This document shows positions 1-64,000 of a DNA stretch of 64,000 nucleotides, in pieces; positions within the stretch are counted from its first letter, which is position 1; every line of letters starts with the position of its first letter. The stretch lies in IMG/VR virus record IMGVR_UViG_3300044695_003767, one strand, 5' to 3'. The notes under the pieces are model-generated. The model had not been told where the DNA came from. It worked only from the letters and a program-made list of their open reading frames with translations, and made no database searches. The stretch is from a virus. Position numbers and translations under genes: made by a program.

Positions 1-2
1 TT

Positions 3-194
3 CATAATTCTCCTGAAAGAAATCATATAGATACCTTGGATGAAAAGGGAATTTATTATGAAAGTTATTCTGACATCCTTCACATCCTCAAAAATTTAGA
101 TAAAAATGAAATAAACTCTTTAGAGTGGAATTGTTATCAAGAATATTCTCCAGAGAAAGTAGTACAAAAATTTAAAGAAGTTTACTTAAACTGA
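3..194 (+). CDS. 3' end of an upstream gene (probably a glycosyltransferase C-terminus), partial
   Basis: Open frame HNSPERNHIDTLDEKGIYY...YSPEKVVQKFKEVYLN* ends in TGA at 192-194, 1 nt before the epimerase ATG; function inferred from context only. Confidence 0.45.
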   Translation, partial: HNSPERNHIDTLDEKGIYYESYSDILHILKNLDKNEINSLEWNCYQEYSPEKVVQKFKEVYLN

Positions 195-195
195 T

Positions 196-1089
196 ATGAA
201 ATCATTAGTAACTGGTGGTGCAGGTTTTATTGGATCGCACATTGTAGATAGATTGATTGAATTGGGTCATGAAGTAGTCGTGATTGATAATGAAAGTGCT
301 GAATCGAATGAACAATTTTATTGGAATGATAAAGCACAAAACTATAAGTATGATATTCGTGACTATGAAAATACACGTCCTCTTTATGAAGAAGTAGATT
401 ATGTTTTTCATCTTGCTGCTGAGGCACGTATTCAACCAGCAATTTTGAATCCGATTGAAGCAGTAAGTACTAATTGTGTTGGTACAGTTACTGTTCTTCA
501 ATGTTCTCGTGAGGCGGGAGTTAAGAAGGTAATTTATTCTTCAACATCTTCTGGGTATGGATTAAATCAACCACCAAATCACGAAAATCATCCAGACGAT
601 TGTTTAAATCCATATTCTGTATCTAAAGTTTCTGGTGAAAAACTTTGTAAAATGTATACCAAACTTTTTGGTTTAAAAACGGTTATTTTTAGATACTTTA
701 ATGTCTATGGTGAACGTCAACCTCTCCGTGGACAATATGCACCTGTAATTGGAATTTTTCTTCGTCAACGATCTTCTAAAGAACCCCTCACAATTGTTGG
801 AGATGGAGAACAAAGGAGAGACTTTACACACGTTTCTGATGTAGTACAAGCAAATATTGTTGCAGCAACTAAAGATGTGGATGATGAATTTTATGGGCAA
901 CTTTATAATGTTGGTAGTGGTGTAAATTATTCAATTAATCAAATTGCAGATTCTATTTCTGATGAGCAAATAAACATTCCGCCAAGAATCGGAGAATCAA
1001 GAGATACTCTTGCTAATAATGGAAAACTCAGAGTTATTTTTGGTTGGAGACCACAGGTAAATTTAATGGATTGGATTGCTAAACAATGA
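196..1089 (+). CDS. NAD-dependent nucleotide-sugar epimerase/dehydratase (extended SDR)
   Basis: TGGAGFIG Rossmann motif, YxxxK (YSVSK), RYFNVYG, GDGEQRRDF. Confidence 0.93.
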   Translation: MKSLVTGGAGFIGSHIVDRLIELGHEVVVIDNESAESNEQFYWNDKAQNYKYDIRDYENTRPLYEEVDYVFHLAAEARIQPAILNPIEAVSTNCVGTVTVLQCSREAGVKKVIYSSTSSGYGLNQPPNHENHPDDCLNPYSVSKVSGEKLCKMYTKLFGLKTVIFRYFNVYGERQPLRGQYAPVIGIFLRQRSSKEPLTIVGDGEQRRDFTHVSDVVQANIVAATKDVDDEFYGQLYNVGSGVNYSINQIADSISDEQINIPPRIGESRDTLANNGKLRVIFGWRPQVNLMDWIAKQ

Positions 1090-1790
1090 ATCTTTTAATT
1101 GAATATTTTAATTCTTTGAATCATATGAGAAATGGAGAATATCTCTATTGTCTTCACCAAAATCTTGGTAATGATTACATAGAAAATGTCTATGTCTTTA
1201 TGGATGAAGATGCAGAATTGAACTTCAATTCTGATAAAATTAAAAGAGTAATAAGAAAAGAAAGACCATCTTATAAAGATCTTTTTGATTTTTGTAATGA
1301 AAACTTAAAAGATCAGATTTGTATAGTTGCAAATGCTGATATTATTTTTGATGATACTCTCAGGCATTTTAATAAAATTGATATGTCTAATACTTTCTAT
1401 GCACTGAGTCGATGGGAGATATCCACTGGTGATGGTAAAAATTGGGAAATAGAACCGTTTGAAAATGCAGCATCTCAAGATTCTTGGATTTTTAAAACAC
1501 CAATTAAAGTTTCTGATGATATGAATTATACAATGGGTAAACCAGGATGCGATAATAAAATTACATATCATATGAGAGAACTTGGATACACTTGTAGAAA
1601 TCCTGGTAAAAAAGTTATTACCATTCATTTTCATCCTACACAATTTAGGACTTATGATTGGAAAGATGACAGAGTTCCTGGTCCTTATCTATTAATTTCA
1701 CCTGTCGATAATTTTACTGGAGAACCTCATTACATTGATATTGATGGATTTAATGAAAATGGTCAACCATTTAAAGTAGTAAATCAGTAA
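1086..1790 (+). CDS. hypothetical protein, glycosyltransferase-like
   Basis: 234 aa, overlaps the upstream stop; NADI (DxD-like), SQDSWIF and GKPGCDN motifs. Confidence 0.55.
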   Translation: MNLLIEYFNSLNHMRNGEYLYCLHQNLGNDYIENVYVFMDEDAELNFNSDKIKRVIRKERPSYKDLFDFCNENLKDQICIVANADIIFDDTLRHFNKIDMSNTFYALSRWEISTGDGKNWEIEPFENAASQDSWIFKTPIKVSDDMNYTMGKPGCDNKITYHMRELGYTCRNPGKKVITIHFHPTQFRTYDWKDDRVPGPYLLISPVDNFTGEPHYIDIDGFNENGQPFKVVNQ

Positions 1791-1824
1791 GCATTTATAC
1801 TTATTTTGTTAGAGTATTCGAACA

Positions 1825-1862
1825 GAAAGGGGCTTGACGCCCCTTTCTTTTTGCTATATAAT
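1825..1862 (+). promoter_or_regulatory. intrinsic terminator hairpin fused with a sigma70 promoter
   Basis: Hairpin gaaagggg-cttgacg-cccctttc followed by a T-run; TTGACG (1834-1839) lies in the loop, 17 bp before TATAAT (1857-1862). Confidence 0.8.
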
Positions 1863-1889
1863 TGTGTAACAATTCTTAATGAATTTACA

Positions 1890-2084
1890 ATGACTGTAAC
1901 AACTAATGAATATGGGCAACAGAATATGTTTGCCAAAGAGCCAACCATGTATTATGAGAACTATGGTATGCTTTCACCTAATCAAGTAAAGGAGCGCACC
2001 AATGGACGCTGGGCAATGGTCGGTTTTGTTGCTGGCATCATTTCTTATGTTAGCACTGGCAACTTCTTCTTCGGTATCTTCTGA
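1890..2084 (+). CDS. hli: high-light inducible protein
   Basis: ERTNGRWAMVGF chlorophyll-binding motif; start placed at ATG 1890, downstream of the promoter. Confidence 0.92.
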   Translation: MTVTTNEYGQQNMFAKEPTMYYENYGMLSPNQVKERTNGRWAMVGFVAGIISYVSTGNFFFGIF

Positions 2085-2170
2085 TGACTGAAACTATTTT
2101 TACCATTACCTCAGTTGCCTTTTTTGTGCTTCTGTGTTATGCTGTAGAGAAAGTTGCGGAAACTTATTGA
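2084..2170 (+). CDS. small membrane peptide (28 aa)
   Basis: [28 protein letters not shown]; coupled to hli by TGATG and ends 1 nt before petF. Confidence 0.6.
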
Positions 2171-2171
2171 A

Positions 2172-2462
2172 ATGACATTCAACGTTACACTTCAAACCCC
2201 TGACGGCACCGAAACCATTATTCAGTGTGCCGAAGATCAATATATTCTTGAAGCAGCAGAAGATGCGGGAGTGGACCTTCCTTATTCTTGTAAGGCAGGT
2301 GCTTGTTCTTCTTGTGCTGGTAAAGTTGTCTCTGGTGAGATTGATAATGAAGAACAATCTTTCCTTGATGATGATCAGATGGCAGAAGGATTTGCACTTC
2401 TCTGTGTTGCTTATCCTAAGTCTGACTGTGTGATCCTGACCGAACAGGAAGAAAACCTGTGA
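2172..2462 (+). CDS. petF: plant-type [2Fe-2S] ferredoxin
   Basis: [15 protein letters not shown]...LLCVAYP cluster motif. Confidence 0.96.
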
Positions 2463-2737
2463 GAAGTGCTGACTGGTTGGGACAACTTTCTATTGCCCTT
2501 CAAGAACTTAAATGGACTGGAGAAGATGAAATTGTGGTTGAAATTGGTGGTGTAGCAGTAACTGGAACTGCAACTCACCCAGATGCAAATGTAAAGTGGG
2601 CAAAACCATTTGGAACCGTATCCTATCAGAACGATGCTTTTATCGTAATCAAAAATAAAACAAGAAGTCCTATGGTCTTCTCCCAACCCAATCCAGAACT
2701 TAAACAACAACACTCTTACAAAGGAGAAAAACAATGA
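2459..2737 (+). CDS. hypothetical protein
   Basis: 92 aa; overlaps both neighbours by 4 nt. Confidence 0.65.
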
Positions 2738-2853
2738 ACAAAATTTTTACTGAAAAAGCAGAACGTATTAACGGTTGGGCTGCGATGATTGGATTCGTTG
2801 CTGCTGCTGGTTCGTACCTTGTAACTGGTCAAATTATTCCTGGCGTATTCTGA
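2734..2853 (+). CDS. hli: high-light inducible protein (39 aa)
   Basis: [39 protein letters not shown]; AGGAG SD upstream; absent from the ORF track. Confidence 0.93.
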   Translation: MNKIFTEKAERINGWAAMIGFVAAAGSYLVTGQIIPGVF

Positions 2854-2864
2854 TGGAGGTTAAA

Positions 2865-3392
2865 ATGCGTAGTGAAGGATATACTGTTCCTGAAGTTCAA
2901 TTTCAGTTTCGTGAGAATGGTGAGTTTGTAAACCGTACAACTTCAGAACTCTTCAATGGAAAGCGTGTGGTCATTTTTAGTCTGCCTGGTGCTTTCACTC
3001 CTACTTGCAGTGCCTATCAGCTTCCTGGATTCGAAGAGAGATACGATGACTTTATTAGTCTTGGCATCGACAATATTTACTGCATCTCTGTTAATGATGG
3101 GTTTGTGATGAATGCCTGGGCACAGGACCAGAACATTGATAAGGTCAAACTCATTCCAGACGGCAATGCTTATTTCACACGTTCTATGGGAATGCTTGTC
3201 AATAAGTCTAACCTTGGTTTCGGCGATCGCTCTTGGCGTTATGCTGCGGTCGTGGATAACGGAATCATCGAAAAACTATTCGTTGAAGAGGGGAGACGGG
3301 ACAATGCCGACACCGACCCTTATGAGCAAACTACTCCGGAAAATGTTCTAGAGTATGTGTCAGCAAATGTAAAAGTCGGCACTACAGTTTGA
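2865..3392 (+). CDS. peroxiredoxin (Prx5/type II redoxin)
   Basis: LPGAFTPTCS active site, SVNDGFVM, RSWRYA; GGAGG SD before ATG 2865. Confidence 0.92.
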   Translation: MRSEGYTVPEVQFQFRENGEFVNRTTSELFNGKRVVIFSLPGAFTPTCSAYQLPGFEERYDDFISLGIDNIYCISVNDGFVMNAWAQDQNIDKVKLIPDGNAYFTRSMGMLVNKSNLGFGDRSWRYAAVVDNGIIEKLFVEEGRRDNADTDPYEQTTPENVLEYVSANVKVGTTV

Positions 3393-3413
3393 CATAAGAC
3401 TTTATAATAATTG

Positions 3414-3445
3414 ACTCTGTTGCTAAATAAGCAGCAGAGTTTTTT
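3414..3445 (+). terminator. terminator hairpin with a late promoter CTAAATA across its loop
   Basis: actctgttgct-aaata-agcagcagagt followed by TTTTT; CTAAATA at 3423-3429. Confidence 0.7.
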
Positions 3446-3451
3446 AGTATT

Positions 3452-3616
3452 ATGCCAAGAGGACATTTGACGAAGGATATTGTTAAGTGTGAGGTCCTTA
3501 AACTTAAGAAGGATTTGGATAATGAATGGATGAATAAATCTGGATATGATCCAAAGTGGTTGGCACATCATTACCTTAATAAGATCCTGGACAAAATCGA
3601 AGAATACAGGGCTTGA
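3452..3616 (+). CDS. small hypothetical protein (54 aa)
   Basis: MPRGHLTKDIVKCEVL...LNKILDKIEEYRA*, downstream of a late promoter. Confidence 0.7.
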   Translation: MPRGHLTKDIVKCEVLKLKKDLDNEWMNKSGYDPKWLAHHYLNKILDKIEEYRA

Positions 3617-3646
3617 CACGGATGGGAAACCGTAGTATGATAAATA
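3613..3646 (+). promoter_or_regulatory. psbA sigma70 promoter with overlapping late-promoter core
   Basis: TTGACA (3613-3618), 17 bp, TATGAT (3636-3641); TAAATA at 3641-3646. Confidence 0.8.
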
Positions 3647-3699
3647 GGTAAACAAATGTTACGAAATACTCATATTTCTTAACATTGTCAAACACCCCA

Positions 3700-3800
3700 C
3701 AAACCGAGACCTCTAGGGTGTATAAATTACGTCTCTCATACCCAGTCTGAGGGTGACTGGGGAATAGTATCACCACCATTTCCCTGATGGTCTTACTACT
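3700..3800 (+). ncRNA. structured psbA leader, PhotoRC-II-like motif
   Basis: Stems gagac/gtctc, cccagtc/gactggg and accat/atggt; loops tgagggt and ttccctg are complementary (aggg/ccct); lies directly 5' of a cyanophage psbA. Confidence 0.7.
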
Positions 3801-3811
3801 CTTTTAAACAA

Positions 3812-4894
3812 ATGACTGCTTCAATTGCTTCACGTCAACAACAATCGAATATTTGGGAACAGTTTTGCAACTGGGTTACTTCAACCGACAACCGCATCTA
3901 TGTGGGGTGGTTTGGTGTATTGATGGTGCCTTGCCTACTTGCTGCTACAACTTGTTTCATCATCGCATTCATCGGTGCTCCTCCTGTGGACATTGATGGT
4001 ATTCGTGAACCCGTTGCTGGTTCACTCATGTACGGAAACAACATCATCTCTGGTGCTGTGATTCCTTCGTCCAATGCTATTGGACTGCACTTTTATCCTA
4101 TCTGGGAAGCTGCTTCCCTAGATGAGTGGCTTTATAACGGTGGTCCCTTTCAACTAGTTGTGTTCCACTTCCTGATTGGTATCTACGCCTACATGGGTCG
4201 TGAGTGGGAACTCTCTTATCGTCTGGGTATGCGTCCTTGGATCTGTGTTGCTTACAGTGCTCCTGTCGCTGCTGCGAGTGCAGTGTTCCTGGTCTATCCT
4301 TTCGGTCAAGGTTCTTTCTCTGATGCGATGCCTCTGGGTATTTCTGGTACGTTCAACTACATGCTTGTGTTCCAGGCAGAGCACAACATCCTGATGCACC
4401 CCTTCCATATGCTTGGAGTTGCTGGTGTGTTCGGTGGTTCTCTGTTCAGTGCTATGCACGGTTCTCTGGTTACTTCCTCGCTGGTTCGTGAAACCACTGA
4501 GAACGAGTCACAGAACTATGGTTATAAGTTCGGTCAAGAAGAAGAAACCTACAACATTGTAGCTGCTCACGGTTATTTTGGTCGCCTTATCTTCCAATAT
4601 GCTTCCTTCAATAACTCACGTTCGCTGCACTTCTTCCTTGCTGCTTGGCCTGTAGTTGGCATCTGGTTCACTGCTCTTGGTGTAAGCACCATGGCATTTA
4701 ACCTTAACGGATTTAATTACAACCAAAGTATTCTTGACTCCCAAGGTCATGTAATTAACTCCTGGGCTGATGTTCTTAACCGTGCTAATCTTGGTTTTGA
4801 GGTGATGCATGAGAGAAACGCCCATAACTTTCCTCTGGACCTTGCTGCTGCAAGCAACATTCCTGTTGCTCTTACCGCACCTGCAATCGGTTGA
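3812..4894 (+). CDS. psbA: photosystem II D1 protein, intronless, Glu130 type
   Basis: Full 360-aa D1: [48 protein letters not shown]. Confidence 0.99.
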
Positions 4895-4918
4895 TGATAA
4901 GTTGGAGTTTTCTAACGG

Positions 4919-4941
4919 AGACCCCGAAAGGGGTCTTTTTT
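4919..4941 (+). terminator. rho-independent terminator after psbA
   Basis: agacccc-gaaa-ggggtct followed by a T-run. Confidence 0.9.
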
Positions 4942-4942
4942 A

Positions 4943-4979
4943 TTGCTAAATACTTAAAGTTATGCTACAATAACTTTAA
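4943..4979 (+). promoter_or_regulatory. promoters of the homing endonuclease, overlapped by a 10-bp inverted repeat
   Basis: TTGCTA (4943), 17 bp, TGnTACAAT (4966-4971); CTAAATA 4946-4952; ttaaagttat/ataactttaa at 4954-4979. Confidence 0.6.
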
Positions 4980-4993
4980 CAACTAAACCAACT

Positions 4994-5437
4994 ATGAAAA
5001 CTTGTAAAATCTGCAGTCAACCAAAACCACTTACGGAGTTTTATCAAACTGTAAGGAATGGAAAACCGTATGGGTATCACGGAAAGTGTAAAGAGTGTTA
5101 TATTAAAAAACAGCAAGAGAACTATGACCCATTAAAACAAAGAGATGAAAATCTTAAACAAAGATATGGTAAGAATTTTGGACTATTAGAGTATAATGCT
5201 TTGTTGGAAAAACAAGGACATAAGTGTGCTATTTGTGCCTCTACCGATCCAAAAGGTAGAAAATCTGGAAGAGGTGGGGCAGTAGACGTTTTCTATGTTG
5301 ACCACAATCATAAAACTGGTGAGGTTCGTGGACTTCTTTGCAATGTTTGTAATAGAACAATTGGTTATGTTAATGAAGATATTGAATTGATTAGAAATAT
5401 GATTGATTATGTTAAACGGCATAGAGGTGAGCACTAA
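4994..5437 (+). CDS. free-standing homing endonuclease, EndoVII-like (F-CphI-like)
   Basis: N-terminal CxxC...CxxC; CAIC; VDHNHKTGEVRGLLCNVCN EndoVII motif; located between psbA and psbD. Confidence 0.85.
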   Translation: MKTCKICSQPKPLTEFYQTVRNGKPYGYHGKCKECYIKKQQENYDPLKQRDENLKQRYGKNFGLLEYNALLEKQGHKCAICASTDPKGRKSGRGGAVDVFYVDHNHKTGEVRGLLCNVCNRTIGYVNEDIELIRNMIDYVKRHRGEH

Positions 5438-5443
5438 TACTCA

Positions 5444-5477
5444 TTGACCTCTTTTGTAAAGTATTGTAAACTAAATA
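5444..5477 (+). promoter_or_regulatory. psbD promoter containing an HLR1 (RpaB) box and a late promoter
   Basis: TTGACC (5444), 17 bp, TAAACT (5467-5472); the minus strand of 5453-5470 reads TTTACAAT-AC-TTTACAAA; CTAAATA at 5471-5477. Confidence 0.75.
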
Positions 5478-5498
5478 TGAGAAATGACAATGGAGACT

Positions 5499-6560
5499 AT
5501 GGTTTCTTCTACACTTTCACAACCAATTTCACAGAGAGGATGGTTTGATGTCTTGGATGACTGGCTTAAACGAGATCGCTTTGTCTTTGTGGGTTGGTCT
5601 GGACTACTTCTTTTTCCCACTGCTTATCTTGCGCTTGGTGGCTGGCTTACTGGCACAACGTTTGCTACAAGTTGGTACACCCACGGGATTGCGTCTTCTT
5701 ACCTTGAAGGCTGCAATTTTCTTACAGCAGCAGTGTCAACTCCTGCTGACGCTATGGGTCATTCTCTTCTTCTACTTTGGGGTCCTGAGTCTCAGGGAGA
5801 TTTCGTCCGCTGGGTCCAACTTGGGGGACTCTGGCCTTTTGTGGCACTCCACGGTGCCTTTGCTCTCATAGGTTTCATGCTTCGTCAGTTTGAAATTGCA
5901 CGTTTAGTAGGAATTAGACCGTACAATGCTATTGCGTTTTCTGGGCCTATCGCTGTTTTTGTCAGTGTGTTTCTCATGTATCCACTCGGACAGTCATCTT
6001 GGTTCTTTGCGCCGTCGTTTGGTGTTGCTGCGATTTTTAGGTTCCTCCTATTCTTACAAGGTTTCCATAACTGGACGCTCAACCCCTTTCATATGATGGG
6101 AGTTGCTGGTATACTGGGAGGAGCACTACTCTGTGCGATTCATGGAGCAACAGTAGAAAACACTCTATTTGAGGACAGTGAGCAAGCAAATACATTCAAA
6201 GCATTTGAACCTACGCAAGAGGAAGAGACTTACTCAATGGTTACTGCGAACAGATTCTGGTCACAGATTTTTGGTATCGCTTTTAGTAATAAGCGTTGGT
6301 TGCATTTCTTTATGCTTTTCGTTCCCGTTATGGGTCTTTGGACTTCTTCTATCGGCATCATCGGTCTTGCTCTTAACCTCCGTGCTTACGACTTTGTATC
6401 TCAGGAAATTAGAGCAGCAGAAGACCCCGAGTTTGAAACCTTTTACACCAAGAACATTCTTCTAAATGAAGGACTTCGTGCTTGGATGGCTCCTGTAGAC
6501 CAACCTCATGAGCAGTTTGTATTTCCAGAGGAAGTTTTACCTCGGGGCAACGCACTCTAA
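5499..6560 (+). CDS. psbD: photosystem II D2 protein
   Basis: [23 protein letters not shown]...[10 protein letters not shown]; start at ATG 5499 after GGAG. Confidence 0.99.
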
Positions 6561-6569
6561 AATAAATAG

Positions 6570-6595
6570 AAGGAGTTCTCTGAACTCCTTTTTTT
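6570..6595 (+). terminator. terminator after psbD
   Basis: aaggagttc-tct-gaactcctt followed by a T-run. Confidence 0.85.
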
Positions 6596-6676
6596 ATGGC
6601 ATTTCTCTTCATCCTCTTACTTTTCCAACTCTTTGGAATTATTATGTTTATATTGTCAGTTATGCAAGATTTATGA
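6596..6676 (+). CDS. small hydrophobic peptide (26 aa)
   Basis: MAFLFILLLFQLFGIIMFILSVMQDL*; ATGA overlap with the next ORF. Confidence 0.4.
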   Translation: MAFLFILLLFQLFGIIMFILSVMQDL

Positions 6677-6795
6677 TTACATCCACAACTCCATACAAAC
6701 TCGCAGAAATTATCAGAGATACTTGGCCAGGTCTTTACAGAAAACCAGAACCATCTTATAATGAAAAAAAGGAAACAGAAGATGAAAAAGTATAA
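6673..6795 (+). CDS. small hypothetical protein (40 aa)
   Basis: MITSTTPYKLAEIIRDTWPGLYRKP...; in frame with track ORF 6508..6795. Confidence 0.6.
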   Translation: MITSTTPYKLAEIIRDTWPGLYRKPEPSYNEKKETEDEKV

Positions 6796-7087
6796 CGAAG
6801 AATATTTTTCAGTTATTGAGACCAAGACTGGAAGAAAGATCGCTGATTGTGGTGATGAAATGGATGCACTGGCAATGGTTGCTTTTGATCCACAGAATAG
6901 AACAATTACACGAAATAAGTTTTTAATGGGTCCTGTTGTGGATGTTGAAATTCCAAAGGCACTTCCCACTAATGCAATTGATGTTTCCTCTTATAAAGAA
7001 CATCAAGAAAATTGGATGGTAGAAAAACTCAATGAACTACCACAAATCAAACTGCCACAAGGTCAAGGAGAACCTGTGGTGGTATGA
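6782..7087 (+). CDS. hypothetical protein
   Basis: Track ORF 6761..7087, likely start ATG 6782; coupled to the next gene. Confidence 0.7.
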   Translation: MKKYNEEYFSVIETKTGRKIADCGDEMDALAMVAFDPQNRTITRNKFLMGPVVDVEIPKALPTNAIDVSSYKEHQENWMVEKLNELPQIKLPQGQGEPVVV

Positions 7088-7290
7088 ATCACCGTAAGAG
7101 AAAACAGGTAGAGAATCAAAAAAAGAAAAGGATGTACACACCTGATGGATACGTTGGAGATCCCCCAGATGCTAAATGTCCACACTGCGGGGAATCTGGA
7201 AAGTCTTGTTCTTATGTAAATAGTTTAAGTCGTGCTTGGGCAAGGAGTGCTTGTGAGAAGAACATAATAAATAATCACAAGTCGCAGTAA
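7084..7290 (+). CDS. small Cys-rich hypothetical protein
   Basis: CPHCG...C...C; ATGA overlap. Confidence 0.65.
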   Translation: MNHRKRKQVENQKKKRMYTPDGYVGDPPDAKCPHCGESGKSCSYVNSLSRAWARSACEKNIINNHKSQ

Positions 7291-7293
7291 CTT

Positions 7294-7665
7294 ATGGGAC
7301 CTCTACACTCTCCAAAAGAATACTTGTTTAATTTACATACAACAAGTTCTGGGGAGGCGAAACGAATGTGGAGGCAAAACATAAAAGAAGAATGGGGACA
7401 TAGATGTGCCTATTGTGGATCAGAAGAAAACCTAACGATAGATCATATTATTCCACAATCAAAAGGTGGATTAGATGTTACAAAAAATGTAGTTTGTTGT
7501 TGCCACGATTGTAACCAGTCAAAGGGACACGATCACTGGAAGTTGTGGTATGTTCAGCAAGACTTTTATAGTGAAGAGCAATTTAATAAAATAGAAGAAT
7601 GGATGAAACCTGATCCACCAACGAACTTATTTTCTTATCGACCAAGACGCAACAATGCCTCTTGA
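7294..7665 (+). CDS. HNH endonuclease
   Basis: CAYCG...LTIDHIIPQSKGG...NVVCCCHDCNQSKG. Confidence 0.92.
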   Translation: MGPLHSPKEYLFNLHTTSSGEAKRMWRQNIKEEWGHRCAYCGSEENLTIDHIIPQSKGGLDVTKNVVCCCHDCNQSKGHDHWKLWYVQQDFYSEEQFNKIEEWMKPDPPTNLFSYRPRRNNAS

Positions 7666-7670
7666 GGTTT

Positions 7671-7678
7671 TATAAATA
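7671..7678 (+). promoter_or_regulatory. T4-type late promoter
   Basis: TATAAATA at the start of the structural region; related (A/C)TAAATA boxes at 19379, 27416, 29585, 36780, 44116, 45202, 48028, 55794 and 62812. Confidence 0.8.
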
Positions 7679-7727
7679 AATCAAAGGCAGTAAATACTGT
7701 TTTTGTGGTATATACCGAATGCGATAA

Positions 7728-9581
7728 ATGTCAACTCCGATCAGGATTAAACGCTCTGCTGTTCCTGGTAAAAGACCTACAGCAGATCAATTATTAAGTG
7801 CAGAACTAGCTTACAACACTTATGATGGTGAACTGGTTGCTAAGAGAGAGCGTCCTGGAATTGGCACAGACATTATTCGCATCGGTGCTGGTGCAACAGT
7901 TACAAATGTTATCTATGTCACAAAAGACGGAAGCGACACAAACACAGGACTCAAACTCGGAGACGCAAAAGGAACCATCGCAGGAGCAGTTGCAATCTCA
8001 ACAGCAGGTTCCGTTATTAGAGTTAGTGCTGGATCTTATGTAGAAAATAATCCAATTGCACTACCAAATCAAGTCAGTATTGTTGGTGATAGTTTAAGAG
8101 AGGTCTCCGTCACTCCACAGAATCAAGGAGACCTCTTTTATGTTGGGAATGGGAACTATATTGCTGAAATGGCATTTGTAGGATCTGCAAACACAGGTGC
8201 TATTTTTGCATTCAATCCTAACAAACCAGTTTATAACAATCAGTCACCTTATATTCAAAACTGCACTAACTTTATTCCAAACAGCATTGGAATGAAGATT
8301 GACGGTAAGCATTCGATTGGACCAACCAAGTCAATGGTTCTTGACTCTTATACTCAATACAATCAAGGTGGTATAGGAGTTTCAATTACCAACGAAGGAT
8401 ATGCTCAGTTGGTTTCACTCTTCACAATTTGCCCAGATACTGCAGTCTTTTGTGGAAGTGGTGCTGCTTGTGATCTTACAAACTCTAATGCTTCTTTTGG
8501 CAACTATGGTCTTGTAGCAGATGGTGTAGGACCAAGAAAGTATACGGGTATTGTAACAGTTGCGGCAGATGCAAATAGTGATAGATTTGTTTTAGATTTA
8601 AATACGACAACTTATAATGTATCAAATGCTGTTTATGATAACGTAAGTGGTGTTACGACAATCACTACTTCTGGTAATCATAACTTTTCTGTTGGAATGG
8701 GAGTCACGATTGCTGGACTTGGTTTTACTTGCCCATCTGGACCAGGAATTGTTACATACCCAAGTGGTAATTATGGTTATGTTTTTGAAATTCAATCGGT
8801 TCCTGCCGCAAATCAATTAGTAGTTAATGTTGGTACTTCAACTCTACCTCATACATATGTTTCTGGTGGAGCAGTAGCAATTAATGTTGTAAGACCTTTC
8901 GATGGGCAGGTTGTTTATTTTGATAACTTATATTATACGGTGAATAAAATTAGAGTGAGTGATGGTGGATCTGGATATGATTCGAGTCCAGTTGTTACAA
9001 TTTCTGCACCTTCAAGTTCTTGGGGAGTTCAGGCAACAGCAGTCGCAGAAGTGACGAATGGAAATGTGACTGCAATTGAGATTGTTTCAAGTGGAAGAGG
9101 TTATACAACGGCACCAACAATTACAATTGCTGGTCCCAATGTTGGGATAAATACAGCAACAGCAACTTTAGAATTACTACCTACTTATTATTCTATTCTA
9201 AGTTCAACTCCAGTTTCTGCTGGTATTTGTACAATTACCGTAAGTGATAATGTTCCTTATGCAGTTGGTGTTGGTTCGACTGTTCCATTCTTTAAGCAAA
9301 GCAGAGTATTAGCATCTGGACATTCTTTTGAATATATTGGTTCTGGTACAAATATTAATGGTGCTCTTCCAGCACAAGGTGGTGTTCCAATTCAAGATAA
9401 TGAGGTTGATATGAGAAATGGTGGTCTAGTTGTTTATACCAGTACCGATCAATCTGGAAATTTCAGAATTGGTGAGGGTGTTGCAATTAACCAATTGACA
9501 GGAACTATTTCTGGTCGTTTTTATTCGAAGAGTTTGTTCTCTACAATGACACCATTTATTCTAGCATTAGGAGGAGAATAA
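7728..9581 (+). CDS. virion structural / tail-fibre-associated protein
   Basis: IRIKRS...ELAYN fibre-type N-terminus, NVIYVTKDGSD beta-helix-like start, GGSGY/GRGY repeats, YTSTDQSGNFRIG. Confidence 0.75.
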   Translation: MSTPIRIKRSAVPGKRPTADQLLSAELAYNTYDGELVAKRERPGIGTDIIRIGAGATVTNVIYVTKDGSDTNTGLKLGDAKGTIAGAVAISTAGSVIRVSAGSYVENNPIALPNQVSIVGDSLREVSVTPQNQGDLFYVGNGNYIAEMAFVGSANTGAIFAFNPNKPVYNNQSPYIQNCTNFIPNSIGMKIDGKHSIGPTKSMVLDSYTQYNQGGIGVSITNEGYAQLVSLFTICPDTAVFCGSGAACDLTNSNASFGNYGLVADGVGPRKYTGIVTVAADANSDRFVLDLNTTTYNVSNAVYDNVSGVTTITTSGNHNFSVGMGVTIAGLGFTCPSGPGIVTYPSGNYGYVFEIQSVPAANQLVVNVGTSTLPHTYVSGGAVAINVVRPFDGQVVYFDNLYYTVNKIRVSDGGSGYDSSPVVTISAPSSSWGVQATAVAEVTNGNVTAIEIVSSGRGYTTAPTITIAGPNVGINTATATLELLPTYYSILSSTPVSAGICTITVSDNVPYAVGVGSTVPFFKQSRVLASGHSFEYIGSGTNINGALPAQGGVPIQDNEVDMRNGGLVVYTSTDQSGNFRIGEGVAINQLTGTISGRFYSKSLFSTMTPFILALGGE

Positions 9582-9585
9582 AAGA

Positions 9586-9927
9586 ATGGCATTACCATTA
9601 AATGTATTTAAAACAGTTACAAAAGTTGCAACAACAAATCCAGTAGGAATTTATACGGCACCGGTTGGATATACAGGGGTTGTTCTTTTAGCACAGGCAG
9701 CAAATGTTGGTGGTGGAACTCAAACAGTTTCTTTTTCACATCAAAGAACAACTGCTGGAATTGCAGTTACTACAGAAATATTAAAGAGTTTTCCAATTTC
9801 TTCAAGTGATACTGCAAATCTTCTTGTAGGAAAACTTGTTCTTGAATCTGGTGATGTTCTTGTTTTGTCCGCAAGTAATGGAACTGATGTTAAATTTCTT
9901 GGCAGCATCTTAGAAACACTTAACTAA
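9586..9927 (+). CDS. small virion protein (beta-sandwich adaptor-like)
   Basis: 113 aa, IYTAP...GKLVLESGD...SILETLN; lies between fibre genes. Confidence 0.65.
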   Translation: MALPLNVFKTVTKVATTNPVGIYTAPVGYTGVVLLAQAANVGGGTQTVSFSHQRTTAGIAVTTEILKSFPISSSDTANLLVGKLVLESGDVLVLSASNGTDVKFLGSILETLN

Positions 9928-9942
9928 TAAAGTATCAATCAA

Positions 9943-12900
9943 ATGGCAAAGTACACCAGTGGTAGACAGAAGAATCTAAAAGTTGGTATCGTATCATATA
10001 GTGAAAATCTTACTTCACTTGAGGTAGTTGGTAAGGTTGGTATTGGTACAACTAATGCTGGTGGGGGAAGTTTATATGTTGTTGGTGATAGTTATATAAC
10101 TGGAATTTTAACTGCAAATAGAATTTTTAGTAATGTTTATGGTGAGGCAATTGGTGGTAATACTATTGTAGGTACTTCATTAAGTATTTCTGGTATAAGC
10201 ACTCTTGGAGTCACTAGTGCTACTAACCTAACAGCACAACAACTTAATGTTTCTGGTATTAGTACTTTAGGTGTTACTAGTGCTACTAACCTAACAGCAC
10301 AACAACTTAATGTTTCTGGTATTACAACGACCAACAACCTGAATGTAACTGGTGTTGGAACCTTCTTATCTGGAAATTTAAATATAAGAAACCCAGCAAA
10401 TACTTTTGGTTATACGATTGCTGGTGGTGCAATTACTGCTGATAGAATTCTTACATTACCAGTCGTCACATCAAATACTGGTATTGCAGTAACTGGTTTA
10501 AACCAAACATTCACTGGAACTCAAACATTTTCGGGTCTTACTGTAACTGGTACATTTAACCATACTGGAGGAACTGGAACTCTTGCTAATAATGGGGCCG
10601 CAGCAGCAACAGCAAATATTGCTACTGGAGCACTTGCATCTGGAATATCAAAAACAATCAACTTTGGTACTGGTGGTGCTTCTGGTTCCTTTACTCAAAT
10701 CAATATTGGACCAATTTCTGGTGTTGGTACTGTTTTAGTTAATACTGGAACCAATTTGGGTATTGGTTCTGCAACACCAACATCAAAACTTGATGTAGTT
10801 GGTGATGCAAGAGTTTCTGGTATCGTTACAGCAACTACTTTTGTTGGTGCTCTAACTGGAATAGCAGCATCTGCAACTCAACTTGTAACACCAAGAACTT
10901 TTGAAATCACTGGTGACGTTGTTGCTTCCGCCATTAGTTTTGATGGAACTGGTAGTGTATCATTAGCAGCTACCATTCAACCTAATAGTGTTGGTTTAGG
11001 AACTGATACTACTGGAGATTATGTTCAGACAGTTTCCGGAACCTCTAATCAAATCACCGTAACTGGTGGAACAGGTGAAAGTTCAACACCAACATTAAGT
11101 CTTCCCACAAACTTAATTGCTCCTGAAGATTTAACGGTTACAAGAGATCTTCAAGTTAATCGTAATTTAAATGTAAATGGAAATATTACGATTGGTGGAT
11201 CAACAGCGTTTGTCAATGTTCAAGAATTAGTTGTTACTGACCCTGATATTATTCTTGGATATAGAACTGATGCATTTGGTAATGATGTTTCTAACGATAA
11301 TACTGCGAATCATGGTGGTGTTGCTCTTGCTTCAACAGAAGGAAATCCATTAGTTAATCTTGTTGTTGCTGGTATTGAAACAGCACCTGCCACATATAAG
11401 AAAATTATGTGGTTTAAGGAAGGCACCTTTGCCGGACTTGGTACTGATGCTTGGTTAATTAACTATGCGGTTGGCATTGGATCAACACAGTTCCCTAATG
11501 GAACAAGACTTGCTGCTGGTAATGTTCAATTTACTCAAAATGATTTAGCAGTTGTAAGAAACATTAATGCGAGTGGTGTTGGTACTATTGCAAGACTGAA
11601 TAGTACCAATGCCACTTTAACAAATATTAATTCAACTGGTGTCTCAACACTTGGAATTACTACATTCACAGGTGCCGTAAGTTTTGGAACTTCTGCTTAC
11701 TTTGGTGATGGTAATAGATTATATTTTGGAAACACTCCATCTTTGGATATTTATCATTCATCTGGTGAATCTTACATTAGGGATATTGGTGCTGGTAATT
11801 TAAGATTAGAAACTAATGGTGCTGCAGTTGTTATTGCGACCACTTCAGGTGAATCTATGGGTTCGTTCATAAGGAATGGATCAGTAGAACTCTATTACGA
11901 CAATGTAAAAGAATTTGAAACCACTGGATATGGTGCAACGGTCTTTGGTATTCTTCAATCACAAGGACTTCAAGTTTCTGGTGTTTCAACATTAGGTATT
12001 ACAACTACTACTAATCTAACAACCCAAAACATTAATAACTCTGGTGTTACAACTACCAACTCTTTGAACATTGGTGCTACACAAGTCATTAGTTCTTCAA
12101 GAGAACTTCAAAATATTATTTCACTTGATGCCACAACAACATCGACAATTGAAGCAGCAATTGCTAATGGACCTAATACTTTTACTGATTTAAGTGTTAC
12201 TGGTGTTTCAACACTTGGAGTTACCAGTGCTACTAATTTAACAGCACAAACTTTAAATGTTTCTGGTGTTTCTACACTTGGAATAACTACATTTACTGAT
12301 TCTGTAAATTTTGGTTCTAATGCATTTTTTGGTGATAATGATAATTTAAATTTTGGTGATGGTAATGATTTACAAATTTACCACAATGGGGATAATAGTT
12401 ATATTGATGATGTTGGAACAGGTAATTTATACATAAGATCTAATCAAACTGAAATACAAAAATATACTGGAGAAACAATAGCCCAATTCATAGCAGATGG
12501 TGCAGTAGGACTTTATTATGATAATGTAAAAGAATTTGAAACTACTGGGTATGGTGCTACTGTTTATGGAGTTTTACAATCTCAGGGACTTCAAGTTTCT
12601 GGTATCTCAACACTTGGAGTTACATCAACCACTAACTTAATAACACAACAACTGAATGTATCTGGTGTTGGAACCTTCCAATCTTCTGGATTAAAGATAG
12701 TTGGACAATCAACTTCTTTCCAATATTCCATTGTTGGTTCTGCGATTGCTGCAAACAGAAACCTTACATTACCTTTAATTACTAGTGATGATACTGTTGC
12801 GGTTCTTGGTACATCTCAATCATTTACTGCAGCACAAACATTCTCTGCAGGAATAACTGCCACTTCTACTCTTACATTAAGTGGTTCAACTACAGGAACT

Positions 12901-15759
12901 CATGTATTTGGTAGCAACCAGACATCAGGAACTATAACATTAGGTGGAACTGGTGGTACTGGTACAATTACTTTTGGTCGTTCTACTGCTTCCCAGACTA
13001 CTAACATTCAATCAGGTGCATCTGGTGTAGGAACAACCAAGACAATCAACTTTGGTACTGGTGGTGCTTCTGGTTCCTTTACTCAAATAAATATTGGACC
13101 AACTGCTGGAGTTGGTACTGTTGTTATTAACTCAGGAACTAGACTTGGTATTGGATCTGCAATTCCAACAGCAGCACTTGATATTGCAGGAGACGCAAGA
13201 GTTTCTGGTGTTACAACTACCAACTCTCTGAACATTGGTGCTACTCAAGTCATTAGTTCTGCAAGACAACTTCAGAACATTTCTTCACTTGATGCTACAA
13301 CAACGGCAACAATTGAATCTGCAATTGCTAATGCTCCTAATACCTTTACAGACCTTCGAGTAACTGGAATCTCAACCTTTACTAATGGACCTGTATTAAT
13401 AGGAACCGCAACAACAACAGGCACTGCATCACAACCACTTCAAGTAACTGGTGGTGCTTATATTTCTGGTAATACCGGTATAGGAACCACAACACCAACA
13501 TCAACACTTACAGTTCAGGGTGATGCAAGAGTTTCTGGTGTTACAACTACCAACTCTCTGAACATTGGTGCTACTCAAGTTATTAGTTCAGCAAGACAAC
13601 TTCAGAATATTGCTTCACTTGATGCTACGACAACGGCAACAATTGAATCTGCAATCGCTAATGCTCCTAATACTTTTGCCGATCTAAATGTTACAGGCAT
13701 CACTACTCTTGGAATCACTAGTGCCACTAACTTAACAGCACAACAACTGAATGTTTCTGGTGTTTCGACAATATCAGTCAATAGTTCTATTGACGCATTA
13801 AGAATTACTCAACTTGGAACTGGAAATGCTCTGGTAGTTGAAGATTCTACAAATCCTGATGTAACTCCTTTTGTTGTAACTAGCTCTGGTTCTGTTGGCA
13901 TTGGAACTACAGATCCAACTGATAAGTTAGAGGTGGTTGGTAGGGTTAAAATTGGTGCAGTTGGACTAAACAACGCATTTAATATAAGAAGACCAACTGA
14001 TGGTGCAGATGGGATAACAATTGGATTTGCTGCGACTGATAGTAGTAGTGAGGCAAGTTTTAAACACGGTAGTGGAAGTGGTTATTATACTATTCAGTTA
14101 AATGGAACTGGTGGAGAACAAGGTAATGGATTTAATGAGAAGTTTAGATTTACAAGTGCCGCACGACTGGGTATTGGTAAATCAAATCCTTCTGCTGAAC
14201 TTGATGTTTTTGGTGGTGCTAATTTTACCAACAGAGTATTAATAGGTTCTGCAACCTCTACTGGAACTGCATCACAAGCACTTCAAGTTACTGGTGGTGC
14301 TTATGTTTCTGGTAATCTTGGAGTTGGTGTTACAAATCCAGCATCAAATACACAAGTTGCAATTGCTGGAACATTAGGTATTAGTGAAGTCGGAGTTAAT
14401 GGAACCAGAACATTATTCACATCAAGTGGTGGTGGATTTGTATTAAATCATAACGATAATAGCAATATTAATATTCAATCACAAGGTTCAAATAGACTTG
14501 CTTATCAATTCTCAAATAATAGTTGGACTATTCCTGCTAATGGAACTGCATTGCTTATAGGAGCAGGTGCCACAACAGGAACAGCAAACCAATTACTTCG
14601 TGTAGAAGGTGGTGCTTATGTTTCTGGTAATCTTGGAGTAGGATCTACAAATCCAACATCAGCACTTACAGTTCAGGGTGATATAAGAGTTTCTGGTGTC
14701 ATAACTGCATCGCAGTTCATTAGATCTGGTGGAACCTCATCACAATTCCTTAAAGCTGATGGTTCTGTTGATTCCTCGACATATTTAACTGCAGAGTCTG
14801 ACACTTTAAATACCGTTACAAACAGAGGTAATAGTACTACTAATGGTATTTCCGTTGGAGTATTGACTGCAACTGGTATTCAAGGTATTGGAATTTATTC
14901 TGGGGGGAATCTAGTAACATCTGGTGTTATTACGGCACTGAATTTTGTTGGAACAGGTAATACGTTTGCAGTTGTTGGAAACAGAATTGATATCAGCATT
15001 TCTAGCAGTAATGCTACGAGTGGATATGCTTCAACTGCTGGTATAGCAACCTATGCAACATCAGCAGGTGTTTCAACAAATCTCAAGGGTGGTCTTGCTG
15101 GTAATATTCCTTATCAGTCTGCAGCAGATACCACAGTATTCTTAACAAACGGTGCTTCTGGAACAATACTTCAATCTAATGGAGTTGGTAATGCTCCTAC
15201 TTGGGTTCCTGCTGCTCCTGCTAATGCTATTACTGGATTGACAATAAGAGATGAAGGAACTCTTGTTGGAGGTGCAAACAGTGTTTCTCAATTAAACTTT
15301 GTTGGTAATATTGTTTCTGTTGCATCTACGGCAGGTATTGCTACAATTACATTTGTTTCACCTGGAGTTACAAGAAATGTAAGTACACACACAGCAACCG
15401 CAGGTCAAACATCATTCTCTGCAACTTATGAAGTTGGTTATGTTGATGTTTATCTTAATGGTGCTAAACTCAGTGGAACACAATATACTGCAACAAATGG
15501 AACAACAATTGAGTTAATTGAAAGTGCTTCATTAGATGATATTGTAGAAATTATTGGATTAAGTAATATTAATATTGTTGGACCTGGAGTTGGAATAGCA
15601 ACAGCAGGTGGAACTGTAGGAACTGGAGTAACTTTATTTGATTTCAGAGGATCAGGAATTTCTACAGTTGCAGTTACTTCAGGTGTAGCAACAATAAATA
15701 TAACAGGTGGAAGTTCTACTCCAGATATAAGTCCAGTAATGATGTCTATGATTTTCTAA
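9943..15759 (+). CDS. long modular tail fibre protein (1938 aa)
   Basis: Gly/Thr/Ser-rich; repeated LNVSGISTLG, GIGTTNP, FGDxxxLQIYH...LYYDNVKEFETTG and LQVTGGAYVSG modules. Confidence 0.85.
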   Translation: MAKYTSGRQKNLKVGIVSYSENLTSLEVVGKVGIGTTNAGGGSLYVVGDSYITGILTANRIFSNVYGEAIGGNTIVGTSLSISGISTLGVTSATNLTAQQLNVSGISTLGVTSATNLTAQQLNVSGITTTNNLNVTGVGTFLSGNLNIRNPANTFGYTIAGGAITADRILTLPVVTSNTGIAVTGLNQTFTGTQTFSGLTVTGTFNHTGGTGTLANNGAAAATANIATGALASGISKTINFGTGGASGSFTQINIGPISGVGTVLVNTGTNLGIGSATPTSKLDVVGDARVSGIVTATTFVGALTGIAASATQLVTPRTFEITGDVVASAISFDGTGSVSLAATIQPNSVGLGTDTTGDYVQTVSGTSNQITVTGGTGESSTPTLSLPTNLIAPEDLTVTRDLQVNRNLNVNGNITIGGSTAFVNVQELVVTDPDIILGYRTDAFGNDVSNDNTANHGGVALASTEGNPLVNLVVAGIETAPATYKKIMWFKEGTFAGLGTDAWLINYAVGIGSTQFPNGTRLAAGNVQFTQNDLAVVRNINASGVGTIARLNSTNATLTNINSTGVSTLGITTFTGAVSFGTSAYFGDGNRLYFGNTPSLDIYHSSGESYIRDIGAGNLRLETNGAAVVIATTSGESMGSFIRNGSVELYYDNVKEFETTGYGATVFGILQSQGLQVSGVSTLGITTTTNLTTQNINNSGVTTTNSLNIGATQVISSSRELQNIISLDATTTSTIEAAIANGPNTFTDLSVTGVSTLGVTSATNLTAQTLNVSGVSTLGITTFTDSVNFGSNAFFGDNDNLNFGDGNDLQIYHNGDNSYIDDVGTGNLYIRSNQTEIQKYTGETIAQFIADGAVGLYYDNVKEFETTGYGATVYGVLQSQGLQVSGISTLGVTSTTNLITQQLNVSGVGTFQSSGLKIVGQSTSFQYSIVGSAIAANRNLTLPLITSDDTVAVLGTSQSFTAAQTFSAGITATSTLTLSGSTTGTHVFGSNQTSGTITLGGTGGTGTITFGRSTASQTTNIQSGASGVGTTKTINFGTGGASGSFTQINIGPTAGVGTVVINSGTRLGIGSAIPTAALDIAGDARVSGVTTTNSLNIGATQVISSARQLQNISSLDATTTATIESAIANAPNTFTDLRVTGISTFTNGPVLIGTATTTGTASQPLQVTGGAYISGNTGIGTTTPTSTLTVQGDARVSGVTTTNSLNIGATQVISSARQLQNIASLDATTTATIESAIANAPNTFADLNVTGITTLGITSATNLTAQQLNVSGVSTISVNSSIDALRITQLGTGNALVVEDSTNPDVTPFVVTSSGSVGIGTTDPTDKLEVVGRVKIGAVGLNNAFNIRRPTDGADGITIGFAATDSSSEASFKHGSGSGYYTIQLNGTGGEQGNGFNEKFRFTSAARLGIGKSNPSAELDVFGGANFTNRVLIGSATSTGTASQALQVTGGAYVSGNLGVGVTNPASNTQVAIAGTLGISEVGVNGTRTLFTSSGGGFVLNHNDNSNINIQSQGSNRLAYQFSNNSWTIPANGTALLIGAGATTGTANQLLRVEGGAYVSGNLGVGSTNPTSALTVQGDIRVSGVITASQFIRSGGTSSQFLKADGSVDSSTYLTAESDTLNTVTNRGNSTTNGISVGVLTATGIQGIGIYSGGNLVTSGVITALNFVGTGNTFAVVGNRIDISISSSNATSGYASTAGIATYATSAGVSTNLKGGLAGNIPYQSAADTTVFLTNGASGTILQSNGVGNAPTWVPAAPANAITGLTIRDEGTLVGGANSVSQLNFVGNIVSVASTAGIATITFVSPGVTRNVSTHTATAGQTSFSATYEVGYVDVYLNGAKLSGTQYTATNGTTIELIESASLDDIVEIIGLSNINIVGPGVGIATAGGTVGTGVTLFDFRGSGISTVAVTSGVATINITGGSSTPDISPVMMSMIF

Positions 15760-15760
15760 A

Positions 15761-16123
15761 ATGGCAGCACCAAATCTTAAAAATCCAAATACAATCACCG
15801 GTATTACTTCAAGTGTAAGTATTAATACTGCATCAATTACTGGTATTCTCACTAATACTGCGAATAGTAATAAAGTCTTCAAAATTAATACTATTTTTGC
15901 CGCAAATGTAGGGACGACAACTGCTACTAATGTAAGTATCAGTGTTTTGAGAGGTGGAACTGATGTGTATCTTGCAAAATCAATATCAGTCCCTGTCGGA
16001 ACAACTCAAATAATATCAACGAAAGAGACATATTTTTATCTTGAAGAAAACGTTGGAATTAGGGGGCAGGCATCTTCTGCTAATACCATTGATGTGACAA
16101 TTTCTTATGAGGAGATTTCATAA
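15761..16123 (+). CDS. small virion protein (adaptor-like)
   Basis: MAAPNL...KINTIFAANV...ISVP...YLEEN...SYEEIS; coupled to the fibre and propeller genes. Confidence 0.65.
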   Translation: MAAPNLKNPNTITGITSSVSINTASITGILTNTANSNKVFKINTIFAANVGTTTATNVSISVLRGGTDVYLAKSISVPVGTTQIISTKETYFYLEENVGIRGQASSANTIDVTISYEEIS

Positions 16124-19100
16124 TGGTTAGAAAACTGATAGGAAATGCTAATCAAATATCAGGTATCTATGAACTTGATGATAGTGCTTCTTTATCCAAT
16201 AAATTAGATAATTTAAGTAGGTATGTTTATGATAACAAATCAACTCCTCTTATTCCGGGAAACATAGGTAATATTACTGATTTATACATTTCACCAGACG
16301 AAACAAAACTTTATGTAATAGATTCATCTGCTGATACAATTTATCAAAATTCTCTTTCTGATGGTTATATATTTTCAGATTATAATAATCTAAAATCATT
16401 TTTGTTGTCTGGTCAAGACGGATCACCACAAGGGGTCTATATTGGTGCTGCTGGAACGGCAATGTATATCGTTGGAAACACAAATGATACAATCTATCAG
16501 TACACCTTAAGTACTGCATATGATGTTTCTACGATATCTTATTCGGGCATATCATCACTTATATCGGCAAGAGAAACGAATCCAACAGATATAACTTTTA
16601 GTGATGATGGCACTAAGGTTTATGTTGTAGGTCAAACTGCTGCTGGCGCTGGATTGATTTCTTTGGGAGAATATGTTCATCAATTTAACTTAACCACTGC
16701 CTGGAATGTTGGTACTGCTGGATACTCTACAAGTTTTTATGTAAATCCCCAAACTTCTACAGCACCAAATGGTCTTACTATTGGTGCTGGTGGTACTGCA
16801 ATGTACGTGAATAACTCCACCACTGTGTACCAATATACCTTAGGAACTGCTTGGCAAGTCAATACTGCTTCTTATACGAATAAGTCTCTTCTTGTAAGTG
16901 GTCAAGACACAACCCAGTCATCAATTTATTTTAAAGATGATGGTACTAAGCTTTATACTGTAGGTGCAATTAATGACAACGTATATGAATATTCTCTAGG
17001 TATTCCGTGGGACATTAGTACCGCATCTTATGATACTGAGTTCTTTTATGTCGGTGCTCAGGATGCAACATCAACAGGACTTTATATTGCCCCCGATGGA
17101 AAAAACGTTTATGTTACGGGATCTACTAGCAGTAGAGTTAATCAATATCCTTTGAGAACTGCGTGGGATCTTAAAACGGTTGATGTTACACCATCTCTTT
17201 TTATAGGATTTTTGGAAGGTACTGCACAATCACTTTATTTCAAACCTGATGGCACTTCAGTTTATATTTTAGGATCCGTTGGAGATAGAATTTATCAAAT
17301 TCCATTAAATACTCCTTGGGACCTTAGAACTTCTGGAATATCATCTATAAGTGCCTATCCTGTTGCTGCTCAAGACATAACATCAGTAGGAGTTTACATT
17401 GGTGCTGCTGGAACTGCTATGTATATCGTTGGATCCACAAGTGACACGATTTATCAATATACCTTAGGAACTGCATATGATGTTTCTACAGCATCTTATT
17501 CTGGTATATCATCTGTTATATCTGCAAGAGAAACGGATCCAACAGATATAACTTTTAGTGATGATGGCACTAAGGTTTATGTTGTGGGTCAAACTGGTGT
17601 TGGTTTACCCGTTGCTTCAGGAGAATATGTTCACCAATTTAACTTAAGCACTGCCTGGAATGTTGGTACTGCAGGTTACTCAACAAGTTTTAATGTCAGT
17701 CAAGAATCAGCACCAACAGGAGTTTATATTGGTGCTGCGGGCACAGCAATGTATGTAGTTGGAACCGCAAATGATACAGTATATCAATACACATTGGGGA
17801 CTGCCTGGCAAGTCAATACTGCTTCTTATACAAATGTAAGTTTTTCTATAAATACTCAAGATGCTGGCCCACAATCAATTTATTTTAAAGATGATGGGAC
17901 CAAGATGTATATGTTGGGATCTACCAATGATGCCATACATCAATATTCTCTAAGCACTGCTTGGAATGTTAGCACTGCATCTTATGAGAATAAGAGTCTT
18001 TATGTTGGAGCACACGAAGGAACATCAAATGGACTTTATTTCAGTCCTGATGGTACAAGTATTTATATAGTTGGATCTGGCAATGATAGGGTTGTTAGAT
18101 ATCCACTTTCTACTGCTTGGGATATTTCTACTTGGGTTCAATCGTTTTATGTTGGAACTCAAGAAACAGTACCAAATGCAATTTACTTTAAACCTGATGG
18201 AACTATAGTTTATATATTGGGAACTTCTCAAGATACAATTTTTCAATATTCTTTAACCACACCTTGGGATCTTACTACAGCATCTTATACTAACAAGAGT
18301 TTTTCTATCACACTTTTTGAGGTAACACCAACAGGTCTTCATTTTAGCAGTGATGGAACTAGAGTTTATGTTGTGGGTAATACTAATGATAGAGTTCATT
18401 TATTTAAATTAGCAACTGCGTGGGATATTAGTACTGCATTTAATCCTTACAATATTAAGAGTTTTTCTGTTAATTCTCAAGACACTTCACCACAAGGGGT
18501 CTATATTGGTGCTGATGGCACGGCAATGTACATAATGGGAGATACTAATAATACAATCTATCAGTACACCTTAGGTACTGCATATGATGTTTCTACAGCA
18601 TCTTATTCGGGAATATCTTCTAATATAACCACAAGAGAAACTGTTCCACAAGATCTAACTTTTAGTGATGATGGCACTAAGGTTTATGTTGTAGGTCAAG
18701 CTGCTGCTGGCGCTGGACTAATTGCGGGTGCCGAATATGTTCATCAATTTAATTTAACCACTGCCTGGAATGTTGGTACTGCTGGATACTCTACAAGTTT
18801 TTATGTGACTACTCAAACTAGTTCAACACCAGCTGGTCTTACTATTGGTGCTGGTGGTACTGCAATGTATGTCAATAATAGCTCTAACGTTTATCAATAT
18901 ACCTTAGGAACTGCTTGGGAAGTCAATACTTCTTCTTATACAAGTAAGACTTTTGTTATAAGTACTCAAGATGCTGGCCCACAATCAATTTATTTTAAAG
19001 ATAATGGAACCAAGATGTATATGTTGGGATCTATCAATGATGCTATATATCAATATTCTCTAAGTACTCCGTGGGACATTAGTACCACATCTTCTGATAC

Positions 19101-19368
19101 TAAATTATTTAATGTCGGAGGTCAAGAGACAAATGCAAATGGACTTTATTTCAAACCCGATGGCAAAACTGTTTATATAGTTGGATCTACTGGTGATGCT
19201 GTGGTTTCTTATGACTTAGATATTCCTTGGGAGATATCATCTTTTAGTAAGTCTTTGAATGTTGCTACACAAGAGGTTGGTTCTACAGGAGTTAGGTTAA
19301 CTGAGGATCTATCAAAATTATACATTGTTGGATCTGCAAGATTGAATTCTTATGATTTTCTTACTTAA
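16123..19368 (+). CDS. multi-beta-propeller protein (~20 blades), putative receptor-binding protein
   Basis: ~52-aa repeats of the form PxGxxFxxDGTKxYVxG...YQYxLxTAWDISTASY. Confidence 0.8.
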   Translation: MVRKLIGNANQISGIYELDDSASLSNKLDNLSRYVYDNKSTPLIPGNIGNITDLYISPDETKLYVIDSSADTIYQNSLSDGYIFSDYNNLKSFLLSGQDGSPQGVYIGAAGTAMYIVGNTNDTIYQYTLSTAYDVSTISYSGISSLISARETNPTDITFSDDGTKVYVVGQTAAGAGLISLGEYVHQFNLTTAWNVGTAGYSTSFYVNPQTSTAPNGLTIGAGGTAMYVNNSTTVYQYTLGTAWQVNTASYTNKSLLVSGQDTTQSSIYFKDDGTKLYTVGAINDNVYEYSLGIPWDISTASYDTEFFYVGAQDATSTGLYIAPDGKNVYVTGSTSSRVNQYPLRTAWDLKTVDVTPSLFIGFLEGTAQSLYFKPDGTSVYILGSVGDRIYQIPLNTPWDLRTSGISSISAYPVAAQDITSVGVYIGAAGTAMYIVGSTSDTIYQYTLGTAYDVSTASYSGISSVISARETDPTDITFSDDGTKVYVVGQTGVGLPVASGEYVHQFNLSTAWNVGTAGYSTSFNVSQESAPTGVYIGAAGTAMYVVGTANDTVYQYTLGTAWQVNTASYTNVSFSINTQDAGPQSIYFKDDGTKMYMLGSTNDAIHQYSLSTAWNVSTASYENKSLYVGAHEGTSNGLYFSPDGTSIYIVGSGNDRVVRYPLSTAWDISTWVQSFYVGTQETVPNAIYFKPDGTIVYILGTSQDTIFQYSLTTPWDLTTASYTNKSFSITLFEVTPTGLHFSSDGTRVYVVGNTNDRVHLFKLATAWDISTAFNPYNIKSFSVNSQDTSPQGVYIGADGTAMYIMGDTNNTIYQYTLGTAYDVSTASYSGISSNITTRETVPQDLTFSDDGTKVYVVGQAAAGAGLIAGAEYVHQFNLTTAWNVGTAGYSTSFYVTTQTSSTPAGLTIGAGGTAMYVNNSSNVYQYTLGTAWEVNTSSYTSKTFVISTQDAGPQSIYFKDNGTKMYMLGSINDAIYQYSLSTPWDISTTSSDTKLFNVGGQETNANGLYFKPDGKTVYIVGSTGDAVVSYDLDIPWEISSFSKSLNVATQEVGSTGVRLTEDLSKLYIVGSARLNSYDFLT

Positions 19369-19399
19369 TCGTAATCAAATAAATATTTAAAAAATACCA

Positions 19400-22300
19400 A
19401 TGGCAGACAGAACAAGATATACTGCTAACTTAGTTTCTGATAATAATCTGTATGTAGATCCAACTACAGATAGGGTTGGTATAGGAACCACAAATCCAAC
19501 ATCAAAACTCTATGTTGTTGGTGATACTTATGTAACTGGAATTTTAACAGCAAATAGAATTTTCAGTAACGTTTATGGTGAATTTACGGGTGGATCAATA
19601 AGTGGTGCTGATATTGTTGGAACAGCATTAAGTATTTCAGGAATCTCCACCTTTACTAATGGACCTGTGTTCATTGGTTCTGGAACATCAACAGGAACAG
19701 CATCACAAAGACTTCAAGTAACTGGTGGTGCTTATGTTTCTGGTAATCTTGGTATAGGTCTTACAAATCCATCGCAATCTCTACACGTTCAAGGTAACGC
19801 CAGAGTTACTGGTGCGGTTTATGATTCTACAAATTCTGCAGGAACATCGGGTCAGGTTCTTCAATCAACTGTAACTGGGACACAGTGGGTTTCTGCCGCT
19901 CCTGCTGGTGCTGTTACTGGTTTAGTAATTAGAGATTCTAACAATAATATTGTTGGATCATCTGGTAGTATAACTCAATTAACTTTTGGTAGTGGATTTG
20001 GTGTAACTGGAACTACAGGTCCTGCTGGTATTGCTACCGTTACACTATCCAGTAATCTTGTAGGAACATCATTATCTATTTCTGGTATAAGTACTCTTGG
20101 TGTTACTAGTACCACTAACTTAACAGCACAGCAACTGAATGTTTCTGGTGTTGTTACTGCTACTTCATTCTATGGATCTGGTGCTAATTTAACAGGATTA
20201 ATTGCGAATACCGTAGCAACATCTTCTACAACGACACCGCAATTTATTGGATTCTTAACCACTAACTCTGGAATTAGTACTTCTATTTTAGCAAGTTCCA
20301 CTTTAACTTATATTCCTTCATCTGGAAATTTGGGTATAGGGACCACTGCACCAACATCAAAACTTGACGTAGTTGGTAATGTAAGAGTTTCTGGTATTTC
20401 TACCCTCGGTATTACTTCCACTACTAATCTAACAGCACAGCAACTTAATGTTTCTGGAATTTCTACATTCCAATCAAGTAACTTAAAGGTAAGAAACCCA
20501 ACAAACACTTTTGAGTATTCTATTGTTGGTTCTGCAATTGCAGCAAATAGAAATCTTACGATACCTTTACTTACTGGTGATGATACTATTGCAACTCTTG
20601 GTTTAGATCAAACTTTTACTGGTAATCAAACTTTCGGTGGAACATTATCTGCAACAGCAACAATTAGCTTAAGTGGTGCTGGTGCAGGCGCTCACTTGTT
20701 CGGTAGCAACCAAACAACAGGAAGTTTAACATTTGGTGGGACTTCTGGTACTGGCAATATTACTTTTGGTCGCGCTACAACATCTCAAACAACTAATATT
20801 CAAGCAGGTGTTACTGCTTCTGGAAACCAAAAAACAATCAACCTTGGTACTAGTGGTGCTTCTGGATCCTTTACTCAAATCAATATTGGTCCAGGTCCTT
20901 CTGCTGGTGTTGGTACTGTTTTAATTAATACCGGCACTAGACTCGGTATTGGTTCTGCAATTCCAAGAGCAGCACTTGATGTTGCAGGAGATGTAAGAGT
21001 TTCTGGTGTCGTCACAGCAACTACTTTTGTTGGTGCATTAACAGGTACTGCTACCACAGCAACAAAACTTGAAACCGCAAGAACGTTCCAAATCACTGGT
21101 GACGTTGTTGCTTCTGCTATTTCCTTTGATGGTACCGGTAATGTATCATTAGCAGCTACCATTCAACCCAATAGTGTTGGTTTAGGAACAGATACGACTG
21201 GTGATTATGTAACAAACATTACAGGAACTTCAAACCAAATCACAGTTACTTCTGGAACTGGAGAAGGTTCGACACCTACATTAAGTATTCCAAGTCAATT
21301 TACAGCACCACAAGATGTAACAGTTACTAGAGATCTACAAGTCAATCGTAACTTAAATGTCAATGGCAATATTACAATTGGTGGAACATCTGCAGCATTA
21401 TTTTCACAAACATTAAGTATATTTGACCCAGACATTGTTCTTGGTTATAGGACTGATGCATTTGGGAATGATGTTTCGAATGATAGTACTGCAAATCACG
21501 GTGGTGTTGCTCTTGCATCTACTGAAGGAACTCCACTGGTTGATCTTTTTATTGCTGGTATTGAAACTAATCCTTCCACATATAAGAAAATTATGTGGTT
21601 CAAGTCTGGTACTTTTAGTGGACTTGGAACTGATGCTTGGTTAATTAACTATGCTGTTGGTATTGGTTCCACTCAAGTACCCAATGAAGTAAGACTTGCT
21701 GCTGGTAATGTCCAATTCACCCAAAATGATTTAGCAGTCGTAAGAAACATTAATGCAAGTGGTGTTGTAACCGCAATATCATTTAGTGGTAATGCTTCAA
21801 GTGCTACTTACGCCACAACAGCAGGAGTATCTACATCAGTTATTGGTGGTATTGGTTCCATAACTCAATTAAGTGTTTCTGGTGTCTCAACAGTCGGTTT
21901 CTTAACGGCAACTGGTATTTGGAATGCTGGTATTACAACCTCTTCAAGAATTACCCTCAACGGAGCAAACAACACCGCAGACGGTGGAGGACAAATATAT
22001 CTCAACGGAGCAACAGGAAATCGTATTGACTTTAATACAAATGGTATTGCTACTCCTACGTTTACAACAAGAAGTGCAGGAACCAAGATAGTTTTATATC
22101 CAACTAGTACTCCTAGTACTTCTGTTGATTATGCATTTGGTATTGCTAGTAATATTTTATGGTCTTCTGTTAATGATTCCGGAGCATCATTTAGATGGTA
22201 TGCAGGAACCACACAACTCGCAGACCTCAAAGGAACTGGTGAGTTAGTTATTGGTTCTACAAGTCTCACTGGAACCGCATCACAAAGACTTCAAGTGACT

Positions 22301-23485
22301 GGTGGTGCTTATGTCAGTGGTTCTGTTGGAATTGCAACTACAAACCCAGTAGCATCTCTCCAAGTCAAAGATGCACTGGCATTTGAGACCACAAACACCA
22401 CAACCACAACTACCTCGCAAGTCGCAGTAGATACTTTCGCAACGGCAACATTCCGTTCTGCAAAATATCAGGCACAAATCACCTGTCCTGGTCAAATCTC
22501 AGTCTTGGGTGGCATCACAACTGGTGGAAGAGGATACACTGCTGGAACATTCAATGTGACCTTCACAACCTCTTCTGGTAATGGTTCAGCAGCACAAGGA
22601 ACTCTAGTAGTTTCAAATGGAACTGTAGGACAAATTAGTGTTTCTTCTGGTGGTTCTGGTTATACTGCTGGTGATGTTCTCACAGCATCAGGTGGTTCAG
22701 GACTTCAAGTTTCTGTCGGCACAACTTCAGGAACAGGTGCTATTCTCACTCTTGGTTCAATTACAAGTGCTGGTATTGGTTACACTGCTGGCGTTGGAGT
22801 TGGAACTACATCTCTTACATTCTTGGGTGGAACTGGAACTGGTGCCGTAGGACTTGCAACGATCTTTGATGGTGTAATTACAAGTTCTACATTACTCCAA
22901 CAACCAACTACAGGAACTGGTGGAACCACTTACTATTCTGGTTCTAACTATTCAACAGCATCAGTTCTTTCAGTCACTAGATCTGATTTGACAAATACCA
23001 TCACAACAATCACTGGTTCTGTCGGTGTTTCTACATTTACATCACTTACAACACACGGATTATTTGTAAATGATATTATTCGTTCTTCAAGTACATCTAA
23101 TGGATTAACTGCTGGTACTGATTATTATGTTGTGACCACTCCAACTACAACAACATTTACACTTGGAACTTCTCTTGGTGTTGGAATTACATTCACTGCA
23201 GGAACTTCACTTTCAATTGGTTTCTTCCGCAATAGTGCAAATGCTGGTGGACAAGTTGCTTATACAAATGCAATCACTGGAGTTTCGACAAATCATCAGG
23301 TCAGTGATTTGATGGTTCTTCAAAATGGAACTAATGCTGACTTTATTGAATATGCAACGATTGCAAATGATGATGTTCTTGGAACGTTTGCTGCTGATAT
23401 TTCTGGTGCGAATGCAAGATTATTATTCACGCCAACCTATCCAAACAATACCATTAAAGTCGCAAGACAGGCAATTACGGTATGA
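19400..23485 (+). CDS. modular tail fibre protein (1361 aa)
   Basis: Shares a long block with 9943..15759; C-terminal FRSAKY...EYA...LGTFAADISGANARLLFTP domain. Confidence 0.85.
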   Translation: MADRTRYTANLVSDNNLYVDPTTDRVGIGTTNPTSKLYVVGDTYVTGILTANRIFSNVYGEFTGGSISGADIVGTALSISGISTFTNGPVFIGSGTSTGTASQRLQVTGGAYVSGNLGIGLTNPSQSLHVQGNARVTGAVYDSTNSAGTSGQVLQSTVTGTQWVSAAPAGAVTGLVIRDSNNNIVGSSGSITQLTFGSGFGVTGTTGPAGIATVTLSSNLVGTSLSISGISTLGVTSTTNLTAQQLNVSGVVTATSFYGSGANLTGLIANTVATSSTTTPQFIGFLTTNSGISTSILASSTLTYIPSSGNLGIGTTAPTSKLDVVGNVRVSGISTLGITSTTNLTAQQLNVSGISTFQSSNLKVRNPTNTFEYSIVGSAIAANRNLTIPLLTGDDTIATLGLDQTFTGNQTFGGTLSATATISLSGAGAGAHLFGSNQTTGSLTFGGTSGTGNITFGRATTSQTTNIQAGVTASGNQKTINLGTSGASGSFTQINIGPGPSAGVGTVLINTGTRLGIGSAIPRAALDVAGDVRVSGVVTATTFVGALTGTATTATKLETARTFQITGDVVASAISFDGTGNVSLAATIQPNSVGLGTDTTGDYVTNITGTSNQITVTSGTGEGSTPTLSIPSQFTAPQDVTVTRDLQVNRNLNVNGNITIGGTSAALFSQTLSIFDPDIVLGYRTDAFGNDVSNDSTANHGGVALASTEGTPLVDLFIAGIETNPSTYKKIMWFKSGTFSGLGTDAWLINYAVGIGSTQVPNEVRLAAGNVQFTQNDLAVVRNINASGVVTAISFSGNASSATYATTAGVSTSVIGGIGSITQLSVSGVSTVGFLTATGIWNAGITTSSRITLNGANNTADGGGQIYLNGATGNRIDFNTNGIATPTFTTRSAGTKIVLYPTSTPSTSVDYAFGIASNILWSSVNDSGASFRWYAGTTQLADLKGTGELVIGSTSLTGTASQRLQVTGGAYVSGSVGIATTNPVASLQVKDALAFETTNTTTTTTSQVAVDTFATATFRSAKYQAQITCPGQISVLGGITTGGRGYTAGTFNVTFTTSSGNGSAAQGTLVVSNGTVGQISVSSGGSGYTAGDVLTASGGSGLQVSVGTTSGTGAILTLGSITSAGIGYTAGVGVGTTSLTFLGGTGTGAVGLATIFDGVITSSTLLQQPTTGTGGTTYYSGSNYSTASVLSVTRSDLTNTITTITGSVGVSTFTSLTTHGLFVNDIIRSSSTSNGLTAGTDYYVVTTPTTTTFTLGTSLGVGITFTAGTSLSIGFFRNSANAGGQVAYTNAITGVSTNHQVSDLMVLQNGTNADFIEYATIANDDVLGTFAADISGANARLLFTPTYPNNTIKVARQAITV

Positions 23486-24903
23486 GTATTATAAGAAACG
23501 GAATATTAAGTGCTGATTTAGACGCACCTATAACAGCACCGACACTTAATTTAGACTTTGCAAACTCACAAAGTTTAGACCCACGTATTACATTCACTCG
23601 GGGTTCGATTGGAACTCGTGTGAATAAGAATGGATTGATTGAGATAGTACCAGCAAATCAACCAAGATTTGATTATGACCCTATCAGTGGTGAGTGTAAG
23701 GGTTTATTGATTGAGGAACAGAGAACTAATTTAGTTACGAACAGTACAAGTGCAACCTTTACTGGTCTTACTGGACTTTCAACCACAACTGATGGTTCAT
23801 TAGCACCAGATGGAAATCCTGCAATTGTTTATATTCCAACAACATCTGCAACTTATCACGCGAGTAATAGTGACTTTTGTACTCTCAATTTAGATACTGT
23901 TGGAATTGCAACAGGTTCTAGTTTGGATGTAACTTACTCTATGTGGATTAAAGATTATAATAGTAGTGATTTGGGAGTTTATTTTGTAACACAGGCAGAT
24001 ATTTCTGGAACATCTCCTTCTTATGCACTAAGAATTGCAAAACCAAAAGCACCAACTTGGATTGGTGGTACTTTAAATACTGGTTGGACAAGAAATTATG
24101 AAAAAATAGTACCATATCAAAATGGTTGGTATAGATTTATTCAGTCATACAGATATACAAGGCAGACAAGTTATAACAGATTGGCATTTTATATACAGAT
24201 TTATAATAATCGTAACGTACAAACTTATCGTGGTGATGGGACTTCTGGAATTTATATCTGGGGACCACAAGTAGAAACAGCAGTCTCACCATCACAAGCA
24301 CCCTTTGAGACTTCTTATATTCCAACATCAGGTTCTCAAGTTACAAGAAGTCCAGATTTGGCACGACTTCAAGAACCTTATTTTTCTCCAATCTTTAATA
24401 AGTATGAGGGAAGTGTATCAGTTAATTACAATATTGATAATCCTGTGGATACTGGAACTGTCTATGGATTGCAAAGGACCCAAACTTTATTTTACATTGG
24501 AGATAAAAATGATGTCACATATCAAGGATATGGAGTGAATATTAGTAGGTCAACTGCATTTGTGCATAGATTATCTGGTCAGGCATTTACTCAAACTGCT
24601 AATGCTTCAACTGGAAGTGTTTATGCATTAAATTCTCCAATCAATAATGGAAAATTTTGTTTTACATACGACCAAAATAAACTTAAAGTTTCTTGCGATG
24701 CTCTTAGTAATATAACTTCTTTAAATCGTTTAGGAACTTATAATCAACAACAATCTATTACTACACAAGTTTTCAATGAACTTACAATTGGGTGGGGAAA
24801 TAATTCTGGTTTTGGTAATAGATATATTACTGGAACCATCAAATCTCTTCAATATTATCCAAAAGCATTAAATGATGCTGAGATGTTATATCTAACGAGG
24901 TAA
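23482..24903 (+). CDS. head-spike/LamG-like carbohydrate-binding virion protein, paralog 1
   Basis: LDFA...ITFTRGS...PRFDYDP...GLLIEEQRTN; WGPQVE...TSYIPT...VTR; C-terminal YYPKAL. Confidence 0.7.
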   Translation: MSIIRNGILSADLDAPITAPTLNLDFANSQSLDPRITFTRGSIGTRVNKNGLIEIVPANQPRFDYDPISGECKGLLIEEQRTNLVTNSTSATFTGLTGLSTTTDGSLAPDGNPAIVYIPTTSATYHASNSDFCTLNLDTVGIATGSSLDVTYSMWIKDYNSSDLGVYFVTQADISGTSPSYALRIAKPKAPTWIGGTLNTGWTRNYEKIVPYQNGWYRFIQSYRYTRQTSYNRLAFYIQIYNNRNVQTYRGDGTSGIYIWGPQVETAVSPSQAPFETSYIPTSGSQVTRSPDLARLQEPYFSPIFNKYEGSVSVNYNIDNPVDTGTVYGLQRTQTLFYIGDKNDVTYQGYGVNISRSTAFVHRLSGQAFTQTANASTGSVYALNSPINNGKFCFTYDQNKLKVSCDALSNITSLNRLGTYNQQQSITTQVFNELTIGWGNNSGFGNRYITGTIKSLQYYPKALNDAEMLYLTR

Positions 24904-24904
24904 T

Positions 24905-26206
24905 ATGTCTAAAATACTCATAGGTCGTGGTGATACTGATTTAAATTATCCAATCTGTCGTCCAAGTTTAGACTTGGATTTCACACAAGAAGAGTTAGAT
25001 CCTCGCATTACATTCACCAGAGGAAGTATTGGAACTCGTGTCAATCGTAATCGTTTGATTGAAACTGTTGATGCAAATCAACCAAGATTTGATTATGACC
25101 CTGTGACTGGTGAGTGTAAGGGTTTATTGATTGAGGAGAGTAGGCAGAACTTATTTACAAATAGTAACGACTTTACAGTTTGGACTAAACAAACAACAGG
25201 AACTGGTGTAGTTGGCATTACAACAAATTATACTACTTCTCCTGATGGAACAACAAATGCAACCAGATATTTTATTCAAAATGGTGGAGGAACATTTTAT
25301 TCCATTTTTAGAGGAGTATCTCCAATATCTGCAAATACTTCATATTCATATTCAATTTTTGTAAAAGCAAGCACAACTGTTCCAGTTCCAGCATCTTCAT
25401 TTACTTTGGTTGTCTTTGATGGATCTATTGCAAGTTTTGTTACTTATAATTTAAATACGGGAACTATTCAATCAACATTTGCGAATACCAATCTAACAAT
25501 CGGTTCTGGTTCCACCATTACAAATTATGGAAATGGTTGGTACAGATGTGTATTTGTGTTTTCGCATTCTGTTGGTGGAAGTGGATTTCAATTTAAAGCA
25601 GATATAGGTTCAACAAGACACAATCAAGAATTGTTTATTTACGGAGCACAATTAGAAGCAGGAGCATTTCCAACATCTTATATACCCACAACAGCATCCA
25701 CAGTCACTCGTTCTGCTGATACTGCTTCTATGACTGGAACTAACTTCTCAAGTTGGTATAATCAAAATGAAGGAACGATATATGTTAATAATAAGATACC
25801 TTATACACCATCATCAGTTTCTTTATATTTTTTAATTTTTGGAATTAATGCTGGAAATAGACATAGTATTGAACAAACAACAGCAAATGGATTGACTTAT
25901 ATTACTCAAAATAGTGGTGGAATACAATACTGGAGCACTTCTGGTTCTGGAGTATTACCCGCAAATACAAACAGAAAAACCACATATGCATATAGTTCTT
26001 CTAATATTAAAACTTTATTATCGGGAACTTCCAATCAAACTTATACATTTAGTGTGAAATCAACTACCGATGTTTATAAATCTATGACGACTATGTATAT
26101 TGGAAGATTTAGTGATAGTTTATATTTTTTAAACGGAACCATAAGTCGTCTCACTTATTACCCAAGAGCACTCAAACCAAATCAACTTCAACTCTTAACA
26201 CAGTAA
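24905..26206 (+). CDS. head-spike/LamG-like virion protein, paralog 2
   Basis: Same motif framework; GAQLEAGAFPTSYIPT. Confidence 0.7.
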   Translation: MSKILIGRGDTDLNYPICRPSLDLDFTQEELDPRITFTRGSIGTRVNRNRLIETVDANQPRFDYDPVTGECKGLLIEESRQNLFTNSNDFTVWTKQTTGTGVVGITTNYTTSPDGTTNATRYFIQNGGGTFYSIFRGVSPISANTSYSYSIFVKASTTVPVPASSFTLVVFDGSIASFVTYNLNTGTIQSTFANTNLTIGSGSTITNYGNGWYRCVFVFSHSVGGSGFQFKADIGSTRHNQELFIYGAQLEAGAFPTSYIPTTASTVTRSADTASMTGTNFSSWYNQNEGTIYVNNKIPYTPSSVSLYFLIFGINAGNRHSIEQTTANGLTYITQNSGGIQYWSTSGSGVLPANTNRKTTYAYSSSNIKTLLSGTSNQTYTFSVKSTTDVYKSMTTMYIGRFSDSLYFLNGTISRLTYYPRALKPNQLQLLTQ

Positions 26207-26207
26207 G

Positions 26208-27419
26208 ATGTCTATACTTTCTCTTCAAAAACAATCACAAAACACAGACTTTCCAAATGTTCGCCCATCTTTGGATTTGAGATTTGCTCTTGCGAAAAAG
26301 TTAGACCCACGCATTACATTCACTCGTGGAAGCACTGGAACTTATTTTGGTCCTGATGGTCTTATGAGAACTGCTGATGTGAATGAACCAAGATTCGACC
26401 ACGATCCAATTTCAGGGCAAAGTTTGGGATTGTTGATTGAGGAGAGTAGAATTAATCAATTAGTAAGAGGTGATATTGAAGGAACTGTTGGAGCACAACC
26501 AACTGGGATGCAACTTTTTGGTCCAAGTAATGGGCAAACTGCTGTTGTATCAACTGATGTATTTTTAGGACCAAACGGACAATCTTGTAAACATACAAGA
26601 GGTACTTGGTCAGATAGTAATATTGGATACTTTGGTAGTGGAACAGTGACTGCTGGTTCCACTTATGTTTTTTCTGCTTATGTTTATATTCCTTCTTCGC
26701 AAGCAAAAAACTTTGAAGGGAAAACTGTAAGATTTTCTATGGAAAGTCCAAATACAGGTTCAACTCTTGCTTCTGCTGATGTAACAATTGTAGACAGATG
26801 GCAGAGAGTATGGGGAACTTGTGTTCCTTCTACGACTTCTGCTACTTGGGTTTTAAGAACAACTGCAAATACTGGTAGTTTCTTTTATACTGATTGCTGG
26901 CAATTAGAACTTGGTAGTCTTCCAACATCCTATATGCCTGCTTCTGGAGGTTCTCAATTCACAAGAAGTGCTGATACTGCTTCTATGACTGGAACTAATT
27001 TCTCAAGTTGGTATAATCAAAGTGAAGGAACTATTTCTGTAGATTGTGCAAGTCCTACACTATCTATTATTCCTGTTGCAATTTCTGATGGAACTGTAAG
27101 TAACAGATTTCAATTAGAGGTAGGTACAAATGCAAGAGGTGTTCGTGTTGTATTTAATGGAATACTTCAAACATCATATATTTCTTATACTTATAACACA
27201 AAACAAAAAATGATAATGAGTTATAGTTCAAGTTCTGTTAATTTTGTAAATGCTGGTGTTGTAGCAACTCTTATTAGACCACAAGGAATACCTAATGTAA
27301 ATATTTTGAGAATAGGAGCAAATGTTGCTAATGCTGGTCAAAATAATTTACCAATAAGTCGTCTCACATACTATCCAATCCAACTCACCAATCAACAACT
27401 TATAAATTTAACCAACTAA
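26208..27419 (+). CDS. head-spike/LamG-like virion protein, paralog 3
   Basis: Same motif framework; WQLELGSLPTSYMP. Confidence 0.7.
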   Translation: MSILSLQKQSQNTDFPNVRPSLDLRFALAKKLDPRITFTRGSTGTYFGPDGLMRTADVNEPRFDHDPISGQSLGLLIEESRINQLVRGDIEGTVGAQPTGMQLFGPSNGQTAVVSTDVFLGPNGQSCKHTRGTWSDSNIGYFGSGTVTAGSTYVFSAYVYIPSSQAKNFEGKTVRFSMESPNTGSTLASADVTIVDRWQRVWGTCVPSTTSATWVLRTTANTGSFFYTDCWQLELGSLPTSYMPASGGSQFTRSADTASMTGTNFSSWYNQSEGTISVDCASPTLSIIPVAISDGTVSNRFQLEVGTNARGVRVVFNGILQTSYISYTYNTKQKMIMSYSSSSVNFVNAGVVATLIRPQGIPNVNILRIGANVANAGQNNLPISRLTYYPIQLTNQQLINLTN

Positions 27420-27437
27420 ATACTAATAAAACTCATT

Positions 27438-27758
27438 ATGATAGATTACTACCTAAAATTTACCACAGAAGAAGAAGCATTCCAAGCATTCAAGGAAGCA
27501 GGTTATACTTCACAAGATGAAGAAGGAAAAGAGTTTATCATTTCAGCAACTCACCAGTATTGTGTCGATGAGGTTGGAACCATTTACAAAGGTGGTAAGT
27601 GGGAACCAAATGAATCTGGTGAGATTGTACTGATTGAAGAACCTGTGAGACTTGATGGTTGGCATATTAATGTAAGAATATTAAGTGGTGATATTGCTGA
27701 AAACTTGAAGGACTTTGTGATTGATAATCCCAAGACACCTTATCGCATTTTCGGATAA
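27438..27758 (+). CDS. hypothetical protein (possible partner/chaperone of the upstream paralogs)
   Basis: MIDYYLKF...GWHINVR...PKTPYRIF; own late promoter at 27416. Confidence 0.7.
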   Translation: MIDYYLKFTTEEEAFQAFKEAGYTSQDEEGKEFIISATHQYCVDEVGTIYKGGKWEPNESGEIVLIEEPVRLDGWHINVRILSGDIAENLKDFVIDNPKTPYRIFG

Positions 27759-27765
27759 TAAGTAG

Positions 27766-29280
27766 ATGGCAAACCTATTTGGCACAGGCATAAACCAAAT
27801 TCCAACAAATGGAATGTTGGGGAACCTTGCGTTCCAGGATAAGGCATATGTAAGTGTTGATAAGGTTGGTATAGGTTCTACATTTGTTGATAGTGGAACA
27901 GTAGGGCAGATATTACAGGTTTATGGTGGTGGTGCTTATATTGATGGTAGTGTTGGAGTAGGAACCACAAATCCAACAGTAAAATTGGATGTAGTTGGTG
28001 GTGCTAAGTTTACTGGTGTTGTAACAGCATCAAGTTTTATCGGTAATGCTTCAAGTGCATCATATGCTACAACCGCTGGTATAGCAACTTACTCCACTAC
28101 AGCAGGGATATCTACTTATGCAACCACTGCTGGTATTGCAACTTATGCAACCTCAAGTGGAATAGCAACTTATGCTACAACAGCAGGAGTATCCACAAGT
28201 GTCATAGGTGGTATAGGTTCAATTACACAACTTCAAGTAACTGGAATCTCAACCTTTACTAACGGACCAGTATTAATTGGAACGGCAACCTCAACAGGAA
28301 CAGCATCACAAAGACTTCAAGTTACTGGTGGTGCTTATGTTTCTGATAATGTTGGTATAGGAACCACAAATCCACAAACAAAACTTGAAGTTAATGGTAT
28401 TATTGGATTTACTGGAATTACTGATCCATTTTCTGAATTTAGAAATAATATAAGAATAGGTGATAGTAGTACAGGTTCTAATTTAACTCCAGGATCTCCA
28501 TCGAATTTCAGTGGTCTTGATAATATCCTTATTGGTCGTTCTGCTGGTACTGCTACTACTTCTGGATCTAAAAATATTTTTATAGGTCGTCTTGCTGGTC
28601 TTAGTAATACTAATGGGGACGTAAATATTTTTATTGGAGACGGTGCTGGACAATACAATACATCTGGAGTTGGTAATATTTTCCTAGGACAAACATCTGG
28701 TTCTAGTAATACTTCTGGAGGTATAAATAATTTTATTGGATATGATGCAGGTCTAGGAAATATAAGTGGAAGTGAAAATAACTTCTTTGGTAGAGGTGCT
28801 GGATATTATAATACCACAGGAGATTATAATAATTTTATTGGTCAATATTCTGCAGAAAATAATACTACTGGTTCTCAAAATAATTTCTTTGGAAGGTTTT
28901 CCGGATTTAATAATATTAGTGGATCCAAAAATACCTTTATAGGAAATTATACTGGCATATCAACAGCAGCGTCCAACAAAGTTATTATTGGTTTAGGTTT
29001 TAATTATTCATATCCTTTTGATTCCCCAAGTACCACTAAAGATACTCAATTTGCTGTAGGTGTAAGAACAGATTCTAATGCATCTAGATACTGGTTAGTT
29101 GGTGATGAGAACTTTAATGTTGGTATAGGAACTATATCACCATCATTCAAGGCAGACATTGCAGGTGACGCAAGAGTAACTTCCACAAACAAAATGAGAT
29201 TCGGTGGAACCGCAGGAACCACAAACTTCTATATACAGTACAACTCAACTACAAATAGTTTGGATTTTGTAGCAGGATAA
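27766..29280 (+). CDS. fibre protein with 14-aa NxFxGxxAGxxNTxG beta-roll repeats (YadA-head-like)
   Basis: YATTAGIAT repeats, then about ten NIFIG/NNFFG repeats. Confidence 0.75.
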   Translation: MANLFGTGINQIPTNGMLGNLAFQDKAYVSVDKVGIGSTFVDSGTVGQILQVYGGGAYIDGSVGVGTTNPTVKLDVVGGAKFTGVVTASSFIGNASSASYATTAGIATYSTTAGISTYATTAGIATYATSSGIATYATTAGVSTSVIGGIGSITQLQVTGISTFTNGPVLIGTATSTGTASQRLQVTGGAYVSDNVGIGTTNPQTKLEVNGIIGFTGITDPFSEFRNNIRIGDSSTGSNLTPGSPSNFSGLDNILIGRSAGTATTSGSKNIFIGRLAGLSNTNGDVNIFIGDGAGQYNTSGVGNIFLGQTSGSSNTSGGINNFIGYDAGLGNISGSENNFFGRGAGYYNTTGDYNNFIGQYSAENNTTGSQNNFFGRFSGFNNISGSKNTFIGNYTGISTAASNKVIIGLGFNYSYPFDSPSTTKDTQFAVGVRTDSNASRYWLVGDENFNVGIGTISPSFKADIAGDARVTSTNKMRFGGTAGTTNFYIQYNSTTNSLDFVAG

Positions 29281-29284
29281 GATT

Positions 29285-29581
29285 ATGGGTGTTGTAGGAA
29301 GATTAGATCAATATGCATCGATGCTTGCTGGTGAGTTTGATGAGACCACAGCAAACAATCCAAGTATCACTGGACTTGGAACTTATTATGCTTCAGAGTT
29401 TTCTGAGAATGTTGGAATAACTACCACACTATCAGCAAATGTCTTTGCTCCTTATGACCCTGTATATGATGAGTTTGGTGGAACTCTATTTGGTGCAGGA
29501 CAAGGAAGGTATATGAGACATAATACTGATAAGACGGTGATTGTTTATAATGAAATTGATGAAGTCACAACTATTTACTAA
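29285..29581 (+). CDS. hypothetical structural protein
   Basis: 98 aa within the late operon; EFDE/EIDEV motifs. Confidence 0.65.
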   Translation: MGVVGRLDQYASMLAGEFDETTANNPSITGLGTYYASEFSENVGITTTLSANVFAPYDPVYDEFGGTLFGAGQGRYMRHNTDKTVIVYNEIDEVTTIY

Positions 29582-29612
29582 CACATAAATATAACAAAGG
29601 TATTCATTAATT

Positions 29613-32600
29613 ATGGCAAGAAAGGCAATACTGGAAACTGGATATACATTCACTCCTTCCACAAATACTATCGTCATTCCTCGTGTCATACCGAGAGAAC
29701 GATTAATTCTGATTACCAATGTAACGACGAACACAGTAATTTATAATTTCTCTGACTCAAATCTAAAAGCAACTTCTTATACTGTTTCAACTTCTGGTGG
29801 TACGAATACAACCACAGTCGTATTGAATTATAGTACTGCTTCGATGAGTAGTACTGATAAACTTCAAATCATTGTAGATGAATATGATGAGAAGTTTACA
29901 CCTTCAGAAGCATATGTAGACCCTGTAAATAAATTTAGAGTTTCAACTCCACAAGCACTGATTGATACTGACTTTGAATATGGTAGTCAGATTACAAAGT
30001 GGGAAAATCTTGCGATGATTAATAATCGTCCTTTTGCTTATCCTTCTTCAGTTGGCATAACTGGAATCGGCACAATTACATTACCTACTAACTCAAGAAC
30101 AGTCACAGTTGTAGTTTCTGGTGGAGCTCCACCTGGAATTGGAACAGCAATTACGGTTCAAGATACTTATCTGAATATTGCGAATGGAAACTTTATTGTA
30201 GAATCTGTTGGTGCTGGTAATACAAACTTTACTTATACTGCAAGAGCAACAAATACAACAACAGTTACAAATATTTTTGACTCCAATAAGACTGGTATAT
30301 TTTCTGGAACCACATATACAAATGCTCAGATTGGTGGAACACCAACATTCTCTTGGACTTCTGGAACTGCAATTCCTGTAACAACTACAGTTCCTCATGG
30401 TCTTGCCATTGGTAATGAGGTTTCGGTTGTCGGAACATCGCAGGTAAATGCAAATGGTTCTTTTGTGGTTGCTACAATTACCAGTTCAACTGCATTTACT
30501 TATTATTCAACTACTGCACCAGCAGCAAACCCAACTGGTGGAAGAATCTTCGTAAGACCTCAAGGACAATTTTTGCACAGACCATTCGATGGTGGAATTA
30601 TTTTCACATCAAACTCAAATGGAAACTTTGAGCAAGCAATTCGCCAAACCAGAAGATATTTTCGTTATCAATCTGGTAAAGGTATTCAAGTCAGTTCTGG
30701 TACTATTTTAAAACCAAGTTTGCAGATTGATAGTTTAACTTCAACTGGATTGAGTATTGGAAGTACAATTAGAGTACAAACAAAAGAACAGCATAATATT
30801 CAGGCAGCAACACCAGGAACTCAAATTACACTTTCTGGTGTAAATGAATCTGGATATAATGGAACTTATACTGTAACTTCCGTAACTGGATATAATAGTT
30901 TTAATGTTACATCAACTTCTGGAATTGGTTCAACGGTTGCGTCTGGAACTTATAACTGTTCTGTTTCAAGTTGGTATGGATGTTCCAATCGTCTTGGAAG
31001 TTTTGATGCTCAAAATGGAATATTCTTTGAGTTTGATGGGCAAACACTTTCTGCGGTTCGTAGAAGTTCTACCTATCAACTTGCAGGAAAAGTTACTGCA
31101 ACAAATGGTTCAAATACTATTACTCAAACAAATGCAACATTCCCAACAGTATTTGCAAAACAACTAAACATTGGAGATTTTATTGTTCTTCGTGGTCAGT
31201 CATATCGTGTTGTTGATATTGCAAGTGATACTTCTATGACGATTTCTCCTTCGTATAGAGGAGCAACTGCCGATTATGTAATCATCTCAAAAACACAAGA
31301 TACAAAATATCCACAATCATCTTGGAACATTGACAAGTGTGATGGTACGGGTCCTTCTGGATATAATATTGATCTTACCAAGATGCAGATGTTCTATATG
31401 GACTACTCTTGGTATGGTGCTGGATTCATTCGTTGGGGATTCAGAGGTCCAGATGGCAATGTAATTTACTGCCATAAAATACCAAATAATAATGTCAATA
31501 CAGAAGCATATATGCGTTCTGGAAACTTACCAGCACGATATGAATCTGAAAGTCTTCCACCAACAACCAAAATTACTAGAAGTGTGGGAGCATCCGATAC
31601 ATTTGTTGGTATTGCAAGCACTGCAGGATTCCCAACTGCTGGTACAATCGTTGTTCGTAATGCAAATACTTATGAGTATATGAATTATGCTGGTATTGGA
31701 ACAACTGCATTTACTGGGGTCACAAGAGCAAGGTCTGGCAGTACTTCTCTTGCACTTACGGTTGCCTCTGGATCTAATGTGGCAACTGCAACCACCACAA
31801 ACCTACAAGTAGGTCAGAGAGTGATTGGTGGATTCCCAGAAGGAACCTACGTCAGTGCAATTGGTGTTGGAAATATTACATTAAGTCAGGCAGCAACCAC
31901 AGCAAACCCAACAGTAATTATTCCCCCAATGGGAGCATCATCGGGTCAATCATTTACTTTCTCTGCTACGGACCCAGTTGCTGTTGAACTTGCATTCCCA
32001 ACTTATGGACCTTCTATTTCTCACTGGGGAACTAGTGTGATTATGGATGGTCGTTATGATGATGATAAATCTTTGGTCTTTACTTACGGTCAAAGAACTG
32101 CTACTACTATTTCTCCTGGTGCAACACGGGCACTACTTGCAATTCGTGTTGCACCATCAGTAGACAATGGAGTTGCCGCAGCATTTGGACAAAGAGAATT
32201 AATCAATAGAATGCAATTAGTTCTTCGAAATCTGGGAATCTCAATTCGTGGTAGTACAACATCAAACATTCTTGTACAAGCACTCTTAAATGCGACTCCA
32301 TCAACCACAAATACTTGGACGAATGCTATTGGTAATGCTACGGGACAACAAAATTCCAGTTTGGCACAAATTGTCGATTATGCTGGTGGTTCAACTACAG
32401 TAACAGGTGGTGAAGTTACTGCAGGTCTATTCTCTTCTGGTACTAGCACACTTGATTTAAGTTCTGTAAGAGACTTGGGTAATTGTATTCTTGGTGGAGG
32501 TGGTGCTACTTCAAATAGTGGAATATATCCAGACGGTCCAGATACATTAACAATTACTGTAACTAATATTGCTGCCACTGGTGATGTCAATGTAACTGCA

Positions 32601-32630
32601 AGAATTTCTTGGACGGAGGCACAAGCATAA
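29613..32630 (+). CDS. large virion structural protein (1005 aa)
   Basis: LLITNVT..IYNF, LIDTDFEYG, RQTRRYFRYQSGKG, DYSWYGAG, SHWGTSVIMDG, C-terminal WTEAQA. Confidence 0.8.
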   Translation: MARKAILETGYTFTPSTNTIVIPRVIPRERLILITNVTTNTVIYNFSDSNLKATSYTVSTSGGTNTTTVVLNYSTASMSSTDKLQIIVDEYDEKFTPSEAYVDPVNKFRVSTPQALIDTDFEYGSQITKWENLAMINNRPFAYPSSVGITGIGTITLPTNSRTVTVVVSGGAPPGIGTAITVQDTYLNIANGNFIVESVGAGNTNFTYTARATNTTTVTNIFDSNKTGIFSGTTYTNAQIGGTPTFSWTSGTAIPVTTTVPHGLAIGNEVSVVGTSQVNANGSFVVATITSSTAFTYYSTTAPAANPTGGRIFVRPQGQFLHRPFDGGIIFTSNSNGNFEQAIRQTRRYFRYQSGKGIQVSSGTILKPSLQIDSLTSTGLSIGSTIRVQTKEQHNIQAATPGTQITLSGVNESGYNGTYTVTSVTGYNSFNVTSTSGIGSTVASGTYNCSVSSWYGCSNRLGSFDAQNGIFFEFDGQTLSAVRRSSTYQLAGKVTATNGSNTITQTNATFPTVFAKQLNIGDFIVLRGQSYRVVDIASDTSMTISPSYRGATADYVIISKTQDTKYPQSSWNIDKCDGTGPSGYNIDLTKMQMFYMDYSWYGAGFIRWGFRGPDGNVIYCHKIPNNNVNTEAYMRSGNLPARYESESLPPTTKITRSVGASDTFVGIASTAGFPTAGTIVVRNANTYEYMNYAGIGTTAFTGVTRARSGSTSLALTVASGSNVATATTTNLQVGQRVIGGFPEGTYVSAIGVGNITLSQAATTANPTVIIPPMGASSGQSFTFSATDPVAVELAFPTYGPSISHWGTSVIMDGRYDDDKSLVFTYGQRTATTISPGATRALLAIRVAPSVDNGVAAAFGQRELINRMQLVLRNLGISIRGSTTSNILVQALLNATPSTTNTWTNAIGNATGQQNSSLAQIVDYAGGSTTVTGGEVTAGLFSSGTSTLDLSSVRDLGNCILGGGGATSNSGIYPDGPDTLTITVTNIAATGDVNVTARISWTEAQA

Positions 32631-32633
32631 GAA

Positions 32634-34250
32634 ATGGCTAAACTTAAATCTGGTACAAGGATTTACGGAACAGCGACAATTGATACTAGTGTTGTAGTAG
32701 GTTCTGCCGTAACATTAAGTTCTTCCGGAATTTTGATTGGTTCTGCAACATCAACGGGAACCGCATCACAACCATTACAAGTTACTGGTGGTGCTTATGT
32801 TTCTGGTAATCTTGGTATAGGAATCACAAATCCATCACAATCTTTACACGTTCAAGGTAATGCTAGAGTTACTGGTGCTGTTTATGATTCAACAAACTCA
32901 CCAGGAACATCAGGTCAGGTCCTCCAATCAACAGTAACGGGAACCCAATGGACTACTGCAGCAGCAGGTGGTGGTGGATCTGGTAAGTTTGATACATCAA
33001 TTGATAATGTTGTTTACGTTCAACCAACAGGAACATTGGATATTGTTGGAGTTGGTACAACAACCACACAAATCACAACACTTCCTGCTGGTTCGAATAA
33101 GTATTTGGTCCATTCAATTCACGTTACTAATATATCCAACGGTGATGCTGAAATTACTTCTGGGTTTGTAATGAATGCAAGAAAAGTTCCCGCAACAATT
33201 GTTTCTGGTGGTGGAATTGGAGTTGCAGCTGCTGGTATTCATACCATTAGAGTTAGTGTGGCAAGCAGTATTAGAATTGGTATGGCTGTAACTGGACAAG
33301 GAAATATTGGAGAGACAATAGGTATTGGTTCAACTGCAGGATTCCAGTATAACACATATGTAACAAGTGTAGATGGAAACCTAATTACATTAAGTAAACC
33401 AATTGCAGGTGCTGCTGTATCTGGTACTGCTTGGTTTTCACCAGTTTCTAAAGTTTCATCTCGTCTTCCAGTTCCTGTTGGTTCTGCAGTTGAACTTTTA
33501 AAACAACCGATGGTTTTGGATGCATTGGATAGTATTGTGCTACAATCTACTGGTGCTGGCACTGGTGTCGGTACAACTTCAACTGCTGTATTCACACAAA
33601 CAGCAAACTCAAATATTGTATCTTGCACTGTTGGTTCTGCGATTACAAACTTCATTTATGCAGGTCAATTAGTTCAAGGTATAGGAACCAATACTGGCAT
33701 TCAAACAAATACATTTATTGGTGTTGGTTATACTCCAGGATCAAACTTAGTTCCACTTACAAGACCAGCAACATCTACATTAGCATCACAAACACTTTCA
33801 TTCACTGATGTTATAACACCACAAGATGGTGCATTACAAGCAACAATTGTCTATCAATCTTCTACAGACACTTCATATTTAAATGGAACTGGTACTGTTG
33901 TTGGTATTGTAACATTAGCATCACAGGCAGTTTCAGGAGTTACTTCAACAACTCCATTCCCTTATTATGGAACTGGAAACCTTTATCCTTCTACTGTTCA
34001 GTCTATTCGAGTTTCAAATATATCTGATGGTTCTATCTATCCTGGTGGAGATTATCCTGTCTCTGTAGGTATTGGTAATAGTGATACAGTATTCTCCTGG
34101 TTGGCATATAATATGGTGATTCCAAGAAACTCTTCAATTGAACTTTGTGAGGCACCAAAGAGATTGGGGATTGGACAGTCAATCTTTGCATTATCAAACA
34201 CAGTTGGAGTTATCGAAATACAGGTCGCAGGAAAACAAAAAACAACATAA
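32634..34250 (+). CDS. short fibre / adaptor protein
   Basis: MAKLKSGTRIYG, shared fibre modules, two HSIHVTN/QSIRVSN...VELLKQP/IELCEAPK domains. Confidence 0.7.
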   Translation: MAKLKSGTRIYGTATIDTSVVVGSAVTLSSSGILIGSATSTGTASQPLQVTGGAYVSGNLGIGITNPSQSLHVQGNARVTGAVYDSTNSPGTSGQVLQSTVTGTQWTTAAAGGGGSGKFDTSIDNVVYVQPTGTLDIVGVGTTTTQITTLPAGSNKYLVHSIHVTNISNGDAEITSGFVMNARKVPATIVSGGGIGVAAAGIHTIRVSVASSIRIGMAVTGQGNIGETIGIGSTAGFQYNTYVTSVDGNLITLSKPIAGAAVSGTAWFSPVSKVSSRLPVPVGSAVELLKQPMVLDALDSIVLQSTGAGTGVGTTSTAVFTQTANSNIVSCTVGSAITNFIYAGQLVQGIGTNTGIQTNTFIGVGYTPGSNLVPLTRPATSTLASQTLSFTDVITPQDGALQATIVYQSSTDTSYLNGTGTVVGIVTLASQAVSGVTSTTPFPYYGTGNLYPSTVQSIRVSNISDGSIYPGGDYPVSVGIGNSDTVFSWLAYNMVIPRNSSIELCEAPKRLGIGQSIFALSNTVGVIEIQVAGKQKTT

Positions 34251-34253
34251 TTT

Positions 34254-34907
34254 ATGAGTATTCTTATATCATTACCTTGTTATGGTGGATTAGTGAATGA
34301 AAAAACCACAACATCACTGTTTAATCTTGGTAAACTTTTAGTTCGCAATAATATAGATCACGGCATAATGACTGTCGCAAATGAGTCTTTGATTACTCAC
34401 GGACGGTCAAGAATTGCTAATTTCTTTATGAATAATACTGAGTTTGAGTATCTGTTCTGTCTGGATGCTGATGTTGCCTTTTCGCCAGAAGATATGTTGA
34501 AGTTATATTCGTATCAAAAACCAATCGTGTCTGCATCATATCCTATGAAGACACTACCAATACGACACTGTTATGAACTTTATAATCCTGTAAAGTTATG
34601 TGGAAATCTTGTGAAGATTGGTGGAATTGGTATGGGATTTGTATTAATTCATAGAAGTGTCTTTGAGAAACTAAATAATCATTATAGTGAATTAAAGTAT
34701 TTTCCGGGATTGAATAATTCAAACTATCCAATTACTGAAAAAGAATATCATAATTCATATCACTACTTTGCAGAAATGAATAAGGAAGGAAAATACTTGG
34801 GAGAAGATATGAGTTTCTTTCATCGTGTCAGTGATATTGGTTATGATGTTTGGTTGGATACAAGTATAGAATTACAGCACATCGGTTCTCACGTATTCGG
34901 TAAGTAA
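34254..34907 (+). CDS. GT-A fold glycosyltransferase
   Basis: ESLITHGRS, LFCLDADV (DxD), GMGFVLIHRSVF, GEDMSFF, HIG. Confidence 0.75.
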   Translation: MSILISLPCYGGLVNEKTTTSLFNLGKLLVRNNIDHGIMTVANESLITHGRSRIANFFMNNTEFEYLFCLDADVAFSPEDMLKLYSYQKPIVSASYPMKTLPIRHCYELYNPVKLCGNLVKIGGIGMGFVLIHRSVFEKLNNHYSELKYFPGLNNSNYPITEKEYHNSYHYFAEMNKEGKYLGEDMSFFHRVSDIGYDVWLDTSIELQHIGSHVFGK

Positions 34908-34908
34908 A

Positions 34909-36783
34909 ATGGCAATTGGAGTATTTGGTCTACAAGTTGCTTACAGATTAAAGAGACTTGAGGTGATGAGTGTTGATGATACTCACGGATGGTTTGGTGG
35001 TGGTTTTCCAGCACTATTAACAGTAGACCGTATAGATTTTTCTAATGATACTGGAACTACAAACATTAGAGGTTCATTAAGTGTAGGAAGAAGTGCTGCG
35101 GGAGCAACAGGAAACTCTAACTATGGTTGGTTTGGTGGTGGTAATTCTCCAGGAGTATTATCATCAGTAGATAGAGTAGATTTTTCCAATGATTCTCCAG
35201 CAGTATCAGTAAGAGGTCCATTAAGTTTAGCAAGAGATGGAGTATCAGCAACAGGAAACTCTAACTATGGTTGGTTTGGTGGTGGATTTGGTGTAAGTAG
35301 TAGATCAATTGTAGACCGTATAGATTTCTCTAATGATTCTTCCACGGCATCACCAAGAGGTCCATTAAGTTCATCAAGATATAGTGGAGCGTCAACAGGA
35401 AACTCTAACTATGGTTGGATTTCTGGTGGGCAAAATCCAACACTATTTTCAACAGTAGACCGTATAGATTTTGCAAATGATTCTTCAACGGCATCACCAA
35501 GAAGTCCATTGAGTTCAGCAAGAAGTTCTTTATCAGCAACAGGAAACTCTAATTATGGTTGGTTTGGCGGTGGTACTACTCCAGGACCAGTAGTAGCAAC
35601 AGTAGACCGTATAGATTTCTCAAATGATTCTGTATCAGTATCAGTAAGGGGTTCATTATTTACGGCAAGATATGGTTTAGCAGCAACAGGAAACTCTAAC
35701 TATGGTTGGTTCGGTGGTGGTTCTATTAGTGGACCAGGAGTATCAACAGTAGACCGTATAGATTTCTCTAATGATTCAGTATCAGCATCACCAAGAGGAC
35801 CATTAAGTTTAGCAAGACAAGGTTTAGCATCAACATCGGGACAAGCAAAAGGACCAGCAATCAAACTGCAAAAAGCAGGGAATTATGGTTGGTTTGGTGG
35901 TGGTGGACCATCACTTGCGGGGGGTGCAACTGCAACAGTAGATCGTATAGATTTTTCTAATGATTTGGCAACAGCATCACCAAGAGGTTCATTAAGTAAA
36001 ACAAAATCTCAAATATCAGCAACAGGAAATTCTAACTATGGTTGGTTTGGTAGTGGTATTACTACACCACCAACACCAGCAACAGTATCAACAGTAGACC
36101 GTATAGATTTTTCTAATGATTTGGCAACAGCATCAGTTAGAGGTATATTAAGTTCAACAAGATATGCTTTAGCAGCAACAGGAAACTCTAACTATGGTTG
36201 GTTTGGTGGTGGTGGTCTTAATCCGCCAATAACATCAATAGTGGACCGTATCAATTTTTCAAATGATTTAGAAACAGCATCACCTAGAGGTTCATTAACT
36301 CAAACAAGATTTAGATTAGCAGCAACAGGAAATTCTAACTATGGTTGGTTTGGTGGTGGTAGAGGTGGTTCTCCAATATCAACAGTAGCAACAGTAGACC
36401 GTATAGATTTTTCCAATGATTCTGCAACAGCATCACCAAGAGGTCCATTAAGTGCTGCAAGATATTCTTTAGCAGCAACAGGAAACTCTAACTATGGTTG
36501 GTTTGGTGGTGGTGCTTTTCCAGCAAAAGCAACAGTGGACCGTATAGATTTCTCTAATGATTCCACAACGACATCAGTTAGAGGTCCATTAAGTTCGGCA
36601 AGATATCATTTATCGGCAACAGGAAACTCTAATTATGGTTGGTTTGGTGCAGGTCTTTCACCAGCACAAGTATCAACAGCAGATCGTATAAACTTTTCAA
36701 ATGATTCTGTGTCAGCATCAATTAGAGGATTACTTGGGACAAAAACCTTCTTCTATGGAGCAACCTCCAACAGCACCAAATAA
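34909..36783 (+). CDS. kelch-like double beta-propeller protein A (12 repeats)
   Basis: 12 x R..LAATGNSNYGWFGGG-[variable]-TVDRIDFSND; linker after repeat 6. Confidence 0.8.
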   Translation: MAIGVFGLQVAYRLKRLEVMSVDDTHGWFGGGFPALLTVDRIDFSNDTGTTNIRGSLSVGRSAAGATGNSNYGWFGGGNSPGVLSSVDRVDFSNDSPAVSVRGPLSLARDGVSATGNSNYGWFGGGFGVSSRSIVDRIDFSNDSSTASPRGPLSSSRYSGASTGNSNYGWISGGQNPTLFSTVDRIDFANDSSTASPRSPLSSARSSLSATGNSNYGWFGGGTTPGPVVATVDRIDFSNDSVSVSVRGSLFTARYGLAATGNSNYGWFGGGSISGPGVSTVDRIDFSNDSVSASPRGPLSLARQGLASTSGQAKGPAIKLQKAGNYGWFGGGGPSLAGGATATVDRIDFSNDLATASPRGSLSKTKSQISATGNSNYGWFGSGITTPPTPATVSTVDRIDFSNDLATASVRGILSSTRYALAATGNSNYGWFGGGGLNPPITSIVDRINFSNDLETASPRGSLTQTRFRLAATGNSNYGWFGGGRGGSPISTVATVDRIDFSNDSATASPRGPLSAARYSLAATGNSNYGWFGGGAFPAKATVDRIDFSNDSTTTSVRGPLSSARYHLSATGNSNYGWFGAGLSPAQVSTADRINFSNDSVSASIRGLLGTKTFFYGATSNSTK

Positions 36784-36807
36784 ATAACTCAAACTACATC
36801 ATTTCTT

Positions 36808-37419
36808 ATGAAGCAGAATATTATTATTGTTGATAATTTCTATGAGAATCCATATGAAGTTCGTCAATACGCATTAAATCTGGAGTATCCACAACCACAA
36901 GACGGATATACCTATCCAGGTAGAAACTCAAAAGGAACTTTTTATAATCAAGAGATTCACGATAAGTTTGAGAATTTAATTGGAAGACATTTAGTTCCTG
37001 CTGATTGTGGTAATCATGGAGATTTTAGATTATCATTAGAAGCAGATACATTCCAACAAGACATTCATATTGACCCAATCTGGGAATGGGGTTGTGTTCT
37101 TTACATGAATCTACCGCATCAGTGTATTGATGAGGCAGGAACATCATTCTGGAAACATAAGAAACTGGGGTGGGAAAGAGTTCCAGAACAACAAGAAGCA
37201 GGTTGGTTTGGTTATACTTCTTATGATGAAATCCGTGATGGTATTGTGTATGGTGATGGACTTGACCGTTCTAAGTGGGAGAGATACTGTTTGGCAAATA
37301 TGAAGTATAATAGAGCAGTCATCTTTGACCCAAAACTCTGGCACTCACACGGAGCAAACTTTGGAGATAGTTTAGAAAATGGTAGATTAGTTCAATTGTT
37401 CTTCTTTAATAATGCATAA
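36808..37419 (+). CDS. 2OG-Fe(II) oxygenase-like protein (DUF6445-like)
   Basis: IIVDNFYENP, YPGR, HID...GTSFW...YNRAVIF...WHS...RLVQLFF. Confidence 0.75.
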   Translation: MKQNIIIVDNFYENPYEVRQYALNLEYPQPQDGYTYPGRNSKGTFYNQEIHDKFENLIGRHLVPADCGNHGDFRLSLEADTFQQDIHIDPIWEWGCVLYMNLPHQCIDEAGTSFWKHKKLGWERVPEQQEAGWFGYTSYDEIRDGIVYGDGLDRSKWERYCLANMKYNRAVIFDPKLWHSHGANFGDSLENGRLVQLFFFNNA

Positions 37420-38242
37420 GACTTATTTTTTTGAGAGTGGATTGCCACGTTCTGGTTCTACATTACTTTCTGCAATTCTAAATCAAAATCCAGATATTCA
37501 CTGCGGTGCAATTTCTCCTGTGCTGGAGATTATGTATTATACAGAGCAATACTTTGAAGGGTCGGAGCAGGCACTTGCATATCCAAAACCAGAGCAACAT
37601 CATAAGATTATTTCAAGTGTGATTGATAATTATTATGATGATATTGATAAACCAATCGTAGTGGATAAATGCCGTGCCTGGACTAATAACACCGATAGAA
37701 TACAAGAATACATTACAAAGACTCCAAAGATTCTGTGCCCTGTGAGAGATGTTGTAGAGATTCTTGCATCGTTTATTCAAATGATTCATCGCAATTCCAA
37801 TCAAGTATCTTTTGTAGATAAGGCACTCACAGAACAAGGATATGAACTGACTGATGATAATCGGTGCGACCATCTAATGTCTCCCGTAGGTATTGTAGAC
37901 CAGTCCTTATATGCCTTTGGAGAGGGGTTCAGAAAGGGTTGTGAGAGGTATATGCATATGATTGAGTATAATGACTTGGTAAATTGTCCAGAAGAAACGA
38001 TGCACAAGGTTTATAAGTTCTTAGAGATTCCCGAATACAAACACGACTTTGGTAATGTCAGTCATAAATACCGTGAGAGAGATAATGATATTTACGGACT
38101 AAGTGATATGCACGAAGTTCGTAAGCAAGTAAAAAGAACTTCTAAAAGACCTGAAGAAGTTTTAAGTGATTATGTATTGAATAAGTATTCTGGTATGGAA
38201 TTTTGGAGAAAGGCAAAACCACCAATTAGTTTGTTCATATAA
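37412..38242 (+). CDS. PAPS-dependent sulfotransferase
   Basis: SGLPRSGSTLL 5'-PSB loop; PVRD...S 3'-PB motif; YNDLV..P. Confidence 0.88.
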   Translation: MHKTYFFESGLPRSGSTLLSAILNQNPDIHCGAISPVLEIMYYTEQYFEGSEQALAYPKPEQHHKIISSVIDNYYDDIDKPIVVDKCRAWTNNTDRIQEYITKTPKILCPVRDVVEILASFIQMIHRNSNQVSFVDKALTEQGYELTDDNRCDHLMSPVGIVDQSLYAFGEGFRKGCERYMHMIEYNDLVNCPEETMHKVYKFLEIPEYKHDFGNVSHKYRERDNDIYGLSDMHEVRKQVKRTSKRPEEVLSDYVLNKYSGMEFWRKAKPPISLFI

Positions 38243-38246
38243 GTAA

Positions 38247-40130
38247 ATGACAATCAATAATAACAATATATTTGGAGCATTTACACTTGGAGAAGTTCGT
38301 AGTGGACGACTGACTGGTGAATGGTTAAATAAAGAATCCGTTGCGAATTATGGTTGGTTTGGTGGTGGTTATAATAGTATTGCAACAGTAGATCGTATAG
38401 ATTTCTCCAATGATTCTTCCACGGCATCACCAAGAGGTTCATTAAGTTCGGGAAGACATGGTTTAGCAGCAACAGGAAACTCTAACTACGGTTGGTTTGG
38501 TGGTGGTGTTATTCCTGCAAGATCACTTTCTACAGTAGATCGTATAGACTTTTCTAATGATTCTCCAACTGCATCAATTAGAGGTTCATTAAGTTCAGCA
38601 AGATATTACTTAGCAGCAACAGGAAACTCTAACTATGGTTGGTTTGGTGGTGGTTTCCCTGGTCCAAGATCAATAGTAGACCGTATAGATTTCTCTAATG
38701 ATGCAGCAACAGCATCACCTAGAGGATCATTAAGTTTAGCAAGATATAATTTAGCAGCAACAGGAAACTCCAATTATGGTTGGTTTGGTGGTGGAAATCC
38801 AGGGTTTACATCAACAGTAGACCGTATAGATCTTTCTAATGATTCTGGAACAGCATCACCAAGAGGTCCATTAAGTTCGGCAAGATATAGTTTAGCAGCA
38901 ACAGGAAACTCTAACTATGGTTGGTTCGGTGGTGGTGGACCTAGTTCTACACCAGGACCATTATCAAGAGTAGATCGTATTGATTTCTCTAATGATTCTT
39001 CAACAGCATCAGTAAGAGGTCCATTAACTTTAGAAAGAACTCGATTGGCGGCAACAGGAAACTCTAATTATGGTTGGTTTGGTGGTGGTTATAATACAGT
39101 TACTAGGAGTACAGTAGACCGTATAGATTTTTCTAATGATTCTGTATCAGCATCATTAAGGGGTTCATTAAATCCTGCAGGAAAAACAACACACACAGCA
39201 ACCTCAGGAGTTCTCAATATTCGCAGACAAAAAGCAGGGAATTATGGTTGGTTTGGTGGTGGTTTTCCATCAGCAGACAGAGTAGACCGTATAGATTTTT
39301 CTAATGATTCCGCAACAGCATCAGTTAGAGGTCCATTAAGTTCAGCAAGATATAGATTAGCAGCAACAGGAAACTCTAACTACGGTTGGTTTGGTGGTGG
39401 TAGAGCAGGATCTCCAATAGCAAATACATCAAGAGTAGACCGTATTAATTTCGCAAATGATTCTCCATCAGCATCAGTAAGAGGACCATTAAGTTTAGCA
39501 AGATCTAGTATGGGTGCAACAGGAAATTCTAACTATGGTTGGTTCGGTGGTGGTGGTACTCCATCAGTAGTAGCAACGGTACATCGCATAGATTTCTCAA
39601 ATGATTCTTCAACCGCATCAACAAAAGGTCCATTAAGTTCCGGAAGATATACTCCAGGAGCAACAGGAAACTCTAACTACGGTTGGTTTGGTGGTGGATT
39701 TGTTTCATCTCCGACACCATCTTATGTAACAACAGTAGACCGTATAGATTTCTCTAATGATTCTTCAACCGCATCACCAAGAGGTCCATTAAGTTCAGCA
39801 AGATATGGTTTAGCAGCAACAGGAAACTCTAACTATGGTTGGTTTGGTGGTGGTTATGCTCCTACAACAGTTAGATCAACAGTAGACCGTATAGATTTCT
39901 CCAATGATTCCTCAACAACATCAGTAAGAGGTCCATTAAGTTCAGCAAGATATAGATTAGCAGCAACAGGAAACTCTAACTACGGTTGGTTTGGTGGTGG
40001 TGATCCTGGACCATTATCAACAGTAGACCGTATCAATTTTGCAAATGATTCTGCAACAGCATCACCAAGAGGTTCATTATTTACAACAAAATATTCTTCA
40101 GCAGCAACCTCCAACACCCCAATAGGATAA
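38247..40130 (+). CDS. kelch-like double beta-propeller protein B (12 repeats)
   Basis: Same repeat as protein A, arranged 2x6 with an IRRQKAGN linker. Confidence 0.8.
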   Translation: MTINNNNIFGAFTLGEVRSGRLTGEWLNKESVANYGWFGGGYNSIATVDRIDFSNDSSTASPRGSLSSGRHGLAATGNSNYGWFGGGVIPARSLSTVDRIDFSNDSPTASIRGSLSSARYYLAATGNSNYGWFGGGFPGPRSIVDRIDFSNDAATASPRGSLSLARYNLAATGNSNYGWFGGGNPGFTSTVDRIDLSNDSGTASPRGPLSSARYSLAATGNSNYGWFGGGGPSSTPGPLSRVDRIDFSNDSSTASVRGPLTLERTRLAATGNSNYGWFGGGYNTVTRSTVDRIDFSNDSVSASLRGSLNPAGKTTHTATSGVLNIRRQKAGNYGWFGGGFPSADRVDRIDFSNDSATASVRGPLSSARYRLAATGNSNYGWFGGGRAGSPIANTSRVDRINFANDSPSASVRGPLSLARSSMGATGNSNYGWFGGGGTPSVVATVHRIDFSNDSSTASTKGPLSSGRYTPGATGNSNYGWFGGGFVSSPTPSYVTTVDRIDFSNDSSTASPRGPLSSARYGLAATGNSNYGWFGGGYAPTTVRSTVDRIDFSNDSSTTSVRGPLSSARYRLAATGNSNYGWFGGGDPGPLSTVDRINFANDSATASPRGSLFTTKYSSAATSNTPIG

Positions 40131-40133
40131 AAT

Positions 40134-41867
40134 ATGAAATCAGGAGCAAGTGAAAGTTCTTATTTTTTTCTTGAAGAATATTATAAGTTTCCAGAAAACA
40201 TTATAGTTTCTCATTTACCACAAGAACTTCAACAATCAAATAAACCAATCAAAGTATTATGGTCGCAACATTCTTACGACCAACCAGTTTATCTTAACTT
40301 TGATTTTTCAATTTGTGATTTAATTGTCTCTCCATCCAACTGGTGTAGAGAACAATTCATTAAGTATCATCATATCCCAGAGAATAAAATTGTCACAATT
40401 CCAACAGGAGTATCAAAGCAATTTACATACTCATCAAGAAAATCAAAGACATTTATCTATACTTCCATACCATATAAAGGTCTTGAGGTATTAGCACAAA
40501 TCATTCCTCATATTCCAGAGGCAACATTCAAGATTTTCTCTGCGATGAATCTTTATGATATTCAAGAAGACCCATACACAGAACTTTATGAATATCTTAA
40601 ATCACTTCCAAATGTCGTCTACTCACCAGCAGTAGACCAAGCAGAACTCATAGAGCACTTACAGGATGCTGCATTCTTTATTCATCCAAATATTTGGGAG
40701 GAAACATTCTGTGTTTCATTAGCAGAAGCAATGTCTTGTGGATGCTTTCCAATTCTTACAGATATTGGAGCACTTCCAGAAGTATCAAATGAGATTGCAA
40801 ATATTGTTCCTATGGAAGGTATAAGAACCACCAAAGGATATGAAGTCACAGACAACTTCCTAAATAACTTTATAGATGCCTGTAAATCTGCAGTATATTT
40901 CTTTGATAATGACAGGCAGTACTACGACCAAATTTCACAATCTGTTTCACATTATGCTACTGAAACTTATGATTGGAAAAAAATTGCAAACGTTTGGAAA
41001 CAAACATTAGAACCATTTAGTAAACAAACTATGACTGAAAATTGTAACCAACTGCAAATTATTTCCCCAGAGGAAGCAGTAAGTAACGAAGAGTATTTAC
41101 AACAGGCATTTCAAGAAGTGCTTCGTTGGGAAGAAGCAGACAAAGAACTGGCACAAGGAAGAACTAATTTTCAGATTGAGAAGTTCTTTCTGTTAGAGCA
41201 ATATACAGTTCCTGCAGCATTTCAGGCAGCAATTAAGAATCGTCGTATTCTTGCCGAAGGTTATATGCAGAAACTGATTGAGATGAAAGAAAAGGTTCGT
41301 GAGTTTGAGTATCGTTGGAAAGGTAAGAATACTGATGAACCCGTAGAGTGGCATACTTCTGGACCGAATGGTGGTTCCACAAAACTCTATTGGTATGATT
41401 TGGATTCAATCTCAACTCAAAACTATTTGAAGTCTTGTGAGTTGGAAATTCGTGACCGCATTCAGCAGATGAATTTCTTTGATAAGATTATTAATCGTCT
41501 GATTGAACTAAATGGTGGTAAGACAGTTACTAGAGAACAGTTTGAAGCAGAAGATCACGTTTATTGGGAACGTCGTTTTGCAGAGCAATCTCTGGATGAA
41601 ATGGTAAGTTCCAAGACTGGTATTAGTATTGGTAATCTCCACTCAATGAGAAGAGGAACTGCACCTACTCTTGTAAGTGATGATACAAATAGAATCAAGA
41701 ATGGTTATGGTTCACTTGCCGATGCAATTAATGACCCTGATAGATTCTTGAATACTCTGCAAGAGAAAGTTCTTCGTGGTATTGAAGAAGTGACGAATAC
41801 TGATTTAGGTTTGCTTGCACCTGGAACAGAACAACATCAACAACTTTTAGAATCCAGAAACTCATAA
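40134..41867 (+). CDS. GT4 (GT-B) glycosyltransferase fused to a helical/coiled-coil domain
   Basis: YTSIPYKGL, EETFCVSLAEAMSCG (EX7E); ~280-aa charged helical C-terminal domain. Confidence 0.8.
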   Translation: MKSGASESSYFFLEEYYKFPENIIVSHLPQELQQSNKPIKVLWSQHSYDQPVYLNFDFSICDLIVSPSNWCREQFIKYHHIPENKIVTIPTGVSKQFTYSSRKSKTFIYTSIPYKGLEVLAQIIPHIPEATFKIFSAMNLYDIQEDPYTELYEYLKSLPNVVYSPAVDQAELIEHLQDAAFFIHPNIWEETFCVSLAEAMSCGCFPILTDIGALPEVSNEIANIVPMEGIRTTKGYEVTDNFLNNFIDACKSAVYFFDNDRQYYDQISQSVSHYATETYDWKKIANVWKQTLEPFSKQTMTENCNQLQIISPEEAVSNEEYLQQAFQEVLRWEEADKELAQGRTNFQIEKFFLLEQYTVPAAFQAAIKNRRILAEGYMQKLIEMKEKVREFEYRWKGKNTDEPVEWHTSGPNGGSTKLYWYDLDSISTQNYLKSCELEIRDRIQQMNFFDKIINRLIELNGGKTVTREQFEAEDHVYWERRFAEQSLDEMVSSKTGISIGNLHSMRRGTAPTLVSDDTNRIKNGYGSLADAINDPDRFLNTLQEKVLRGIEEVTNTDLGLLAPGTEQHQQLLESRNS

Positions 41868-41878
41868 GGAGAAAGTAG

Positions 41879-44119
41879 ATGCCAGCAGGAGACGTATTTG
41901 GTCTTGATGGATTTTTTCTAAACGTATCAAATCCCATTACGGTTTCTGCTGTAGATATTAACTCTACTGCTGCTGGTGCCGGTATTACTGTAACTGCTGG
42001 TTCTTTTAGTTCTGGAACAGTCACTCTTACACTTTCAACTGCTGCTGGTCTTTCTACAACACCTTTTTATACTGGTGCAAAGATAGCAGTTTCTGGTCTC
42101 GCAATCGCATCAGGAGTAGCACATACTGGATATAATGGAAATTTTGTAGTCACAGGATTTGCAGGAACCACAACAGTTTCTTATGCGACTACTGGTTATG
42201 TTGGTCCTGTGACTGCTGGTATTACCACAACTGGTTTGGTAATGTTAGTGACTGATACTGCAGTTACGAATACCACTTGGAGTAGTTCTCAAACTCACGG
42301 TTGGTTCGGTGGTGGACAATCTCCATCAACAGGATTTTCAACAGTAGACCGCATAGATTTCTCCAATGATACTGGAACTGCAAATATTAGAGGTTCATTA
42401 AGTTCAGCAAGAAATGAGTTAGCAGCAACAGGAAACTCTAACTATGGTTGGTTTGGTGGTGGATATGTTCCAGTAGCATATTCAACAGTAGACCGTATAG
42501 ATTTCTCTAATGATTCTTCAACGGCATCACCTAGAGGTCCATTGAGTCGTACTAGATATCGTTTAGCAGCAACAAGTAACAGTTCTTATGGTTGGTTTGG
42601 TGGTGGTGAATTCTCACCATTTGTATTATCAACAGTAGACCGTATAGATTTCTCTAATGATTCTGGAACAGCATCAGTCAGAGGTCCATTAAGTTTTGCT
42701 GCGAATATATTAGCAGCAACAGGAAACTCTAACTATGGTTGGTTTGGTGGTGGTAATACTCCAGGAGTATTATCATCAGTAGGTCGTATAGATTATGCTA
42801 ATGATGCAGCAACAGCATCACCTAGAGGTCCATTAAGTTCAGCAAGAAGAGATTTAGCAGCAACAAGTAACAGTTCTTATGGTTGGTTTGGTGGTGGTTT
42901 TCCTGGTCCAGGAGTATTATCAAGAGTAGACCGTATAGATTTTTCTAATGATTCTTCAACGGCATCAGTAAGAGGTTCATTAAGTTCAGCAAGAAATCTT
43001 TTAGCAGCAACAGGAAACTCTAATTATGGTTGGTTTGGTGGTGGTACTGGTGGTTCTGGTGCAATATCAAGAGTAGACCGCATAGATTTTTCTAATGATT
43101 CCACAACAACATCACCAAGAGGTCCATTAAGTTCATCAAGATATCGTTTAGCAGCAACATCAGGGCAGGCAAGGTCTTCAAGTATTCGTCTACAAAAAGC
43201 AGGGAATTATGGTTGGTTTGGTGGTGGAAGTTCTGGGGGAGCACCATTTACTGGATACTCAACAGTAGATCGTATAGATTTCTCAAATGATTCCTCAACA
43301 GCATCACCAAGAGGTTCATTGATTGCAACAAAATATATAAAAGCAGCAACAGGAAACTCTAACTATGGTTGGTTTGGTGGACAATTCATCACTCCTACAC
43401 CAGGAAGAGCATCAACAGTAGACCGTATAAATTTCTCCAATGATTCTGCAACACCACTAATTAGAGGTTCATTGAGTTCAGCAAAAAATAATGTAGCAGC
43501 AACAGGAAATTATAATTATGGGTGGTTTGGTGGTGGATATCCGGGATCTGTTGGAACAGCAGCAGTAGACCGTATAAATTTTTCTAATGATGAATTAACA
43601 GCATCATCAAGAGGACCATTGAGTTCAGCAAAATATAATTCTGCAGCAACAGGAAATTATAATTATGGGTGGTTTTCTGGTGGAACTATTCAACCATCAC
43701 CTGCACTTCCACCGGTTAATTTATCATCAACAGACCGTATAGATTTCTCTAATGATTCTGCAACAGCATCACCAAGAGGTCTATTAAGTTTAGCAAGAGG
43801 AGGTTTAGCAGCAACAGGAAACTCTAACTATGGTTGGTTTGGTGGTGGTAGTGGACCAATATCAACAGTAGACCGTATAGATTTTTCAAATGATTCTGCA
43901 ACAGCAACTGTTAGAGGTCCATTAAATGGAGTAAGATCTCTTCTAGCAGCAACAGGAAACTCTAACTATGGATGGTTTGGTGGTGGTATTTCTCCTGGAG
44001 GAACATCAACAGTGCATCGATTAGATTTCTCTAACGATTCTGTATCAGCATCACCAAGGGGTCTATTAAGTCAGGCAAGATCATTATTAGCAGCAACAGC
44101 CAATACACCAATAGGATAA
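41879..44119 (+). CDS. kelch-like double beta-propeller protein C (12 repeats plus N-terminal beta domain)
   Basis: ~140-aa N-terminal domain, then 2x6 repeats with an IRLQKAGN linker. Confidence 0.8.
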   Translation: MPAGDVFGLDGFFLNVSNPITVSAVDINSTAAGAGITVTAGSFSSGTVTLTLSTAAGLSTTPFYTGAKIAVSGLAIASGVAHTGYNGNFVVTGFAGTTTVSYATTGYVGPVTAGITTTGLVMLVTDTAVTNTTWSSSQTHGWFGGGQSPSTGFSTVDRIDFSNDTGTANIRGSLSSARNELAATGNSNYGWFGGGYVPVAYSTVDRIDFSNDSSTASPRGPLSRTRYRLAATSNSSYGWFGGGEFSPFVLSTVDRIDFSNDSGTASVRGPLSFAANILAATGNSNYGWFGGGNTPGVLSSVGRIDYANDAATASPRGPLSSARRDLAATSNSSYGWFGGGFPGPGVLSRVDRIDFSNDSSTASVRGSLSSARNLLAATGNSNYGWFGGGTGGSGAISRVDRIDFSNDSTTTSPRGPLSSSRYRLAATSGQARSSSIRLQKAGNYGWFGGGSSGGAPFTGYSTVDRIDFSNDSSTASPRGSLIATKYIKAATGNSNYGWFGGQFITPTPGRASTVDRINFSNDSATPLIRGSLSSAKNNVAATGNYNYGWFGGGYPGSVGTAAVDRINFSNDELTASSRGPLSSAKYNSAATGNYNYGWFSGGTIQPSPALPPVNLSSTDRIDFSNDSATASPRGLLSLARGGLAATGNSNYGWFGGGSGPISTVDRIDFSNDSATATVRGPLNGVRSLLAATGNSNYGWFGGGISPGGTSTVHRLDFSNDSVSASPRGLLSQARSLLAATANTPIG

Positions 44120-44143
44120 ATACCTCAAACTACATTATAAGCA

Positions 44144-44794
44144 ATGAATTTATTATCCAAAGTTTTGATTGCACCAAAAGTCATCAATCAGGAAGGTATT
44201 GATGCACTGGTAAATCATATGAAAACTTCAAAAACAGAAGACCTTTCAGTATTTGATCCAGACAAATCCAATCAGACACGAGGAACTGAATGGATTACAG
44301 ATAAGAAAACAAGAGATACTCAAATTGCTCCAATTGAACCTGTATTTCCACAGGTTAACGAATTGATGCATCATATTGTAAAGCAAGTTATCAATCCTTT
44401 TTATCAGTTTGAAGTTGATAGTTCAGAAGTTCCACAACTACTCTGCTATGGTGTAGGAGGACACTACCAACCTCATATTGATGGTGAAGGTATATGGACT
44501 GCACCAGATCAGACACAACTTTGGAGAAAGACAGTAGATCGTGATTTGTCTATGGTCTTATATTTGAATGATGGATTTGAAGGTGGAGATTTTGTATTTC
44601 CAGACCTTCATATTCATATTCGTCCTGAACCTGGACTTCTTGTATGTTTTCCTTCTAATAGGTATTATCGTCACGGTGTTGAACCAGTCACCAAAGGAAA
44701 CCGATATTCAATGGTAACTTGGATGACAGTCAAAGGATTTGAGAGTATGGAGACACAATGCAATAATCTCAAATCTAAATATGGGGTGTGTTGA
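44144..44794 (+). CDS. 2OG-Fe(II) oxygenase, prolyl-4-hydroxylase-like
   Basis: HYQPHID, RDLSMVLYLN..FEGG, FPS...HGVEPVTKGNRYS. Confidence 0.88.
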   Translation: MNLLSKVLIAPKVINQEGIDALVNHMKTSKTEDLSVFDPDKSNQTRGTEWITDKKTRDTQIAPIEPVFPQVNELMHHIVKQVINPFYQFEVDSSEVPQLLCYGVGGHYQPHIDGEGIWTAPDQTQLWRKTVDRDLSMVLYLNDGFEGGDFVFPDLHIHIRPEPGLLVCFPSNRYYRHGVEPVTKGNRYSMVTWMTVKGFESMETQCNNLKSKYGVC

Positions 44795-44819
44795 CAAAAA
44801 CTTTTAATTACCCTATAAT
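44791..44819 (+). promoter_or_regulatory. consensus sigma70 promoter
   Basis: TTGACA, 17 bp, TATAAT (44814-44819). Confidence 0.88.
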
Positions 44820-44824
44820 ATCCA

Positions 44825-44922
44825 AGTCTTCAACATCCTTGTAACTTTGGGAATGAAGACCCTCTCTGTGGTGGGAGAGGTGAGTTGGTGGTTACTAAGG
44901 AGGGTTTATATCCTCCTTTTTT
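44825..44922 (+). ncRNA. candidate structured sRNA or attenuator leader
   Basis: Stems gtcttca/tgaagac and cctctct/gggagagg, then terminator aaggagg/cctcctt plus T-run, directly after a consensus promoter. Confidence 0.55.
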
Positions 44923-44957
44923 TCTATTATAAATTATAATAAAAATAGATAACAATT

Positions 44958-45200
44958 ATGAATTTCACAGTATACTCAAAAGAAGATTGCCCATATTGCT
45001 ATAAAGTTAAACAAGTTCTTGAATTGACAGGAAGTAACTTTGTGGTTTATAATTTAGGGGAACATTTTACCAGAGATGAGTTTTATGCTGAGTTTGGTGA
45101 AGGATCTACCTTTCCACAGGTTATTTGTAATGACAAGAAATTAGGAGGATCAGTTGACACAATCAAATTCCTCAAGGAACAACAAATCATCAAATCCTGA
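44958..45200 (+). CDS. nrdC: glutaredoxin
   Basis: CPYC, TFPQV, LGG. Confidence 0.9.
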   Translation: MNFTVYSKEDCPYCYKVKQVLELTGSNFVVYNLGEHFTRDEFYAEFGEGSTFPQVICNDKKLGGSVDTIKFLKEQQIIKS

Positions 45201-45405
45201 CCTAAATAAAAAAGAAGACCACAGAAATCGTGGTATTGAACTCATTCTTTATGGGGGTAAAAGAAAGCAAACTCAACCATTTCACATCATTTTTGAGAAG
45301 ATAGTTTGCTTTCTAAATCGGGAAGTCACTATCTATTTCGAATTTTCCTTTAAGTCAAGGAAGAAAAAAGTAGTTTCCCGAGGTAAAAGAAATGTTAGCA
45401 GTTAG
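45154..45405 (+). CDS. hypothetical protein (start uncertain)
   Basis: 83-aa ORF filling the gap between genes; a late promoter at 45202 lies inside its 5' part. Confidence 0.5.
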   Translation: MTQSNSSRNNKSSNPDLNKKEDHRNRGIELILYGGKRKQTQPFHIIFEKIVCFLNREVTIYFEFSFKSRKKKVVSRGKRNVSS

Positions 45406-45622
45406 TTTAGTATTTGGTTCCTTTCTAACAGTATTGTTTCTTATAGTGGGAGTAATGGTAGGTTGGGTAGCAAGAGAATATATGATGAACTATCGGGAAA
45501 TTCCAAGACCTCACCCCGAAATGTTTGATAATCAGGGAAACTTGATTCCAGATGAGGTGATCGCATTTAATTTTGAGAACTATCATGACTACGACGACAC
45601 AGAAGAAGACAACGACGACTAA
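45392..45622 (+). CDS. small membrane protein
   Basis: N-terminal TM helix, HPEMFD..G motif, acidic tail. Confidence 0.75.
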   Translation: MLAVSLVFGSFLTVLFLIVGVMVGWVAREYMMNYREIPRPHPEMFDNQGNLIPDEVIAFNFENYHDYDDTEEDNDD

Positions 45623-46193
45623 AACAACTAAACCAAAGGTAGTTAAAGAAACTCCTATTGTGGAACTTCCTAACAATCCTCTTGCTTTTGAAGTCTTTGA
45701 TTTAATTTCTAAGCAAAGATCTAACCAAAAGAAGGTAGAACTGTTGCAAAAGTATAATCATGATTCAATACGGGCTCTTTTGATTTGGAACTTTGATGAA
45801 TCAGTAATTACAATGCTTCCTGATGGGCCAGTTCCTTATTCGAGTTATGGTGATCAAACTGTAAATAGTGGAACTCTTTCTAATAAACTTACGGAAGAAA
45901 TTCGAGCTATGTATGAGACTGGTTCATTCTCTTTAGGTGTATCGGATGTTCAAGGAAGAACAACAATTCGTAAAGAGTATAAACATTTTTATCATTTTAT
46001 TAAGGGCGGTAATGATGCTATAAGCTCCATTCGTCGTGAGACAATGTTTATCAATCTTTTGCAGGGACTTCACCCACTTGAAGCAGAAATTATTTGTTTC
46101 GTTAAAGATAAAAAACTTCAAGAAAAATATAAAATTAGCAAAGAAATTGTATCTGAAGCTTTTCCTCAGATTACTTGGGGAGGACGTTCGTGA
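45585..46193 (+). CDS. conserved T4-like cyanophage hypothetical protein
   Basis: LIWNFD..LPDGPVPY, RRETMFINLLQGLHPLEAE. Confidence 0.8.
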   Translation: MTTTTQKKTTTTKTTKPKVVKETPIVELPNNPLAFEVFDLISKQRSNQKKVELLQKYNHDSIRALLIWNFDESVITMLPDGPVPYSSYGDQTVNSGTLSNKLTEEIRAMYETGSFSLGVSDVQGRTTIRKEYKHFYHFIKGGNDAISSIRRETMFINLLQGLHPLEAEIICFVKDKKLQEKYKISKEIVSEAFPQITWGGRS

Positions 46194-46528
46194 ACCAAGT
46201 TATTAATAAAACTACGGAAAAGCATATGGACCATTGGACATCAGCAGAAAAGGAAACCTGTAAGTCACGATACGGTTGTGACATTTTGATTGAAAATTGT
46301 TCGTATGCTGATGTCTGTACTAAAGAAGCACCGAATGATGCACATATCATTAAATATATGGTCGATGATAAACTTTGCTTTGATTTAACAAGGGGAACTA
46401 AAATTCGTTTATTCGATATGTATTGGGATAAGTTTCGTGAAAATTTAAAGTCAATTGATTGGGGATACGGCAAATACAATCCAAAGACCTGGGGTTACCA
46501 GGCACCTAAAACCAAAAAGCGGAAGTGA
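46190..46528 (+). CDS. hypothetical protein
   Basis: GTGA overlap; LFDMYWDK...GYGKYNPKTWG. Confidence 0.7.
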   Translation: MNQVINKTTEKHMDHWTSAEKETCKSRYGCDILIENCSYADVCTKEAPNDAHIIKYMVDDKLCFDLTRGTKIRLFDMYWDKFRENLKSIDWGYGKYNPKTWGYQAPKTKKRK

Positions 46529-46588
46529 TTCCCCAGATCGGGGGAAAAAATCCCGGCAAAATTTTTGTCTATTAAGATTTTATAAAAT

Positions 46589-46604
46589 TGTAACATTTTA
46601 TACA
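46589..46604. promoter_or_regulatory. NtcA-type binding site
   Basis: TGTA-ACATTTTA-TACA matches the extended GTA-N8-TAC; upstream of TTGCTA(46613)...TATAAT(46637-46642). Confidence 0.65.
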
Positions 46605-46648
46605 ATCAATTGTTGCTAAATATCCCCGAAAGGGAGTATAATACTCTC

Positions 46649-46866
46649 ATCGTTCATCTGGAAATCCAGACGGAAGTAAGACAACTCGGAACGGGTCGTT
46701 CATCTATGGAGACACTCATTCTTACATGCCTACAAGCACAATTGATTGCTGGGAGAGTTAATAAACAAGACATTCCCAGACAATATAAGAATGATTTGAT
46801 ATGGGAGATTAAACAAATTTCTCCAAAAGAGTGTAAAATAGACGCAAAAGTTGACTGAAGGAACGC
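46649..46866 (+). ncRNA. tandem glutamine-riboswitch-like (glnA-motif-like) aptamers
   Basis: Unit 1: cgttc-a-tctgga/tccaga-cggaagtaag...ggaacg (46651-46693). Unit 2: cgttc-a-tctat...ataga-cgcaaaag...gaaggaacg (46697-46865). Confidence 0.7.
46706..46858 (+). CDS. 50-aa ORF nested in the second aptamer
   Basis: METLILTCLQAQLIAGRV...KQISPKECKIDAKVD*. Confidence 0.55.
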   Translation: METLILTCLQAQLIAGRVNKQDIPRQYKNDLIWEIKQISPKECKIDAKVD

Positions 46867-46897
46867 TACCTAACCTAACAGTAAAGGAGCAAACCTA

Positions 46898-47029
46898 ATG
46901 ACAACAGCAACCTATCGTGGTGTTAAATACAACGTAGAAGATCGTAAGATCAATGTTCTTCAATTGATTAAAGAACAAATTGAAAAAGAACAACGTCGTA
47001 AAGAAGCACAATTAGCAGCAATTAAATAA
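46898..47029 (+). CDS. small YRG-motif protein (DUF4278 / downstream-peptide type)
   Basis: MTTATYRGVKYNVEDR...; AAGGAG SD; absent from the ORF track. Confidence 0.8.
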   Translation: MTTATYRGVKYNVEDRKINVLQLIKEQIEKEQRRKEAQLAAIK

Positions 47030-47033
47030 TATG

Positions 47034-47070
47034 AAGGAGGGTTGATTCCCTCCTTTTTTTATGCTAAAAT
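47034..47070 (+). terminator. terminator fused with a sigma70 promoter
   Basis: aaggaggg-ttgatt-ccctcctt plus T-run; TTGATT (47042) in the loop, 17 bp before TGnTAAAAT (47065-47070). Confidence 0.8.
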
Positions 47071-47091
47071 GTCTTGAGAGAATGGTATCTT

Positions 47092-47247
47092 ATGGACACA
47101 GATAAACTAAAACTTATTGTCCGTAATTTAGAACTCTTAGTTGATTCTCTAAAAGCAGAAATATATTCTGATGTTAGGGCATATAATTTTGATGATATCA
47201 AACCAAAGGAGTTAGATTACGACGAAATTTTTGAGGATTCTGAATGA
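47092..47247 (+). CDS. small hypothetical protein (51 aa)
   Basis: MDTDKLKLIVRNLELLVDSLKAEIYSD...DYDEIFEDSE*. Confidence 0.75.
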   Translation: MDTDKLKLIVRNLELLVDSLKAEIYSDVRAYNFDDIKPKELDYDEIFEDSE

Positions 47248-47399
47248 GAAGTAAAAAAGTAATTCAATTAATTAAAGAAGCACTAAAGCAAGACTATTTG
47301 TATTCTAGTGAAGAACTTCATTTTATGAGAGAACAACTTTCTATGCTACAATTAGAAAAGCAAAATTTAAAAGAATATCGAGGATTTGGAAAGAAATGA
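47244..47399 (+). CDS. small hypothetical protein (51 aa)
   Basis: MRSKKVIQLIKEALKQDYLYSSEEL...RGFGKK*; ATGA overlaps on both sides. Confidence 0.7.
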   Translation: MRSKKVIQLIKEALKQDYLYSSEELHFMREQLSMLQLEKQNLKEYRGFGKK

Positions 47400-48031
47400 C
47401 AGTTAAACTTATTTCGGTAACTCCCGATGCAGAAAAAACAATGGCATTTATTGCACGAGTTAGCAATCCTGCGAATCAAGACAACGAAAACTATGCCAAG
47501 TTGCTTGCTTATTGCATTAAGCATAATCATTGGTCTGTTTTTGAACAGTCTTCTATGACTCTTGAGATTGAGACCAATCGTGGCATTGCGGCTCAGATTT
47601 TGCGTCATAGGTCCTTTACATATCAGGAATTTTCACAACGATATGCAGATACAAATCTGATCACCGAGAATATTCCTATTCCAGAACTTCGCAAGCAAGA
47701 TACCAAGAATCGTCAGAATTCTACGGATGATCTTGGTGACTATGTGAAGTTAAAGTTCCAATCAGAAATTGCTGAACTGTTTACCAATGCTAATAACCTC
47801 TACAAGAGGATGTTAGAAGCAGGTGTGGCAAAGGAGTGTGCAAGGTTTGTACTGCCCTTAGCGACTCCCACACGTATCTATATGACCGGTTCTTGCAGGT
47901 CATGGATACATTATATCAATCTCCGTTCGGCAAACGGAACTCAGAAAGAACATATGGACATTGCTCTGGAATGTAAGAAGGTATTCACCGAACAATTTCC
48001 AACGGTTGCAGAAGCTCTTGAGTGGATCTAA
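47396..48031 (+). CDS. thyX: flavin-dependent thymidylate synthase
   Basis: RHRSFTYQEFSQRY, HWSVFE, GVAKECAR, TQKEH. Confidence 0.96.
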   Translation: MTVKLISVTPDAEKTMAFIARVSNPANQDNENYAKLLAYCIKHNHWSVFEQSSMTLEIETNRGIAAQILRHRSFTYQEFSQRYADTNLITENIPIPELRKQDTKNRQNSTDDLGDYVKLKFQSEIAELFTNANNLYKRMLEAGVAKECARFVLPLATPTRIYMTGSCRSWIHYINLRSANGTQKEHMDIALECKKVFTEQFPTVAEALEWI

Positions 48032-48057
48032 ATAAATTATCTTGAATTCGTAACTTT

Positions 48058-48306
48058 ATGGCGACTTATCCTGTTATTAACAATATCACTGGTGAACAGA
48101 AAGAAGTGGAAATGAGTGTTCACGACTGGGATCAGTGGAAAAAAGACAATCCAGACTGGGCTCGCGACTGGTCTGATCCATCTACTTGCCCTTCTCCTGG
48201 AGAAGTTGGTGAGTGGAGAGATAAACTTGTAAATAAGCATCCTGGATGGAACGAAGTTCTTTCTAAGGCAAGTAAAGCACCAGGTTCCCGTGTAAAAAAA
48301 ATCTAA
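48058..48306 (+). CDS. hypothetical protein
   Basis: MATYPVIN..TGE...GWNEVL..ASKAPGS; late promoter at 48028. Confidence 0.75.
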   Translation: MATYPVINNITGEQKEVEMSVHDWDQWKKDNPDWARDWSDPSTCPSPGEVGEWRDKLVNKHPGWNEVLSKASKAPGSRVKKI

Positions 48307-49064
48307 TGGCAAGAAGAAAAAGAAGTAACGAGATCCAACCAATTGGAGTTGGTTTAACTGCAAAACAAATGAAGAGGAGAAAACCTCTCAGTGCTGAATA
48401 TTTGGTCGATATTGATCCACTGACAGAAAACCAAAAACGTCTATTTGAATCTTATGCCGAAGGCAAACATCTTGTTGCCTATGGGTGTGCTGGAACTGGT
48501 AAGACCTTTATTTCTCTTTATAATGCCCTACAGGATGTTCTAGATGAATCAACTCCTTATGAGAAAATTTATCTTGTTCGTTCTCTAGTAGCTACAAGAG
48601 AAATTGGTTTTCTTCCTGGAACACACGATGATAAGGCAGATATTTACCAGATTCCTTATAAGAATATGGTGAAGTATATGTTCCAACTTTCAAGTGATGC
48701 TGAATTTGAGATGCTTTATGGTAACTTAAAGTCACAGGAAACTATCAAGTTTTGGAGCACATCTTTCCTTCGTGGAACAACTCTTGATAATGCAATCATC
48801 ATTGTGGATGAGTTTCAGAATCTTAATTTCCACGAACTAGATTCTATTATTACTCGTGTAGGTGAGAATACAAAAATCTGTTTCTGTGGTGATGCTTCTC
48901 AATCAGACTTGCAGAAAACAAATGAGCGCAATGGTATTGTGGACTTTATGACAGTCTTGCGTAAAATGCCATCATTTGATATAATTGAATTTGGTGTAGA
49001 CGATATTGTTCGTTCTGGACTTGTTAAGGAGTACATTATTGCTAAAATGGATGCTGGTTTTTAA
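48306..49064 (+). CDS. phoH: PhoH-family ATPase
   Basis: GCAGTGKT, IGFLPG, SFLRGTT, IIVDEFQN, GDASQSDL. Confidence 0.95.
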   Translation: MARRKRSNEIQPIGVGLTAKQMKRRKPLSAEYLVDIDPLTENQKRLFESYAEGKHLVAYGCAGTGKTFISLYNALQDVLDESTPYEKIYLVRSLVATREIGFLPGTHDDKADIYQIPYKNMVKYMFQLSSDAEFEMLYGNLKSQETIKFWSTSFLRGTTLDNAIIIVDEFQNLNFHELDSIITRVGENTKICFCGDASQSDLQKTNERNGIVDFMTVLRKMPSFDIIEFGVDDIVRSGLVKEYIIAKMDAGF

Positions 49065-49744
49065 TGTTTAATCATATTGATATTGAACTCCCTCAGTTGG
49101 AGCGTGAAACCATTGATGGTGTAAGGTACTACAAAGTTCCTGATGAAGAAGAACTTATTCGACTGGTCTCCATCACTTCGGTGACCAGTCATTTTAATAA
49201 AGAAATCTTTGTTAACTGGCGTAAAAAAGTTGGTGAAGAGGAGGCAGATAAAATTACACGACAAGCAACAAGTCGTGGAACGGATATGCACTCTCTTACA
49301 GAGCATTACCTTAAAAATCAAAAACTACCAGAAGTTCAACCTTTATCCGATTTTCTGTTTAAGATTGCAAAAACAGAAATTAATCGTATAAATAATATCT
49401 ATGCCCTTGAAGGGTCCCTATATAGTAGGCAACTGGGTATTGCTGGGACAGTTGATTGTATTGCCGAATATAATGGCGAGTTATCAATAATCGACTTTAA
49501 GACTTCTAAAAAACCAAAACCACGTGAGTGGATCGAACATTATTTCGTTCAGGCAGCAGCATATGCTTGTATGTTTTATGAACTGACTGAAATCCCTGTG
49601 AAAAAACTTGTAATTTTAATGGCTTGTGAAAATGGAGAATGCGTCGTCTATGAAGAATATGATAAAGCAAAATACATCAAACTACTCAGCAAATACATTA
49701 GAAAGTTTGTTGGAGATAAACTGGAACTCTATGGAACCAAATAA
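49064..49744 (+). CDS. PD-(D/E)XK exonuclease
   Basis: SITSV, RGTDMH, AGTVDC...IIDFKTS, QAAAYA. Confidence 0.88.
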   Translation: MFNHIDIELPQLERETIDGVRYYKVPDEEELIRLVSITSVTSHFNKEIFVNWRKKVGEEEADKITRQATSRGTDMHSLTEHYLKNQKLPEVQPLSDFLFKIAKTEINRINNIYALEGSLYSRQLGIAGTVDCIAEYNGELSIIDFKTSKKPKPREWIEHYFVQAAAYACMFYELTEIPVKKLVILMACENGECVVYEEYDKAKYIKLLSKYIRKFVGDKLELYGTK

Positions 49745-49991
49745 AGAACTAGAACAGGCAATAGAAAATAAGTTTTTAACTCCTTCCAAGTTTGCTCTTG
49801 AGATTGAAAAGATTGTAGCAGAAGAAAATTTTAACTATATTGATGCAATTTGTCACTATTGCGAAATCAATTGTCTTGAGGTAGAATCTGTTACAAAACT
49901 CATTTCAAAACCTTTGAAAGAGAAATTAAAGTGGGACGCAACCCGTCTTAACTTTATGAAACGAACTTCGAGAGCAAAACTTCCGTTATGA
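49731..49991 (+). CDS. 33: late-transcription coactivator gp33
   Basis: NYIDAICHYCE...KLISKPLKEKL; T4 synteny with gp59/gp32. Confidence 0.85.
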   Translation: MEPNKELEQAIENKFLTPSKFALEIEKIVAEENFNYIDAICHYCEINCLEVESVTKLISKPLKEKLKWDATRLNFMKRTSRAKLPL

Positions 49992-50578
49992 GTCCCTTTG
50001 AGACGTATCAAACTTATCTTTCTATGAAAAGTCATTTTACTAACAGTAAATATGACTTTTTTAAGTATGGAGGCAAATCGAGAGCAACTGTCACTTCGTT
50101 CAATAAACGTAAAGACAAATACTGGTTTGAAAAAAGTTCAAGGAAATATTCAGATAAAGAAATAGTAGACTTTTTACTAGCAAATTTTGTATCTACAGAC
50201 AACCCACAAAACTTATGGATTGGAGAAATTATCAATTCTGGAGAAAGGACTTACGCAGATTGGATGCGGAGACAACAGAGTTTGACTTACTTGTTCAAAG
50301 AACAGTCAACGGAATTGTTCTCAGAGAACGAATTAGAAACTGTGTTCAATTGTTCCAAAGGTCACCCGATAGTTCTCAAAAGGTTTCTAAGCGGGAAATT
50401 ATCGCCAGAAACATTCGTAATCTACGACAAAATATTTTCAATCGTCAAAGATTTTGATAAAAAACTTCTGGATCCAGTGTGGGAAACCGTAAGTTTGAAA
50501 ATCAAGAAGTACAATCCATTTCTAAATATTGATGTATTCCAGTACAAGAAGATTTTAAGGGCAATCATAGATGAGTAA
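49988..50578 (+). CDS. 59: helicase loader gp59
   Basis: YLSMKSHF...YDFFKY.GK...FNKRKDKYWF; synteny. Confidence 0.88.
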   Translation: MSPFETYQTYLSMKSHFTNSKYDFFKYGGKSRATVTSFNKRKDKYWFEKSSRKYSDKEIVDFLLANFVSTDNPQNLWIGEIINSGERTYADWMRRQQSLTYLFKEQSTELFSENELETVFNCSKGHPIVLKRFLSGKLSPETFVIYDKIFSIVKDFDKKLLDPVWETVSLKIKKYNPFLNIDVFQYKKILRAIIDE

Positions 50579-50903
50579 CTTTTTTGACTCCGATATTATT
50601 CAAGACGAACTGAAAGAAATCAATAAGTTACAAGAGGAGATTTACGGAAGTATTCTCACTTTTGGTATGATGACCCGTGAAGATAAACTGGAACATATTG
50701 AAAAACTACAAGTACTCCTTGAAAAGCAACGTGTAATGTACACACGTTTGTCTCTTTCCGATGACCCAGAAGCGGTTGAAATGAAAGAGAATCTTCGTAA
50801 ATCAGTTGCTTTGATGGGTTTCCCACCAGAGACTGATATGAGTATCTTGTTTAAGAGTATGGACAAAACAATCGAATCTTTAAAGCAGTTTGTTGACCGA
50901 TGA
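50571..50903 (+). CDS. conserved cyanophage hypothetical protein (DUF1825-like)
   Basis: FFDSDII...EKQRVMYTRLSLSDDPEA. Confidence 0.75.
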   Translation: MSNFFDSDIIQDELKEINKLQEEIYGSILTFGMMTREDKLEHIEKLQVLLEKQRVMYTRLSLSDDPEAVEMKENLRKSVALMGFPPETDMSILFKSMDKTIESLKQFVDR

Positions 50904-50921
50904 GGTCATTCCTGCTATAAT
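50893..50921 (+). promoter_or_regulatory. gp32 sigma70 promoter
   Basis: TTGACC, 17 bp, TGnTATAAT (50916-50921). Confidence 0.85.
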
Positions 50922-50964
50922 ATCCGAGTAATCCCCCGAATCCAATTAATCCGAGGTAATCCAA

Positions 50965-51888
50965 ATGTCTTTTGCTGACCTTAAGAAGCAATCTAAACTT
51001 GGCAATCTTACTGCCAAATTGGTTAAAGAAGTTGAAAAAATGAATACAAGCAGCGGTTCTTCTGATGACCGTCTGTGGAAACTGGATGTAGATAAGAGTG
51101 GCAATGGTTATGCCGTCATCCGTTTCCTCCCTGCTCCGAACGGTGAGGACCTTCCGTTCGTGAAACTCTACAGTCACGCATTCCAAGGTCCTGGTGGTTG
51201 GTATATTGAGAATTCTCTGACTACTCTCAATCAGAAAGATCCCGTGTCGGAACTGAACTCTGAACTGTGGAACAATGGTACTGATGCTGGCAAAGAACTG
51301 GCACGTAAGCAAAAACGTAAACTGACTTACGTTTCCAACATCTACGTTGTGAAGGATCCTGCTAACCCTTCCAACGAAGGTAAGGTCTTCCTGTACAAGT
51401 TTGGTAAGAAGATCTTCGACAAACTGACTGCTGCGATGCAACCTGAGTTTGAAGATGAAGAAGCAATCGATCCGTTTGACTTCTGGCAAGGTGCCAACTT
51501 TAAACTGAAGGCAAAGAACGTTGCTGGTTATCGCAACTATGATTCCAGTGAGTTTGCCGCACAAGGTGCTCTGCTGGACGATGATGATGCAATGGAAGCA
51601 ATCTGGAAGAAGCAATATTCTCTTGCTGAACTGGTTGCTGCTGATCAGTTCAAGTCTTATGATGAACTGAAGAAGCGTCTTGACTATGTGCTGGGTTCCA
51701 AAGGTTCCCGCCGTGTGGATGAAGAAGTTGCTGAAGAGGAAGAGTATTCCCGTGGTCCTGCGAAAGAATTGACTGAAGATCTTCGCAGTGAACTCAACAA
51801 TCTTCAACCCACCCGTCGTGCTGTTGCGGTTGAAGAAGATGAGGATGATGATGCCCTGTCCTACTTTGCCCGTCTTGCCGAAGAGTGA
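50965..51888 (+). CDS. 32: single-stranded DNA-binding protein gp32
   Basis: GNGYAVIRFLP, YKFGKKIFDK, FWQGANFKLK, acidic tail YFARLAEE. Confidence 0.96.
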   Translation: MSFADLKKQSKLGNLTAKLVKEVEKMNTSSGSSDDRLWKLDVDKSGNGYAVIRFLPAPNGEDLPFVKLYSHAFQGPGGWYIENSLTTLNQKDPVSELNSELWNNGTDAGKELARKQKRKLTYVSNIYVVKDPANPSNEGKVFLYKFGKKIFDKLTAAMQPEFEDEEAIDPFDFWQGANFKLKAKNVAGYRNYDSSEFAAQGALLDDDDAMEAIWKKQYSLAELVAADQFKSYDELKKRLDYVLGSKGSRRVDEEVAEEEEYSRGPAKELTEDLRSELNNLQPTRRAVAVEEDEDDDALSYFARLAEE

Positions 51889-52502
51889 AGTCAGATTACA
51901 CTATTAACCGTGTAAATAAGTCCGAAGCCGCAGAGTTACTTCTGCGGTTTCATTATCTTAAGGACTTTTCAAAAGGTTTTAAATCTGGGTATAACTACGG
52001 TCTTTATAAAAATAATGACTTCTGCCCATTGAATATTGGTGGTATTCAGGGAGTCTGTGTGTTTACAGGACTCCCTGTTCCTGAAATTGCTCAAGGTGCT
52101 TTTGGATTAGAAAGAAATGAACAACAAGGACTTTTTGAACTTTCCAGATTATGCATCCACCCAGACACACAATCTGGCGAACATAATATCACTTCTTGGT
52201 TTGTTTCAAGATCGATTAGACAGTTACGGAAGGATACTGAAGTTAAAGCAATCATCTCTTACGCTGATAGTGATTTCCATAATGGTACAATCTATCGTGC
52301 TTGTAACTTTAAATATTGCGGACTCACAGACCCAAAGAAAGATTTCTACTATGCAGACGGAACTAAACACTCTAGAGGCAAAATTAAAGGTGCTGCAGGA
52401 GAATGGAAAGAACGCTCCCGCAAGCACCGATATGTGATGATGTTTGATAAGAGTTTAGAACTCTTATGGCATAGTGATCCTGGTATTTTCAGTTCGGATT
52501 AA
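51885..52502 (+). CDS. Mom-like DNA (adenine) modification enzyme, GNAT fold
   Basis: HYL, FELSRLCI, SWFVSR, IISYADS..H.GTIYRACNF. Confidence 0.75.
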   Translation: MKSDYTINRVNKSEAAELLLRFHYLKDFSKGFKSGYNYGLYKNNDFCPLNIGGIQGVCVFTGLPVPEIAQGAFGLERNEQQGLFELSRLCIHPDTQSGEHNITSWFVSRSIRQLRKDTEVKAIISYADSDFHNGTIYRACNFKYCGLTDPKKDFYYADGTKHSRGKIKGAAGEWKERSRKHRYVMMFDKSLELLWHSDPGIFSSD

Positions 52503-53153
52503 AGATTCATCAACATATTGAGAAGAACGATCATAAATCATAATTTCTCTCATATCATTCAAGAATTGTTGTAGATATGATGGTTTAAGCAAATAAATTG
52601 AAGATTTTTCATCATTTTTTATAGATTCATATTCATAATTGCTTACACCAATAATTGGATTTGGTATTTTTATAACATTTGCACCTAAAATCGTACTATC
52701 ATTTGTATAGTATTCATTATTATAATAATACTGAATCTTAAAATCTAGAGGAACAACTTTTTTTGCTGGCAAAATTAATTTTCCATCTGGATCTTTTACC
52801 TCAACAGTTTCATAGTGGTGGATATCATTGAGTGCAGTTCCATACAGATTTTCTGCATACTTATAAAGTTGATAATTAGACAAAGGCCATTCATTACGAA
52901 CATTAATAATACCAGCAGTCATCAAAACTACCCAATCGAGTTCTGCATCCCCATAAAATTCTTCTGCAACAGTATCTGGTCTTGCACCGTCAACAATTTC
53001 ATATTTGTTAAAGATAGTAAAAACACCTTTTAAGTCGTCACGTAATTTATTTCTTCTGAATAAATTTTTAACCCTCAAATAACTTTGCGATGAAGTTTTA
53101 TCAGAAAGAAAGGATTGATAATCTAATTCTGGAAGTTCTCTAAAGTATCCCAT
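52464..53153 (-). CDS. 53: baseplate wedge gp53
   Basis: YFRELP, RPDTVA..YGD..LDWVVL..I.N...WP, IHHYET. Confidence 0.88.
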   Translation of the reverse strand: MGYFRELPELDYQSFLSDKTSSQSYLRVKNLFRRNKLRDDLKGVFTIFNKYEIVDGARPDTVAEEFYGDAELDWVVLMTAGIINVRNEWPLSNYQLYKYAENLYGTALNDIHHYETVEVKDPDGKLILPAKKVVPLDFKIQYYYNNEYYTNDSTILGANVIKIPNPIIGVSNYEYESIKNDEKSSIYLLKPSYLQQFLNDMREIMIYDRSSQYVDESLIRTENTRITMP

Positions 53154-53154
53154 T

Positions 53155-53994
53155 TTAGAATCCTACTCCATTTGCTGCCGAAGTATAGTCTCTATCATAA
53201 ATTGGTTCAATTTCCTTAAATCCTAAGTCCATATTGTAAGATATTGGGGATCCATCACTATATGTTGCATAAACACCCTCACCAGTATAATTGACAGACA
53301 TATCTGTTAAGAATGTTTGTTTAAACAAATGTAGATATGGGTGAATCTCATTTCCTTTTTTATAGGTTAATTGGAAAATATCTGGTGTTTTTAAAAATTT
53401 TTCAGAGGTTCCTGTTTTTGGTGCCATTGATTTTTTCAACGTATTTATTATTTCTCTAATATTCTTTGCTTCATCTGGATCTCTAGGAGTCATCTTAAAA
53501 GAAAATTTAAAAGATCTCAAAGTGACACCATTGAAGAGAAGTTCCATATTTGGGTTTATAATCTGTCCATCTTCTCTTGCAACAATTTGACCAAGACTTA
53601 GGTTTCCACCAAAAGGAATATTTGCTGCTTGTGCTGCTATAGATTGACCATATCTTTTTGCAACTTCTGGATCTGTAAACACATTAGTCAAGTTTGATAG
53701 TGTTTTACTAAGTTCTTCCCCTGCAGAAACACTATTGGGTCCATTACCTATATCGGGACTGATAGCATTATAGACTCCAGCAGTAAAACCATCTAAACTA
53801 TCATCAGAATAGGAGACACTATTACCATCCTGAATATTTGATGGTATGGGAAGTATGATCGTACCTATAATATTCTTTGCAACACTTTGAGCATTCCCAG
53901 TAATAGTTCCTTTCGGACGACTATAATCCAGAATTTGAATCTGCAAATAATCTGTAGTTCCTGATATAATTTCTGCAGGATATCTAAGTGCCAT
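53155..53994 (-). CDS. 48: baseplate tail-tube cap gp48
   Basis: LRYP, LPIP, NPNMELLF.G..LRSFKF.FKMTPR. Confidence 0.85.
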   Translation of the reverse strand: MALRYPAEIISGTTDYLQIQILDYSRPKGTITGNAQSVAKNIIGTIILPIPSNIQDGNSVSYSDDSLDGFTAGVYNAISPDIGNGPNSVSAGEELSKTLSNLTNVFTDPEVAKRYGQSIAAQAANIPFGGNLSLGQIVAREDGQIINPNMELLFNGVTLRSFKFSFKMTPRDPDEAKNIREIINTLKKSMAPKTGTSEKFLKTPDIFQLTYKKGNEIHPYLHLFKQTFLTDMSVNYTGEGVYATYSDGSPISYNMDLGFKEIEPIYDRDYTSAANGVGF

Positions 53995-54008
53995 TTATCC
54001 TTTTCTAA

Positions 54009-54419
54009 CTATTTAGAAGGATTTTCCGAAAGATCTGCATATGGAAGTCTCTGTATATCCGTTAATTCTTCTTTTTGAACTTCATAAAGATCTCCGACTA
54101 TTTCTTCCCAAGTATATTGTCGAGATTCTCCCCAATGAAAATTAATTCCTGTAAATCCCCAATTAAAAACTTTGGTGACACCAACTAATGGATACATATC
54201 ATAACTTAAACCAGGTGTTTTAGCGATGTAAGTAAATGTATAAATGCTGTTTGGTTGTACCTGAACTTTTTTAATAACTGGTAAAATATTTTTAATTTCA
54301 TTCATTAAATTATCTGGTTTTTCAATACCAATTAAACTATCAACCAATTCACGGAGTTGATTAGTCTTATCATCGGTTGGATTTTGCTCTCTTCTTTCTT
54401 TAAGAGTTTTTCTTGGCAT
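54009..54419 (-). CDS. gp2-like DNA end protector
   Basis: YTF.Y.AKTP...YD.YPLV...GFTGINFHW; adjacent to gp4. Confidence 0.6.
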   Translation of the reverse strand: MPRKTLKERREQNPTDDKTNQLRELVDSLIGIEKPDNLMNEIKNILPVIKKVQVQPNSIYTFTYIAKTPGLSYDMYPLVGVTKVFNWGFTGINFHWGESRQYTWEEIVGDLYEVQKEELTDIQRLPYADLSENPSK

Positions 54420-54856
54420 TACTTAATACCTAATTCGTTTTCTGTTAGGATTTTAAATTCATAACCACGATCAAGACACCATTCTTTTGCTGCTTTCCAT
54501 TTTGCCTGATTTTTAGCATATTCAACCACTTCGTAGATGTAACCCTTAGTTTTTCTTTTTGGAACTTTTGGCTCTATTGTTTGTCTTTGTGGTTTGATCT
54601 CAATAATATATTTTTTAACTTGACCAGTAGATTCCTTTACTTTGATATAAAAGTCTGGAAAATATCTGTGAATGCGATTATCTACTGGTGAACGGTAGGG
54701 TAATGCTAATTCTTCACTTCCCCATTCAATGATATTTTCATTGAGATCACAATAGACCATAAACTTTCTTTCCCACAATGATCTATAAATGATGTTTGTT
54801 GGGTCACCTTTGTATTTTTTAGGATAAGAAGGTTGGAATCTTCCTTTATATGACAT
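54419..54856 (-). CDS. 4: head completion nuclease gp4
   Basis: KYKGDP..IIYRSLWE, HRYFPDF, EIKP, NQAKWKAA. Confidence 0.93.
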   Translation of the reverse strand: MSYKGRFQPSYPKKYKGDPTNIIYRSLWERKFMVYCDLNENIIEWGSEELALPYRSPVDNRIHRYFPDFYIKVKESTGQVKKYIIEIKPQRQTIEPKVPKRKTKGYIYEVVEYAKNQAKWKAAKEWCLDRGYEFKILTENELGIK

Positions 54857-54897
54857 CTAAATACTTAATAATATAAGTCTCGTATAAGGTATTTAGA
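54856..54897. promoter_or_regulatory. face-to-face late promoters
   Basis: CTAAATA (+, 54857-54863) and TATTTAG (-, 54890-54896) form the inverted repeat tctaaatac/gtatttaga between divergent genes. Confidence 0.85.
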
Positions 54898-55797
54898 GTG
54901 GCAAATTCTCTTGTCCAGAAACTTACAATGTCCGAGATGAAAGAACGGATAGGTAATCTCGCTCAAACTAATTATTACTATGTTGAACTTGGTATATCTA
55001 ACGAATTACAAAATCATTTCAAGACCAGTTATGGTGGCGAACTAACTGATATTGGTAGATTCGTGAATAGATTGGGTTATTTGTGCTCAGAAGCTTCTCT
55101 ACCAACAACTTCATATGCAACCGCAGAAGTTAAAGATAATTTTATGGGAGTAACGCAAGAATTTGCTCATACTAGATTATATACTGATATTGATTTAACT
55201 TTTTATGTGGATGCTGAATATAATGTTTTAAGATTTTTTGAGGGGTGGATGGATTATATTGCTGGTGGAAATAAACCAAAAGAAGAACCTGCTGCTTCTT
55301 CTTATCCCAGTGGTCTTAGTGGAAGCATTTATAGAAGATTTAATTATCCAAAATTTTACAAAATGAATACAATGAAAATTTATAAATTTGAGAGAGATTA
55401 TAAAAAACAATTAGAATATACTTTTATAAATGCATTTCCAAAGTCACTTTCAACTGTTGCAGTTTCTTATGGTCCAGCAGATATATTAAAAGCCACAGTT
55501 ACCTTTAATTTTGATAGATATCTTGTTCAAAGATCTGATATGTATCAAGAACCTGAAGATACTAGTAAAATTCAAAATCCAACTTCAGGAAATTCTGCAT
55601 CAAATGCAGGTTTACCAGCAGATCCAAAACTACAACTTCAATTGAGTCAGTCTTCTGGATCAAGAAGTAGTTTGAGACAAGATATTTTTGAAATACAACA
55701 ATCAACATTAGCTTCAATTTTAAGGCAGCAGGGATATAATGCAGTATCTGGAGGTCCGACAGGAGTAACTGTAAACGGCCTTCCATTATATCAATAA
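54898..55797 (+). CDS. tail tube / tube-initiator protein (gp19/gp54-like)
   Basis: LCSEASLP, LTFYVD...FFEGWMDYI, YTFINAFP. Confidence 0.75.
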   Translation: MANSLVQKLTMSEMKERIGNLAQTNYYYVELGISNELQNHFKTSYGGELTDIGRFVNRLGYLCSEASLPTTSYATAEVKDNFMGVTQEFAHTRLYTDIDLTFYVDAEYNVLRFFEGWMDYIAGGNKPKEEPAASSYPSGLSGSIYRRFNYPKFYKMNTMKIYKFERDYKKQLEYTFINAFPKSLSTVAVSYGPADILKATVTFNFDRYLVQRSDMYQEPEDTSKIQNPTSGNSASNAGLPADPKLQLQLSQSSGSRSSLRQDIFEIQQSTLASILRQQGYNAVSGGPTGVTVNGLPLYQ

Positions 55798-55827
55798 ATA
55801 ATTAAAACTGAATTGTATTAAGGGATT

Positions 55828-56550
55828 ATGCCTTTACCAAAAATTAATACTCCAGCTTATGAGTTGGAACTACCTTCGACTGGTAAAAAAATTAAATATC
55901 GTCCTTTCCTAGTCCGAGAAGAAAAAATCTTACTGATGGCACTAGAATCTGAAGATATGAAGCAGATTACTGATGCAGTAGTTCAAATTTTATCAGATTG
56001 TCTACTTACAAAAACAGTTAAGGTTTCAGACCTTTCTACATTTGATATTGAATATTTGTTCTTAAATGTTCGTTCCAGATCAGTTGGAGAAACTGTTGAA
56101 GTAAATGTTACTTGTCCTGATGATGGTGAAACTCAGGTCACGATGGAAATTGATTTAGATACAATTAAAGTTCAAAAAAATAAAGACCATAATAGCATTA
56201 TTAAATTAGATGATAATCTTTCAATGAAACTCAAGTATCCATCTCTTGAGCAATTTATTGATAATAACTTTGAGACTAGTGAAGATATGAGCAACGTCGA
56301 TAAGTCTCTTGAGTTAGTAACTTCTTGTATTGATATTATCTATGATTCTGAAGAAAGTTGGCGTGCTGCAGATTGCACAAAGAAAGAACTTGAAGAATTT
56401 CTTGAGCAATTGAATACAAAGCAGTTTAAAGAAATTGAAACTTTCTTTACGACAATGCCAAAATTGAGTCATACAATTAAGGTTAAGAATCCAAATACAA
56501 AAGTCGAATCTGAGGTTGTCCTGGAGGGCCTAGCAAGTTTTTTCAGTTGA
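55828..56550 (+). CDS. 26: baseplate hub subunit gp26
   Basis: MPLPKI..P.YEL.LPSTGK.IKYRPFLVREEKIL, LEGLASFF. Confidence 0.9.
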   Translation: MPLPKINTPAYELELPSTGKKIKYRPFLVREEKILLMALESEDMKQITDAVVQILSDCLLTKTVKVSDLSTFDIEYLFLNVRSRSVGETVEVNVTCPDDGETQVTMEIDLDTIKVQKNKDHNSIIKLDDNLSMKLKYPSLEQFIDNNFETSEDMSNVDKSLELVTSCIDIIYDSEESWRAADCTKKELEEFLEQLNTKQFKEIETFFTTMPKLSHTIKVKNPNTKVESEVVLEGLASFFS

Positions 56551-56552
56551 GT

Positions 56553-56732
56553 ATGGCTCATACTAATCTTGAGTCATACTACAAGATTAATTTTGCTTTG
56601 ATGCAGCACCATAAATATTCACTAACAGAGCTTGAAAATATGATTCCCTGGGAAAGGGATATTTATATTGCTTTATTAGAACAATTTATTGAAGCAGAAA
56701 ATCTAAAGGCACAACAACGTAGTGGAATTTAA
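56553..56732 (+). CDS. 51: baseplate hub assembly protein gp51-like
   Basis: YYKINFALMQHHKYSLTELENMIPWERDIY. Confidence 0.85.
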   Translation: MAHTNLESYYKINFALMQHHKYSLTELENMIPWERDIYIALLEQFIEAENLKAQQRSGI

Positions 56733-58893
56733 TCAGAGTTTTAAAGCACCATCGATACCAAAATTGAGTAAGAAGAATATTTCTTCTTCGGTTCTTCGTG
56801 TGTCTTCTGCGGCCTCTTCTTCTTCCAACACATTAGAATCAAAATCAAAAATTACAAAATTTTCTTTTAGACCATTTTCGTCAAAGTTAAATGAAAAAAT
56901 TGAAACTATAAATCAACCAATATCTGAAGCACTTAAACCTACTGAGCAAAGTAAAAATAATAATTCTGATGTACAAGGAGCACTTGTAGAGACAAATAGA
57001 ATTCTTGTTGAGATACAGAAACAACTTGCTCTTGATTTTGCAATGCGAATTGCAGAAGAAAAGCAATCTCTTAAAAAAATAAAAGCATCAGAGGCAAAAA
57101 GAAAAGTCTTTGATAAAGAAAAATTTGTAGAAGGTGGAAAAAAATTAGTAGATACTGGAAAAAATATAGTTAATAAACTTACTCAACCAGTAAAGAGTAT
57201 TTTTGATAAAATTAAAGAATTTTTTGGATTAATTTTAACTAAAGTACTTTTAGGAGAAGCATTTAAGTGGTTACGAGATCCTAATAATAGAAAATTATTA
57301 GATGGAATTTTTTATTGGATAGGAAAAGCATTTATTCCTGCCGTCATTGCAATTATTGGTTACAAAGTTTTTAAGTGGGTAAAAAGACTTTGGATGATTG
57401 GAAAATTCCTTTGGAAACTTCCTGGAAGATTAATAGGAGTTATAGGAAAATTACTTACTGCTTTGGGTTTAAAAGGTGCTCCAGCAGCAACTTCTGCAGC
57501 TAGTGCAGCAACGTCTGCAGCAGTAAAGGCAAGTACCTCATCAGCATATGCAGCAACAAAGGCAGGAAAAGCATATGCTGGAATGCAGGCACAAAGAAAC
57601 TTACCTAAATGGGCACAAAAGGCAGCAGGTGGAAGTGCTAGTAGATTTGCAGCATCTAATGAAAGAATTATTCAGGGCACAGCAAATCTAGGAGATAAAT
57701 TAAGAGTTGGCTCTAGAATGAAGGGGATGCCTGGCATTGGTCAGATTGCAGAAGGTTTTAGTGGTGGTGTAAAGGGAATTTTTGGTAAAGCTGGTGGTGC
57801 AATAAGTGGATTTGGTGATTCAATAACTACAAAATTTGTTTCACCAATTATTGATGTTGTACTACCAAAAGTTCCACCTAAAGTTAGACAAAAAGTTGCT
57901 GGTGCAGTGGCATCAAAAGGATTAAAAAGATTTCTTCCTTTTGTCAATACATTATTTGGAACTGTAGAAGGTGCCTCACGATTATTTAAGGGAGATATTG
58001 AAGGTGCATTAATATCATTTGCTTCTGCTATTCCAGTTGTTGGATGGGGTGCCCTGGCATTAGACATTTATAGGTCTGTTGATCCGGAGGGATATAAAAA
58101 GAATATAAGAATGGGAATGACCACAGAAGATATGAATGCTGCTATTTCTCAGGGATTTGGTAGTATCGGTACAGGTATGTCTGCTGCAGGAATGGCAACA
58201 GGTGGTACAGTTCCTGGATCTGGATCTGGAAAGGTTGATAGTGTAAAAACTATGCTTGCCCCTGGAGAAGAAGTTATTAATACGTCTTCTGCAATGTTAT
58301 TCAGACCCTTGCTAAAAGATATTAATGACAATTCTGGAAGATTGTGGACTACCTTTAGTAAGGCAGTTCGTAAATTATCTGCAACTTCAGAATATCAAAA
58401 AGATGTATCTGAAGAGTATTCTAAGGTTATTGATGAATTTAATGAAAATATTAAAAAGTCAATTGATAAAAAGAAGAAACCAAGACCAAATCCAAACCCA
58501 AGTCCACCAGTAACGACAACTCCCCCTCCTACCCCATCTTTACCTCCACCAGCAACTCCAACTACATCTATTCCAGAAAAAGATAAAGAAAAGAAAGATG
58601 ATAAACCAGCAGCTTTATCTGGTGGATCAATAACACCAGTGCAACCAAAGGATCAACCTGGGGCAAGTGTGACACCTGGTGGAGGATCTTCAATGTCTGG
58701 TGTCATACCACCAGATACATCTGGTGCTGGTGGTATGAATTTCTTACAAATGAATTTACCTGATGCTGGTGGAGTTCCTAGAATTCCTCAACCACCATCA
58801 CAAGCAACTGATGTTTCTGTTATAGCACCATTTAATCCTATAAATCCATATATGAATGTTACTCCTGGATGGTATGGAATTCATATGAGATAA
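56722..58893 (+). CDS. baseplate hub / tape-measure-like protein
   Basis: Helical N-terminus, hydrophobic segments, GG.VPGSGSG..DSV..ML.PGE motif, Pro-rich tail. Confidence 0.6.
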   Translation: MEFNQSFKAPSIPKLSKKNISSSVLRVSSAASSSSNTLESKSKITKFSFRPFSSKLNEKIETINQPISEALKPTEQSKNNNSDVQGALVETNRILVEIQKQLALDFAMRIAEEKQSLKKIKASEAKRKVFDKEKFVEGGKKLVDTGKNIVNKLTQPVKSIFDKIKEFFGLILTKVLLGEAFKWLRDPNNRKLLDGIFYWIGKAFIPAVIAIIGYKVFKWVKRLWMIGKFLWKLPGRLIGVIGKLLTALGLKGAPAATSAASAATSAAVKASTSSAYAATKAGKAYAGMQAQRNLPKWAQKAAGGSASRFAASNERIIQGTANLGDKLRVGSRMKGMPGIGQIAEGFSGGVKGIFGKAGGAISGFGDSITTKFVSPIIDVVLPKVPPKVRQKVAGAVASKGLKRFLPFVNTLFGTVEGASRLFKGDIEGALISFASAIPVVGWGALALDIYRSVDPEGYKKNIRMGMTTEDMNAAISQGFGSIGTGMSAAGMATGGTVPGSGSGKVDSVKTMLAPGEEVINTSSAMLFRPLLKDINDNSGRLWTTFSKAVRKLSATSEYQKDVSEEYSKVIDEFNENIKKSIDKKKKPRPNPNPSPPVTTTPPPTPSLPPPATPTTSIPEKDKEKKDDKPAALSGGSITPVQPKDQPGASVTPGGGSSMSGVIPPDTSGAGGMNFLQMNLPDAGGVPRIPQPPSQATDVSVIAPFNPINPYMNVTPGWYGIHMR

Positions 58894-58894
58894 T

Positions 58895-61036
58895 ATGGAA
58901 AAAGAAATAACAAAGTTAAAATTAAATGCTACGAATATTAAAAGTTCTTTGGTCTTTTCTAATAAAGAACTGAGAAAACTTAGAATTCAAAAAAATGATT
59001 TATTCGTGAGATTAGAAAAGCAAAAAGAATTAAGAACAAAAGAACAAGCATTAGAAACACCTAAAATAGGTGCGGCATTTCAGAGACTAACATCTATTGT
59101 AACAACACCCGTCAAGAGTATTTTTGATCGTATACTTGAATTTTTTGGTTTAATTGCTCTTAAGGTTTTGATAGGTGAATTACCAAAACTTATCGATCAA
59201 GTTAATTCCTTTTTTAACAGTGGATTTGTAAAATCTGTTGGCAGTATCTTATCAATAATTGGAACTGGTCTTCAAAAAGTTGGTGAATTGATTGGTTTGA
59301 TTCCAAAACAAGAACAAGATCAAATTATGAGTGATTTGAAAGAGATAGAGAAAAATGTAGATGATGATTTAAAATTAGCAGATCAATCTGATAAAGATAT
59401 TGCTACATTGCAAAGGCAATTAAATCTCGCCGAAAAACCAGAGAAACCAGAAAAACCACCAAAGCCAGAAAAACCATTACCATCTCCACCACCTACAAGA
59501 GAAGCAGTACAATCTCAAAAAGATAATTCTAAAACTGCTCAGTCTGGGGCATTCTCGGTTTCTACTCAAAATAGAGAAATACCAGCACCAAAACTAACAC
59601 CAATGAGGGAAAATGTTCAAAAATTTGCTCAGGGTGGAACAGTTAAATCAGAAAACGAAAAAGGAAAACCAACATATCAACCAAAGAAAAGTATAGCACT
59701 AAAAACATCTCAACGTTCACTTACTGATGGATTTACTCAATTTTCTTCTGCTGTAAATAACATTTCAGATTCTGCAGAACGAGATGAAGAAAATATGCTT
59801 GCACTTGCCGAAGTATCAAAGAATTTTAATAAGTGGGATTCAATGTTAAAATTCTTTGGTGGTGGAGATGGAGGTGATGGTGGAGATGGAGGTGATGGGG
59901 GTGGAGATGGAGGTGATGGTGGAGATGGAGGTGGATTAACTGTTGGTAAATGGGGTCCAATGCTTGATTTAATTGCTTCTGGTGAAGGTGGATATGATTC
60001 TGTTAATCCTGGTTTAGTGAGACCAGAAATTAGAGATATGAATCTGGGGCAATTACTTGATTTCATGGCAGAATCTAAACGTAAAAAGGGTGGTTCTGCA
60101 GCACTTGGGAGATATCAATTCATTAATCCACAATTAGCATATCAATTATCTGGATTGAATCCTAGTGAAAAATTTACTCCTGCAAACCAAGACAAAATGG
60201 CTGTTGCTTATCTTGAGAAAAAACGTCCTGGTAAAGAATGGTTGGCGGGGAAAATATCAACTAGAGATTATATTGAAGAACTTTCTAATGAGTGGGGTGC
60301 TTTTAGAAGTTATAGTGGTAATGTTTTACCTGGAAATAGTGGAAAAATAGGACCAGAAAAAATTGAAGCAGCATTAAAAAAAGTTAAAAAAGGTGGTTAT
60401 TCTGCAGAAGAACTTTCTAGATCCATCGAACAAGTACCACCAGGAAATACAAAAGTAGTTGTTTCAAGTAGATATGGTGTTCAAAGAGGTAGTAGAATGC
60501 ATGGTGGAACTGATCTTTCCACCAAGCATGGCACTCCTCTTAGAGCAGTTGCAGATGGTAAAATTGTTGAAACTGGATTTGATGGGAAAGGATGGGGATA
60601 CTTTTTAGTTTATAAAGATACTTCTGGTCTTTATCATCTCTATGGGCATATGCCAAAAGGATCTTTCAAAACTAGTGGGACAGTTAAAAAAGGTGAAGTG
60701 ATTGGTAAAGTTGGCTCAACTGGCAGATCTACTGGACCACACCTTCACTGGGAAATTGGGAAAAGTTGGAACGGAACTATTGGTGGAAAATTTGATCCTT
60801 TGAAAATTTATAGCCCAAATGCACCATTTAATACTCCATTACAAAGTGTTGCATCTAAACAAAATAAAACTTTAGTTACACCAAACCAACCACAAACTCC
60901 AGAACAAGCAGCAATGGTTATTTTTGCCAGACAACCCAGAACACAATATATTCCAGTTCCATTCCAACAACCATCGCCAGCAAGAAATTCATTGGCAGCA
61001 CCCACACCGTCATTATCACCATTATGGGGAGGTTAA
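58895..61036 (+). CDS. baseplate protein with lysozyme-like and M23 peptidase domains
   Basis: LDLIASGEG...ALGRYQF...NQDKMA...EWGA (muramidase-like); HGGTD...YGH...STGPHLHWE (M23). Confidence 0.85.
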   Translation: MEKEITKLKLNATNIKSSLVFSNKELRKLRIQKNDLFVRLEKQKELRTKEQALETPKIGAAFQRLTSIVTTPVKSIFDRILEFFGLIALKVLIGELPKLIDQVNSFFNSGFVKSVGSILSIIGTGLQKVGELIGLIPKQEQDQIMSDLKEIEKNVDDDLKLADQSDKDIATLQRQLNLAEKPEKPEKPPKPEKPLPSPPPTREAVQSQKDNSKTAQSGAFSVSTQNREIPAPKLTPMRENVQKFAQGGTVKSENEKGKPTYQPKKSIALKTSQRSLTDGFTQFSSAVNNISDSAERDEENMLALAEVSKNFNKWDSMLKFFGGGDGGDGGDGGDGGGDGGDGGDGGGLTVGKWGPMLDLIASGEGGYDSVNPGLVRPEIRDMNLGQLLDFMAESKRKKGGSAALGRYQFINPQLAYQLSGLNPSEKFTPANQDKMAVAYLEKKRPGKEWLAGKISTRDYIEELSNEWGAFRSYSGNVLPGNSGKIGPEKIEAALKKVKKGGYSAEELSRSIEQVPPGNTKVVVSSRYGVQRGSRMHGGTDLSTKHGTPLRAVADGKIVETGFDGKGWGYFLVYKDTSGLYHLYGHMPKGSFKTSGTVKKGEVIGKVGSTGRSTGPHLHWEIGKSWNGTIGGKFDPLKIYSPNAPFNTPLQSVASKQNKTLVTPNQPQTPEQAAMVIFARQPRTQYIPVPFQQPSPARNSLAAPTPSLSPLWGG
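59858..59935 (+). repeat. GGD-coding tandem repeat
   Basis: About 4 copies of ggtggagatggaggtgat in the linker before the lysozyme domain. Confidence 0.9.
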
Positions 61037-61039
61037 TAA

Positions 61040-62320
61040 ATGTCTAGTGCATCACAAGCATCTACATACGAGATTTTCAAAATTCAAAAAAAGGGAAGAC
61101 CTGCGATAGACATTACGGGTCAGGAAAAAATAGGACCAAAGACGGTTGGATTTAATTATTATGAAAGTTTATTTTCTCCAAGTGTAACTGCTACATTGAG
61201 TGTCATTGAAACTGGATCATCAGTTAATTATGATCCAAAATACGATAGTCAGTCAAGAATTGGAACACTTAGTTCTGCATTACCATTATCTGGAGATGTT
61301 TCTGTTGCTTTTAAAATCAGAAGTAAGTATGGAATTTTAGATTTTACAAAAAATTCACTTCTTTTTGATAAGATTATATCTCCAGGATCTGAATCTAACC
61401 GTGAAGCAATTATAATGAATTTGGTTTCTAAAAACTTTAAATTAAATGAAGAAGCAACGGTTTATAAAAAATATTCTGGAAATATAGGAAACAGTGTTCG
61501 TGGTTTGATAGAGGAGTATTTAAAAACTAATGTTGCCGTAGATCAAACTAAAAACTCATATTCATTCATTGGGAATGGAAAGTCTCCTTTTGAAATAATT
61601 TGCAAATTAGCATCTAAATCAATACCTGGGAAGGGAAATCCTGGATATTTTTTCTATGAAACAAGATCTGGTTTAAATTTTAAATCAATCGATGAATTAA
61701 TTCGTCAACAACCTGTCGCAAGTTACTACCGAACTGATGTTTTAAGATCAAACATTGATAATGATGAAAACGATTTCAAAATTCTCTTTAAAACTGATGT
61801 TAGAAAAAGTGATCTTGCCAATCTCTTAAGATCGGGTGCCATTTATAGTAAGAATGTATTTTTTGATCCACAATCTTTTAAATATGAAGAAAAAATTGAA
61901 AATCTTTCTGAGAATCTTTCAACATCTTTAGGTAAAGATCCTGTTTTACCTACAGTAAGTTCTTTTACGAGAACTCATTTTCATATAAAAGATATTGGTG
62001 CTTTGAGTCAAAAAATTCTAGATGATGTTAATAATGATCCCAAAGAATGGCAAGCAAGATCGACAATGAGATATAATATGTTATTTTCTCAAGCAATTCA
62101 AATTCAGGTTCCTTGTAATATCAAATTAAAAGCTGGAGATATAATTATTTGCAATTTTGAGGCAGTTACTTCGGACAGTAAGATTCAAGGACCAGATCCA
62201 GTGATGAGTGGAAAATATTTAATTGTTAATTTATGTCATCATTTTGATCCCTTAAGATCTTTTACTTCATTAACTCTTGCTCGTGATAGTTATGGTCTAT
62301 ATACTAATAAAAGCAAATAA
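61040..62320 (+). CDS. baseplate hub / tail protein (gp27-like position)
   Basis: YYESLFSP, FIGN.KSPF, FFYET..G.NFKSID, SGKYLI..LCH. Confidence 0.7.
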   Translation: MSSASQASTYEIFKIQKKGRPAIDITGQEKIGPKTVGFNYYESLFSPSVTATLSVIETGSSVNYDPKYDSQSRIGTLSSALPLSGDVSVAFKIRSKYGILDFTKNSLLFDKIISPGSESNREAIIMNLVSKNFKLNEEATVYKKYSGNIGNSVRGLIEEYLKTNVAVDQTKNSYSFIGNGKSPFEIICKLASKSIPGKGNPGYFFYETRSGLNFKSIDELIRQQPVASYYRTDVLRSNIDNDENDFKILFKTDVRKSDLANLLRSGAIYSKNVFFDPQSFKYEEKIENLSENLSTSLGKDPVLPTVSSFTRTHFHIKDIGALSQKILDDVNNDPKEWQARSTMRYNMLFSQAIQIQVPCNIKLKAGDIIICNFEAVTSDSKIQGPDPVMSGKYLIVNLCHHFDPLRSFTSLTLARDSYGLYTNKSK

Positions 62321-62808
62321 TGGCTGATAGTTTAGCTCAAGTATATCTTTCAAAACCTTTTCTTGCTCAAGTTGCACCTGGTCAAAATCAATATCTCAAA
62401 GGTGCAAAATGGGATGAGGCTCATGGTGATAGAGTTAGAATAAGAATACCTGGAAAACATCCAAGCACTAATGAACTCAATGATGATGATTTACCCTGGG
62501 CTATTATAGCAAAACCAACATCACAAGGAAATCGTAATGGTGGGTCTGTAGGTATATGGGGTGGTGAGTGGGTTTTGGCTTGTTATTTGGATGAAAGTGA
62601 GCAAGTTCCTATTATCACTCACGTTCTTGGAAATAATTTATCCGATTATGATCTAAGAGAATCTAAAAATGGAACAACGGAATTTAAAAGAGTAGATCGA
62701 TTTAATTATGGGTTATTACCAGCAAATCATCAAGTAATTGGTGATGCAAAAAAACCATTTGGTCCTGCACAACCAACTAGAGATGAATTTAAAAATGCAA
62801 TGAAATGA
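62320..62808 (+). CDS. gp5-like N-terminal OB-fold protein
   Basis: RVRIRIPG.H......D.DLPWA...GEWV..YLD...PII..VL. Confidence 0.7.
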   Translation: MADSLAQVYLSKPFLAQVAPGQNQYLKGAKWDEAHGDRVRIRIPGKHPSTNELNDDDLPWAIIAKPTSQGNRNGGSVGIWGGEWVLACYLDESEQVPIITHVLGNNLSDYDLRESKNGTTEFKRVDRFNYGLLPANHQVIGDAKKPFGPAQPTRDEFKNAMK

Positions 62809-62842
62809 GAAATAAATATCAACACAAGGAGGTGAAGTATTA

Positions 62843-64000
62843 ATGGCAGATCAGATTGGATCACAAAGTCAACCAGCAAGGGTTCCAGATCCTGTTGAAA
62901 CACAACCAATACCTGTTTTAACAACATTAAGTACTGAAGACTTAAACAATATAGAAGCAACAAATCGTAATGTCATTACAGATTTGAATCAAATTCAATC
63001 TGATAGTTGGACTGATGAAGAGTGGAAATTATATACTGCCGCTGCTGGAAATATAAAAGCAGTTCAAGACGCTAAAACTGCAAAAACTTCTGATGATTGC
63101 AATACAAAGCAAACTGATAAAGGATATACATTATCTGATTCAAAAAAATGTGAGGCATTTGTCAATTCTACGGCATATAAACAAGCAAGACAGACGCAAC
63201 AAGAACAAATATCTTTACCAGATCCTTGTGGAACTTCTGAATTAGCAGGTATTAATACAGAATTACTTAAATTCTTTCAAAGACTTAAGGCAATTAAACA
63301 GTGGGGTCAACTTTATGTTAATGGCACCATTAATAAGGTTGGCAAAATATCAAGTTTAATAAGAAATAGTGCTAGTATCATTGGAGCAATTCTTAAAATT
63401 TTAATTCAAAGACTACGAGATTATCTAATAGGTAAAATAAGAGCAGGTATACAAGATTTAATCGATTTACTTTTACCTACCGTTGCAAAAGCAATTAAAA
63501 ATACAATCATTCAAAAAGTTGTAGATGCTATTTTCTGTAAGTTTAAAGATATCGCAGCTGGAATCGCAAATATGGTTGCTGATTTCTTATTTGAATTGAT
63601 TGGAAAAATTGTTAATGTTCCATTTTGTGCAGCACTGCAATGGACAAATGCATTAGTTAATAAGTTGGCTTCACAAATTGACAAATCAATTGGTCCAATA
63701 TTAGATCAAATTAATGATGTATTGGGTGGAGTTACTAAAATTGTTGGTAGTGTATTCCAAGCATTAGATTTTATTCTTGGATTTGAATCTTTCTTGTGTG
63801 CAAAACCAAATTGTCCAGAAATAAAAGATTTTAAAGCAGACCCTTTTTGGGGTGGACCAACACAAAAAGACATTGATAACTTTAATAATTTCTTACCTGT
63901 TCCTAGTGATTCTGATCTTATTGAAGGTGCCACTGGATGGACAAAGGATCTTCCAATTTTTGGGGGTAAATTGGGACAATATGATGGAACATTACCTTCC
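62843..64000 (+). CDS. baseplate hub protein (gp5-related body), partial
   Basis: AGGAGGTG SD; MADQIGSQ...LPDPCG...IFCKF...VPFCAA; frame appears open to the window end. Confidence 0.7.
   Translation, partial: MADQIGSQSQPARVPDPVETQPIPVLTTLSTEDLNNIEATNRNVITDLNQIQSDSWTDEEWKLYTAAAGNIKAVQDAKTAKTSDDCNTKQTDKGYTLSDSKKCEAFVNSTAYKQARQTQQEQISLPDPCGTSELAGINTELLKFFQRLKAIKQWGQLYVNGTINKVGKISSLIRNSASIIGAILKILIQRLRDYLIGKIRAGIQDLIDLLLPTVAKAIKNTIIQKVVDAIFCKFKDIAAGIANMVADFLFELIGKIVNVPFCAALQWTNALVNKLASQIDKSIGPILDQINDVLGGVTKIVGSVFQALDFILGFESFLCAKPNCPEIKDFKADPFWGGPTQKDIDNFNNFLPVPSDSDLIEGATGWTKDLPIFGGKLGQYDGTLPS

Follow-up and report, generated by a model that had tools for sequence, protein, structure and literature searches.

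Prolyl hydroxylation followed by O-glycosylation of the hydroxyproline occurs in Dictyostelium Skp1 (through P4H1 and Gnt1) and in plant extensins, and the virus PBCV-1 encodes a prolyl 4-hydroxylase of its own. Among phages, glycosyltransferases encoded by mycobacteriophages reportedly glycosylate capsid and tail-tube proteins. In cyanomyoviruses, both marine and freshwater, few unexplained genes are as common as those for 2OG/Fe(II) oxygenases, which tend to be catalogued as auxiliary metabolic genes. In bacteria, operons combining a dioxygenase with a sulfotransferase have been proposed to modify co-encoded tail-collar/collagen-like proteins, while a role in secondary metabolism was proposed for the dioxygenase arrays of cyanophages (Iyer et al., 2010, PMC2938197). 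Finally, CBB_552 of the jumbo phage vB_PcaM_CBB is a six-bladed Kelch propeller that was identified in the virion by mass spectrometry (PMC5259590).

The locus described here lies in a stretch of viral DNA of 64,000 nucleotides, hereafter the window, and comprises eight genes on the + strand (34254-44794) in the order GT-A-like glycosyltransferase, propeller A, DUF6445 oxygenase, sulfotransferase, propeller B, GT4 fusion, propeller C and prolyl-hydroxylase-like oxygenase. The intergenic spacing is operon-like, ranging from an overlap (-8 nt) up to 24 nt. The order, strand and coordinates given in the original prediction were recovered unchanged. So was its placement of the genes at the end of the late tail-fibre region, which is the tail-fibre/baseplate block of a T4-like cyanomyovirus; on the upstream side are tail-fibre PHROGs together with psbA and psbD, and on the downstream side thyX, phoH, an exonuclease gene and gp32. 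The cassette resembles the operons of Iyer et al. in that dioxygenase and sulfotransferase genes cluster with one for a structural protein that is not an enzyme, for which hydroxylation and subsequent sulfation were proposed in those operons (PMC2938197); it differs in having hypervariable Kelch propellers as partners, in its setting, a late phage operon, and in the addition of two glycosyltransferases. Furthermore, those operons often co-encode a PAPS synthetase, whereas no gene for PAPS synthesis turned up in the cassette or in the remainder of the scan, which covered a subset of the window ORFs. Both oxygenase genes are preceded by the same 20-mer, ATAAATAnCTCAAACTACAT, with a late-promoter-like core, NATAAATA (36780..36799 and 44116..44135, both on the + strand); the window holds two matches to this motif against 0.08 expected, and relatives keep the motif in front of these two genes. 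The sequence ATAAATA likewise stands directly 5' of structural genes at 7294, 7728, 19400 and 29613. The first strong terminator-like hairpin past the cassette is found at 44897..44918 (+ strand; a 9-bp stem, then a T run), and none comparable to it lies within 34254-44794.

Dissection of the repeats divided each of the three propeller proteins into 12 units of about 48 aa (46-61 aa), which carry YGWFGGG and are laid out as 6+6, unit 6 being followed by a longer linker. Kelch repeats span about 44-56 aa and are characterized by a Gly-Gly doublet, conserved aromatic residues and a four-stranded blade. Structure prediction, which had been put forward with the original prediction as a check, pointed to the Kelch propeller fold: the AlphaFold2 model of propeller B (38247..40130, + strand, 627 aa), which is of moderate confidence (pLDDT 69, pTM 0.47), shows four strands per repeat, and Foldseek matched it to the Kelch domains of Keap1, KLHL3 and KLHL12 with target-normalised TM-scores of 0.83-0.89, rmsd of 2.4-3.5 A and E about 1e-15, each match spanning half the model. 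This model indicates that the repeat proteins are two six-bladed Kelch propellers in tandem. It was made for propeller B; propeller A (P0002; 34909..36783, + strand, 624 aa), with a short conserved N-terminus before its 12 Kelch-like blades (6+6), was assigned by alignment to B. Propeller A matches phrog_19111 (E 4e-137), with Kelch_3 falling below cut-off. Propeller C (P0007; 41879..44119, + strand, 746 aa) combines a 139-aa T/G/A/V-rich N-terminal domain with 12 Kelch-like blades and matches Kelch_4 at 23.2 bits against a cut-off of 21.6 bits. Fibre proteins usually have a conserved N-terminus and a variable distal part. In relatives, the N-terminal 26 aa of propeller A are 69-100% identical as against 55-72% for the whole protein, and the N-terminal domain of propeller C, with a composition like that of fibre proteins, is 69-90% identical as against 59-71%. 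Hypervariability, tandem duplication and a pairing with modifying enzymes, all seen in these propellers, are not part of the description of CBB_552 (PMC5259590).

The loops that follow GGG in these units differ sharply from the framework. Proline is present in 32 of the 36, the same count as in the original prediction, which had also placed it usually beside Ser/Thr; the association is there, yet "usually" is too strong, with [ST]P or P[ST] in 19 loops, just over half. By composition the loops are 18% S, 17% T and 14% P (P is 4.8% of the whole proteins) and contain nearly no acidic residues (D+E below 1%). The proposed hypervariability of the propellers is also borne out: in relatives the enzymes are 82-99% identical and the propellers 55-72%, and comparison of propeller B with its relatives yields 18-30% identity in the loops versus 67-77% in the framework. 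As many as 426 of about 490 loops are unique, and clustering at 90% identity splits the propeller family into more than 1,000 groups; the 120 listed have 1-7 members each, mostly one. Proline is nonetheless retained in 86% of these otherwise hypervariable loops, and the Pro-Gly dipeptide is seen 123 times against 43.7 +/- 5.9 expected (z = 13.5). These residues could be ordinary turn formers, which counts against their being modified. On the face opposite the variable loops, an invariant S/T/P-rich C-D loop motif, SNDSxTAS[PV]RG[PS]LS, is repeated 36 times; 17 blades have Pro at one of its two Pro positions and 19 at the other, and Ser/Thr run through the whole motif. No acidic residue neighbours the conserved Tyr of SNYGW or ARY. 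In diversity-generating retroelements, a reverse transcriptase and a template repeat stand beside the variable gene; no match to a reverse transcriptase family was found among the window ORFs scanned.

Turning to the enzymes, P0008 (44144..44794, + strand, 216 aa) matches PF13640 (2OG-FeII_Oxy_3; 63.8 bits against a cut-off of 27, E 3e-17). Its top PDB matches are prolyl 3-hydroxylase 1, the Bacillus anthracis P4H and collagen P4H alpha-2 (E about 2e-7), followed by PiuC/YbiX-type hydroxylases at about 5e-6, and the iron triad and the basic 2OG-binding residue (H111-x-D113, H177, R187) are invariant in nine homologues. Accordingly classified by similarity, it is a predicted prolyl-hydroxylase-like enzyme, which would hydroxylate peptidyl-proline. 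The second oxygenase, P0003 (36808..37419, + strand, 203 aa), matches PF20043 (DUF6445; 50.6 bits against a cut-off of 24, E 3e-13) and is 27% identical to Syn9 gp52, classed as a classical 2OG/Fe(II) dioxygenase (Iyer et al., 2010, PMC2938197); it is a member of the gp52-like dioxygenase family described in that work. Its H87-x-D89, H179 and R193 are invariant, Syn9 gp52 included; searches of structure databases found no solved structural relative. The sulfotransferase P0004 (37412..38242, + strand, 276 aa) matches PF13469 (Sulfotransfer_3; 58.3 bits against a cut-off of 27, E 1.7e-15), with protein-tyrosine sulfotransferases 1 and 2 as its best PDB matches (E 4e-7 with the single sequence, 4e-11 with the family profile); with the profile, enzymes of this kind make up every one of the top seven PDB matches (E 4e-11 to 2e-6). 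GLPR(S/T/A)G and R112...S120, corresponding to the PxxGxT-like 5'-phosphosulfate loop and the 3'-phosphate-binding Arg/Ser, are invariant. TPSTs typically act on a protein tyrosine in acidic surroundings; the acid-poor loops are unlike such acceptor sites, which counts against decoration of the propellers.

No Pfam family passes cut-off for P0001 (34254..34907, + strand, 217 aa), Glycos_transf_2 reaching only E 0.18; however, the protein matches phrog_1574 and phrog_34859, the latter labelled glycosyltransferase, and its family profile matches the structure of the STIV GT-A protein A197 (PDB 2c0n) with E 4.3e-10. This profile match and the invariant DxD motif (D71-x-D73) predict a GT-A-like glycosyltransferase. 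A197, the nearest solved relative of P0001, is likewise a small viral GT-A with DxD, but its virus infects archaea, and the region of similarity is no longer than about 120 residues. P0006 (40134..41867, + strand, 577 aa) contains a GT4 (GT-B) glycosyltransferase domain, residues 113-218 matching Glyco_trans_1_4 (PF13692; 43.2 bits) and Glycos_transf_1 (PF00534; 40 bits), both above cut-offs; E189/E190...E198 are invariant, and E190-x7-E198 forms an EX7E-like motif. Catalytic motifs are thus intact in all five enzymes, and no membrane segment was found in any of them. As in the mycobacteriophage system, the glycosyltransferases adjoin structural genes; there the phage's own virion proteins are reportedly decorated in the host cytoplasm. 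That system, experimentally shown, involves glycosylation alone and capsid and tail-tube acceptors, whereas the present cassette has propellers as putative acceptors and adds hydroxylases and a sulfotransferase.

Within 50,697 phage records, three phages carry the repeats (S-SKS1, AG-345-L05 and AG-345-O18), and no other phage yields a match of more than 45% identity to any of the five enzymes, although not every enzyme is found in every one of the three (next-best matches are at most 42%). S-SKS1, which grows on Synechococcus WH7803, has a version of the cassette. A survey of co-occurrence, another check put forward at the outset, found the hydroxylase accompanying the propellers in 40 of 43 informative IMG/VR loci, namely those with downstream sequence, and at least 10 gene orders hold propeller, DUF6445, sulfotransferase, GT4 and P4H together. 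All Kelch-type cassettes occupy one syntenic position in related T4-like phages, and therefore their co-occurrence largely reflects shared descent of one island. In two other cyanophages, AG-345-E08 and S-SRM01, unrelated RCC1 propellers are interleaved with P4H-like, DUF6445, sulfotransferase and glycosyltransferase genes by the tail fibres; these cassettes are a convergent analogue. On the other hand, two variant loci (L038, L039) are without DUF6445, sulfotransferase and GT4, and no glycosyltransferase is seen in the 36.8-kb record of AG-345-O18, so most of the enzymes are dispensable. Moreover, BUCT-ZZ01 has an RCC1 propeller by its tail fibre and no such enzymes within about 8 kb. These cases count against decoration of the propellers by the enzymes.

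Taken together, we consider with moderate confidence that the best reading is one in which the five enzymes decorate the phage's own virion propellers; we infer both that the propellers are the substrates and that they are present in the virion. The glyco-decoration originally predicted is favoured by the hypervariable propellers at the fibre site, the intact soluble enzymes, the late-type motifs, co-inheritance (with a second propeller family too) and the protein-acting relatives of two of the enzymes. The Kelch fold, known from one phage virion, the Pro kept in the loops and the precedent of the Iyer-type operons speak for it as well. The part that fares less well is the parallel with Skp1 and extensins: a P4H-family enzyme is found alongside glycosyltransferases and a putative Pro/Ser/Thr-rich acceptor, but the glycosyltransferases (GT4, and GT-A nearest to A197) fall outside the hydroxyproline-glycosylating families, and the analogy is a functional one only. 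The cassette would be a late-expressed module of adhesins with their own tailoring enzymes. The three propeller proteins would be virion-attached host-binding proteins, each with a conserved N-terminal anchor, in which the B-C loops of the blades, probably together with the D-A loops, would form a single hypervariable binding face. The five soluble enzymes, made alongside the propellers in the infected cell, would most likely act on them ahead of assembly. The P4H-like and DUF6445 dioxygenases would hydroxylate side chains, our favoured guess being Pro in X-Pro-Gly, Ser-Pro and Thr-Pro; the GT-A and GT4 enzymes would place sugars on hydroxyl groups, and the TPST-like enzyme would transfer sulfate from PAPS to Tyr, hydroxyl or sugar. 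As for the specific acceptors and order of steps, a chain on the variable face running from prolyl hydroxylation (X-Pro-Gly, Ser/Thr-Pro) through O-glycosylation to sulfation is a tentative proposal that may well prove wrong in its particulars. If that chain operates, host recognition would combine an antibody-like loop library with enzymatic decoration, and the long-unexplained 2OG oxygenases and sulfotransferases of cyanophages would gain a first function. Self-decoration in itself would mean that part of the supposed metabolic gene pool is machinery for virion maturation; it would add sulfation and hydroxylation to the very short list of phage virion modifications, and the host range of abundant cyanophages might hinge on chemistry invisible in the gene sequence.

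T4-like cyanophages accumulate accessory genes in the tail-fibre region, and the enzymes could stand among fibre genes because this hyperplastic region collects such genes. They would then share merely an address with the propellers while remodelling host surface glycans or lipopolysaccharide, for superinfection exclusion or escape from grazers, or making a small sulfated or hydroxylated metabolite. We regard this as rather unlikely, albeit with several observations behind it. Cyanomyoviruses have many glycosyltransferases and 2OG oxygenases without propellers, for instance Syn9, where ten dioxygenase genes in tandem adjoin those for tail-fibre assembly, and S-SCSM1, with a distant sulfotransferase among its replication genes, both of which count against self-decoration. 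So does the cyanophage literature, which usually assigns such glycosyltransferases to modification of the host cell wall or of DNA (PMC12801897), and the secondary-metabolite proposal for the dioxygenase arrays points the same way (PMC2938197). The window also encodes a nucleotide-sugar epimerase/dehydratase at 196-1089, and this gene, like the loss of three enzymes in the two variant loci, is in keeping with such roles. What this explanation does not readily predict is the one-by-one alternation of the genes with their tight spacing, the recurrence of the pairing with the unrelated RCC1 family, the restriction of close homologues of each enzyme to repeat-bearing phages, the lack of membrane segments, and nearest solved relatives (of P0008 and P0004) that act on proteins.

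Such protein-modifier-like enzymes would also suit a scheme in which the propellers are intracellular binding modules that recruit variable host proteins, e.g. defence factors, for inactivation by the co-encoded enzymes. Kelch domains are classically substrate adaptors, the best structural matches being Keap1 and KLHL proteins, and a hypervariable binding face would fit an arms race with host proteins. Nevertheless, we judge it very improbable: the tail-fibre block ends with these genes, the N-terminal domain of propeller C is fibre-like in composition, a conserved N-terminus ahead of a variable distal part is typical of fibres, the late-promoter-like motifs suit structural genes over early anti-defence genes, and a Kelch protein is known in a phage virion (CBB_552, PMC5259590). 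A further alternative concerns the acceptor, which might be the invariant C-D motif or the upstream fibre proteins (1005 aa and 538 aa) rather than the variable loops, the modification serving stability or protease resistance. Conserved enzymes need a constant recognition element, which the 36-fold repeated C-D motif would offer, and the glycosylation described for mycobacteriophages reportedly affects capsid and tail-tube proteins (Freeman et al., 2023, Cell Host Microbe). Against this can be set the retention of Pro and the enrichment of Pro-Gly in the variable loops, though the present results fit either face equally; we hold this alternative to be improbable.

Beyond its glycosyltransferase domain, P0006 carries a conserved helical C-terminal domain of about 280 aa (residues 295-577), which matches no Pfam family. 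AlphaFold2 predicts for it a helix, a hairpin and a further helix, with a weak resemblance to prefoldin. The domain is encoded by a separate gene in S-SKS1, and probably also in another of the IMG/VR loci (L056), where the gene after a 362-aa GT4 gene is unannotated and encodes 324 aa.

The window is a stretch of a T4-like cyanomyovirus and carries psbA (3812-4894), psbD (5484-6560) and, over 7728-34250, an extended run of genes for tail fibres, baseplate and virion structure, with thyX, phoH, an exonuclease and gp32 located downstream of the cassette. The structural gene upstream of the cassette is 68-76% identical at the DNA level to S-RSM4, S-PM2, Syn1 and others. A megablast search of 50,697 phage records with the cassette as query recovered no matches; among these records, no close sequenced relative of this phage exists. 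The cassette itself (34254-44794) is filled by eight + strand genes, neighbours overlapping by up to 8 nt or lying up to 24 nt apart. Translations and family scans confirmed the gene arrangement first noted here: a 217-aa GT-A-like protein (P0001), the 624-aa propeller A, a 203-aa DUF6445 protein (P0003), a 276-aa Sulfotransfer_3 enzyme (P0004), the 627-aa propeller B, a 577-aa protein with a GT4 enzyme and a 280-aa C-terminal extension (P0006), the 746-aa propeller C and a 216-aa 2OG-FeII_Oxy_3 enzyme (P0008). Two nuclease genes were observed elsewhere in the window: an endonuclease VII gene (4994-5437) sits between psbA and psbD, and a gene for a TnsA-like endonuclease N-terminal domain (54419-54856, - strand) lies within the baseplate region.

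Each of the three repeat proteins comprises 12 units of 46-61 aa in a 6+6 arrangement, with a longer linker behind unit 6 and the unit plan ...ATGNSNYGWFGGG-loop-STVDRIDFSNDSxTASxRGxLSxAR.... Structure prediction, proposed as a check in the original prediction, resolved propeller B into two six-bladed Kelch-type halves: the AlphaFold2 model computed with 20 homologues is all-beta, each unit forming four strands (pLDDT 69, pTM 0.47), and in Foldseek searches both halves match the six-bladed Kelch domains of Keap1, KLHL3 and KLHL12 (target-normalised TM-score 0.83-0.89, rmsd 2.4-3.5 A, E ~1e-15). In terms of the Kelch motif, the variable loop that follows GGG in each repeat corresponds to the B-C loop, which in Kelch and WD40 propellers lies with the D-A loop on the ligand-binding face. 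A match of the repeat proteins to Pfam FAM183 (PF14886; E 1e-13) was rejected as a summed-repeat artefact, as no single stretch passes and the score exceeds the family cut-off only through the addition of many weak repeat hits; the same annotation is precomputed on most family members in a large protein collection and is likely false for the family.

The propellers diverge far faster than the enzymes that surround them. Among the 46 related loci that we recovered from IMG/VR, close relatives have enzymes 82-99% identical to those of the window, whereas the propellers are merely 55-72% identical. Within propeller B orthologues, identity falls to 18-30% at loop residues as against 67-77% in the framework, and 426 of the approximately 490 loops gathered from relatives are unique sequences. 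At 90% identity, the family forms more than 1,000 clusters in the large protein collection, with the named ones all designated 'hypothetical protein'; the 120 clusters listed have 1-7 members each, mostly one. The N-termini, which are short in propellers A and B and form a 139-aa domain in propeller C, are better conserved than the bodies of the propellers. Fibre and adhesin proteins usually combine a conserved anchor at the proximal end with a distal binding part that varies. BLAST comparison of the propeller C N-terminal domain with the fibre proteins of the window gave weak, composition-driven matches only, which we did not count as homology.

All five enzymes retain intact catalytic motifs. 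The closest solved relatives of P0008 are prolyl 3-hydroxylase 1, the Bacillus anthracis P4H and collagen P4H alpha-2, followed by PiuC-type hydroxylases, and its H111-x-D113, H177 and R187 are invariant. The family profile of the sulfotransferase P0004, with invariant PAPS-binding motifs, recovers protein-tyrosine sulfotransferases 1 and 2 at the top (E 4e-11) and the polyketide sulfotransferase CurM far lower. P0003, with an invariant iron triad, is a member of the Syn9 gp52-like dioxygenases (class of Iyer et al. 2010, PMC2938197); searches for a solved relative of DUF6445 by sequence and by profile found none. No Pfam family passed for P0001, whose family profile matches the viral GT-A A197 (E 4e-10) and whose DxD is invariant. 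In P0006 the EX7E motif is invariant and the C-terminal domain (residues 295-577) is strongly conserved, with the motifs WEExDKExAQGRxNFQxEKF and GNxHSMRR. This domain matched no Pfam family, gave a weak PHROG of unknown function and returned nothing in a protein atlas search. It is encoded by its own gene between the propeller genes in S-SKS1, and a 239-kb metagenome contig (L056) probably carries another stand-alone copy, an unannotated 324-aa gene following a 362-aa GT4 gene. Its model consists of long helices surrounding a hairpin; the Foldseek match to prefoldin is weak and non-significant (E 0.09) and, as a lead only, would suit a role as a chaperone or substrate holder. None of the five enzymes has a membrane-spanning segment; accordingly, all are expected in the cytoplasm, the site of virion-protein synthesis. 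Approximately 33 kb upstream of the cassette, an NAD-dependent epimerase/dehydratase (196-1089; GDP-mannose 4,6-dehydratase-like, E 6e-59) could supply sugar donors to its glycosyltransferases.

The genomic distribution of the repeats and the enzymes bears on whether they function together. In a tblastn search of the 50,697 phage records, the repeats were present only in S-SKS1, AG-345-L05 and AG-345-O18; matches above 45% identity to any of the five enzymes are likewise confined to these three phages, albeit not with every enzyme in each phage, and the next-ranking matches beyond them are at most 42% identical. In the 36.8-kb record of AG-345-O18 no glycosyltransferase was seen. The co-occurrence survey proposed in the original prediction showed that propeller loci usually come with the hydroxylase: it is present in 40 of the 43 informative IMG/VR loci, i.e. 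those of the 45 propeller-bearing loci that extend at least 1 kb past the last propeller. The exceptions are L035, where the contig is cut upstream, and L043 and L044, which represent a solitary paralogue. This lone paralogue (9224-11014 in both) has no adjoining enzyme genes and lies about 20 kb from a full cassette on the same contigs, of 147 kb and 260 kb. Gene order and copy number vary in L024, L025, L030, L034, L036/37, L041/42, S-SKS1, AG-345-L05, AG-345-O18 and L056, and the families stay together through all these variants. Two loci from different metagenome samples, L038 (75-1688) and L039 (123-2391), are natural deletion variants with only the GT-A, one 313-aa six-blade propeller and the P4H, lacking the DUF6445, sulfotransferase and GT4 genes and two propellers; the propeller looks recombinant between propeller genes, as if recombination had removed the missing genes. 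In S-SKS1 (L001), the only cultured carrier, the P4H homologue is broken up, with two ORFs that overlap (6226-6887), and the propeller genes look fragmented (68-6192), which may reflect sequence errors in repeats or decay of the cassette.

As the Kelch cassettes all occupy one syntenic site, they may be a single inherited island, and the strongest argument for linkage is therefore convergence with a different repeat family. Marine virus AG-345-E08 (L049, MH319737.1; 3008-17024) and the freshwater phage S-SRM01 (L053; 1552-12995) each encode three RCC1-type propellers, interleaved with P4H-like, DUF6445, sulfotransferase, GT25 and other glycosyltransferase genes and further oxygenases, including 2OG-FeII_Oxy_5; these cassettes too adjoin tail-fibre genes. 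The AG-345-E08 cassette is followed by nucleotide-sugar genes (dehydratase, cytidylyltransferase, kinase). Counter-evidence comes from Syn9, with ten tandem dioxygenases beside tail-fibre assembly genes and no propeller, from S-SCSM1, with a distant sulfotransferase placed among replication genes, and from BUCT-ZZ01, in which an RCC1 propeller adjoins a tail fibre but no toolkit genes accompany it. The deletion variants L038 and L039, the AG-345-O18 record lacking a glycosyltransferase and the split hydroxylase and fragmented propellers of S-SKS1 also count against the linkage. Among 185,579 prokaryote genomes scanned, the only matches were two tiny MAG contigs, probably mis-binned phage DNA, and thus offered no independent bacterial context for testing the linkage. 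Taken together, comparative genomics gives good support to the view that the propellers and the tailoring enzymes are functionally linked.

A recount of the 36 window loops reproduced exactly the earlier figure of 32 with proline; the accompanying statement that proline is usually beside Ser or Thr holds for just above half (19 loops) and no more. Among the unique loops proline is kept in 86% despite the turnover, the first mostly at position 2-4. Pro-Gly is enriched in them (123 observed against 43.7 +/- 5.9 expected from within-loop shuffles), as it is in the window loops alone (13 against 4.5). X-Pro-Gly is the collagen-type P4H site and also a common beta-turn; hence, the enrichment is suggestive only as a sign of loop hydroxylation. 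Asp and Glu are nearly absent from the loops, making tyrosine sulfation there unlikely. The constant C-D loop SNDSxTAS[PV]RG[PS]LS, with its 36 copies, is an equally good candidate acceptor.

Searches of the literature on cyanophages, their sulfotransferases and P4Hs, Kelch and RCC1 proteins and S-SKS1 found no description of this cassette, and a proteomics study of post-translational modifications in marine phages does not cover cyanophages, hydroxylation or sulfation. Secondary metabolism was proposed for cyanophage dioxygenase arrays, and in bacteria, co-encoded tail-collar or collagen-like proteins were proposed to be hydroxylated and then sulfated (Iyer et al. 2010, PMC2938197). A 2025 cyanophage paper takes phage glycosyltransferases as modifiers of the host cell wall or DNA, and its virion proteome includes a 2OG oxygenase and a TolB-annotated protein (PMC12801897); phage CBB has been shown to carry a Kelch protein in its virion (PMC5259590). 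The most economical reading is that the propellers are the substrates of the tailoring enzymes, which we consider about evenly balanced. The original prediction of glyco-decoration is supported in part; the particular sequence of steps it places on the loops (hydroxyproline, sugar, sulfate) is a conjecture that we regard as rather doubtful. With the propellers as substrates, the cassette would belong to a known type of system, in which a phage encodes enzymes that modify its own structural proteins.

Upstream of each oxygenase gene stands the 20-mer ATAAATAnCTCAAACTACAT (two matches, with 0.08 expected), which is conserved in relatives. Its ATAAATA core fits NATAAATA, the relaxed late-promoter form reported from cyanomyoviruses, with late-promoter-like sites at 36780 and 44116; the core also lies a short way ahead of structural genes at 7294, 7728, 19400 and 29613. 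For the strict T4 late promoter TATAAATA the window shows no enrichment (6 matches, with 5.3 expected), and only the relaxed form stands in front of genes. Across the cassette, no strong terminator was found before 44897. Immediately behind the cassette (44791-44923) lies a candidate small RNA: approximately 95 nt devoid of an ORF, bounded by a perfect TTGACA-17-TATAAT promoter (44791-44819) and a strong terminator (44897-44918). Another perfect promoter lies at 45024-45053.

Follow-up and report, generated by a model that had tools for sequence, protein, structure and literature searches.

How can a phage hold the DNA of a repeated protein scaffold constant while the loops carried by that scaffold lose all resemblance from one relative to the next? 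The question is raised by three genes, A, B and C, in the 64,000-nt window analysed here, which comes from an uncultured cyanophage (W) and was compared with related IMG/VR metagenome contigs (L001, L048 and others). Each gene codes for two six-bladed Kelch propellers. Gene A (34909-36783, on the + strand like every feature described below; 624 aa; PHROG 19111, E 4e-137) consists of a short N-terminal peptide followed by propeller 1 (blades A01-A06, 34981-35880) and propeller 2 (A07-A12, 35881-36780). The propellers of gene B (38247-40130, 627 aa) lie at 38346-39239 (B01-B06, including the linker SGVLNIRRQKAG) and 39240-40127 (B07-B12), and those of gene C (41879-44119, 746 aa) at 42293-43204 (C01-C06) and 43205-44116 (C07-C12), behind an N-terminal domain of ~138 aa (41879-42292) that gave weak atlas leads to phage tail or nozzle-type proteins and nothing stronger.

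The initial annotation had counted 36 blades, and the three ORFs do contain exactly 12 repeats apiece, built as NYGWFGGG - loop - VDRIDFSNDSxTASxRGxLSxARxxLAATGNS. The repeats are 46-55 aa long (~48 aa), or 58-61 aa where a linker is included, and it is this long spacing after repeat 6 that indicates a 6 + 6 layout. YGWFGGG and the A-R motif are near-invariant across all 36, so that the repeats show the length (44-56 aa), the GG and the Arg of a Kelch repeat. The 3 x 12-blade layout is kept in at least 10 independent IMG/VR contigs, and blade counts in other loci (6, 18, 24 and 36) are all multiples of 6. Every complete A, B or C gene has 12 blades, and the variable repeat number associated with unequal crossing-over was not seen among them; a doubtful one-propeller locus (L037/L038), possibly a product of repeat collapse, is the sole exception to 12 blades.

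Pfam recognizes these genes unevenly: in C, Kelch_4 passes its cut-off of 21.6 with 23.2 bits, in A Kelch_3 falls short at 18.5 where 22 is required, and no Kelch model matches B. Matches to FAM183 look spurious, with no single passing stretch, and no PDB chain matches by sequence. The Kelch fold proposed at the outset is borne out as a predicted structure: an AF2 model of gene B residues 26-337 (pLDDT 88, pTM 0.89) has 24 strands arranged as 6 x 4, and Foldseek matches it to KLHL12, Keap1 and the designed SAKe Kelch proteins at E 1e-19 to 1e-21 and TM 0.8-0.9. As the model is a six-bladed propeller, the 12 repeats make two propellers per protein. Like those of Keap1, KLHL12, KLHL3 and SAKe, the propellers of W have six four-stranded blades of ~48 aa, in which GG closes a hydrophobic strand and a conserved Arg precedes the innermost one; they differ from cellular Kelch proteins in lacking BTB and BACK domains, in standing two in tandem and in being phage-encoded. 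That the symmetric SAKe designs are the top Foldseek matches reflects how much more alike the blades of W are than those of cellular Kelch proteins. Ligands of Keap1 and the KLHL proteins dock on the face formed by the B-C and D-A loops, and these correspond to the loops that vary in W. Blade topology supports the earlier placement of the post-GG and Arg loops on a common face: the hypervariable B-C loop (after GGG) and the residues around the D-A loop Arg are predicted to be exposed together, an assignment that derives from strand order in the blade and not from measured solvent exposure.

The scaffold is constant at the level of DNA and not only of protein. A 45-nt framework, TTAGCAGCAACAGGAAACTCTAACTATGGTTGGTTTGGTGGTGGT, had been reported as identical in A, B and C and is so at 36169, 38610 and 42710 (the invariant copy LAATGNSNYGWFGGG at 36169-36213 recurs at 38610-38654 and 42710-42754), with further identical copies at 36469, 39810 and 43805. 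Codons for the same amino acid are identical in 0.80 of comparisons within a framework column and in 0.50 between columns, which places the pattern beyond chance or codon bias: Arg is CGT at column 11 and AGA at columns 24 and 31, and Ser is AGT, TCA or TCT according to the column. Any two blades of the W clade are separated by a framework pS of ~0.29, be they paralogs, orthologs or non-orthologs (0.28 for orthologs, 0.30 for paralogs); the corresponding pN values are 0.16 and 0.18.

The loops behave in the opposite way. Their length, first put at about 4-13 aa, is 6-15 aa when counted from GGG to V-D-R and 4-13 aa without the usual S/T-T ending, and the variability noticed after the conserved Arg falls on columns 32-33, the most variable of the framework (pN 0.63-0.70). 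At columns 19, 30, 32 and 33 pN exceeds pS by crude per-column counts made with no codon model, the loops themselves being unalignable. Three loop recurrences pointed out in the initial annotation are real: a single nucleotide separates NSPGVLSS (A02) from NTPGVLSS (C04), B03 and C05 both contain FPGP, and RGGSPI/RAGSPI, in A10 and B08, have 15/18 nt in common. The enzyme genes interleaved with the propellers are 92-98% identical in amino acid sequence between W and its relatives (pS 0.2-0.35, pN 0.02-0.03), whereas orthologous blades are ~77% identical in nucleotides, with loops that resemble each other neither in length nor in sequence; at a flank dS of ~0.3, orthologous loops can no longer be aligned, and nearly all 36 positions show a difference in length. 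In a single database search the propeller protein fell into more than 1000 distinct clusters at 90% identity, nearly all seen once. Shuffling cannot create new loops, and recombination would account for the spread of the enormous number of distinct loops but not for its source.

Exchange between phages is visible at the scale of whole propellers. A cassette at 38247-39263, comprising propeller 1 of gene B, is 99.6% identical in W and L048, with an exact run of 784 nt (38328-39111), yet the flanking enzyme genes of the two are 90-95% identical and gene A and propeller 2 of gene B only 74-75%. Its right junction, at 39248-39263, lies inside the NYGWFGGG framework of B07, and its left edge near the start of gene B, outside any repeat. 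In L001 and L006, blades B07 to C06 are 91-99% identical and the remaining blades 65-85%, and across phages cassette identity is bimodal (≥0.99 or 0.6-0.85). On these sequences, phages exchange entire propellers at junctions that lie in the framework, all the relatives, and perhaps W itself, being metagenome contigs in which strain switching by the assembler at conserved frameworks could mimic allelic cassette swaps. The initial proposal that recombination between frameworks shuffles blades survives in that exchange is directly visible, but among close relatives the dominant event is the allelic swap of an entire six-blade unit. Free shuffling of single blades finds no such support; the number of blades is rigid at 12 per gene and blades 1, 6 and 12 keep their positional identity.

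A second kind of exchange is seen between non-allelic blades. In W itself two tracts alone speak for it. The end of A01 together with the A02 loop (35103-35170) matches the end of C03 and the C04 loop (42715-42782) at 67/68 nt, the sequences diverging directly beyond the end of the tract; and the longest exact internal repeat of W, 75 nt, joins B07 (39327-39401) to B11 (39927-40001), whose frameworks are 95% identical. Only the B07/B11 repeat reaches global significance (p=0.005) in a Sawyer-type permutation, a test that is inflated here by the clustering of slowly evolving sites. Exact non-allelic tracts also occur in relatives, between A and C in L003 (125 nt), B and C in L004 (111 nt), two B blades in L008 (91 nt) and B07 and C02 in L001 (81 nt; its close relative L006 carries a different C02 loop), so that short tracts of 68-125 nt overall link non-allelic blades. 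Identical non-allelic loops were found in 6 of 5160 pairs within genomes and in none of 41245 between genomes (p=2e-6), and loops at least 95% identical favour the within-genome class with an odds ratio of 16 (p=5e-7).

It had been anticipated that blades would intermix across genes in a nucleotide tree, and they do (17 label changes against 17.4 when shuffled), the tree being star-like. The more distant contig L026 serves as a comparison. Its flank pS is ~0.57, its blades differ from those of W at a pS of 0.50 and from one another at 0.545; as the 3 x 12 layout is older than the split between W and L026, a paralog pS of only 0.29 in the W clade points to concerted evolution. L026 itself has no exact repeat of 50 nt or longer, and its own blades are not homogenised. 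Framework similarity is no higher within genomes than between them, so the homogenisation could reflect an old single event combined with exchange between phages and not ongoing conversion within a genome. The comparison of this locus to an antibody-like library would imply a programmed or somatic process; the data speak of evolutionary, population-level exchange only, and no sign of programmed diversification was found.

We think it likely that these observations have a joint explanation, in which A, B and C would be paralogous Kelch genes in the late or structural module of an S-SKS1-like cyanophage, with a constant scaffold, recombination at two scales and ligand-driven selection on the loops. 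Homologous recombination starting and ending in scaffold DNA would keep diversity and redistribute it in the phage population. At the larger scale, allelic replacement would exchange whole propeller cassettes among phages that circulate together, the junctions falling at the ends of genes, in the linker between propellers or in a framework; at the smaller, conversion tracts of ~70-125 nt would copy a loop and its adjacent framework between blades of one genome, in the same or different genes. The same exchanges would homogenise the scaffold, and selection, probably through changing host surface ligands, would keep the loops different. It is tempting to go further and suppose that selection acts on the constancy of scaffold DNA itself, since this keeps 36 blades (72 variable loops) and six cassettes ready for recombination. 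The result would be a retroelement-free, group-specific system: a combinatorial adhesin library continuously reshuffled, both inside one genome and among co-infecting phages, so that it follows variation in host surfaces, its exposed Pro/Ser/Thr-rich loops hydroxylated, glycosylated and sulfated by co-inherited enzymes. This extended version we offer tentatively, as rather unlikely in its entirety.

Could the same picture arise with no ongoing recombination at all, from an ancestral burst of blade duplication or a single re-amplification at the stem of the W clade, inherited vertically thereafter, with the scaffold under strong purifying selection and the loops either selected for diversity or less constrained? 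The ortholog framework pS (0.28) lies near that of the flanks and slightly below that of paralogs, the number of blades does not shift and blades 1, 6 and 12 keep their special character, and L026 shows no homogenisation, all as vertical descent would have it. We nevertheless regard this as improbable, since orthologous loops are unalignable already at a flank dS of ~0.3, ortholog pN about equals paralog pN, cassette identity is bimodal and not graded, a 99.6% cassette sits between flanks of 90-95%, and exact loop-bearing non-allelic tracts of 81-125 nt are restricted to single genomes. Nor do we think it at all likely that the mosaics are artefacts of metagenome assembly, generated by strain switching or repeat collapse at identical frameworks of 45-75 nt. 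Repeat proteins are known to break short-read assemblies (PMC9238414), all the relatives are IMG/VR or JGI contigs, L037/L038 could be such a collapse, and the homologues in S-SKS1 are broken up and sit at the end of its linear record. However, the same 3 x 12 contigs were recovered identical from separate samples (L005/L012/L019; L008/L009; L010/L011/L016/L017), strain switching cannot put an identical loop-bearing tract at two sites of one contig, the left edge of the W/L048 cassette is not in a repeat, and the hypervariability of the loops is independent of any junction. A targeted mutator, such as a diversity-generating retroelement, would account for variation confined to defined loops of a constant scaffold and is very improbable here: length changes and whole-loop replacement dominate over substitutions at fixed template positions, and the 36 variable regions come with no obvious template copy. 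In keeping with the original inference, no reverse-transcriptase family was found among the 40 window ORFs scanned against Pfam or PHROGs, and we rejected the propellers as targets of a diversity-generating retroelement.

A role in host range is suggested by the context of the propellers. Some 27 kb of tail-fibre-like and virion structural genes precede A-C on the same strand, and a set of genes is kept beside them: a conserved PHROG 1574 gene with a weak glycosyltransferase-like match (34254-34907), a DUF6445 protein (36808-37419) and a sulfotransferase (37412-38242) between A and B, both 92-98% identical in relatives and co-occurring with propellers in distant loci, a group-1 glycosyltransferase between B and C (40134-41867) and a 2OG-Fe(II) oxygenase directly after C (44144-44794). 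The arrangement recalls operons in which a 2OG-Fe(II) dioxygenase and a sulfotransferase stand beside a repetitive phage or bacterial surface protein, for which hydroxylation followed by sulfation has been proposed (Iyer et al., 2010; PMC2938197). In W the presumed substrate is a Kelch propeller with Pro/Ser/Thr-rich loops in place of a collagen-like or tail-collar protein, and a glycosyltransferase is added to the toolkit; the propellers may be substrates of the co-conserved hydroxylase, glycosyltransferase and sulfotransferase, although modification in W is putative.

Judging from their position behind tail-fibre-like genes and their hypervariability, the propellers are probably host-recognition proteins, which would be located in the virion, bind host receptors and contribute to host range. 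An alternative that we consider possible, if not the likelier, is that they vary for another reason, as decoration or whisker proteins of the virion that engage environmental glycans or as intracellular Kelch adaptors directed at variable proteins of the host, whether defence proteins or targets. Kelch domains serve generically as platforms for protein binding (Keap1, KLHL), Pfam and PHROG scans found no tail-fibre or collar domain in A or B, and the co-conserved enzymes resemble the surface-protein decoration systems just mentioned. Against this, the genes end a long same-strand block of tail-fibre-like and structural genes, and Kelch-like propellers of phiKZ-like jumbo phages are annotated as virion structural proteins. 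Hypervariability on such a scale among near-identical phages is, moreover, typical of adsorption proteins.

Among the closest known systems are the gp38 adhesins of T-even phages, whose hypervariable segments and conserved Gly-rich motifs were reportedly described by Tetart and colleagues in 1998. To our knowledge, non-allelic exchange between internal repeats, a feature of the W propellers, is not a property of gp38. In both systems conserved Gly-rich motifs form a structural core presenting hypervariable loops, and the gp38 motifs, between which the hypervariable segments lie (Trojet et al., 2011; PMC3157838), are thought to be recombination sites that swap specificity between phages, much as the swap junction in W falls in the NYGWFGGG framework. 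Fold and sequence are unrelated, gp38 has four hypervariable segments in one small protein as against 36 blades in three genes, and receptor binding is established for gp38 and putative for W. Homology to gp38-type adhesins was rejected, with no PHROG or Pfam link and a Kelch fold; only the design principle is held in common. The fungal HET-D/HET-E/NWD proteins, whose WD40 repeats have high internal conservation (Paoletti, Saupe and Clave, 2007; PMC1805685), are similar in another respect: their propeller repeats are near-identical in DNA and evolve in concert both inside a locus and across paralogous ones, the variable residues gather on the interaction face, and repeats of different genes intermix in trees. 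They differ in having the WD40 fold, widely varying repeat number and four variable point positions, where W has the Kelch fold, a fixed repeat number and whole loops that vary in length; RIP, the fungal hypermutation of repeated sequences, is irrelevant to W, in which exchange also takes place between genomes through co-infecting phages.

This propeller family has no described function, and PHROG 19111 and all database homologues are annotated as 'hypothetical'. For protein engineering, too, a highly symmetric Kelch scaffold whose loops can be replaced freely is of interest, and it is the designed SAKe proteins that match it best in structure. Freshwater and marine metagenomes commonly contain cyanophages of this group. 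If the propellers are adsorption proteins, a very large repertoire of binding surfaces would be kept by homologous recombination alone on a constant scaffold, and among variable factors the propellers would weigh most in deciding which phage infects which host in these phage-picocyanobacteria systems.

Exactly 12 repeats, built as NYGWFGGG, loop, VDRIDFSNDSxTASxRGxLSxARxxLAATGNS, are present in each of the genes A (34909-36783), B (38247-40130) and C (41879-44119), with a long linker after repeat 6. The 45-nt framework that the initial annotation had described as identical in all three genes is indeed the same at 36169, 38610 and 42710 and recurs at three further sites, and the longest exact internal repeat of the window, the 75 nt shared by blades B07 and B11, lies in framework and not across a loop. 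Codon choice depends on the aligned framework column: arginine is encoded by CGT at column 11 and by AGA at columns 24 and 31, serine by AGT, TCA or TCT according to column, and glycine by GGA at column 38 and GGT elsewhere, and codons for the same amino acid are identical at a rate of 0.80 within a column versus 0.50 between columns. This column-specific usage rules out codon bias as the cause of the framework identity, which is due instead to shared descent or homogenisation. Matches of the three proteins to Pfam FAM183, a eukaryotic ciliary family, were rejected as spurious (whole-protein E-values down to 1e-13, with no single stretch passing); most database homologues carry FAM183 as their precomputed label too, apparently a false annotation caused by the repeats.

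An AF2 model of the whole protein, built from a 12-sequence alignment, had a pLDDT of 42 and was unusable, and was replaced by a model of a single propeller. In this model of propeller 1 of B, based on an alignment of 104 propeller-unit sequences (pLDDT 88, pTM 0.89), 24 strands are arranged as six sets of four. Foldseek matched it to Kelch domains (the designed SAKe, KLHL12 and Keap1) at TM 0.8-0.9 with E-values down to 3e-21 and, among viral models, to a fragment from Synechococcus phage S-SKS1, a Burkholderia phage Kelch protein and virion structural proteins of phiKZ-like jumbo phages. The modelled propeller has the Kelch fold; a PDB sequence search with the propeller proteins returned nothing, and querying the atlas with the N-terminal domain of C produced scores that were all below 0.9 and count as leads only. 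Within one repeat, the strand YGWFGGG is followed by the hypervariable loop, the strand TVDRID and the loop FSNDSxTA, and the second half comprises the strand xRGx, the loop LSxAR, the strand xxLAATG and the turn NSN. Successive loops of a four-stranded antiparallel blade alternate between two faces, which should place the hypervariable loop on one face together with the Arg loop and the variable residues that come after it, in agreement with the initial annotation; this placement follows from strand order in the blade rather than from model coordinates. In Keap1 and the KLHL proteins, the corresponding face, built by the B-C and D-A loops, is the one that binds ligands. The opposite face has moderate variation as well, at columns 19 and 23, which use restricted alphabets.

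In IMG/VR, 46 related loci were found, all on metagenome contigs. The genes interleaved with the propellers are 92-98% identical in amino acid sequence when the window is compared with its close relatives (pS 0.2-0.35, pN 0.02-0.03); orthologous blades are only ~77% identical in nucleotides, with a framework pN of 0.16, and almost all 36 positions carry loops of different length and sequence. Identity between propeller cassettes in the same slot of different phages is bimodal: apart from one intermediate value, it is either ≥0.99 or within 0.6-0.85, which indicates replacement of cassettes rather than gradual divergence. Framework pS in the clade of the window is ~0.29 irrespective of whether paralogs within a phage, orthologs between phages or non-orthologs between phages are compared. 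In a more distant locus with the same three-by-twelve layout (L026), blade pS is 0.50 against the window and 0.545 among its own blades, with a flank pS of ~0.57, which implies that the blades of the window's clade were homogenised after the layout arose. As had been predicted, blades intermix across genes: a nucleotide tree of all 36 blades in the window has a star-like shape and 17 label changes, compared with 17.4 after shuffling, and grouping by position is confined to blades 1, 6 and 12. This outcome excludes strict clustering by gene and position.

One cassette exchange involves the window and L048, a contig from JGI sample 3300027597: propeller 1 of B is 99.6% identical between the two, including a 784-nt exact run (38328-39111), compared with 90-95% for the adjacent sulfotransferase and DUF6445 genes and the PHROG 1574 neighbour at 34254, and with 74-75% for gene A and propeller 2 of B. 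The right junction of this cassette falls at 39248-39263, within the NYGWFGGG framework of B07. Between the contigs L001 and L006, blades B07 to C06 are 91-99% identical and the remaining blades 65-85%, the edges of the high-identity stretch being the two inter-propeller linkers. Such swaps could be mimicked by an assembler switching strains at the frameworks, a concern given that every relative is a metagenome contig, but identical versions of several contigs came from different samples and strain switching has no power to make duplicated tracts inside one contig. Exact, loop-bearing tracts of this kind occur within single genomes in L003 (A07/C07, 125 nt), L004 (B/C, 111 nt), L008 (B/B, 91 nt) and L001 (B07/C02, 81 nt); in L001 the C02 loop is that of its own B07, and its close relative L006 has another loop at C02. 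Identical loops were found at non-allelic positions in 6 of 5160 within-genome pairs versus 0 of 41245 between-genome non-orthologous pairs (p=2e-6), although three of the six pairs derive from one triple in L008 and so are not fully independent, and non-allelic loops at ≥95% identity show the same bias towards single genomes (odds ratio 16, p=5e-7). Several loop types (xPGP[LV][AS]T, FPAVAT, xxPTPAVV[AS]T and R[AG]GSP[IV]) reappear in other phages at other positions.

A diversity-generating retroelement was rejected, as no reverse transcriptase was found among the 40 window ORFs scanned against Pfam or PHROGs and the variation consists of indels and whole-loop replacement. The proposal that homologous recombination between frameworks shuffles blades is supported, chiefly in the form of exchanged cassettes together with short conversion tracts, but in the window itself non-allelic exchange is seen in two tracts only: A02/C04, whose loops are near-copies 1 nt apart, as originally noted, inside a 68-nt tract matching at 67 of 68 positions, and B07/B11, the one globally significant fragment in a Sawyer-type permutation. 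The corresponding sum-of-squares statistic, which is inflated by the clustering of conserved sites, was not relied on. Shuffling does not account for where new loops arise. As a separate observation, in gene A of L048 (L048:6678-8537) blades A06 and A07 have DRIDFSNDSVTASPRGTLSSGRKELAAT in common across the linker and the loops of A08 and A10 are near-copies (YNPSSPFFHS and YNPNSPFFQS), and SNDSPTASIRGSLSSARYYLAATGNS is common to A04 and B02 of the same contig.

The same locus, with three genes of 12 blades and the same enzymes interleaved, is present in at least 10 independent contigs; the blade number of proteins in more distant contigs is 6, 18, 24 or 36, in each case a multiple of six, and a protein search yielded >1000 clusters (90% identity), nearly all of them singletons and none with a name. 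The accompanying enzyme set comprises the PHROG 1574 protein, DUF6445, a sulfotransferase, a GT1 glycosyltransferase and a 2OG-Fe(II) oxygenase; with the propellers it spans 34254-44794 of the window, is also found in S-SKS1 (L047), and stays with propellers at enzyme identities of 45-64% in the distant relatives L023, L024, L029, L033, L035, L036, L040 and L041. The set is reminiscent of hydroxylase-sulfotransferase operons, for which Iyer et al. (PMC2938197) proposed a role in modifying surface proteins encoded alongside, and the richness of the propeller loops in Pro, Ser, Thr and Gly makes them, on composition, plausible substrates for hydroxylation, glycosylation and sulfation by the co-inherited enzymes. 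Two short contigs from different samples (L037:36-1013 and L038:739-1716) carry a collapsed locus in which a single six-blade gene, whose N-terminus is that of gene A and whose C-terminal end resembles that of C, sits directly between a 34254-type gene and the 2OG oxygenase, reflecting either a deletion of ~8 kb by recombination between A and C blades or a repeat-collapse misassembly.

The window derives from an uncultured phage with psbA and psbD (3812-6560), T4-like replication genes (gp32, PhoH and ThyX), a siphovirus-type tail tube protein, a tape-measure-like protein, and a long block of co-oriented tail-fibre-like and virion structural genes (7728-34250). Its nearest named relative is S-SKS1 (Llyrvirus), at ~79% nucleotide identity over parts of the window. 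The propeller locus had no match to named phages in a nucleotide search, and its proteins matched only S-SKS1, the only cultured relative, and two single-cell marine viruses. The S-SKS1 homologues are fragmented 'hypothetical proteins' adjoining a sulfotransferase and a 2OG-Fe(II) oxygenase; they lie as several short ORFs at the extreme end of the linear record (NC_020851.1, 193779-208007), a state that hints at faulty assembly of the repeats or at frameshifts within them. Within the structural block are three tandem paralogous tail proteins (23482-27419; PHROG 5939; 473, 433 and 403 aa) with a common N-terminal motif, LDPRITFTRGS.GT. The two structural genes directly upstream of the locus (29613-32630 and 32634-34250) are only 58-80% identical in amino acids between relatives versus 92-98% for the enzymes, so the variable region reaches beyond the propellers. 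The spacers after A (36783-36807) and C (44119-44143), just 5' of the DUF6445 and 2OG oxygenase genes, have in common the motif ATAAATA(A/C)CTCAAACTACAT, which resembles a T4-type late promoter (TATAAATA).

Two known systems invite comparison. The repeats of the fungal HET-D/E WD40 propellers undergo concerted evolution within and between loci and have variable surface residues (PMC1805685), as the Kelch blades do, but the number of fungal repeats is not fixed and their changes are limited to point positions. The T-even gp38 adhesins carry hypervariable loops on conserved Gly-rich core motifs that are themselves proposed recombination sites (PMC3157838), the same design principle as in the propellers here. 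The genomic context suggests a putative virion or adsorption role for the propellers, and the analogy to antibodies and a role in host range, both unproven, may be regarded as putative.

What the first reader, a model, noticed from the sequence alone, without database searches (positions are those of the whole stretch)
46697..46865. A 50-codon ORF nested inside the stem-loop of the second aptamer, with inter-aptamer complementarity
Seen: in unit 1 the helix after cgttca is a short hairpin. In unit 2 the equivalent helix (tctat 46703-46707 / ataga 46838-46842) encloses ~130 nt; the ATG (46706) lies in the 5' strand and the stop (46856-46858) lies in the aptamer core. Also caact (46682-46686) in unit 1 is complementary to agttg (46849-46853) in unit 2, where a local hairpin would normally sit. 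Inference: an interlocked double aptamer in which folding and translation of the nested ORF are mutually exclusive, coupling ribosome traffic to ligand sensing.
Basis: partly seen in the sequence, partly recalled or inferred. Interest (0 to 1): 0.7.

Follow-up and report, generated by a model that had tools for sequence, protein, structure and literature searches.

The report
Gene inside nested glutamine riboswitch
A cyanophage mRNA leader carries two glutamine-sensor cores folded one inside the other, and one stem of the inner sensor closes around a real 50-codon gene, so sensing glutamine and translating that gene must compete on one RNA; I found no published description of this layout.

Summary
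The 50-codon ORF (46706-46858) is a real gene. It is intact at 49-50 codons in 117 of 121 related phage contigs, 342 IMG/VR loci encode a relative, dN/dS is about 0.23, and it is never seen outside this RNA. The helix that encloses it (UCUAU/AUAGA plus ACACUC/GAGUGU) keeps pairing through compensatory changes.

It is an 8-position helix (46679-86 with 46849-56) that covaries. The two 'units' are nested, not in series. Unit 1 carries ACGG and the AGUA half of loop E. Unit 2 carries the GAAG half and GAACG-C. The long-range pair forms only between units: Watson-Crick in 40 of 40 haplotypes from 241 loci, against 11% for the within-unit pairs. The unconstrained minimum-energy fold of the window is the nested topology.

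The outer core ends in a hairpin that sequesters the ribosome-binding site of a YRG (DUF4278-like) peptide gene, as in known glutamine ON switches. That folding and translation of the nested gene exclude each other follows from geometry. Any regulatory use of this is inferred, not shown.

This scan has met the same layout in at least 21 other genomes. I found no paper describing it, but Ames & Breaker 2011 and Ren 2015 were not readable here.

The parts
46590..46603 (+). NtcA-like box GTA-N8-TAC upstream of the promoter
   Evidence: Read from the sequence. A GTA-N8-TAC box lies within 100 nt upstream of the riboswitch in 143 of 155 distinct loci, against 8 of 155 shuffled controls. NtcA binding was not tested.
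46613..46642 (+). Promoter-like site TTGCTA-18-TATAAT; the RNA would start about 46649, 1-2 nt before the riboswitch
   Evidence: Consensus scan, 10 of 12 matches. The transcription start is inferred.
46651..46655 (+). Outer P1 5' strand, CGUUC(1), pairs with 46861-46865
   Evidence: The unconstrained minimum-energy fold pairs these strands. The assignment rests on the long-range-pair covariation. The strand itself is invariant.
46657..46670 (+). P2a, the short hairpin of the outer aptamer (UCUGG-AAAU-CCAGA)
   Evidence: Rfam alignment. In 57 of 179 related loci this loop instead holds a 59-73-codon ORF.
46671..46678 (+). Outer junction strand CGG-AAGUA. G46673 makes the long-range pair with C46866. 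AGUA is the 5' half of loop E.
   Evidence: G:C or C:G in 40 of 40 haplotypes from 241 loci, and 100% in A3 (59 GC, 7 CG). The role of this pair in glutamine-I is described in PMC6212724 and PMC6698751.
46679..46686 (+).
   Evidence: Pairs with 46849-56 at 7 of 8 positions. 74.9% paired across haplotypes against 57.7 +/- 2.4% for shuffled partners, 0 of 2000 shuffles as high. Three pairs change on both sides.
46689..46701 (+). Inner P1 hairpin: GAACG 46689-93, loop GGU 46694-96 (G46694 is the long-range partner of C46845), CGUUC 46697-701
   Evidence: Present in the minimum-energy fold. C:G in 36 of 40 haplotypes and 60 of 66 rows. The loop is 3 nt in most loci, 21 nt in some, and holds a 193-codon gene in L069.
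46703..46717 (+). P2b 5' side: basal UCUAU 46703-07 (contains A and U of the start codon), inner ACACUC 46712-17
   Evidence: Inner helix 87% paired against 22-59% in slid registers, with compensatory A-U/G-C, C-G/A-U and C-G/U-A changes. The basal stem is in the minimum-energy fold of 82 of 82 distinct sequences.
46706..46858 (+). Nested 50-codon gene (MET...KIDAKVD*), a helical-hairpin peptide with Cys8 and Cys43
   Evidence: Intact in 117 of 121 loci, 79 distinct peptides. Entropy by codon position 0.69/0.37/1.09 and dN/dS 0.23. In-frame indel in DSL-LC03. 164 protein clusters. AlphaFold2 pLDDT 88.5, helices 2-20 and 25-38. Annotated as a CDS in DSL-LC02 and S-SRM01.
46829..46842 (+). P2b 3' side: inner GAGUGU 46829-34, basal AUAGA 46838-42
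   Evidence: See P2b 5' side.
46843..46848 (+). Inner junction strand CGC-AAA; C46845 pairs with G46694
   Evidence: ACGC is the glutamine-II form of this strand (PMC6698751).
46849..46856 (+).
46857..46866 (+). GAAG (3' half of loop E), outer P1 3' strand GAACG 46861-65, and the long-range-pair nucleotide C46866
   Evidence: Matches the 3' end of the Rfam glnA consensus, GAAGGAACGC. Covariation.
46865..46890 (+). Expression platform: anti-SD GCU-CCU (46865-71) pairs with SD AAGGAG plus C (46884-90)
   Evidence: Fold at -7.2 kcal/mol. The same logic appears with another sequence (CUCUUUA/UAAGGAG) in most relatives. G46865 and C46866 are shared with the outer aptamer.
46898..47029 (+). Downstream 43-codon gene, MTTATYRGVKY..., a YRG / DUF4278-like 'downstream peptide'
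   Evidence: ORF list. Pfam DUF4278 E=0.054, below the cut-off; phrog_545 and phrog_5049. The YRG motif of riboswitch-associated peptides is described in the PMC2864571 supplement. The DUF4278/IF17 link is in PMC6212724.
47033..47063 (+). Intrinsic terminator ending the roughly 410-nt transcription unit
   Evidence: 9-pair stem followed by a T run.

Best explanation
Positions 46651-46866 form one composite glutamine sensor, not two aptamers in series.

OUTER CORE (glutamine-I type). P1 is CGUUC 46651-55 with GAACG 46861-65. It has the P2a hairpin and the junction ACGGAAGUA. Its P3 is the inter-unit helix 46679-86 / 46849-56. It also has the GAAG half of loop E and the long-range pair G46673:C46866.

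INNER CORE, sitting in the loop of that P3. It is circularly permuted: GAACG 46689-93 pairs with CGUUC 46697-701 across a 3-nt loop, followed by P2b, then ACGC with the long-range pair C46845:G46694. P2b (5 + 6 bp) closes around a real 50-codon gene.

HOW IT WORKS (inferred). Glutamine bound to the inner core brings the two P3 strands together and so helps the outer core to fold. That would give a two-ligand, steeper response. Folding of the outer core pulls G46865 and C46866 out of the hairpin that hides the SD, and this turns on translation of the YRG/DUF4278-like peptide, as in the gifB ON switch. The nested gene has no SD, and its AUG lies in the P2b stem 4 nt after the inner P1, so a folded, ligand-bound sensor should occlude its start. 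Conversely, a ribosome reading the nested gene must melt P2b, the inner junction strand and the outer P3, and at the stop codon it covers the outer P1 and the anti-SD. Folding and translation therefore exclude each other on one RNA. I infer opposite outputs: the nested gene is favoured at low glutamine or on first-pass co-transcriptional translation, and the downstream gene at high glutamine.

SHOWN: the anatomy, the coding selection, the covariation and the energetics. INFERRED: ligand binding, cooperativity, translation of the nested gene and reciprocal control.
For: The gene is real. It is intact in 117 of 121 loci, dN/dS is 0.23 with most variation at codon position 3, 342 IMG/VR loci encode a relative and the best 80 all sit in the aptamer context, and the fold is confident.

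P2b is conserved by compensatory change.

Nested topology:
(i) The inter-unit long-range pair is Watson-Crick in 40 of 40 haplotypes from 241 loci, 21 C-G and 19 G-C. The within-unit pairs are mismatched in 19 of 40. The scan's own tool gives 100% against 11%.
(ii) The pair class flips 4 times on the best tree built from the ORF alone, and well-supported branches force at least 2 flips. Both sides change together every time.
(iii) P3 covaries. Both strands shorten together, and the terminal pairs are U-A, A-U, G-C or C-G. No shuffle of partners (0 of 2000) reaches the observed pairing.
(iv) The loop-E halves are split: AGUA occurs only in unit 1 and GAAG only in unit 2.
(v) The unconstrained minimum-energy fold of the window is the nested one, and nested is more stable than side-by-side in 79 of 79 uninterrupted tandems.
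(vi) On L130 the Rfam model itself aligns the outer core with 39 nt inserted in P3.

The whole structure is 91% paired against 23-44% in slid registers, with a covariation score above all 500 shuffles.

ON-switch platform. The published mechanism and the identity of the long-range pair are in PMC6212724 and PMC6698751.
Against: A permuted inner core closed by only 3 nt next to its long-range pair has no solved precedent and may be strained.

Its partner G is absent in 4 of 40 haplotypes.

Most P3 helices keep two A.C mismatches.

P1 strands are invariant, so the assignment of P1 partners rests on the long-range pair, P3, loop E and energies, not on P1 covariation.

The energy gap in the window itself is small (-51.5 against -50.8 kcal/mol).

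The nested gene has no SD, so its translation is unproven.

A ribosome terminating 7 nt before the anti-SD could unmask the SD. That would couple the two genes rather than oppose them.

I could not read Ames & Breaker 2011 or Ren 2015, so novelty and some structural detail rest on secondary descriptions.
Confidence: 0.6

Rival explanations
1. Nested sensor with a passenger gene. The RNA folds as described and controls only the downstream YRG gene. The 50-codon gene sits in the P2b loop because that loop is one of the few places in this short intergenic region that tolerates insertions. It is translated, or not, without any regulatory link to glutamine, and the sensor works on the RNA copies that are free of ribosomes.
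For: Three different loops of the same RNA host unrelated cargo in different phages: P2a ORFs, the P2b ORF, and a GIY-YIG-like endonuclease gene in the inner P1 loop of L069. This is as expected if loops are simply permissive sites. Many relatives have short hairpins at both P2 positions and keep the sensor. The peptide looks like a folded protein, not a regulatory leader.
Against: In both P2a and P2b the start codon sits at the same offset inside the stem's 5' strand, without an SD. The ORF was never found outside the aptamer. Its last seven codons and stop codon are built from the invariant sensor core. Physical exclusion between ribosome and fold holds whatever its purpose.
Confidence: 0.25
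2. Two independent aptamers in series (an ordinary tandem, 'pseudo-cooperative' riboswitch). Each folds on its own, and the second has a long P2. The caact/agttg complementarity is at most a kissing contact.
For: The Rfam model scores unit 1 alone at 42 bits and unit 2 alone at 33-37 bits in relatives. The literature lists glutamine doublets as pseudo-cooperative tandems (PMC9481103). In the C..G class of loci the within-unit long-range pairs would also be Watson-Crick.
Against: In the G..C class, which includes the window, within-unit long-range pairs would be G.G and C.C: 19 of 40 haplotypes are mismatched, and only 11% of cells pair in A3. Unit 1 lacks GAAG and a P3, and unit 2 lacks AAGUA. 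Side-by-side folds are less stable in 79 of 79 tandems. There is no expression platform between the units; the linker is 3 nt.
Confidence: 0.08
3. The nested ORF is a regulatory leader peptide, like mgtL or a classical attenuator. Ribosome speed on it, for example at its glutamine codons, sets the RNA fold, and the peptide itself has no function.
For: The ORF lies inside a ligand-sensing leader and overlaps the structures that decide the output. Gln10, Gln12 and Gln37 are invariant among close relatives. mgtL is a precedent (PMC6460261).
Against: Selection acts at the protein level (dN/dS 0.23). The helical hairpin is confident, with two conserved cysteines. There is no run of regulatory codons, and diverged family members keep the scaffold but not the Gln positions. 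Fifty codons is long for a leader peptide.
Confidence: 0.05
4. Aptamer 2 is a dead remnant, split by the insertion of a small gene; only unit 1 is functional.
For: cmscan does not call unit 2 in the window. One relative (L255) has lost the 3' GGAACG.
Against: Both halves are invariant across hundreds of loci, while the 130 nt between them vary. The closing helix is kept by compensatory changes. The 3' half carries the elements that unit 1 lacks, and it covaries with unit 1.
Confidence: 0.02

Closest known systems
Glutamine-I riboswitch (glnA RNA motif, Rfam RF01739), e.g. the Synechocystis gifB leader (Klahn et al. 2018, PMC6212724; structure by Ren et al. 2015 as described there and in PMC6698751)
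   Same: Same P1 CGUUC/GAACG, P2 hairpin, ACGGAAGUA junction, P3, GAAG loop-E strand and G:C long-range pair next to P1. The downstream gene is of the DUF4278/YRG type. The SD-sequestering helix shares the nucleotides next to P1, which is the ON-switch logic.
   Different: Here P3 is not a local hairpin. It is a helix between two 'units' about 160 nt apart, and its loop holds a second sensor core and a protein-coding gene. The single-aptamer Rfam model sees only pieces.
Glutamine-II riboswitch (Downstream-peptide motif, RF01704; Huang et al. 2019, PMC6698751)
   Same: The inner core has CGUUCA-hairpin-ACGC and GGAACGG with the C:G form of the long-range pair. It has no loop E. It is associated with YRG peptides.
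   Different: Strand order is permuted: GGAACGG lies 5' of CGUUCA and is joined to it by 3 nt. There is no P2 helix after the G and no H-type pseudoknot. There is no Rfam hit in the window.
Tandem riboswitches: glutamine doublets listed as pseudo-cooperative (Sherlock et al. 2022, PMC9481103) and the cooperative tandem glycine riboswitch (established knowledge)
   Same: Two ligand-binding cores for the same ligand before one gene, probably giving a steeper response. As in the glycine riboswitch, the two cores contact each other and share one expression platform.
   Different: The cores are not side by side. One lies inside a helix of the other and they exchange P1 strands, which resembles engineered aptamer-in-aptamer allosteric sensors more than any natural tandem I know.
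mgtA leader with the mgtL short ORF in Salmonella (Park et al. 2010, as described in PMC6460261)
   Same: A translated ORF lies inside a ligand-sensing leader RNA, so ribosome position and RNA fold compete and together set the output.
   Different: mgtL is a 17-codon proline-rich leader peptide acting through transcription attenuation. Here the ORF is a conserved 50-residue folded protein gene enclosed by an aptamer stem, and the output is translational.
ORFs in peripheral loops of group I introns (homing endonuclease genes; established knowledge, not tested here)
   Same: A protein gene sits in a terminal loop of a functional structured RNA whose closing helix must still form. In L069 a GIY-YIG-like endonuclease gene occupies another loop of this same riboswitch.
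   Different: The host RNA is a metabolite sensor, not a ribozyme. The nested 50-codon gene is not an endonuclease and shows no sign of mobility.

Membership tests
Glutamine-I riboswitch (RF01739) | Rfam covariance model score at or above the gathering score (35 bits) | tested here: met
   42 bits for 46649-46697. That alignment uses GAACG(1) as the P1 3' strand and a degenerate P3. On L130 the same model aligns the outer core across both units at 41 bits.
Glutamine-I riboswitch (RF01739) | P1 CGUUC/GAACG, P2 hairpin and ACGGAAGUA junction | tested here: met
   Read from the sequence and the Rfam alignment.
Glutamine-I riboswitch (RF01739) | P3 helix flanked by the loop-E strands AGUA and GAA(G) | tested here: met
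   Met only in the nested reading. P3 is 46679-86 / 46849-56 and covaries. AGUA is at 46675-78 and GAAG at 46857-60.
Glutamine-I riboswitch (RF01739) | Long-range G:C pair between the junction strand and the nucleotide 3' of P1 | tested here: met
   G46673:C46866. Watson-Crick in 40 of 40 haplotypes, switching to C:G in 21. Not met within unit 1 alone, where it would be G.G.
Glutamine-I riboswitch (RF01739) | Selective binding of L-glutamine | not testable with these tools
   The binding-site nucleotides named in PMC6698751 are present in both cores.
Glutamine-I riboswitch (RF01739) | Translational ON switch upstream of a DUF4278/IF17-like gene | tested here: inconclusive
   An SD-sequestering hairpin sharing G46865/C46866 is predicted. 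The downstream peptide has the YRG motif, but Pfam DUF4278 gives only E=0.054, below the cut-off.
Glutamine-II riboswitch (RF01704) | CGUUCA-hairpin-ACGC plus GGAACGG with a C:G long-range pair | tested here: met
   Inner core: C46845:G46694, C:G in 36 of 40 haplotypes.
Glutamine-II riboswitch (RF01704) | H-type pseudoknot with a P2 helix following GGAACGG; Rfam score at or above 33 bits | tested here: not met
   GGAACGG precedes CGUUCA and is joined to it by 3 nt. There is no RF01704 hit in the window even at E<=10. Relatives give 28.8-32.8 bits, below the gathering score.
Ordinary tandem (side-by-side) riboswitch | Each aptamer is self-contained and carries all of its own conserved elements | tested here: not met
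   Within-unit long-range pairs form in 11% of cells. The loop-E halves are split between the units. The side-by-side fold is less stable in 79 of 79 tandems.
Leader-peptide (uORF) attenuators such as mgtL | A short ORF whose codon content, not its product, is under selection | tested here: not met
   dN/dS 0.23. Conserved Cys pair and confident helical hairpin. No run of regulatory codons.

The most novel reading that the evidence does not exclude
A natural aptamer-in-aptamer riboswitch. Glutamine binding to an inner, circularly permuted core closes the P3 of an outer core, giving a cooperative two-ligand switch. One RNA gives two opposite outputs: the gene enclosed by the inner core's stem is shut off when the sensor folds, and the downstream GS-regulator-like peptide is turned on. 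P2 loops of this sensor would then be a general, glutamine-gated slot in which cyanophages place small genes.
Probability: 0.35. Interest if true: 0.85.

Novelty: new variant of a known kind. Interest (0 to 1): 0.75.

Why it matters
Riboswitch aptamers are treated as compact non-coding modules, and tandem aptamers as beads on a string. Here a very common phage riboswitch breaks both assumptions, in hundreds of contigs from marine and freshwater cyanophages.

First, its two cores swap strands and nest. This is a ready-made natural design for cooperativity, and it changes how 'tandem' glutamine riboswitches should be modelled, counted and crystallised.

Second, its stems close around whole protein genes. 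Standard scans therefore miss or truncate it, and genome annotations either omit the genes or ignore the RNA around them.

If the fold gates translation of the enclosed gene, this would be a riboswitch with two opposite outputs from one RNA, linking the host's nitrogen status to phage gene choice. Together with the conserved NtcA-like box, it gives a directly testable two-layer nitrogen sensor (2-oxoglutarate and glutamine) on a roughly 410-nt phage transcript.

Tried and rejected
- phrog_504 match of the nested peptide (E=4.7e-4): rejected as uninformative. The same profile matches 10 of 14 unrelated control genomes, and in phages it finds only the nested ORFs themselves.
- Pfam: nothing for the nested peptide.
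- Foldseek against the PDB: no match better than E=5.8. The peptide's function stays unknown.
- Solved structures for the downstream peptide: only coiled-coil noise.
- RNAalifold with default scoring on 82 ORF-bearing P2b regions: returned no structure. Direct pair counts with slid controls were used instead.
- My first two parsers mis-set the P2a stem offset or were too strict and were corrected.
- MAFFT misaligned the 5' end of A3, so the outer P1 5' strand and P2a were left out of the formal pair count.
- Ames & Breaker 2011 and Ren et al. 2015 are not held.
- The 50-codon ORF upstream of the S-CREM1 riboswitch shows no resemblance by eye to the nested peptide. I did not pursue it.
- Apparent exception L069/L120 ('no unit 1'): resolved. 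Unit 1 lies about 600 nt upstream, because a gene is inserted in the linker.
Full report
WHAT IS THERE. The window is cyanophage DNA. It has a PhotoRC-II RNA at 3680-3775, and its nearest relatives are Kyanoviridae from fresh water: DSL-LC02, DSL-LC03 and S-SRM01. Between a promoter-like site (TTGCTA-18-TATAAT, 46613-42) and an intrinsic terminator (47033-56) lies a transcription unit of about 410 nt. It starts with a full-length Rfam glutamine riboswitch hit, RF01739, at 46649-46697, 42 bits against a gathering score of 35. It ends with a 43-codon gene for a peptide that begins MTTATYRGVKY. That is the YRG motif typical of peptides encoded behind glutamine riboswitches (PMC2864571 supplement) and of the DUF4278/IF17 family (PMC6212724). 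Pfam DUF4278 itself scores only E=0.054.

THE OBSERVATION. CGUUCA is followed by UCUAU (46703-07). AUAGA (46838-42) lies 130 nt downstream and is followed by CGCAAAAGUUGACUGAAGGAACGC. The ATG at 46706 is inside the 5' strand of that stem, and the TGA at 46856-58 is inside the conserved core. cmscan does not call this second unit, even at E<=10. However, S-CREM1 and P-TIM68 carry the same two halves around an ordinary short hairpin. So the window's unit 2 is that element with about 130 nt inserted in its hairpin loop.

THE ORF IS A GENE. In 117 of 121 copies the ORF is open for 49-50 codons, with 79 distinct peptides, some below 40% identity. Variation is concentrated at third codon positions (entropy 0.69, 0.37 and 1.09 for positions 1, 2 and 3). 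dN/dS over codons 4-42 is about 0.23, and DSL-LC03 has an in-frame 3-nt indel. A protein search gave 164 clusters, most of them 50 residues long. A peptide-based scan found 342 IMG/VR loci, and all of the best 80 have the ORF in the same aptamer context, always with CGTTCA-TCT-ATG. Among isolated phages only the three freshwater relatives have it, again inside the riboswitch. It is annotated as a CDS in two of them and missed in DSL-LC03. AlphaFold2 with 37 homologues gives a confident helical hairpin (pLDDT 88.5; helices 2-20 and 25-38), with invariant Cys8 and Cys43. The last residues (KIDAKVD) are encoded by the invariant RNA core and are unstructured in the model. No family or structural match gives a function.

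THE HELIX AROUND THE GENE IS KEPT. Above the basal 5 bp there is an inner 6-bp helix, ACACUC 46712-17 with GAGUGU 46829-34. Across 82 distinct sequences it is paired in 87% of cells, against 22-59% in slid registers. It shows compensatory changes A-U/G-C, C-G/A-U and C-G/U-A. The basal stem is in the minimum-energy fold of all 82.

THE TWO UNITS ARE NESTED, NOT IN SERIES. Published structures show that the junction strand after P2 makes a long-range pair with the nucleotide just 3' of P1. In glutamine-I it is ACG-G with GAACG-C, and in glutamine-II it is ACG-C with GAACG-G (PMC6212724; PMC6698751). In the window, unit 1 has ACGG but GAACG-G, and unit 2 has ACGC but GAACG-C. Within each unit the pair would be G.G or C.C; between units both pairs form.

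I parsed 241 loci, including 120 uninterrupted tandems fetched with a pattern that did not constrain these positions. They give 40 distinct haplotypes. The pair between the unit-1 junction strand and the nucleotide after unit 2's GAACG is Watson-Crick in 40 of 40 (21 C-G, 19 G-C). The within-unit alternatives are mismatched in 19 of 40. On a tree built from the nested ORF alone, the class changes 4 times on the best tree (at least 2 on well-supported branches), with both positions changing together each time.

Relatives show AGCCGACU/AGCCGACU (6 Watson-Crick pairs and 2 A.C), AGUCG/CGACU, AGUCA/UGACU, GGACGG/CCGCCC, and terminal pairs U-A, A-U, G-C or C-G. The two strands shorten together. Pairing is 74.9%, against 57.7 +/- 2.4% when partners are shuffled among haplotypes (0 of 2000 shuffles).

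Third, the two halves of loop E are split: AGUA occurs only in unit 1 and GAAG only in unit 2. Read this way, unit 1's 5' part plus unit 2's 3' part reproduce the Rfam glnA consensus exactly (CGUUCA-P2-ACGGAAGUA-P3-GAAGGAACGC). What lies in the 'loop' of P3 is a second core: GGAACGG, 3 nt, then CGUUCA-P2b-ACGC.

Fourth, energetics agree. The unconstrained minimum-energy fold of 46649-46868 is this nested structure (-51.5 kcal/mol, against -50.8 with side-by-side P1 helices enforced). In 79 of 79 distinct uninterrupted tandems the nested fold is more stable, by 3.3 kcal/mol on average, and it is the unconstrained optimum in 60 of them.

Fifth, the Rfam model is itself ambiguous. It calls unit 1 in the window and unit 2 in others at 33-37 bits. 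On L130 it calls the outer core with 39 nt inserted in P3, at 41 bits.

Finally, the scan's pair-counting tool was run on 66 distinct ORF-bearing sequences (A3), with the structure written from window coordinates. It gives 91.0% of cells paired against 23-44% in slid registers. Seven pairs change on both sides. The covariation score is 0.116 against 0.068 +/- 0.005 (0 of 500 shuffles). The outer long-range pair is 100% (59 GC, 7 CG), and the rival within-unit pairs are 11.4%.

EXPRESSION PLATFORM. G46865 (the last nucleotide of the outer P1) and C46866 (the long-range-pair nucleotide) are the first pairs of a hairpin in which GCU-CCU (46865-71) covers AAGGAGC (46884-90). The start codon is at 46898. 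Most relatives use another sequence with the same logic, CUCUUUA/UAAGGAG, beginning at the same C. This is the arrangement proposed for the gifB ON switch: ligand-induced formation of the long-range pair melts a short helix next to P1 that masks the ribosome-binding site (PMC6212724).

HOW IT PROBABLY WORKS. Shown: the anatomy above. Inferred: because the two strands of the outer P3 are held apart by the inner core and its 150-nt cargo, folding of the inner core should favour P3 and hence the outer core. That would give a two-ligand, steeper response with a single expression platform. The nested gene has no Shine-Dalgarno sequence. Its AUG lies in the P2b stem, 4 nt after the inner P1, so a folded sensor should hide it. 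A ribosome reading the gene must open P2b, the inner junction strand and the outer P3, and at the stop codon it covers the outer P1 and the anti-SD, 7 nt away. Folding and translation therefore exclude each other on a given RNA.

Whether this is used for regulation is open. One possibility is opposite outputs: nested gene at low glutamine, YRG peptide at high glutamine. Another is coupling: a terminating ribosome unmasks the SD. A third is that the gene is a tolerated passenger. Loops of this RNA are clearly permissive. In 57 of 179 parsed loci, marine as well as freshwater, the other hairpin (P2a) has a long insert. In 47 of these it encloses a 59-73-codon ORF with a signal-peptide-like start and a Cys...Cys scaffold, again with its ATG at the same offset in the stem. 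A profile comparison with the P2b peptide aligns both cysteines (E=7e-4, but probability only 26%). In L069/L120 a 193-codon GIY-YIG-like gene sits exactly in the 3-nt loop of the inner P1.

WHAT IS KNOWN. Tandem glnA RNAs have been noted since their discovery (PMC2864571) and are listed as 157 doublets forming 'pseudo-cooperative systems' (PMC9481103). Phage examples are mentioned only as annotations (PMC9964418; PMC5473149; PMC9004378). I found no description of strand-swapped or nested cores, or of protein genes inside aptamer stems. Ames & Breaker 2011 and Ren et al. 2015 could not be read, so this negative is not complete. The nearest functional precedent for a translated ORF inside a ligand-sensing leader is mgtL in the mgtA leader (PMC6460261). 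The nearest anatomical precedent is endonuclease genes in loops of group I introns (established knowledge).

EARLIER NOTES OF THIS SCAN. The same layout has been reported from at least 21 other genomes, with the same reading. I formed my reading before seeing those notes and tested each element here. The notes are not independent evidence. Notes on this genome pointed to an NtcA box. GTA-N8-TAC at 46590-603 is indeed conserved upstream of the riboswitch in 143 of 155 distinct loci, against 8 of 155 shuffled controls.

VERDICT. The interlocked-aptamer idea is supported and sharpened to a nested architecture. The translation/folding interplay is physically required but functionally untested. This is a new variant of a known riboswitch class, widespread in cyanophages, and directly testable.

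Noticed in passing
window 46590-46603: NtcA-type box GTA-N8-TAC about 60 nt upstream of the riboswitch. A box of this form lies within 100 nt upstream in 143 of 155 distinct related loci (8 of 155 in shuffles), clustered at -58 to -62, -38/-39, -70 and -19. In the window the spacing to the -10 box is 33 nt, not the canonical 22 or so.
   Followed up: partly
L029, L030, L010, L127-L146 etc. (P2a of the first hairpin): In about a third of related loci the first hairpin (P2a), short in the window, has a long insert. In most of these it encloses a 59-73-codon ORF with a hydrophobic, signal-peptide-like N-terminus and two cysteines about 37 residues apart. Its ATG sits at the same offset in the stem as in P2b. 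It is possibly a distant paralogue of the window's nested peptide (hhalign E=7e-4, probability 26%).
   Followed up: partly
L069:1579-2210 (and L120): A 193-codon ORF starting MLEMIYYTYYSYEPFGRG (GIY-YIG-like homing endonuclease by motif; not run against Pfam) is inserted exactly in the 3-nt linker between GAACGG(1) and CGUUCA(2). In that contig the outer P3 is degraded to 5 of 8 pairs.
   Followed up: partly
L255 (IMGVR_UViG_3300021963_002621): One relative keeps the nested ORF and the 5' aptamer parts but has lost the 3' GGAACG (it reads GACTAAAGAAAC). This is a possible decaying sensor with a surviving gene.
   Followed up: no
L002 (Synechococcus phage DSL-LC03, record 163522-163674): The nested ORF is present and intact (51 codons) but not annotated in the GenBank record. 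None of the three freshwater isolates has the riboswitch annotated.
   Followed up: no
window 46624-46635: A small hairpin CCCC-GAAA-GGGAG lies in the spacer between the -35 and -10 hexamers of the riboswitch promoter. Close relatives such as L014 lack it.
   Followed up: no
window 3680-3775: Full-length PhotoRC-II RNA (RF01717, 85.8 bits), a cyanophage photosynthesis-gene leader motif.
   Followed up: no
window 47074-47399 and 47396-48031: Two further small ORFs (57 and 51 codons, no Pfam match) follow the terminator. They are followed by a 211-codon ORF in the position where S-SRM01 and P-TIM68 have an annotated thymidylate synthase. The riboswitch micro-operon keeps this neighbourhood in distant cyanophages.
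   Followed up: no
L128, L130, L005: The Rfam Glutamine-II model gives sub-threshold hits (28.8-32.8 bits; gathering score 33) on single units of these tandems, overlapping Glutamine-I hits. The single-aptamer models cannot decide what these units are.
   Followed up: partly
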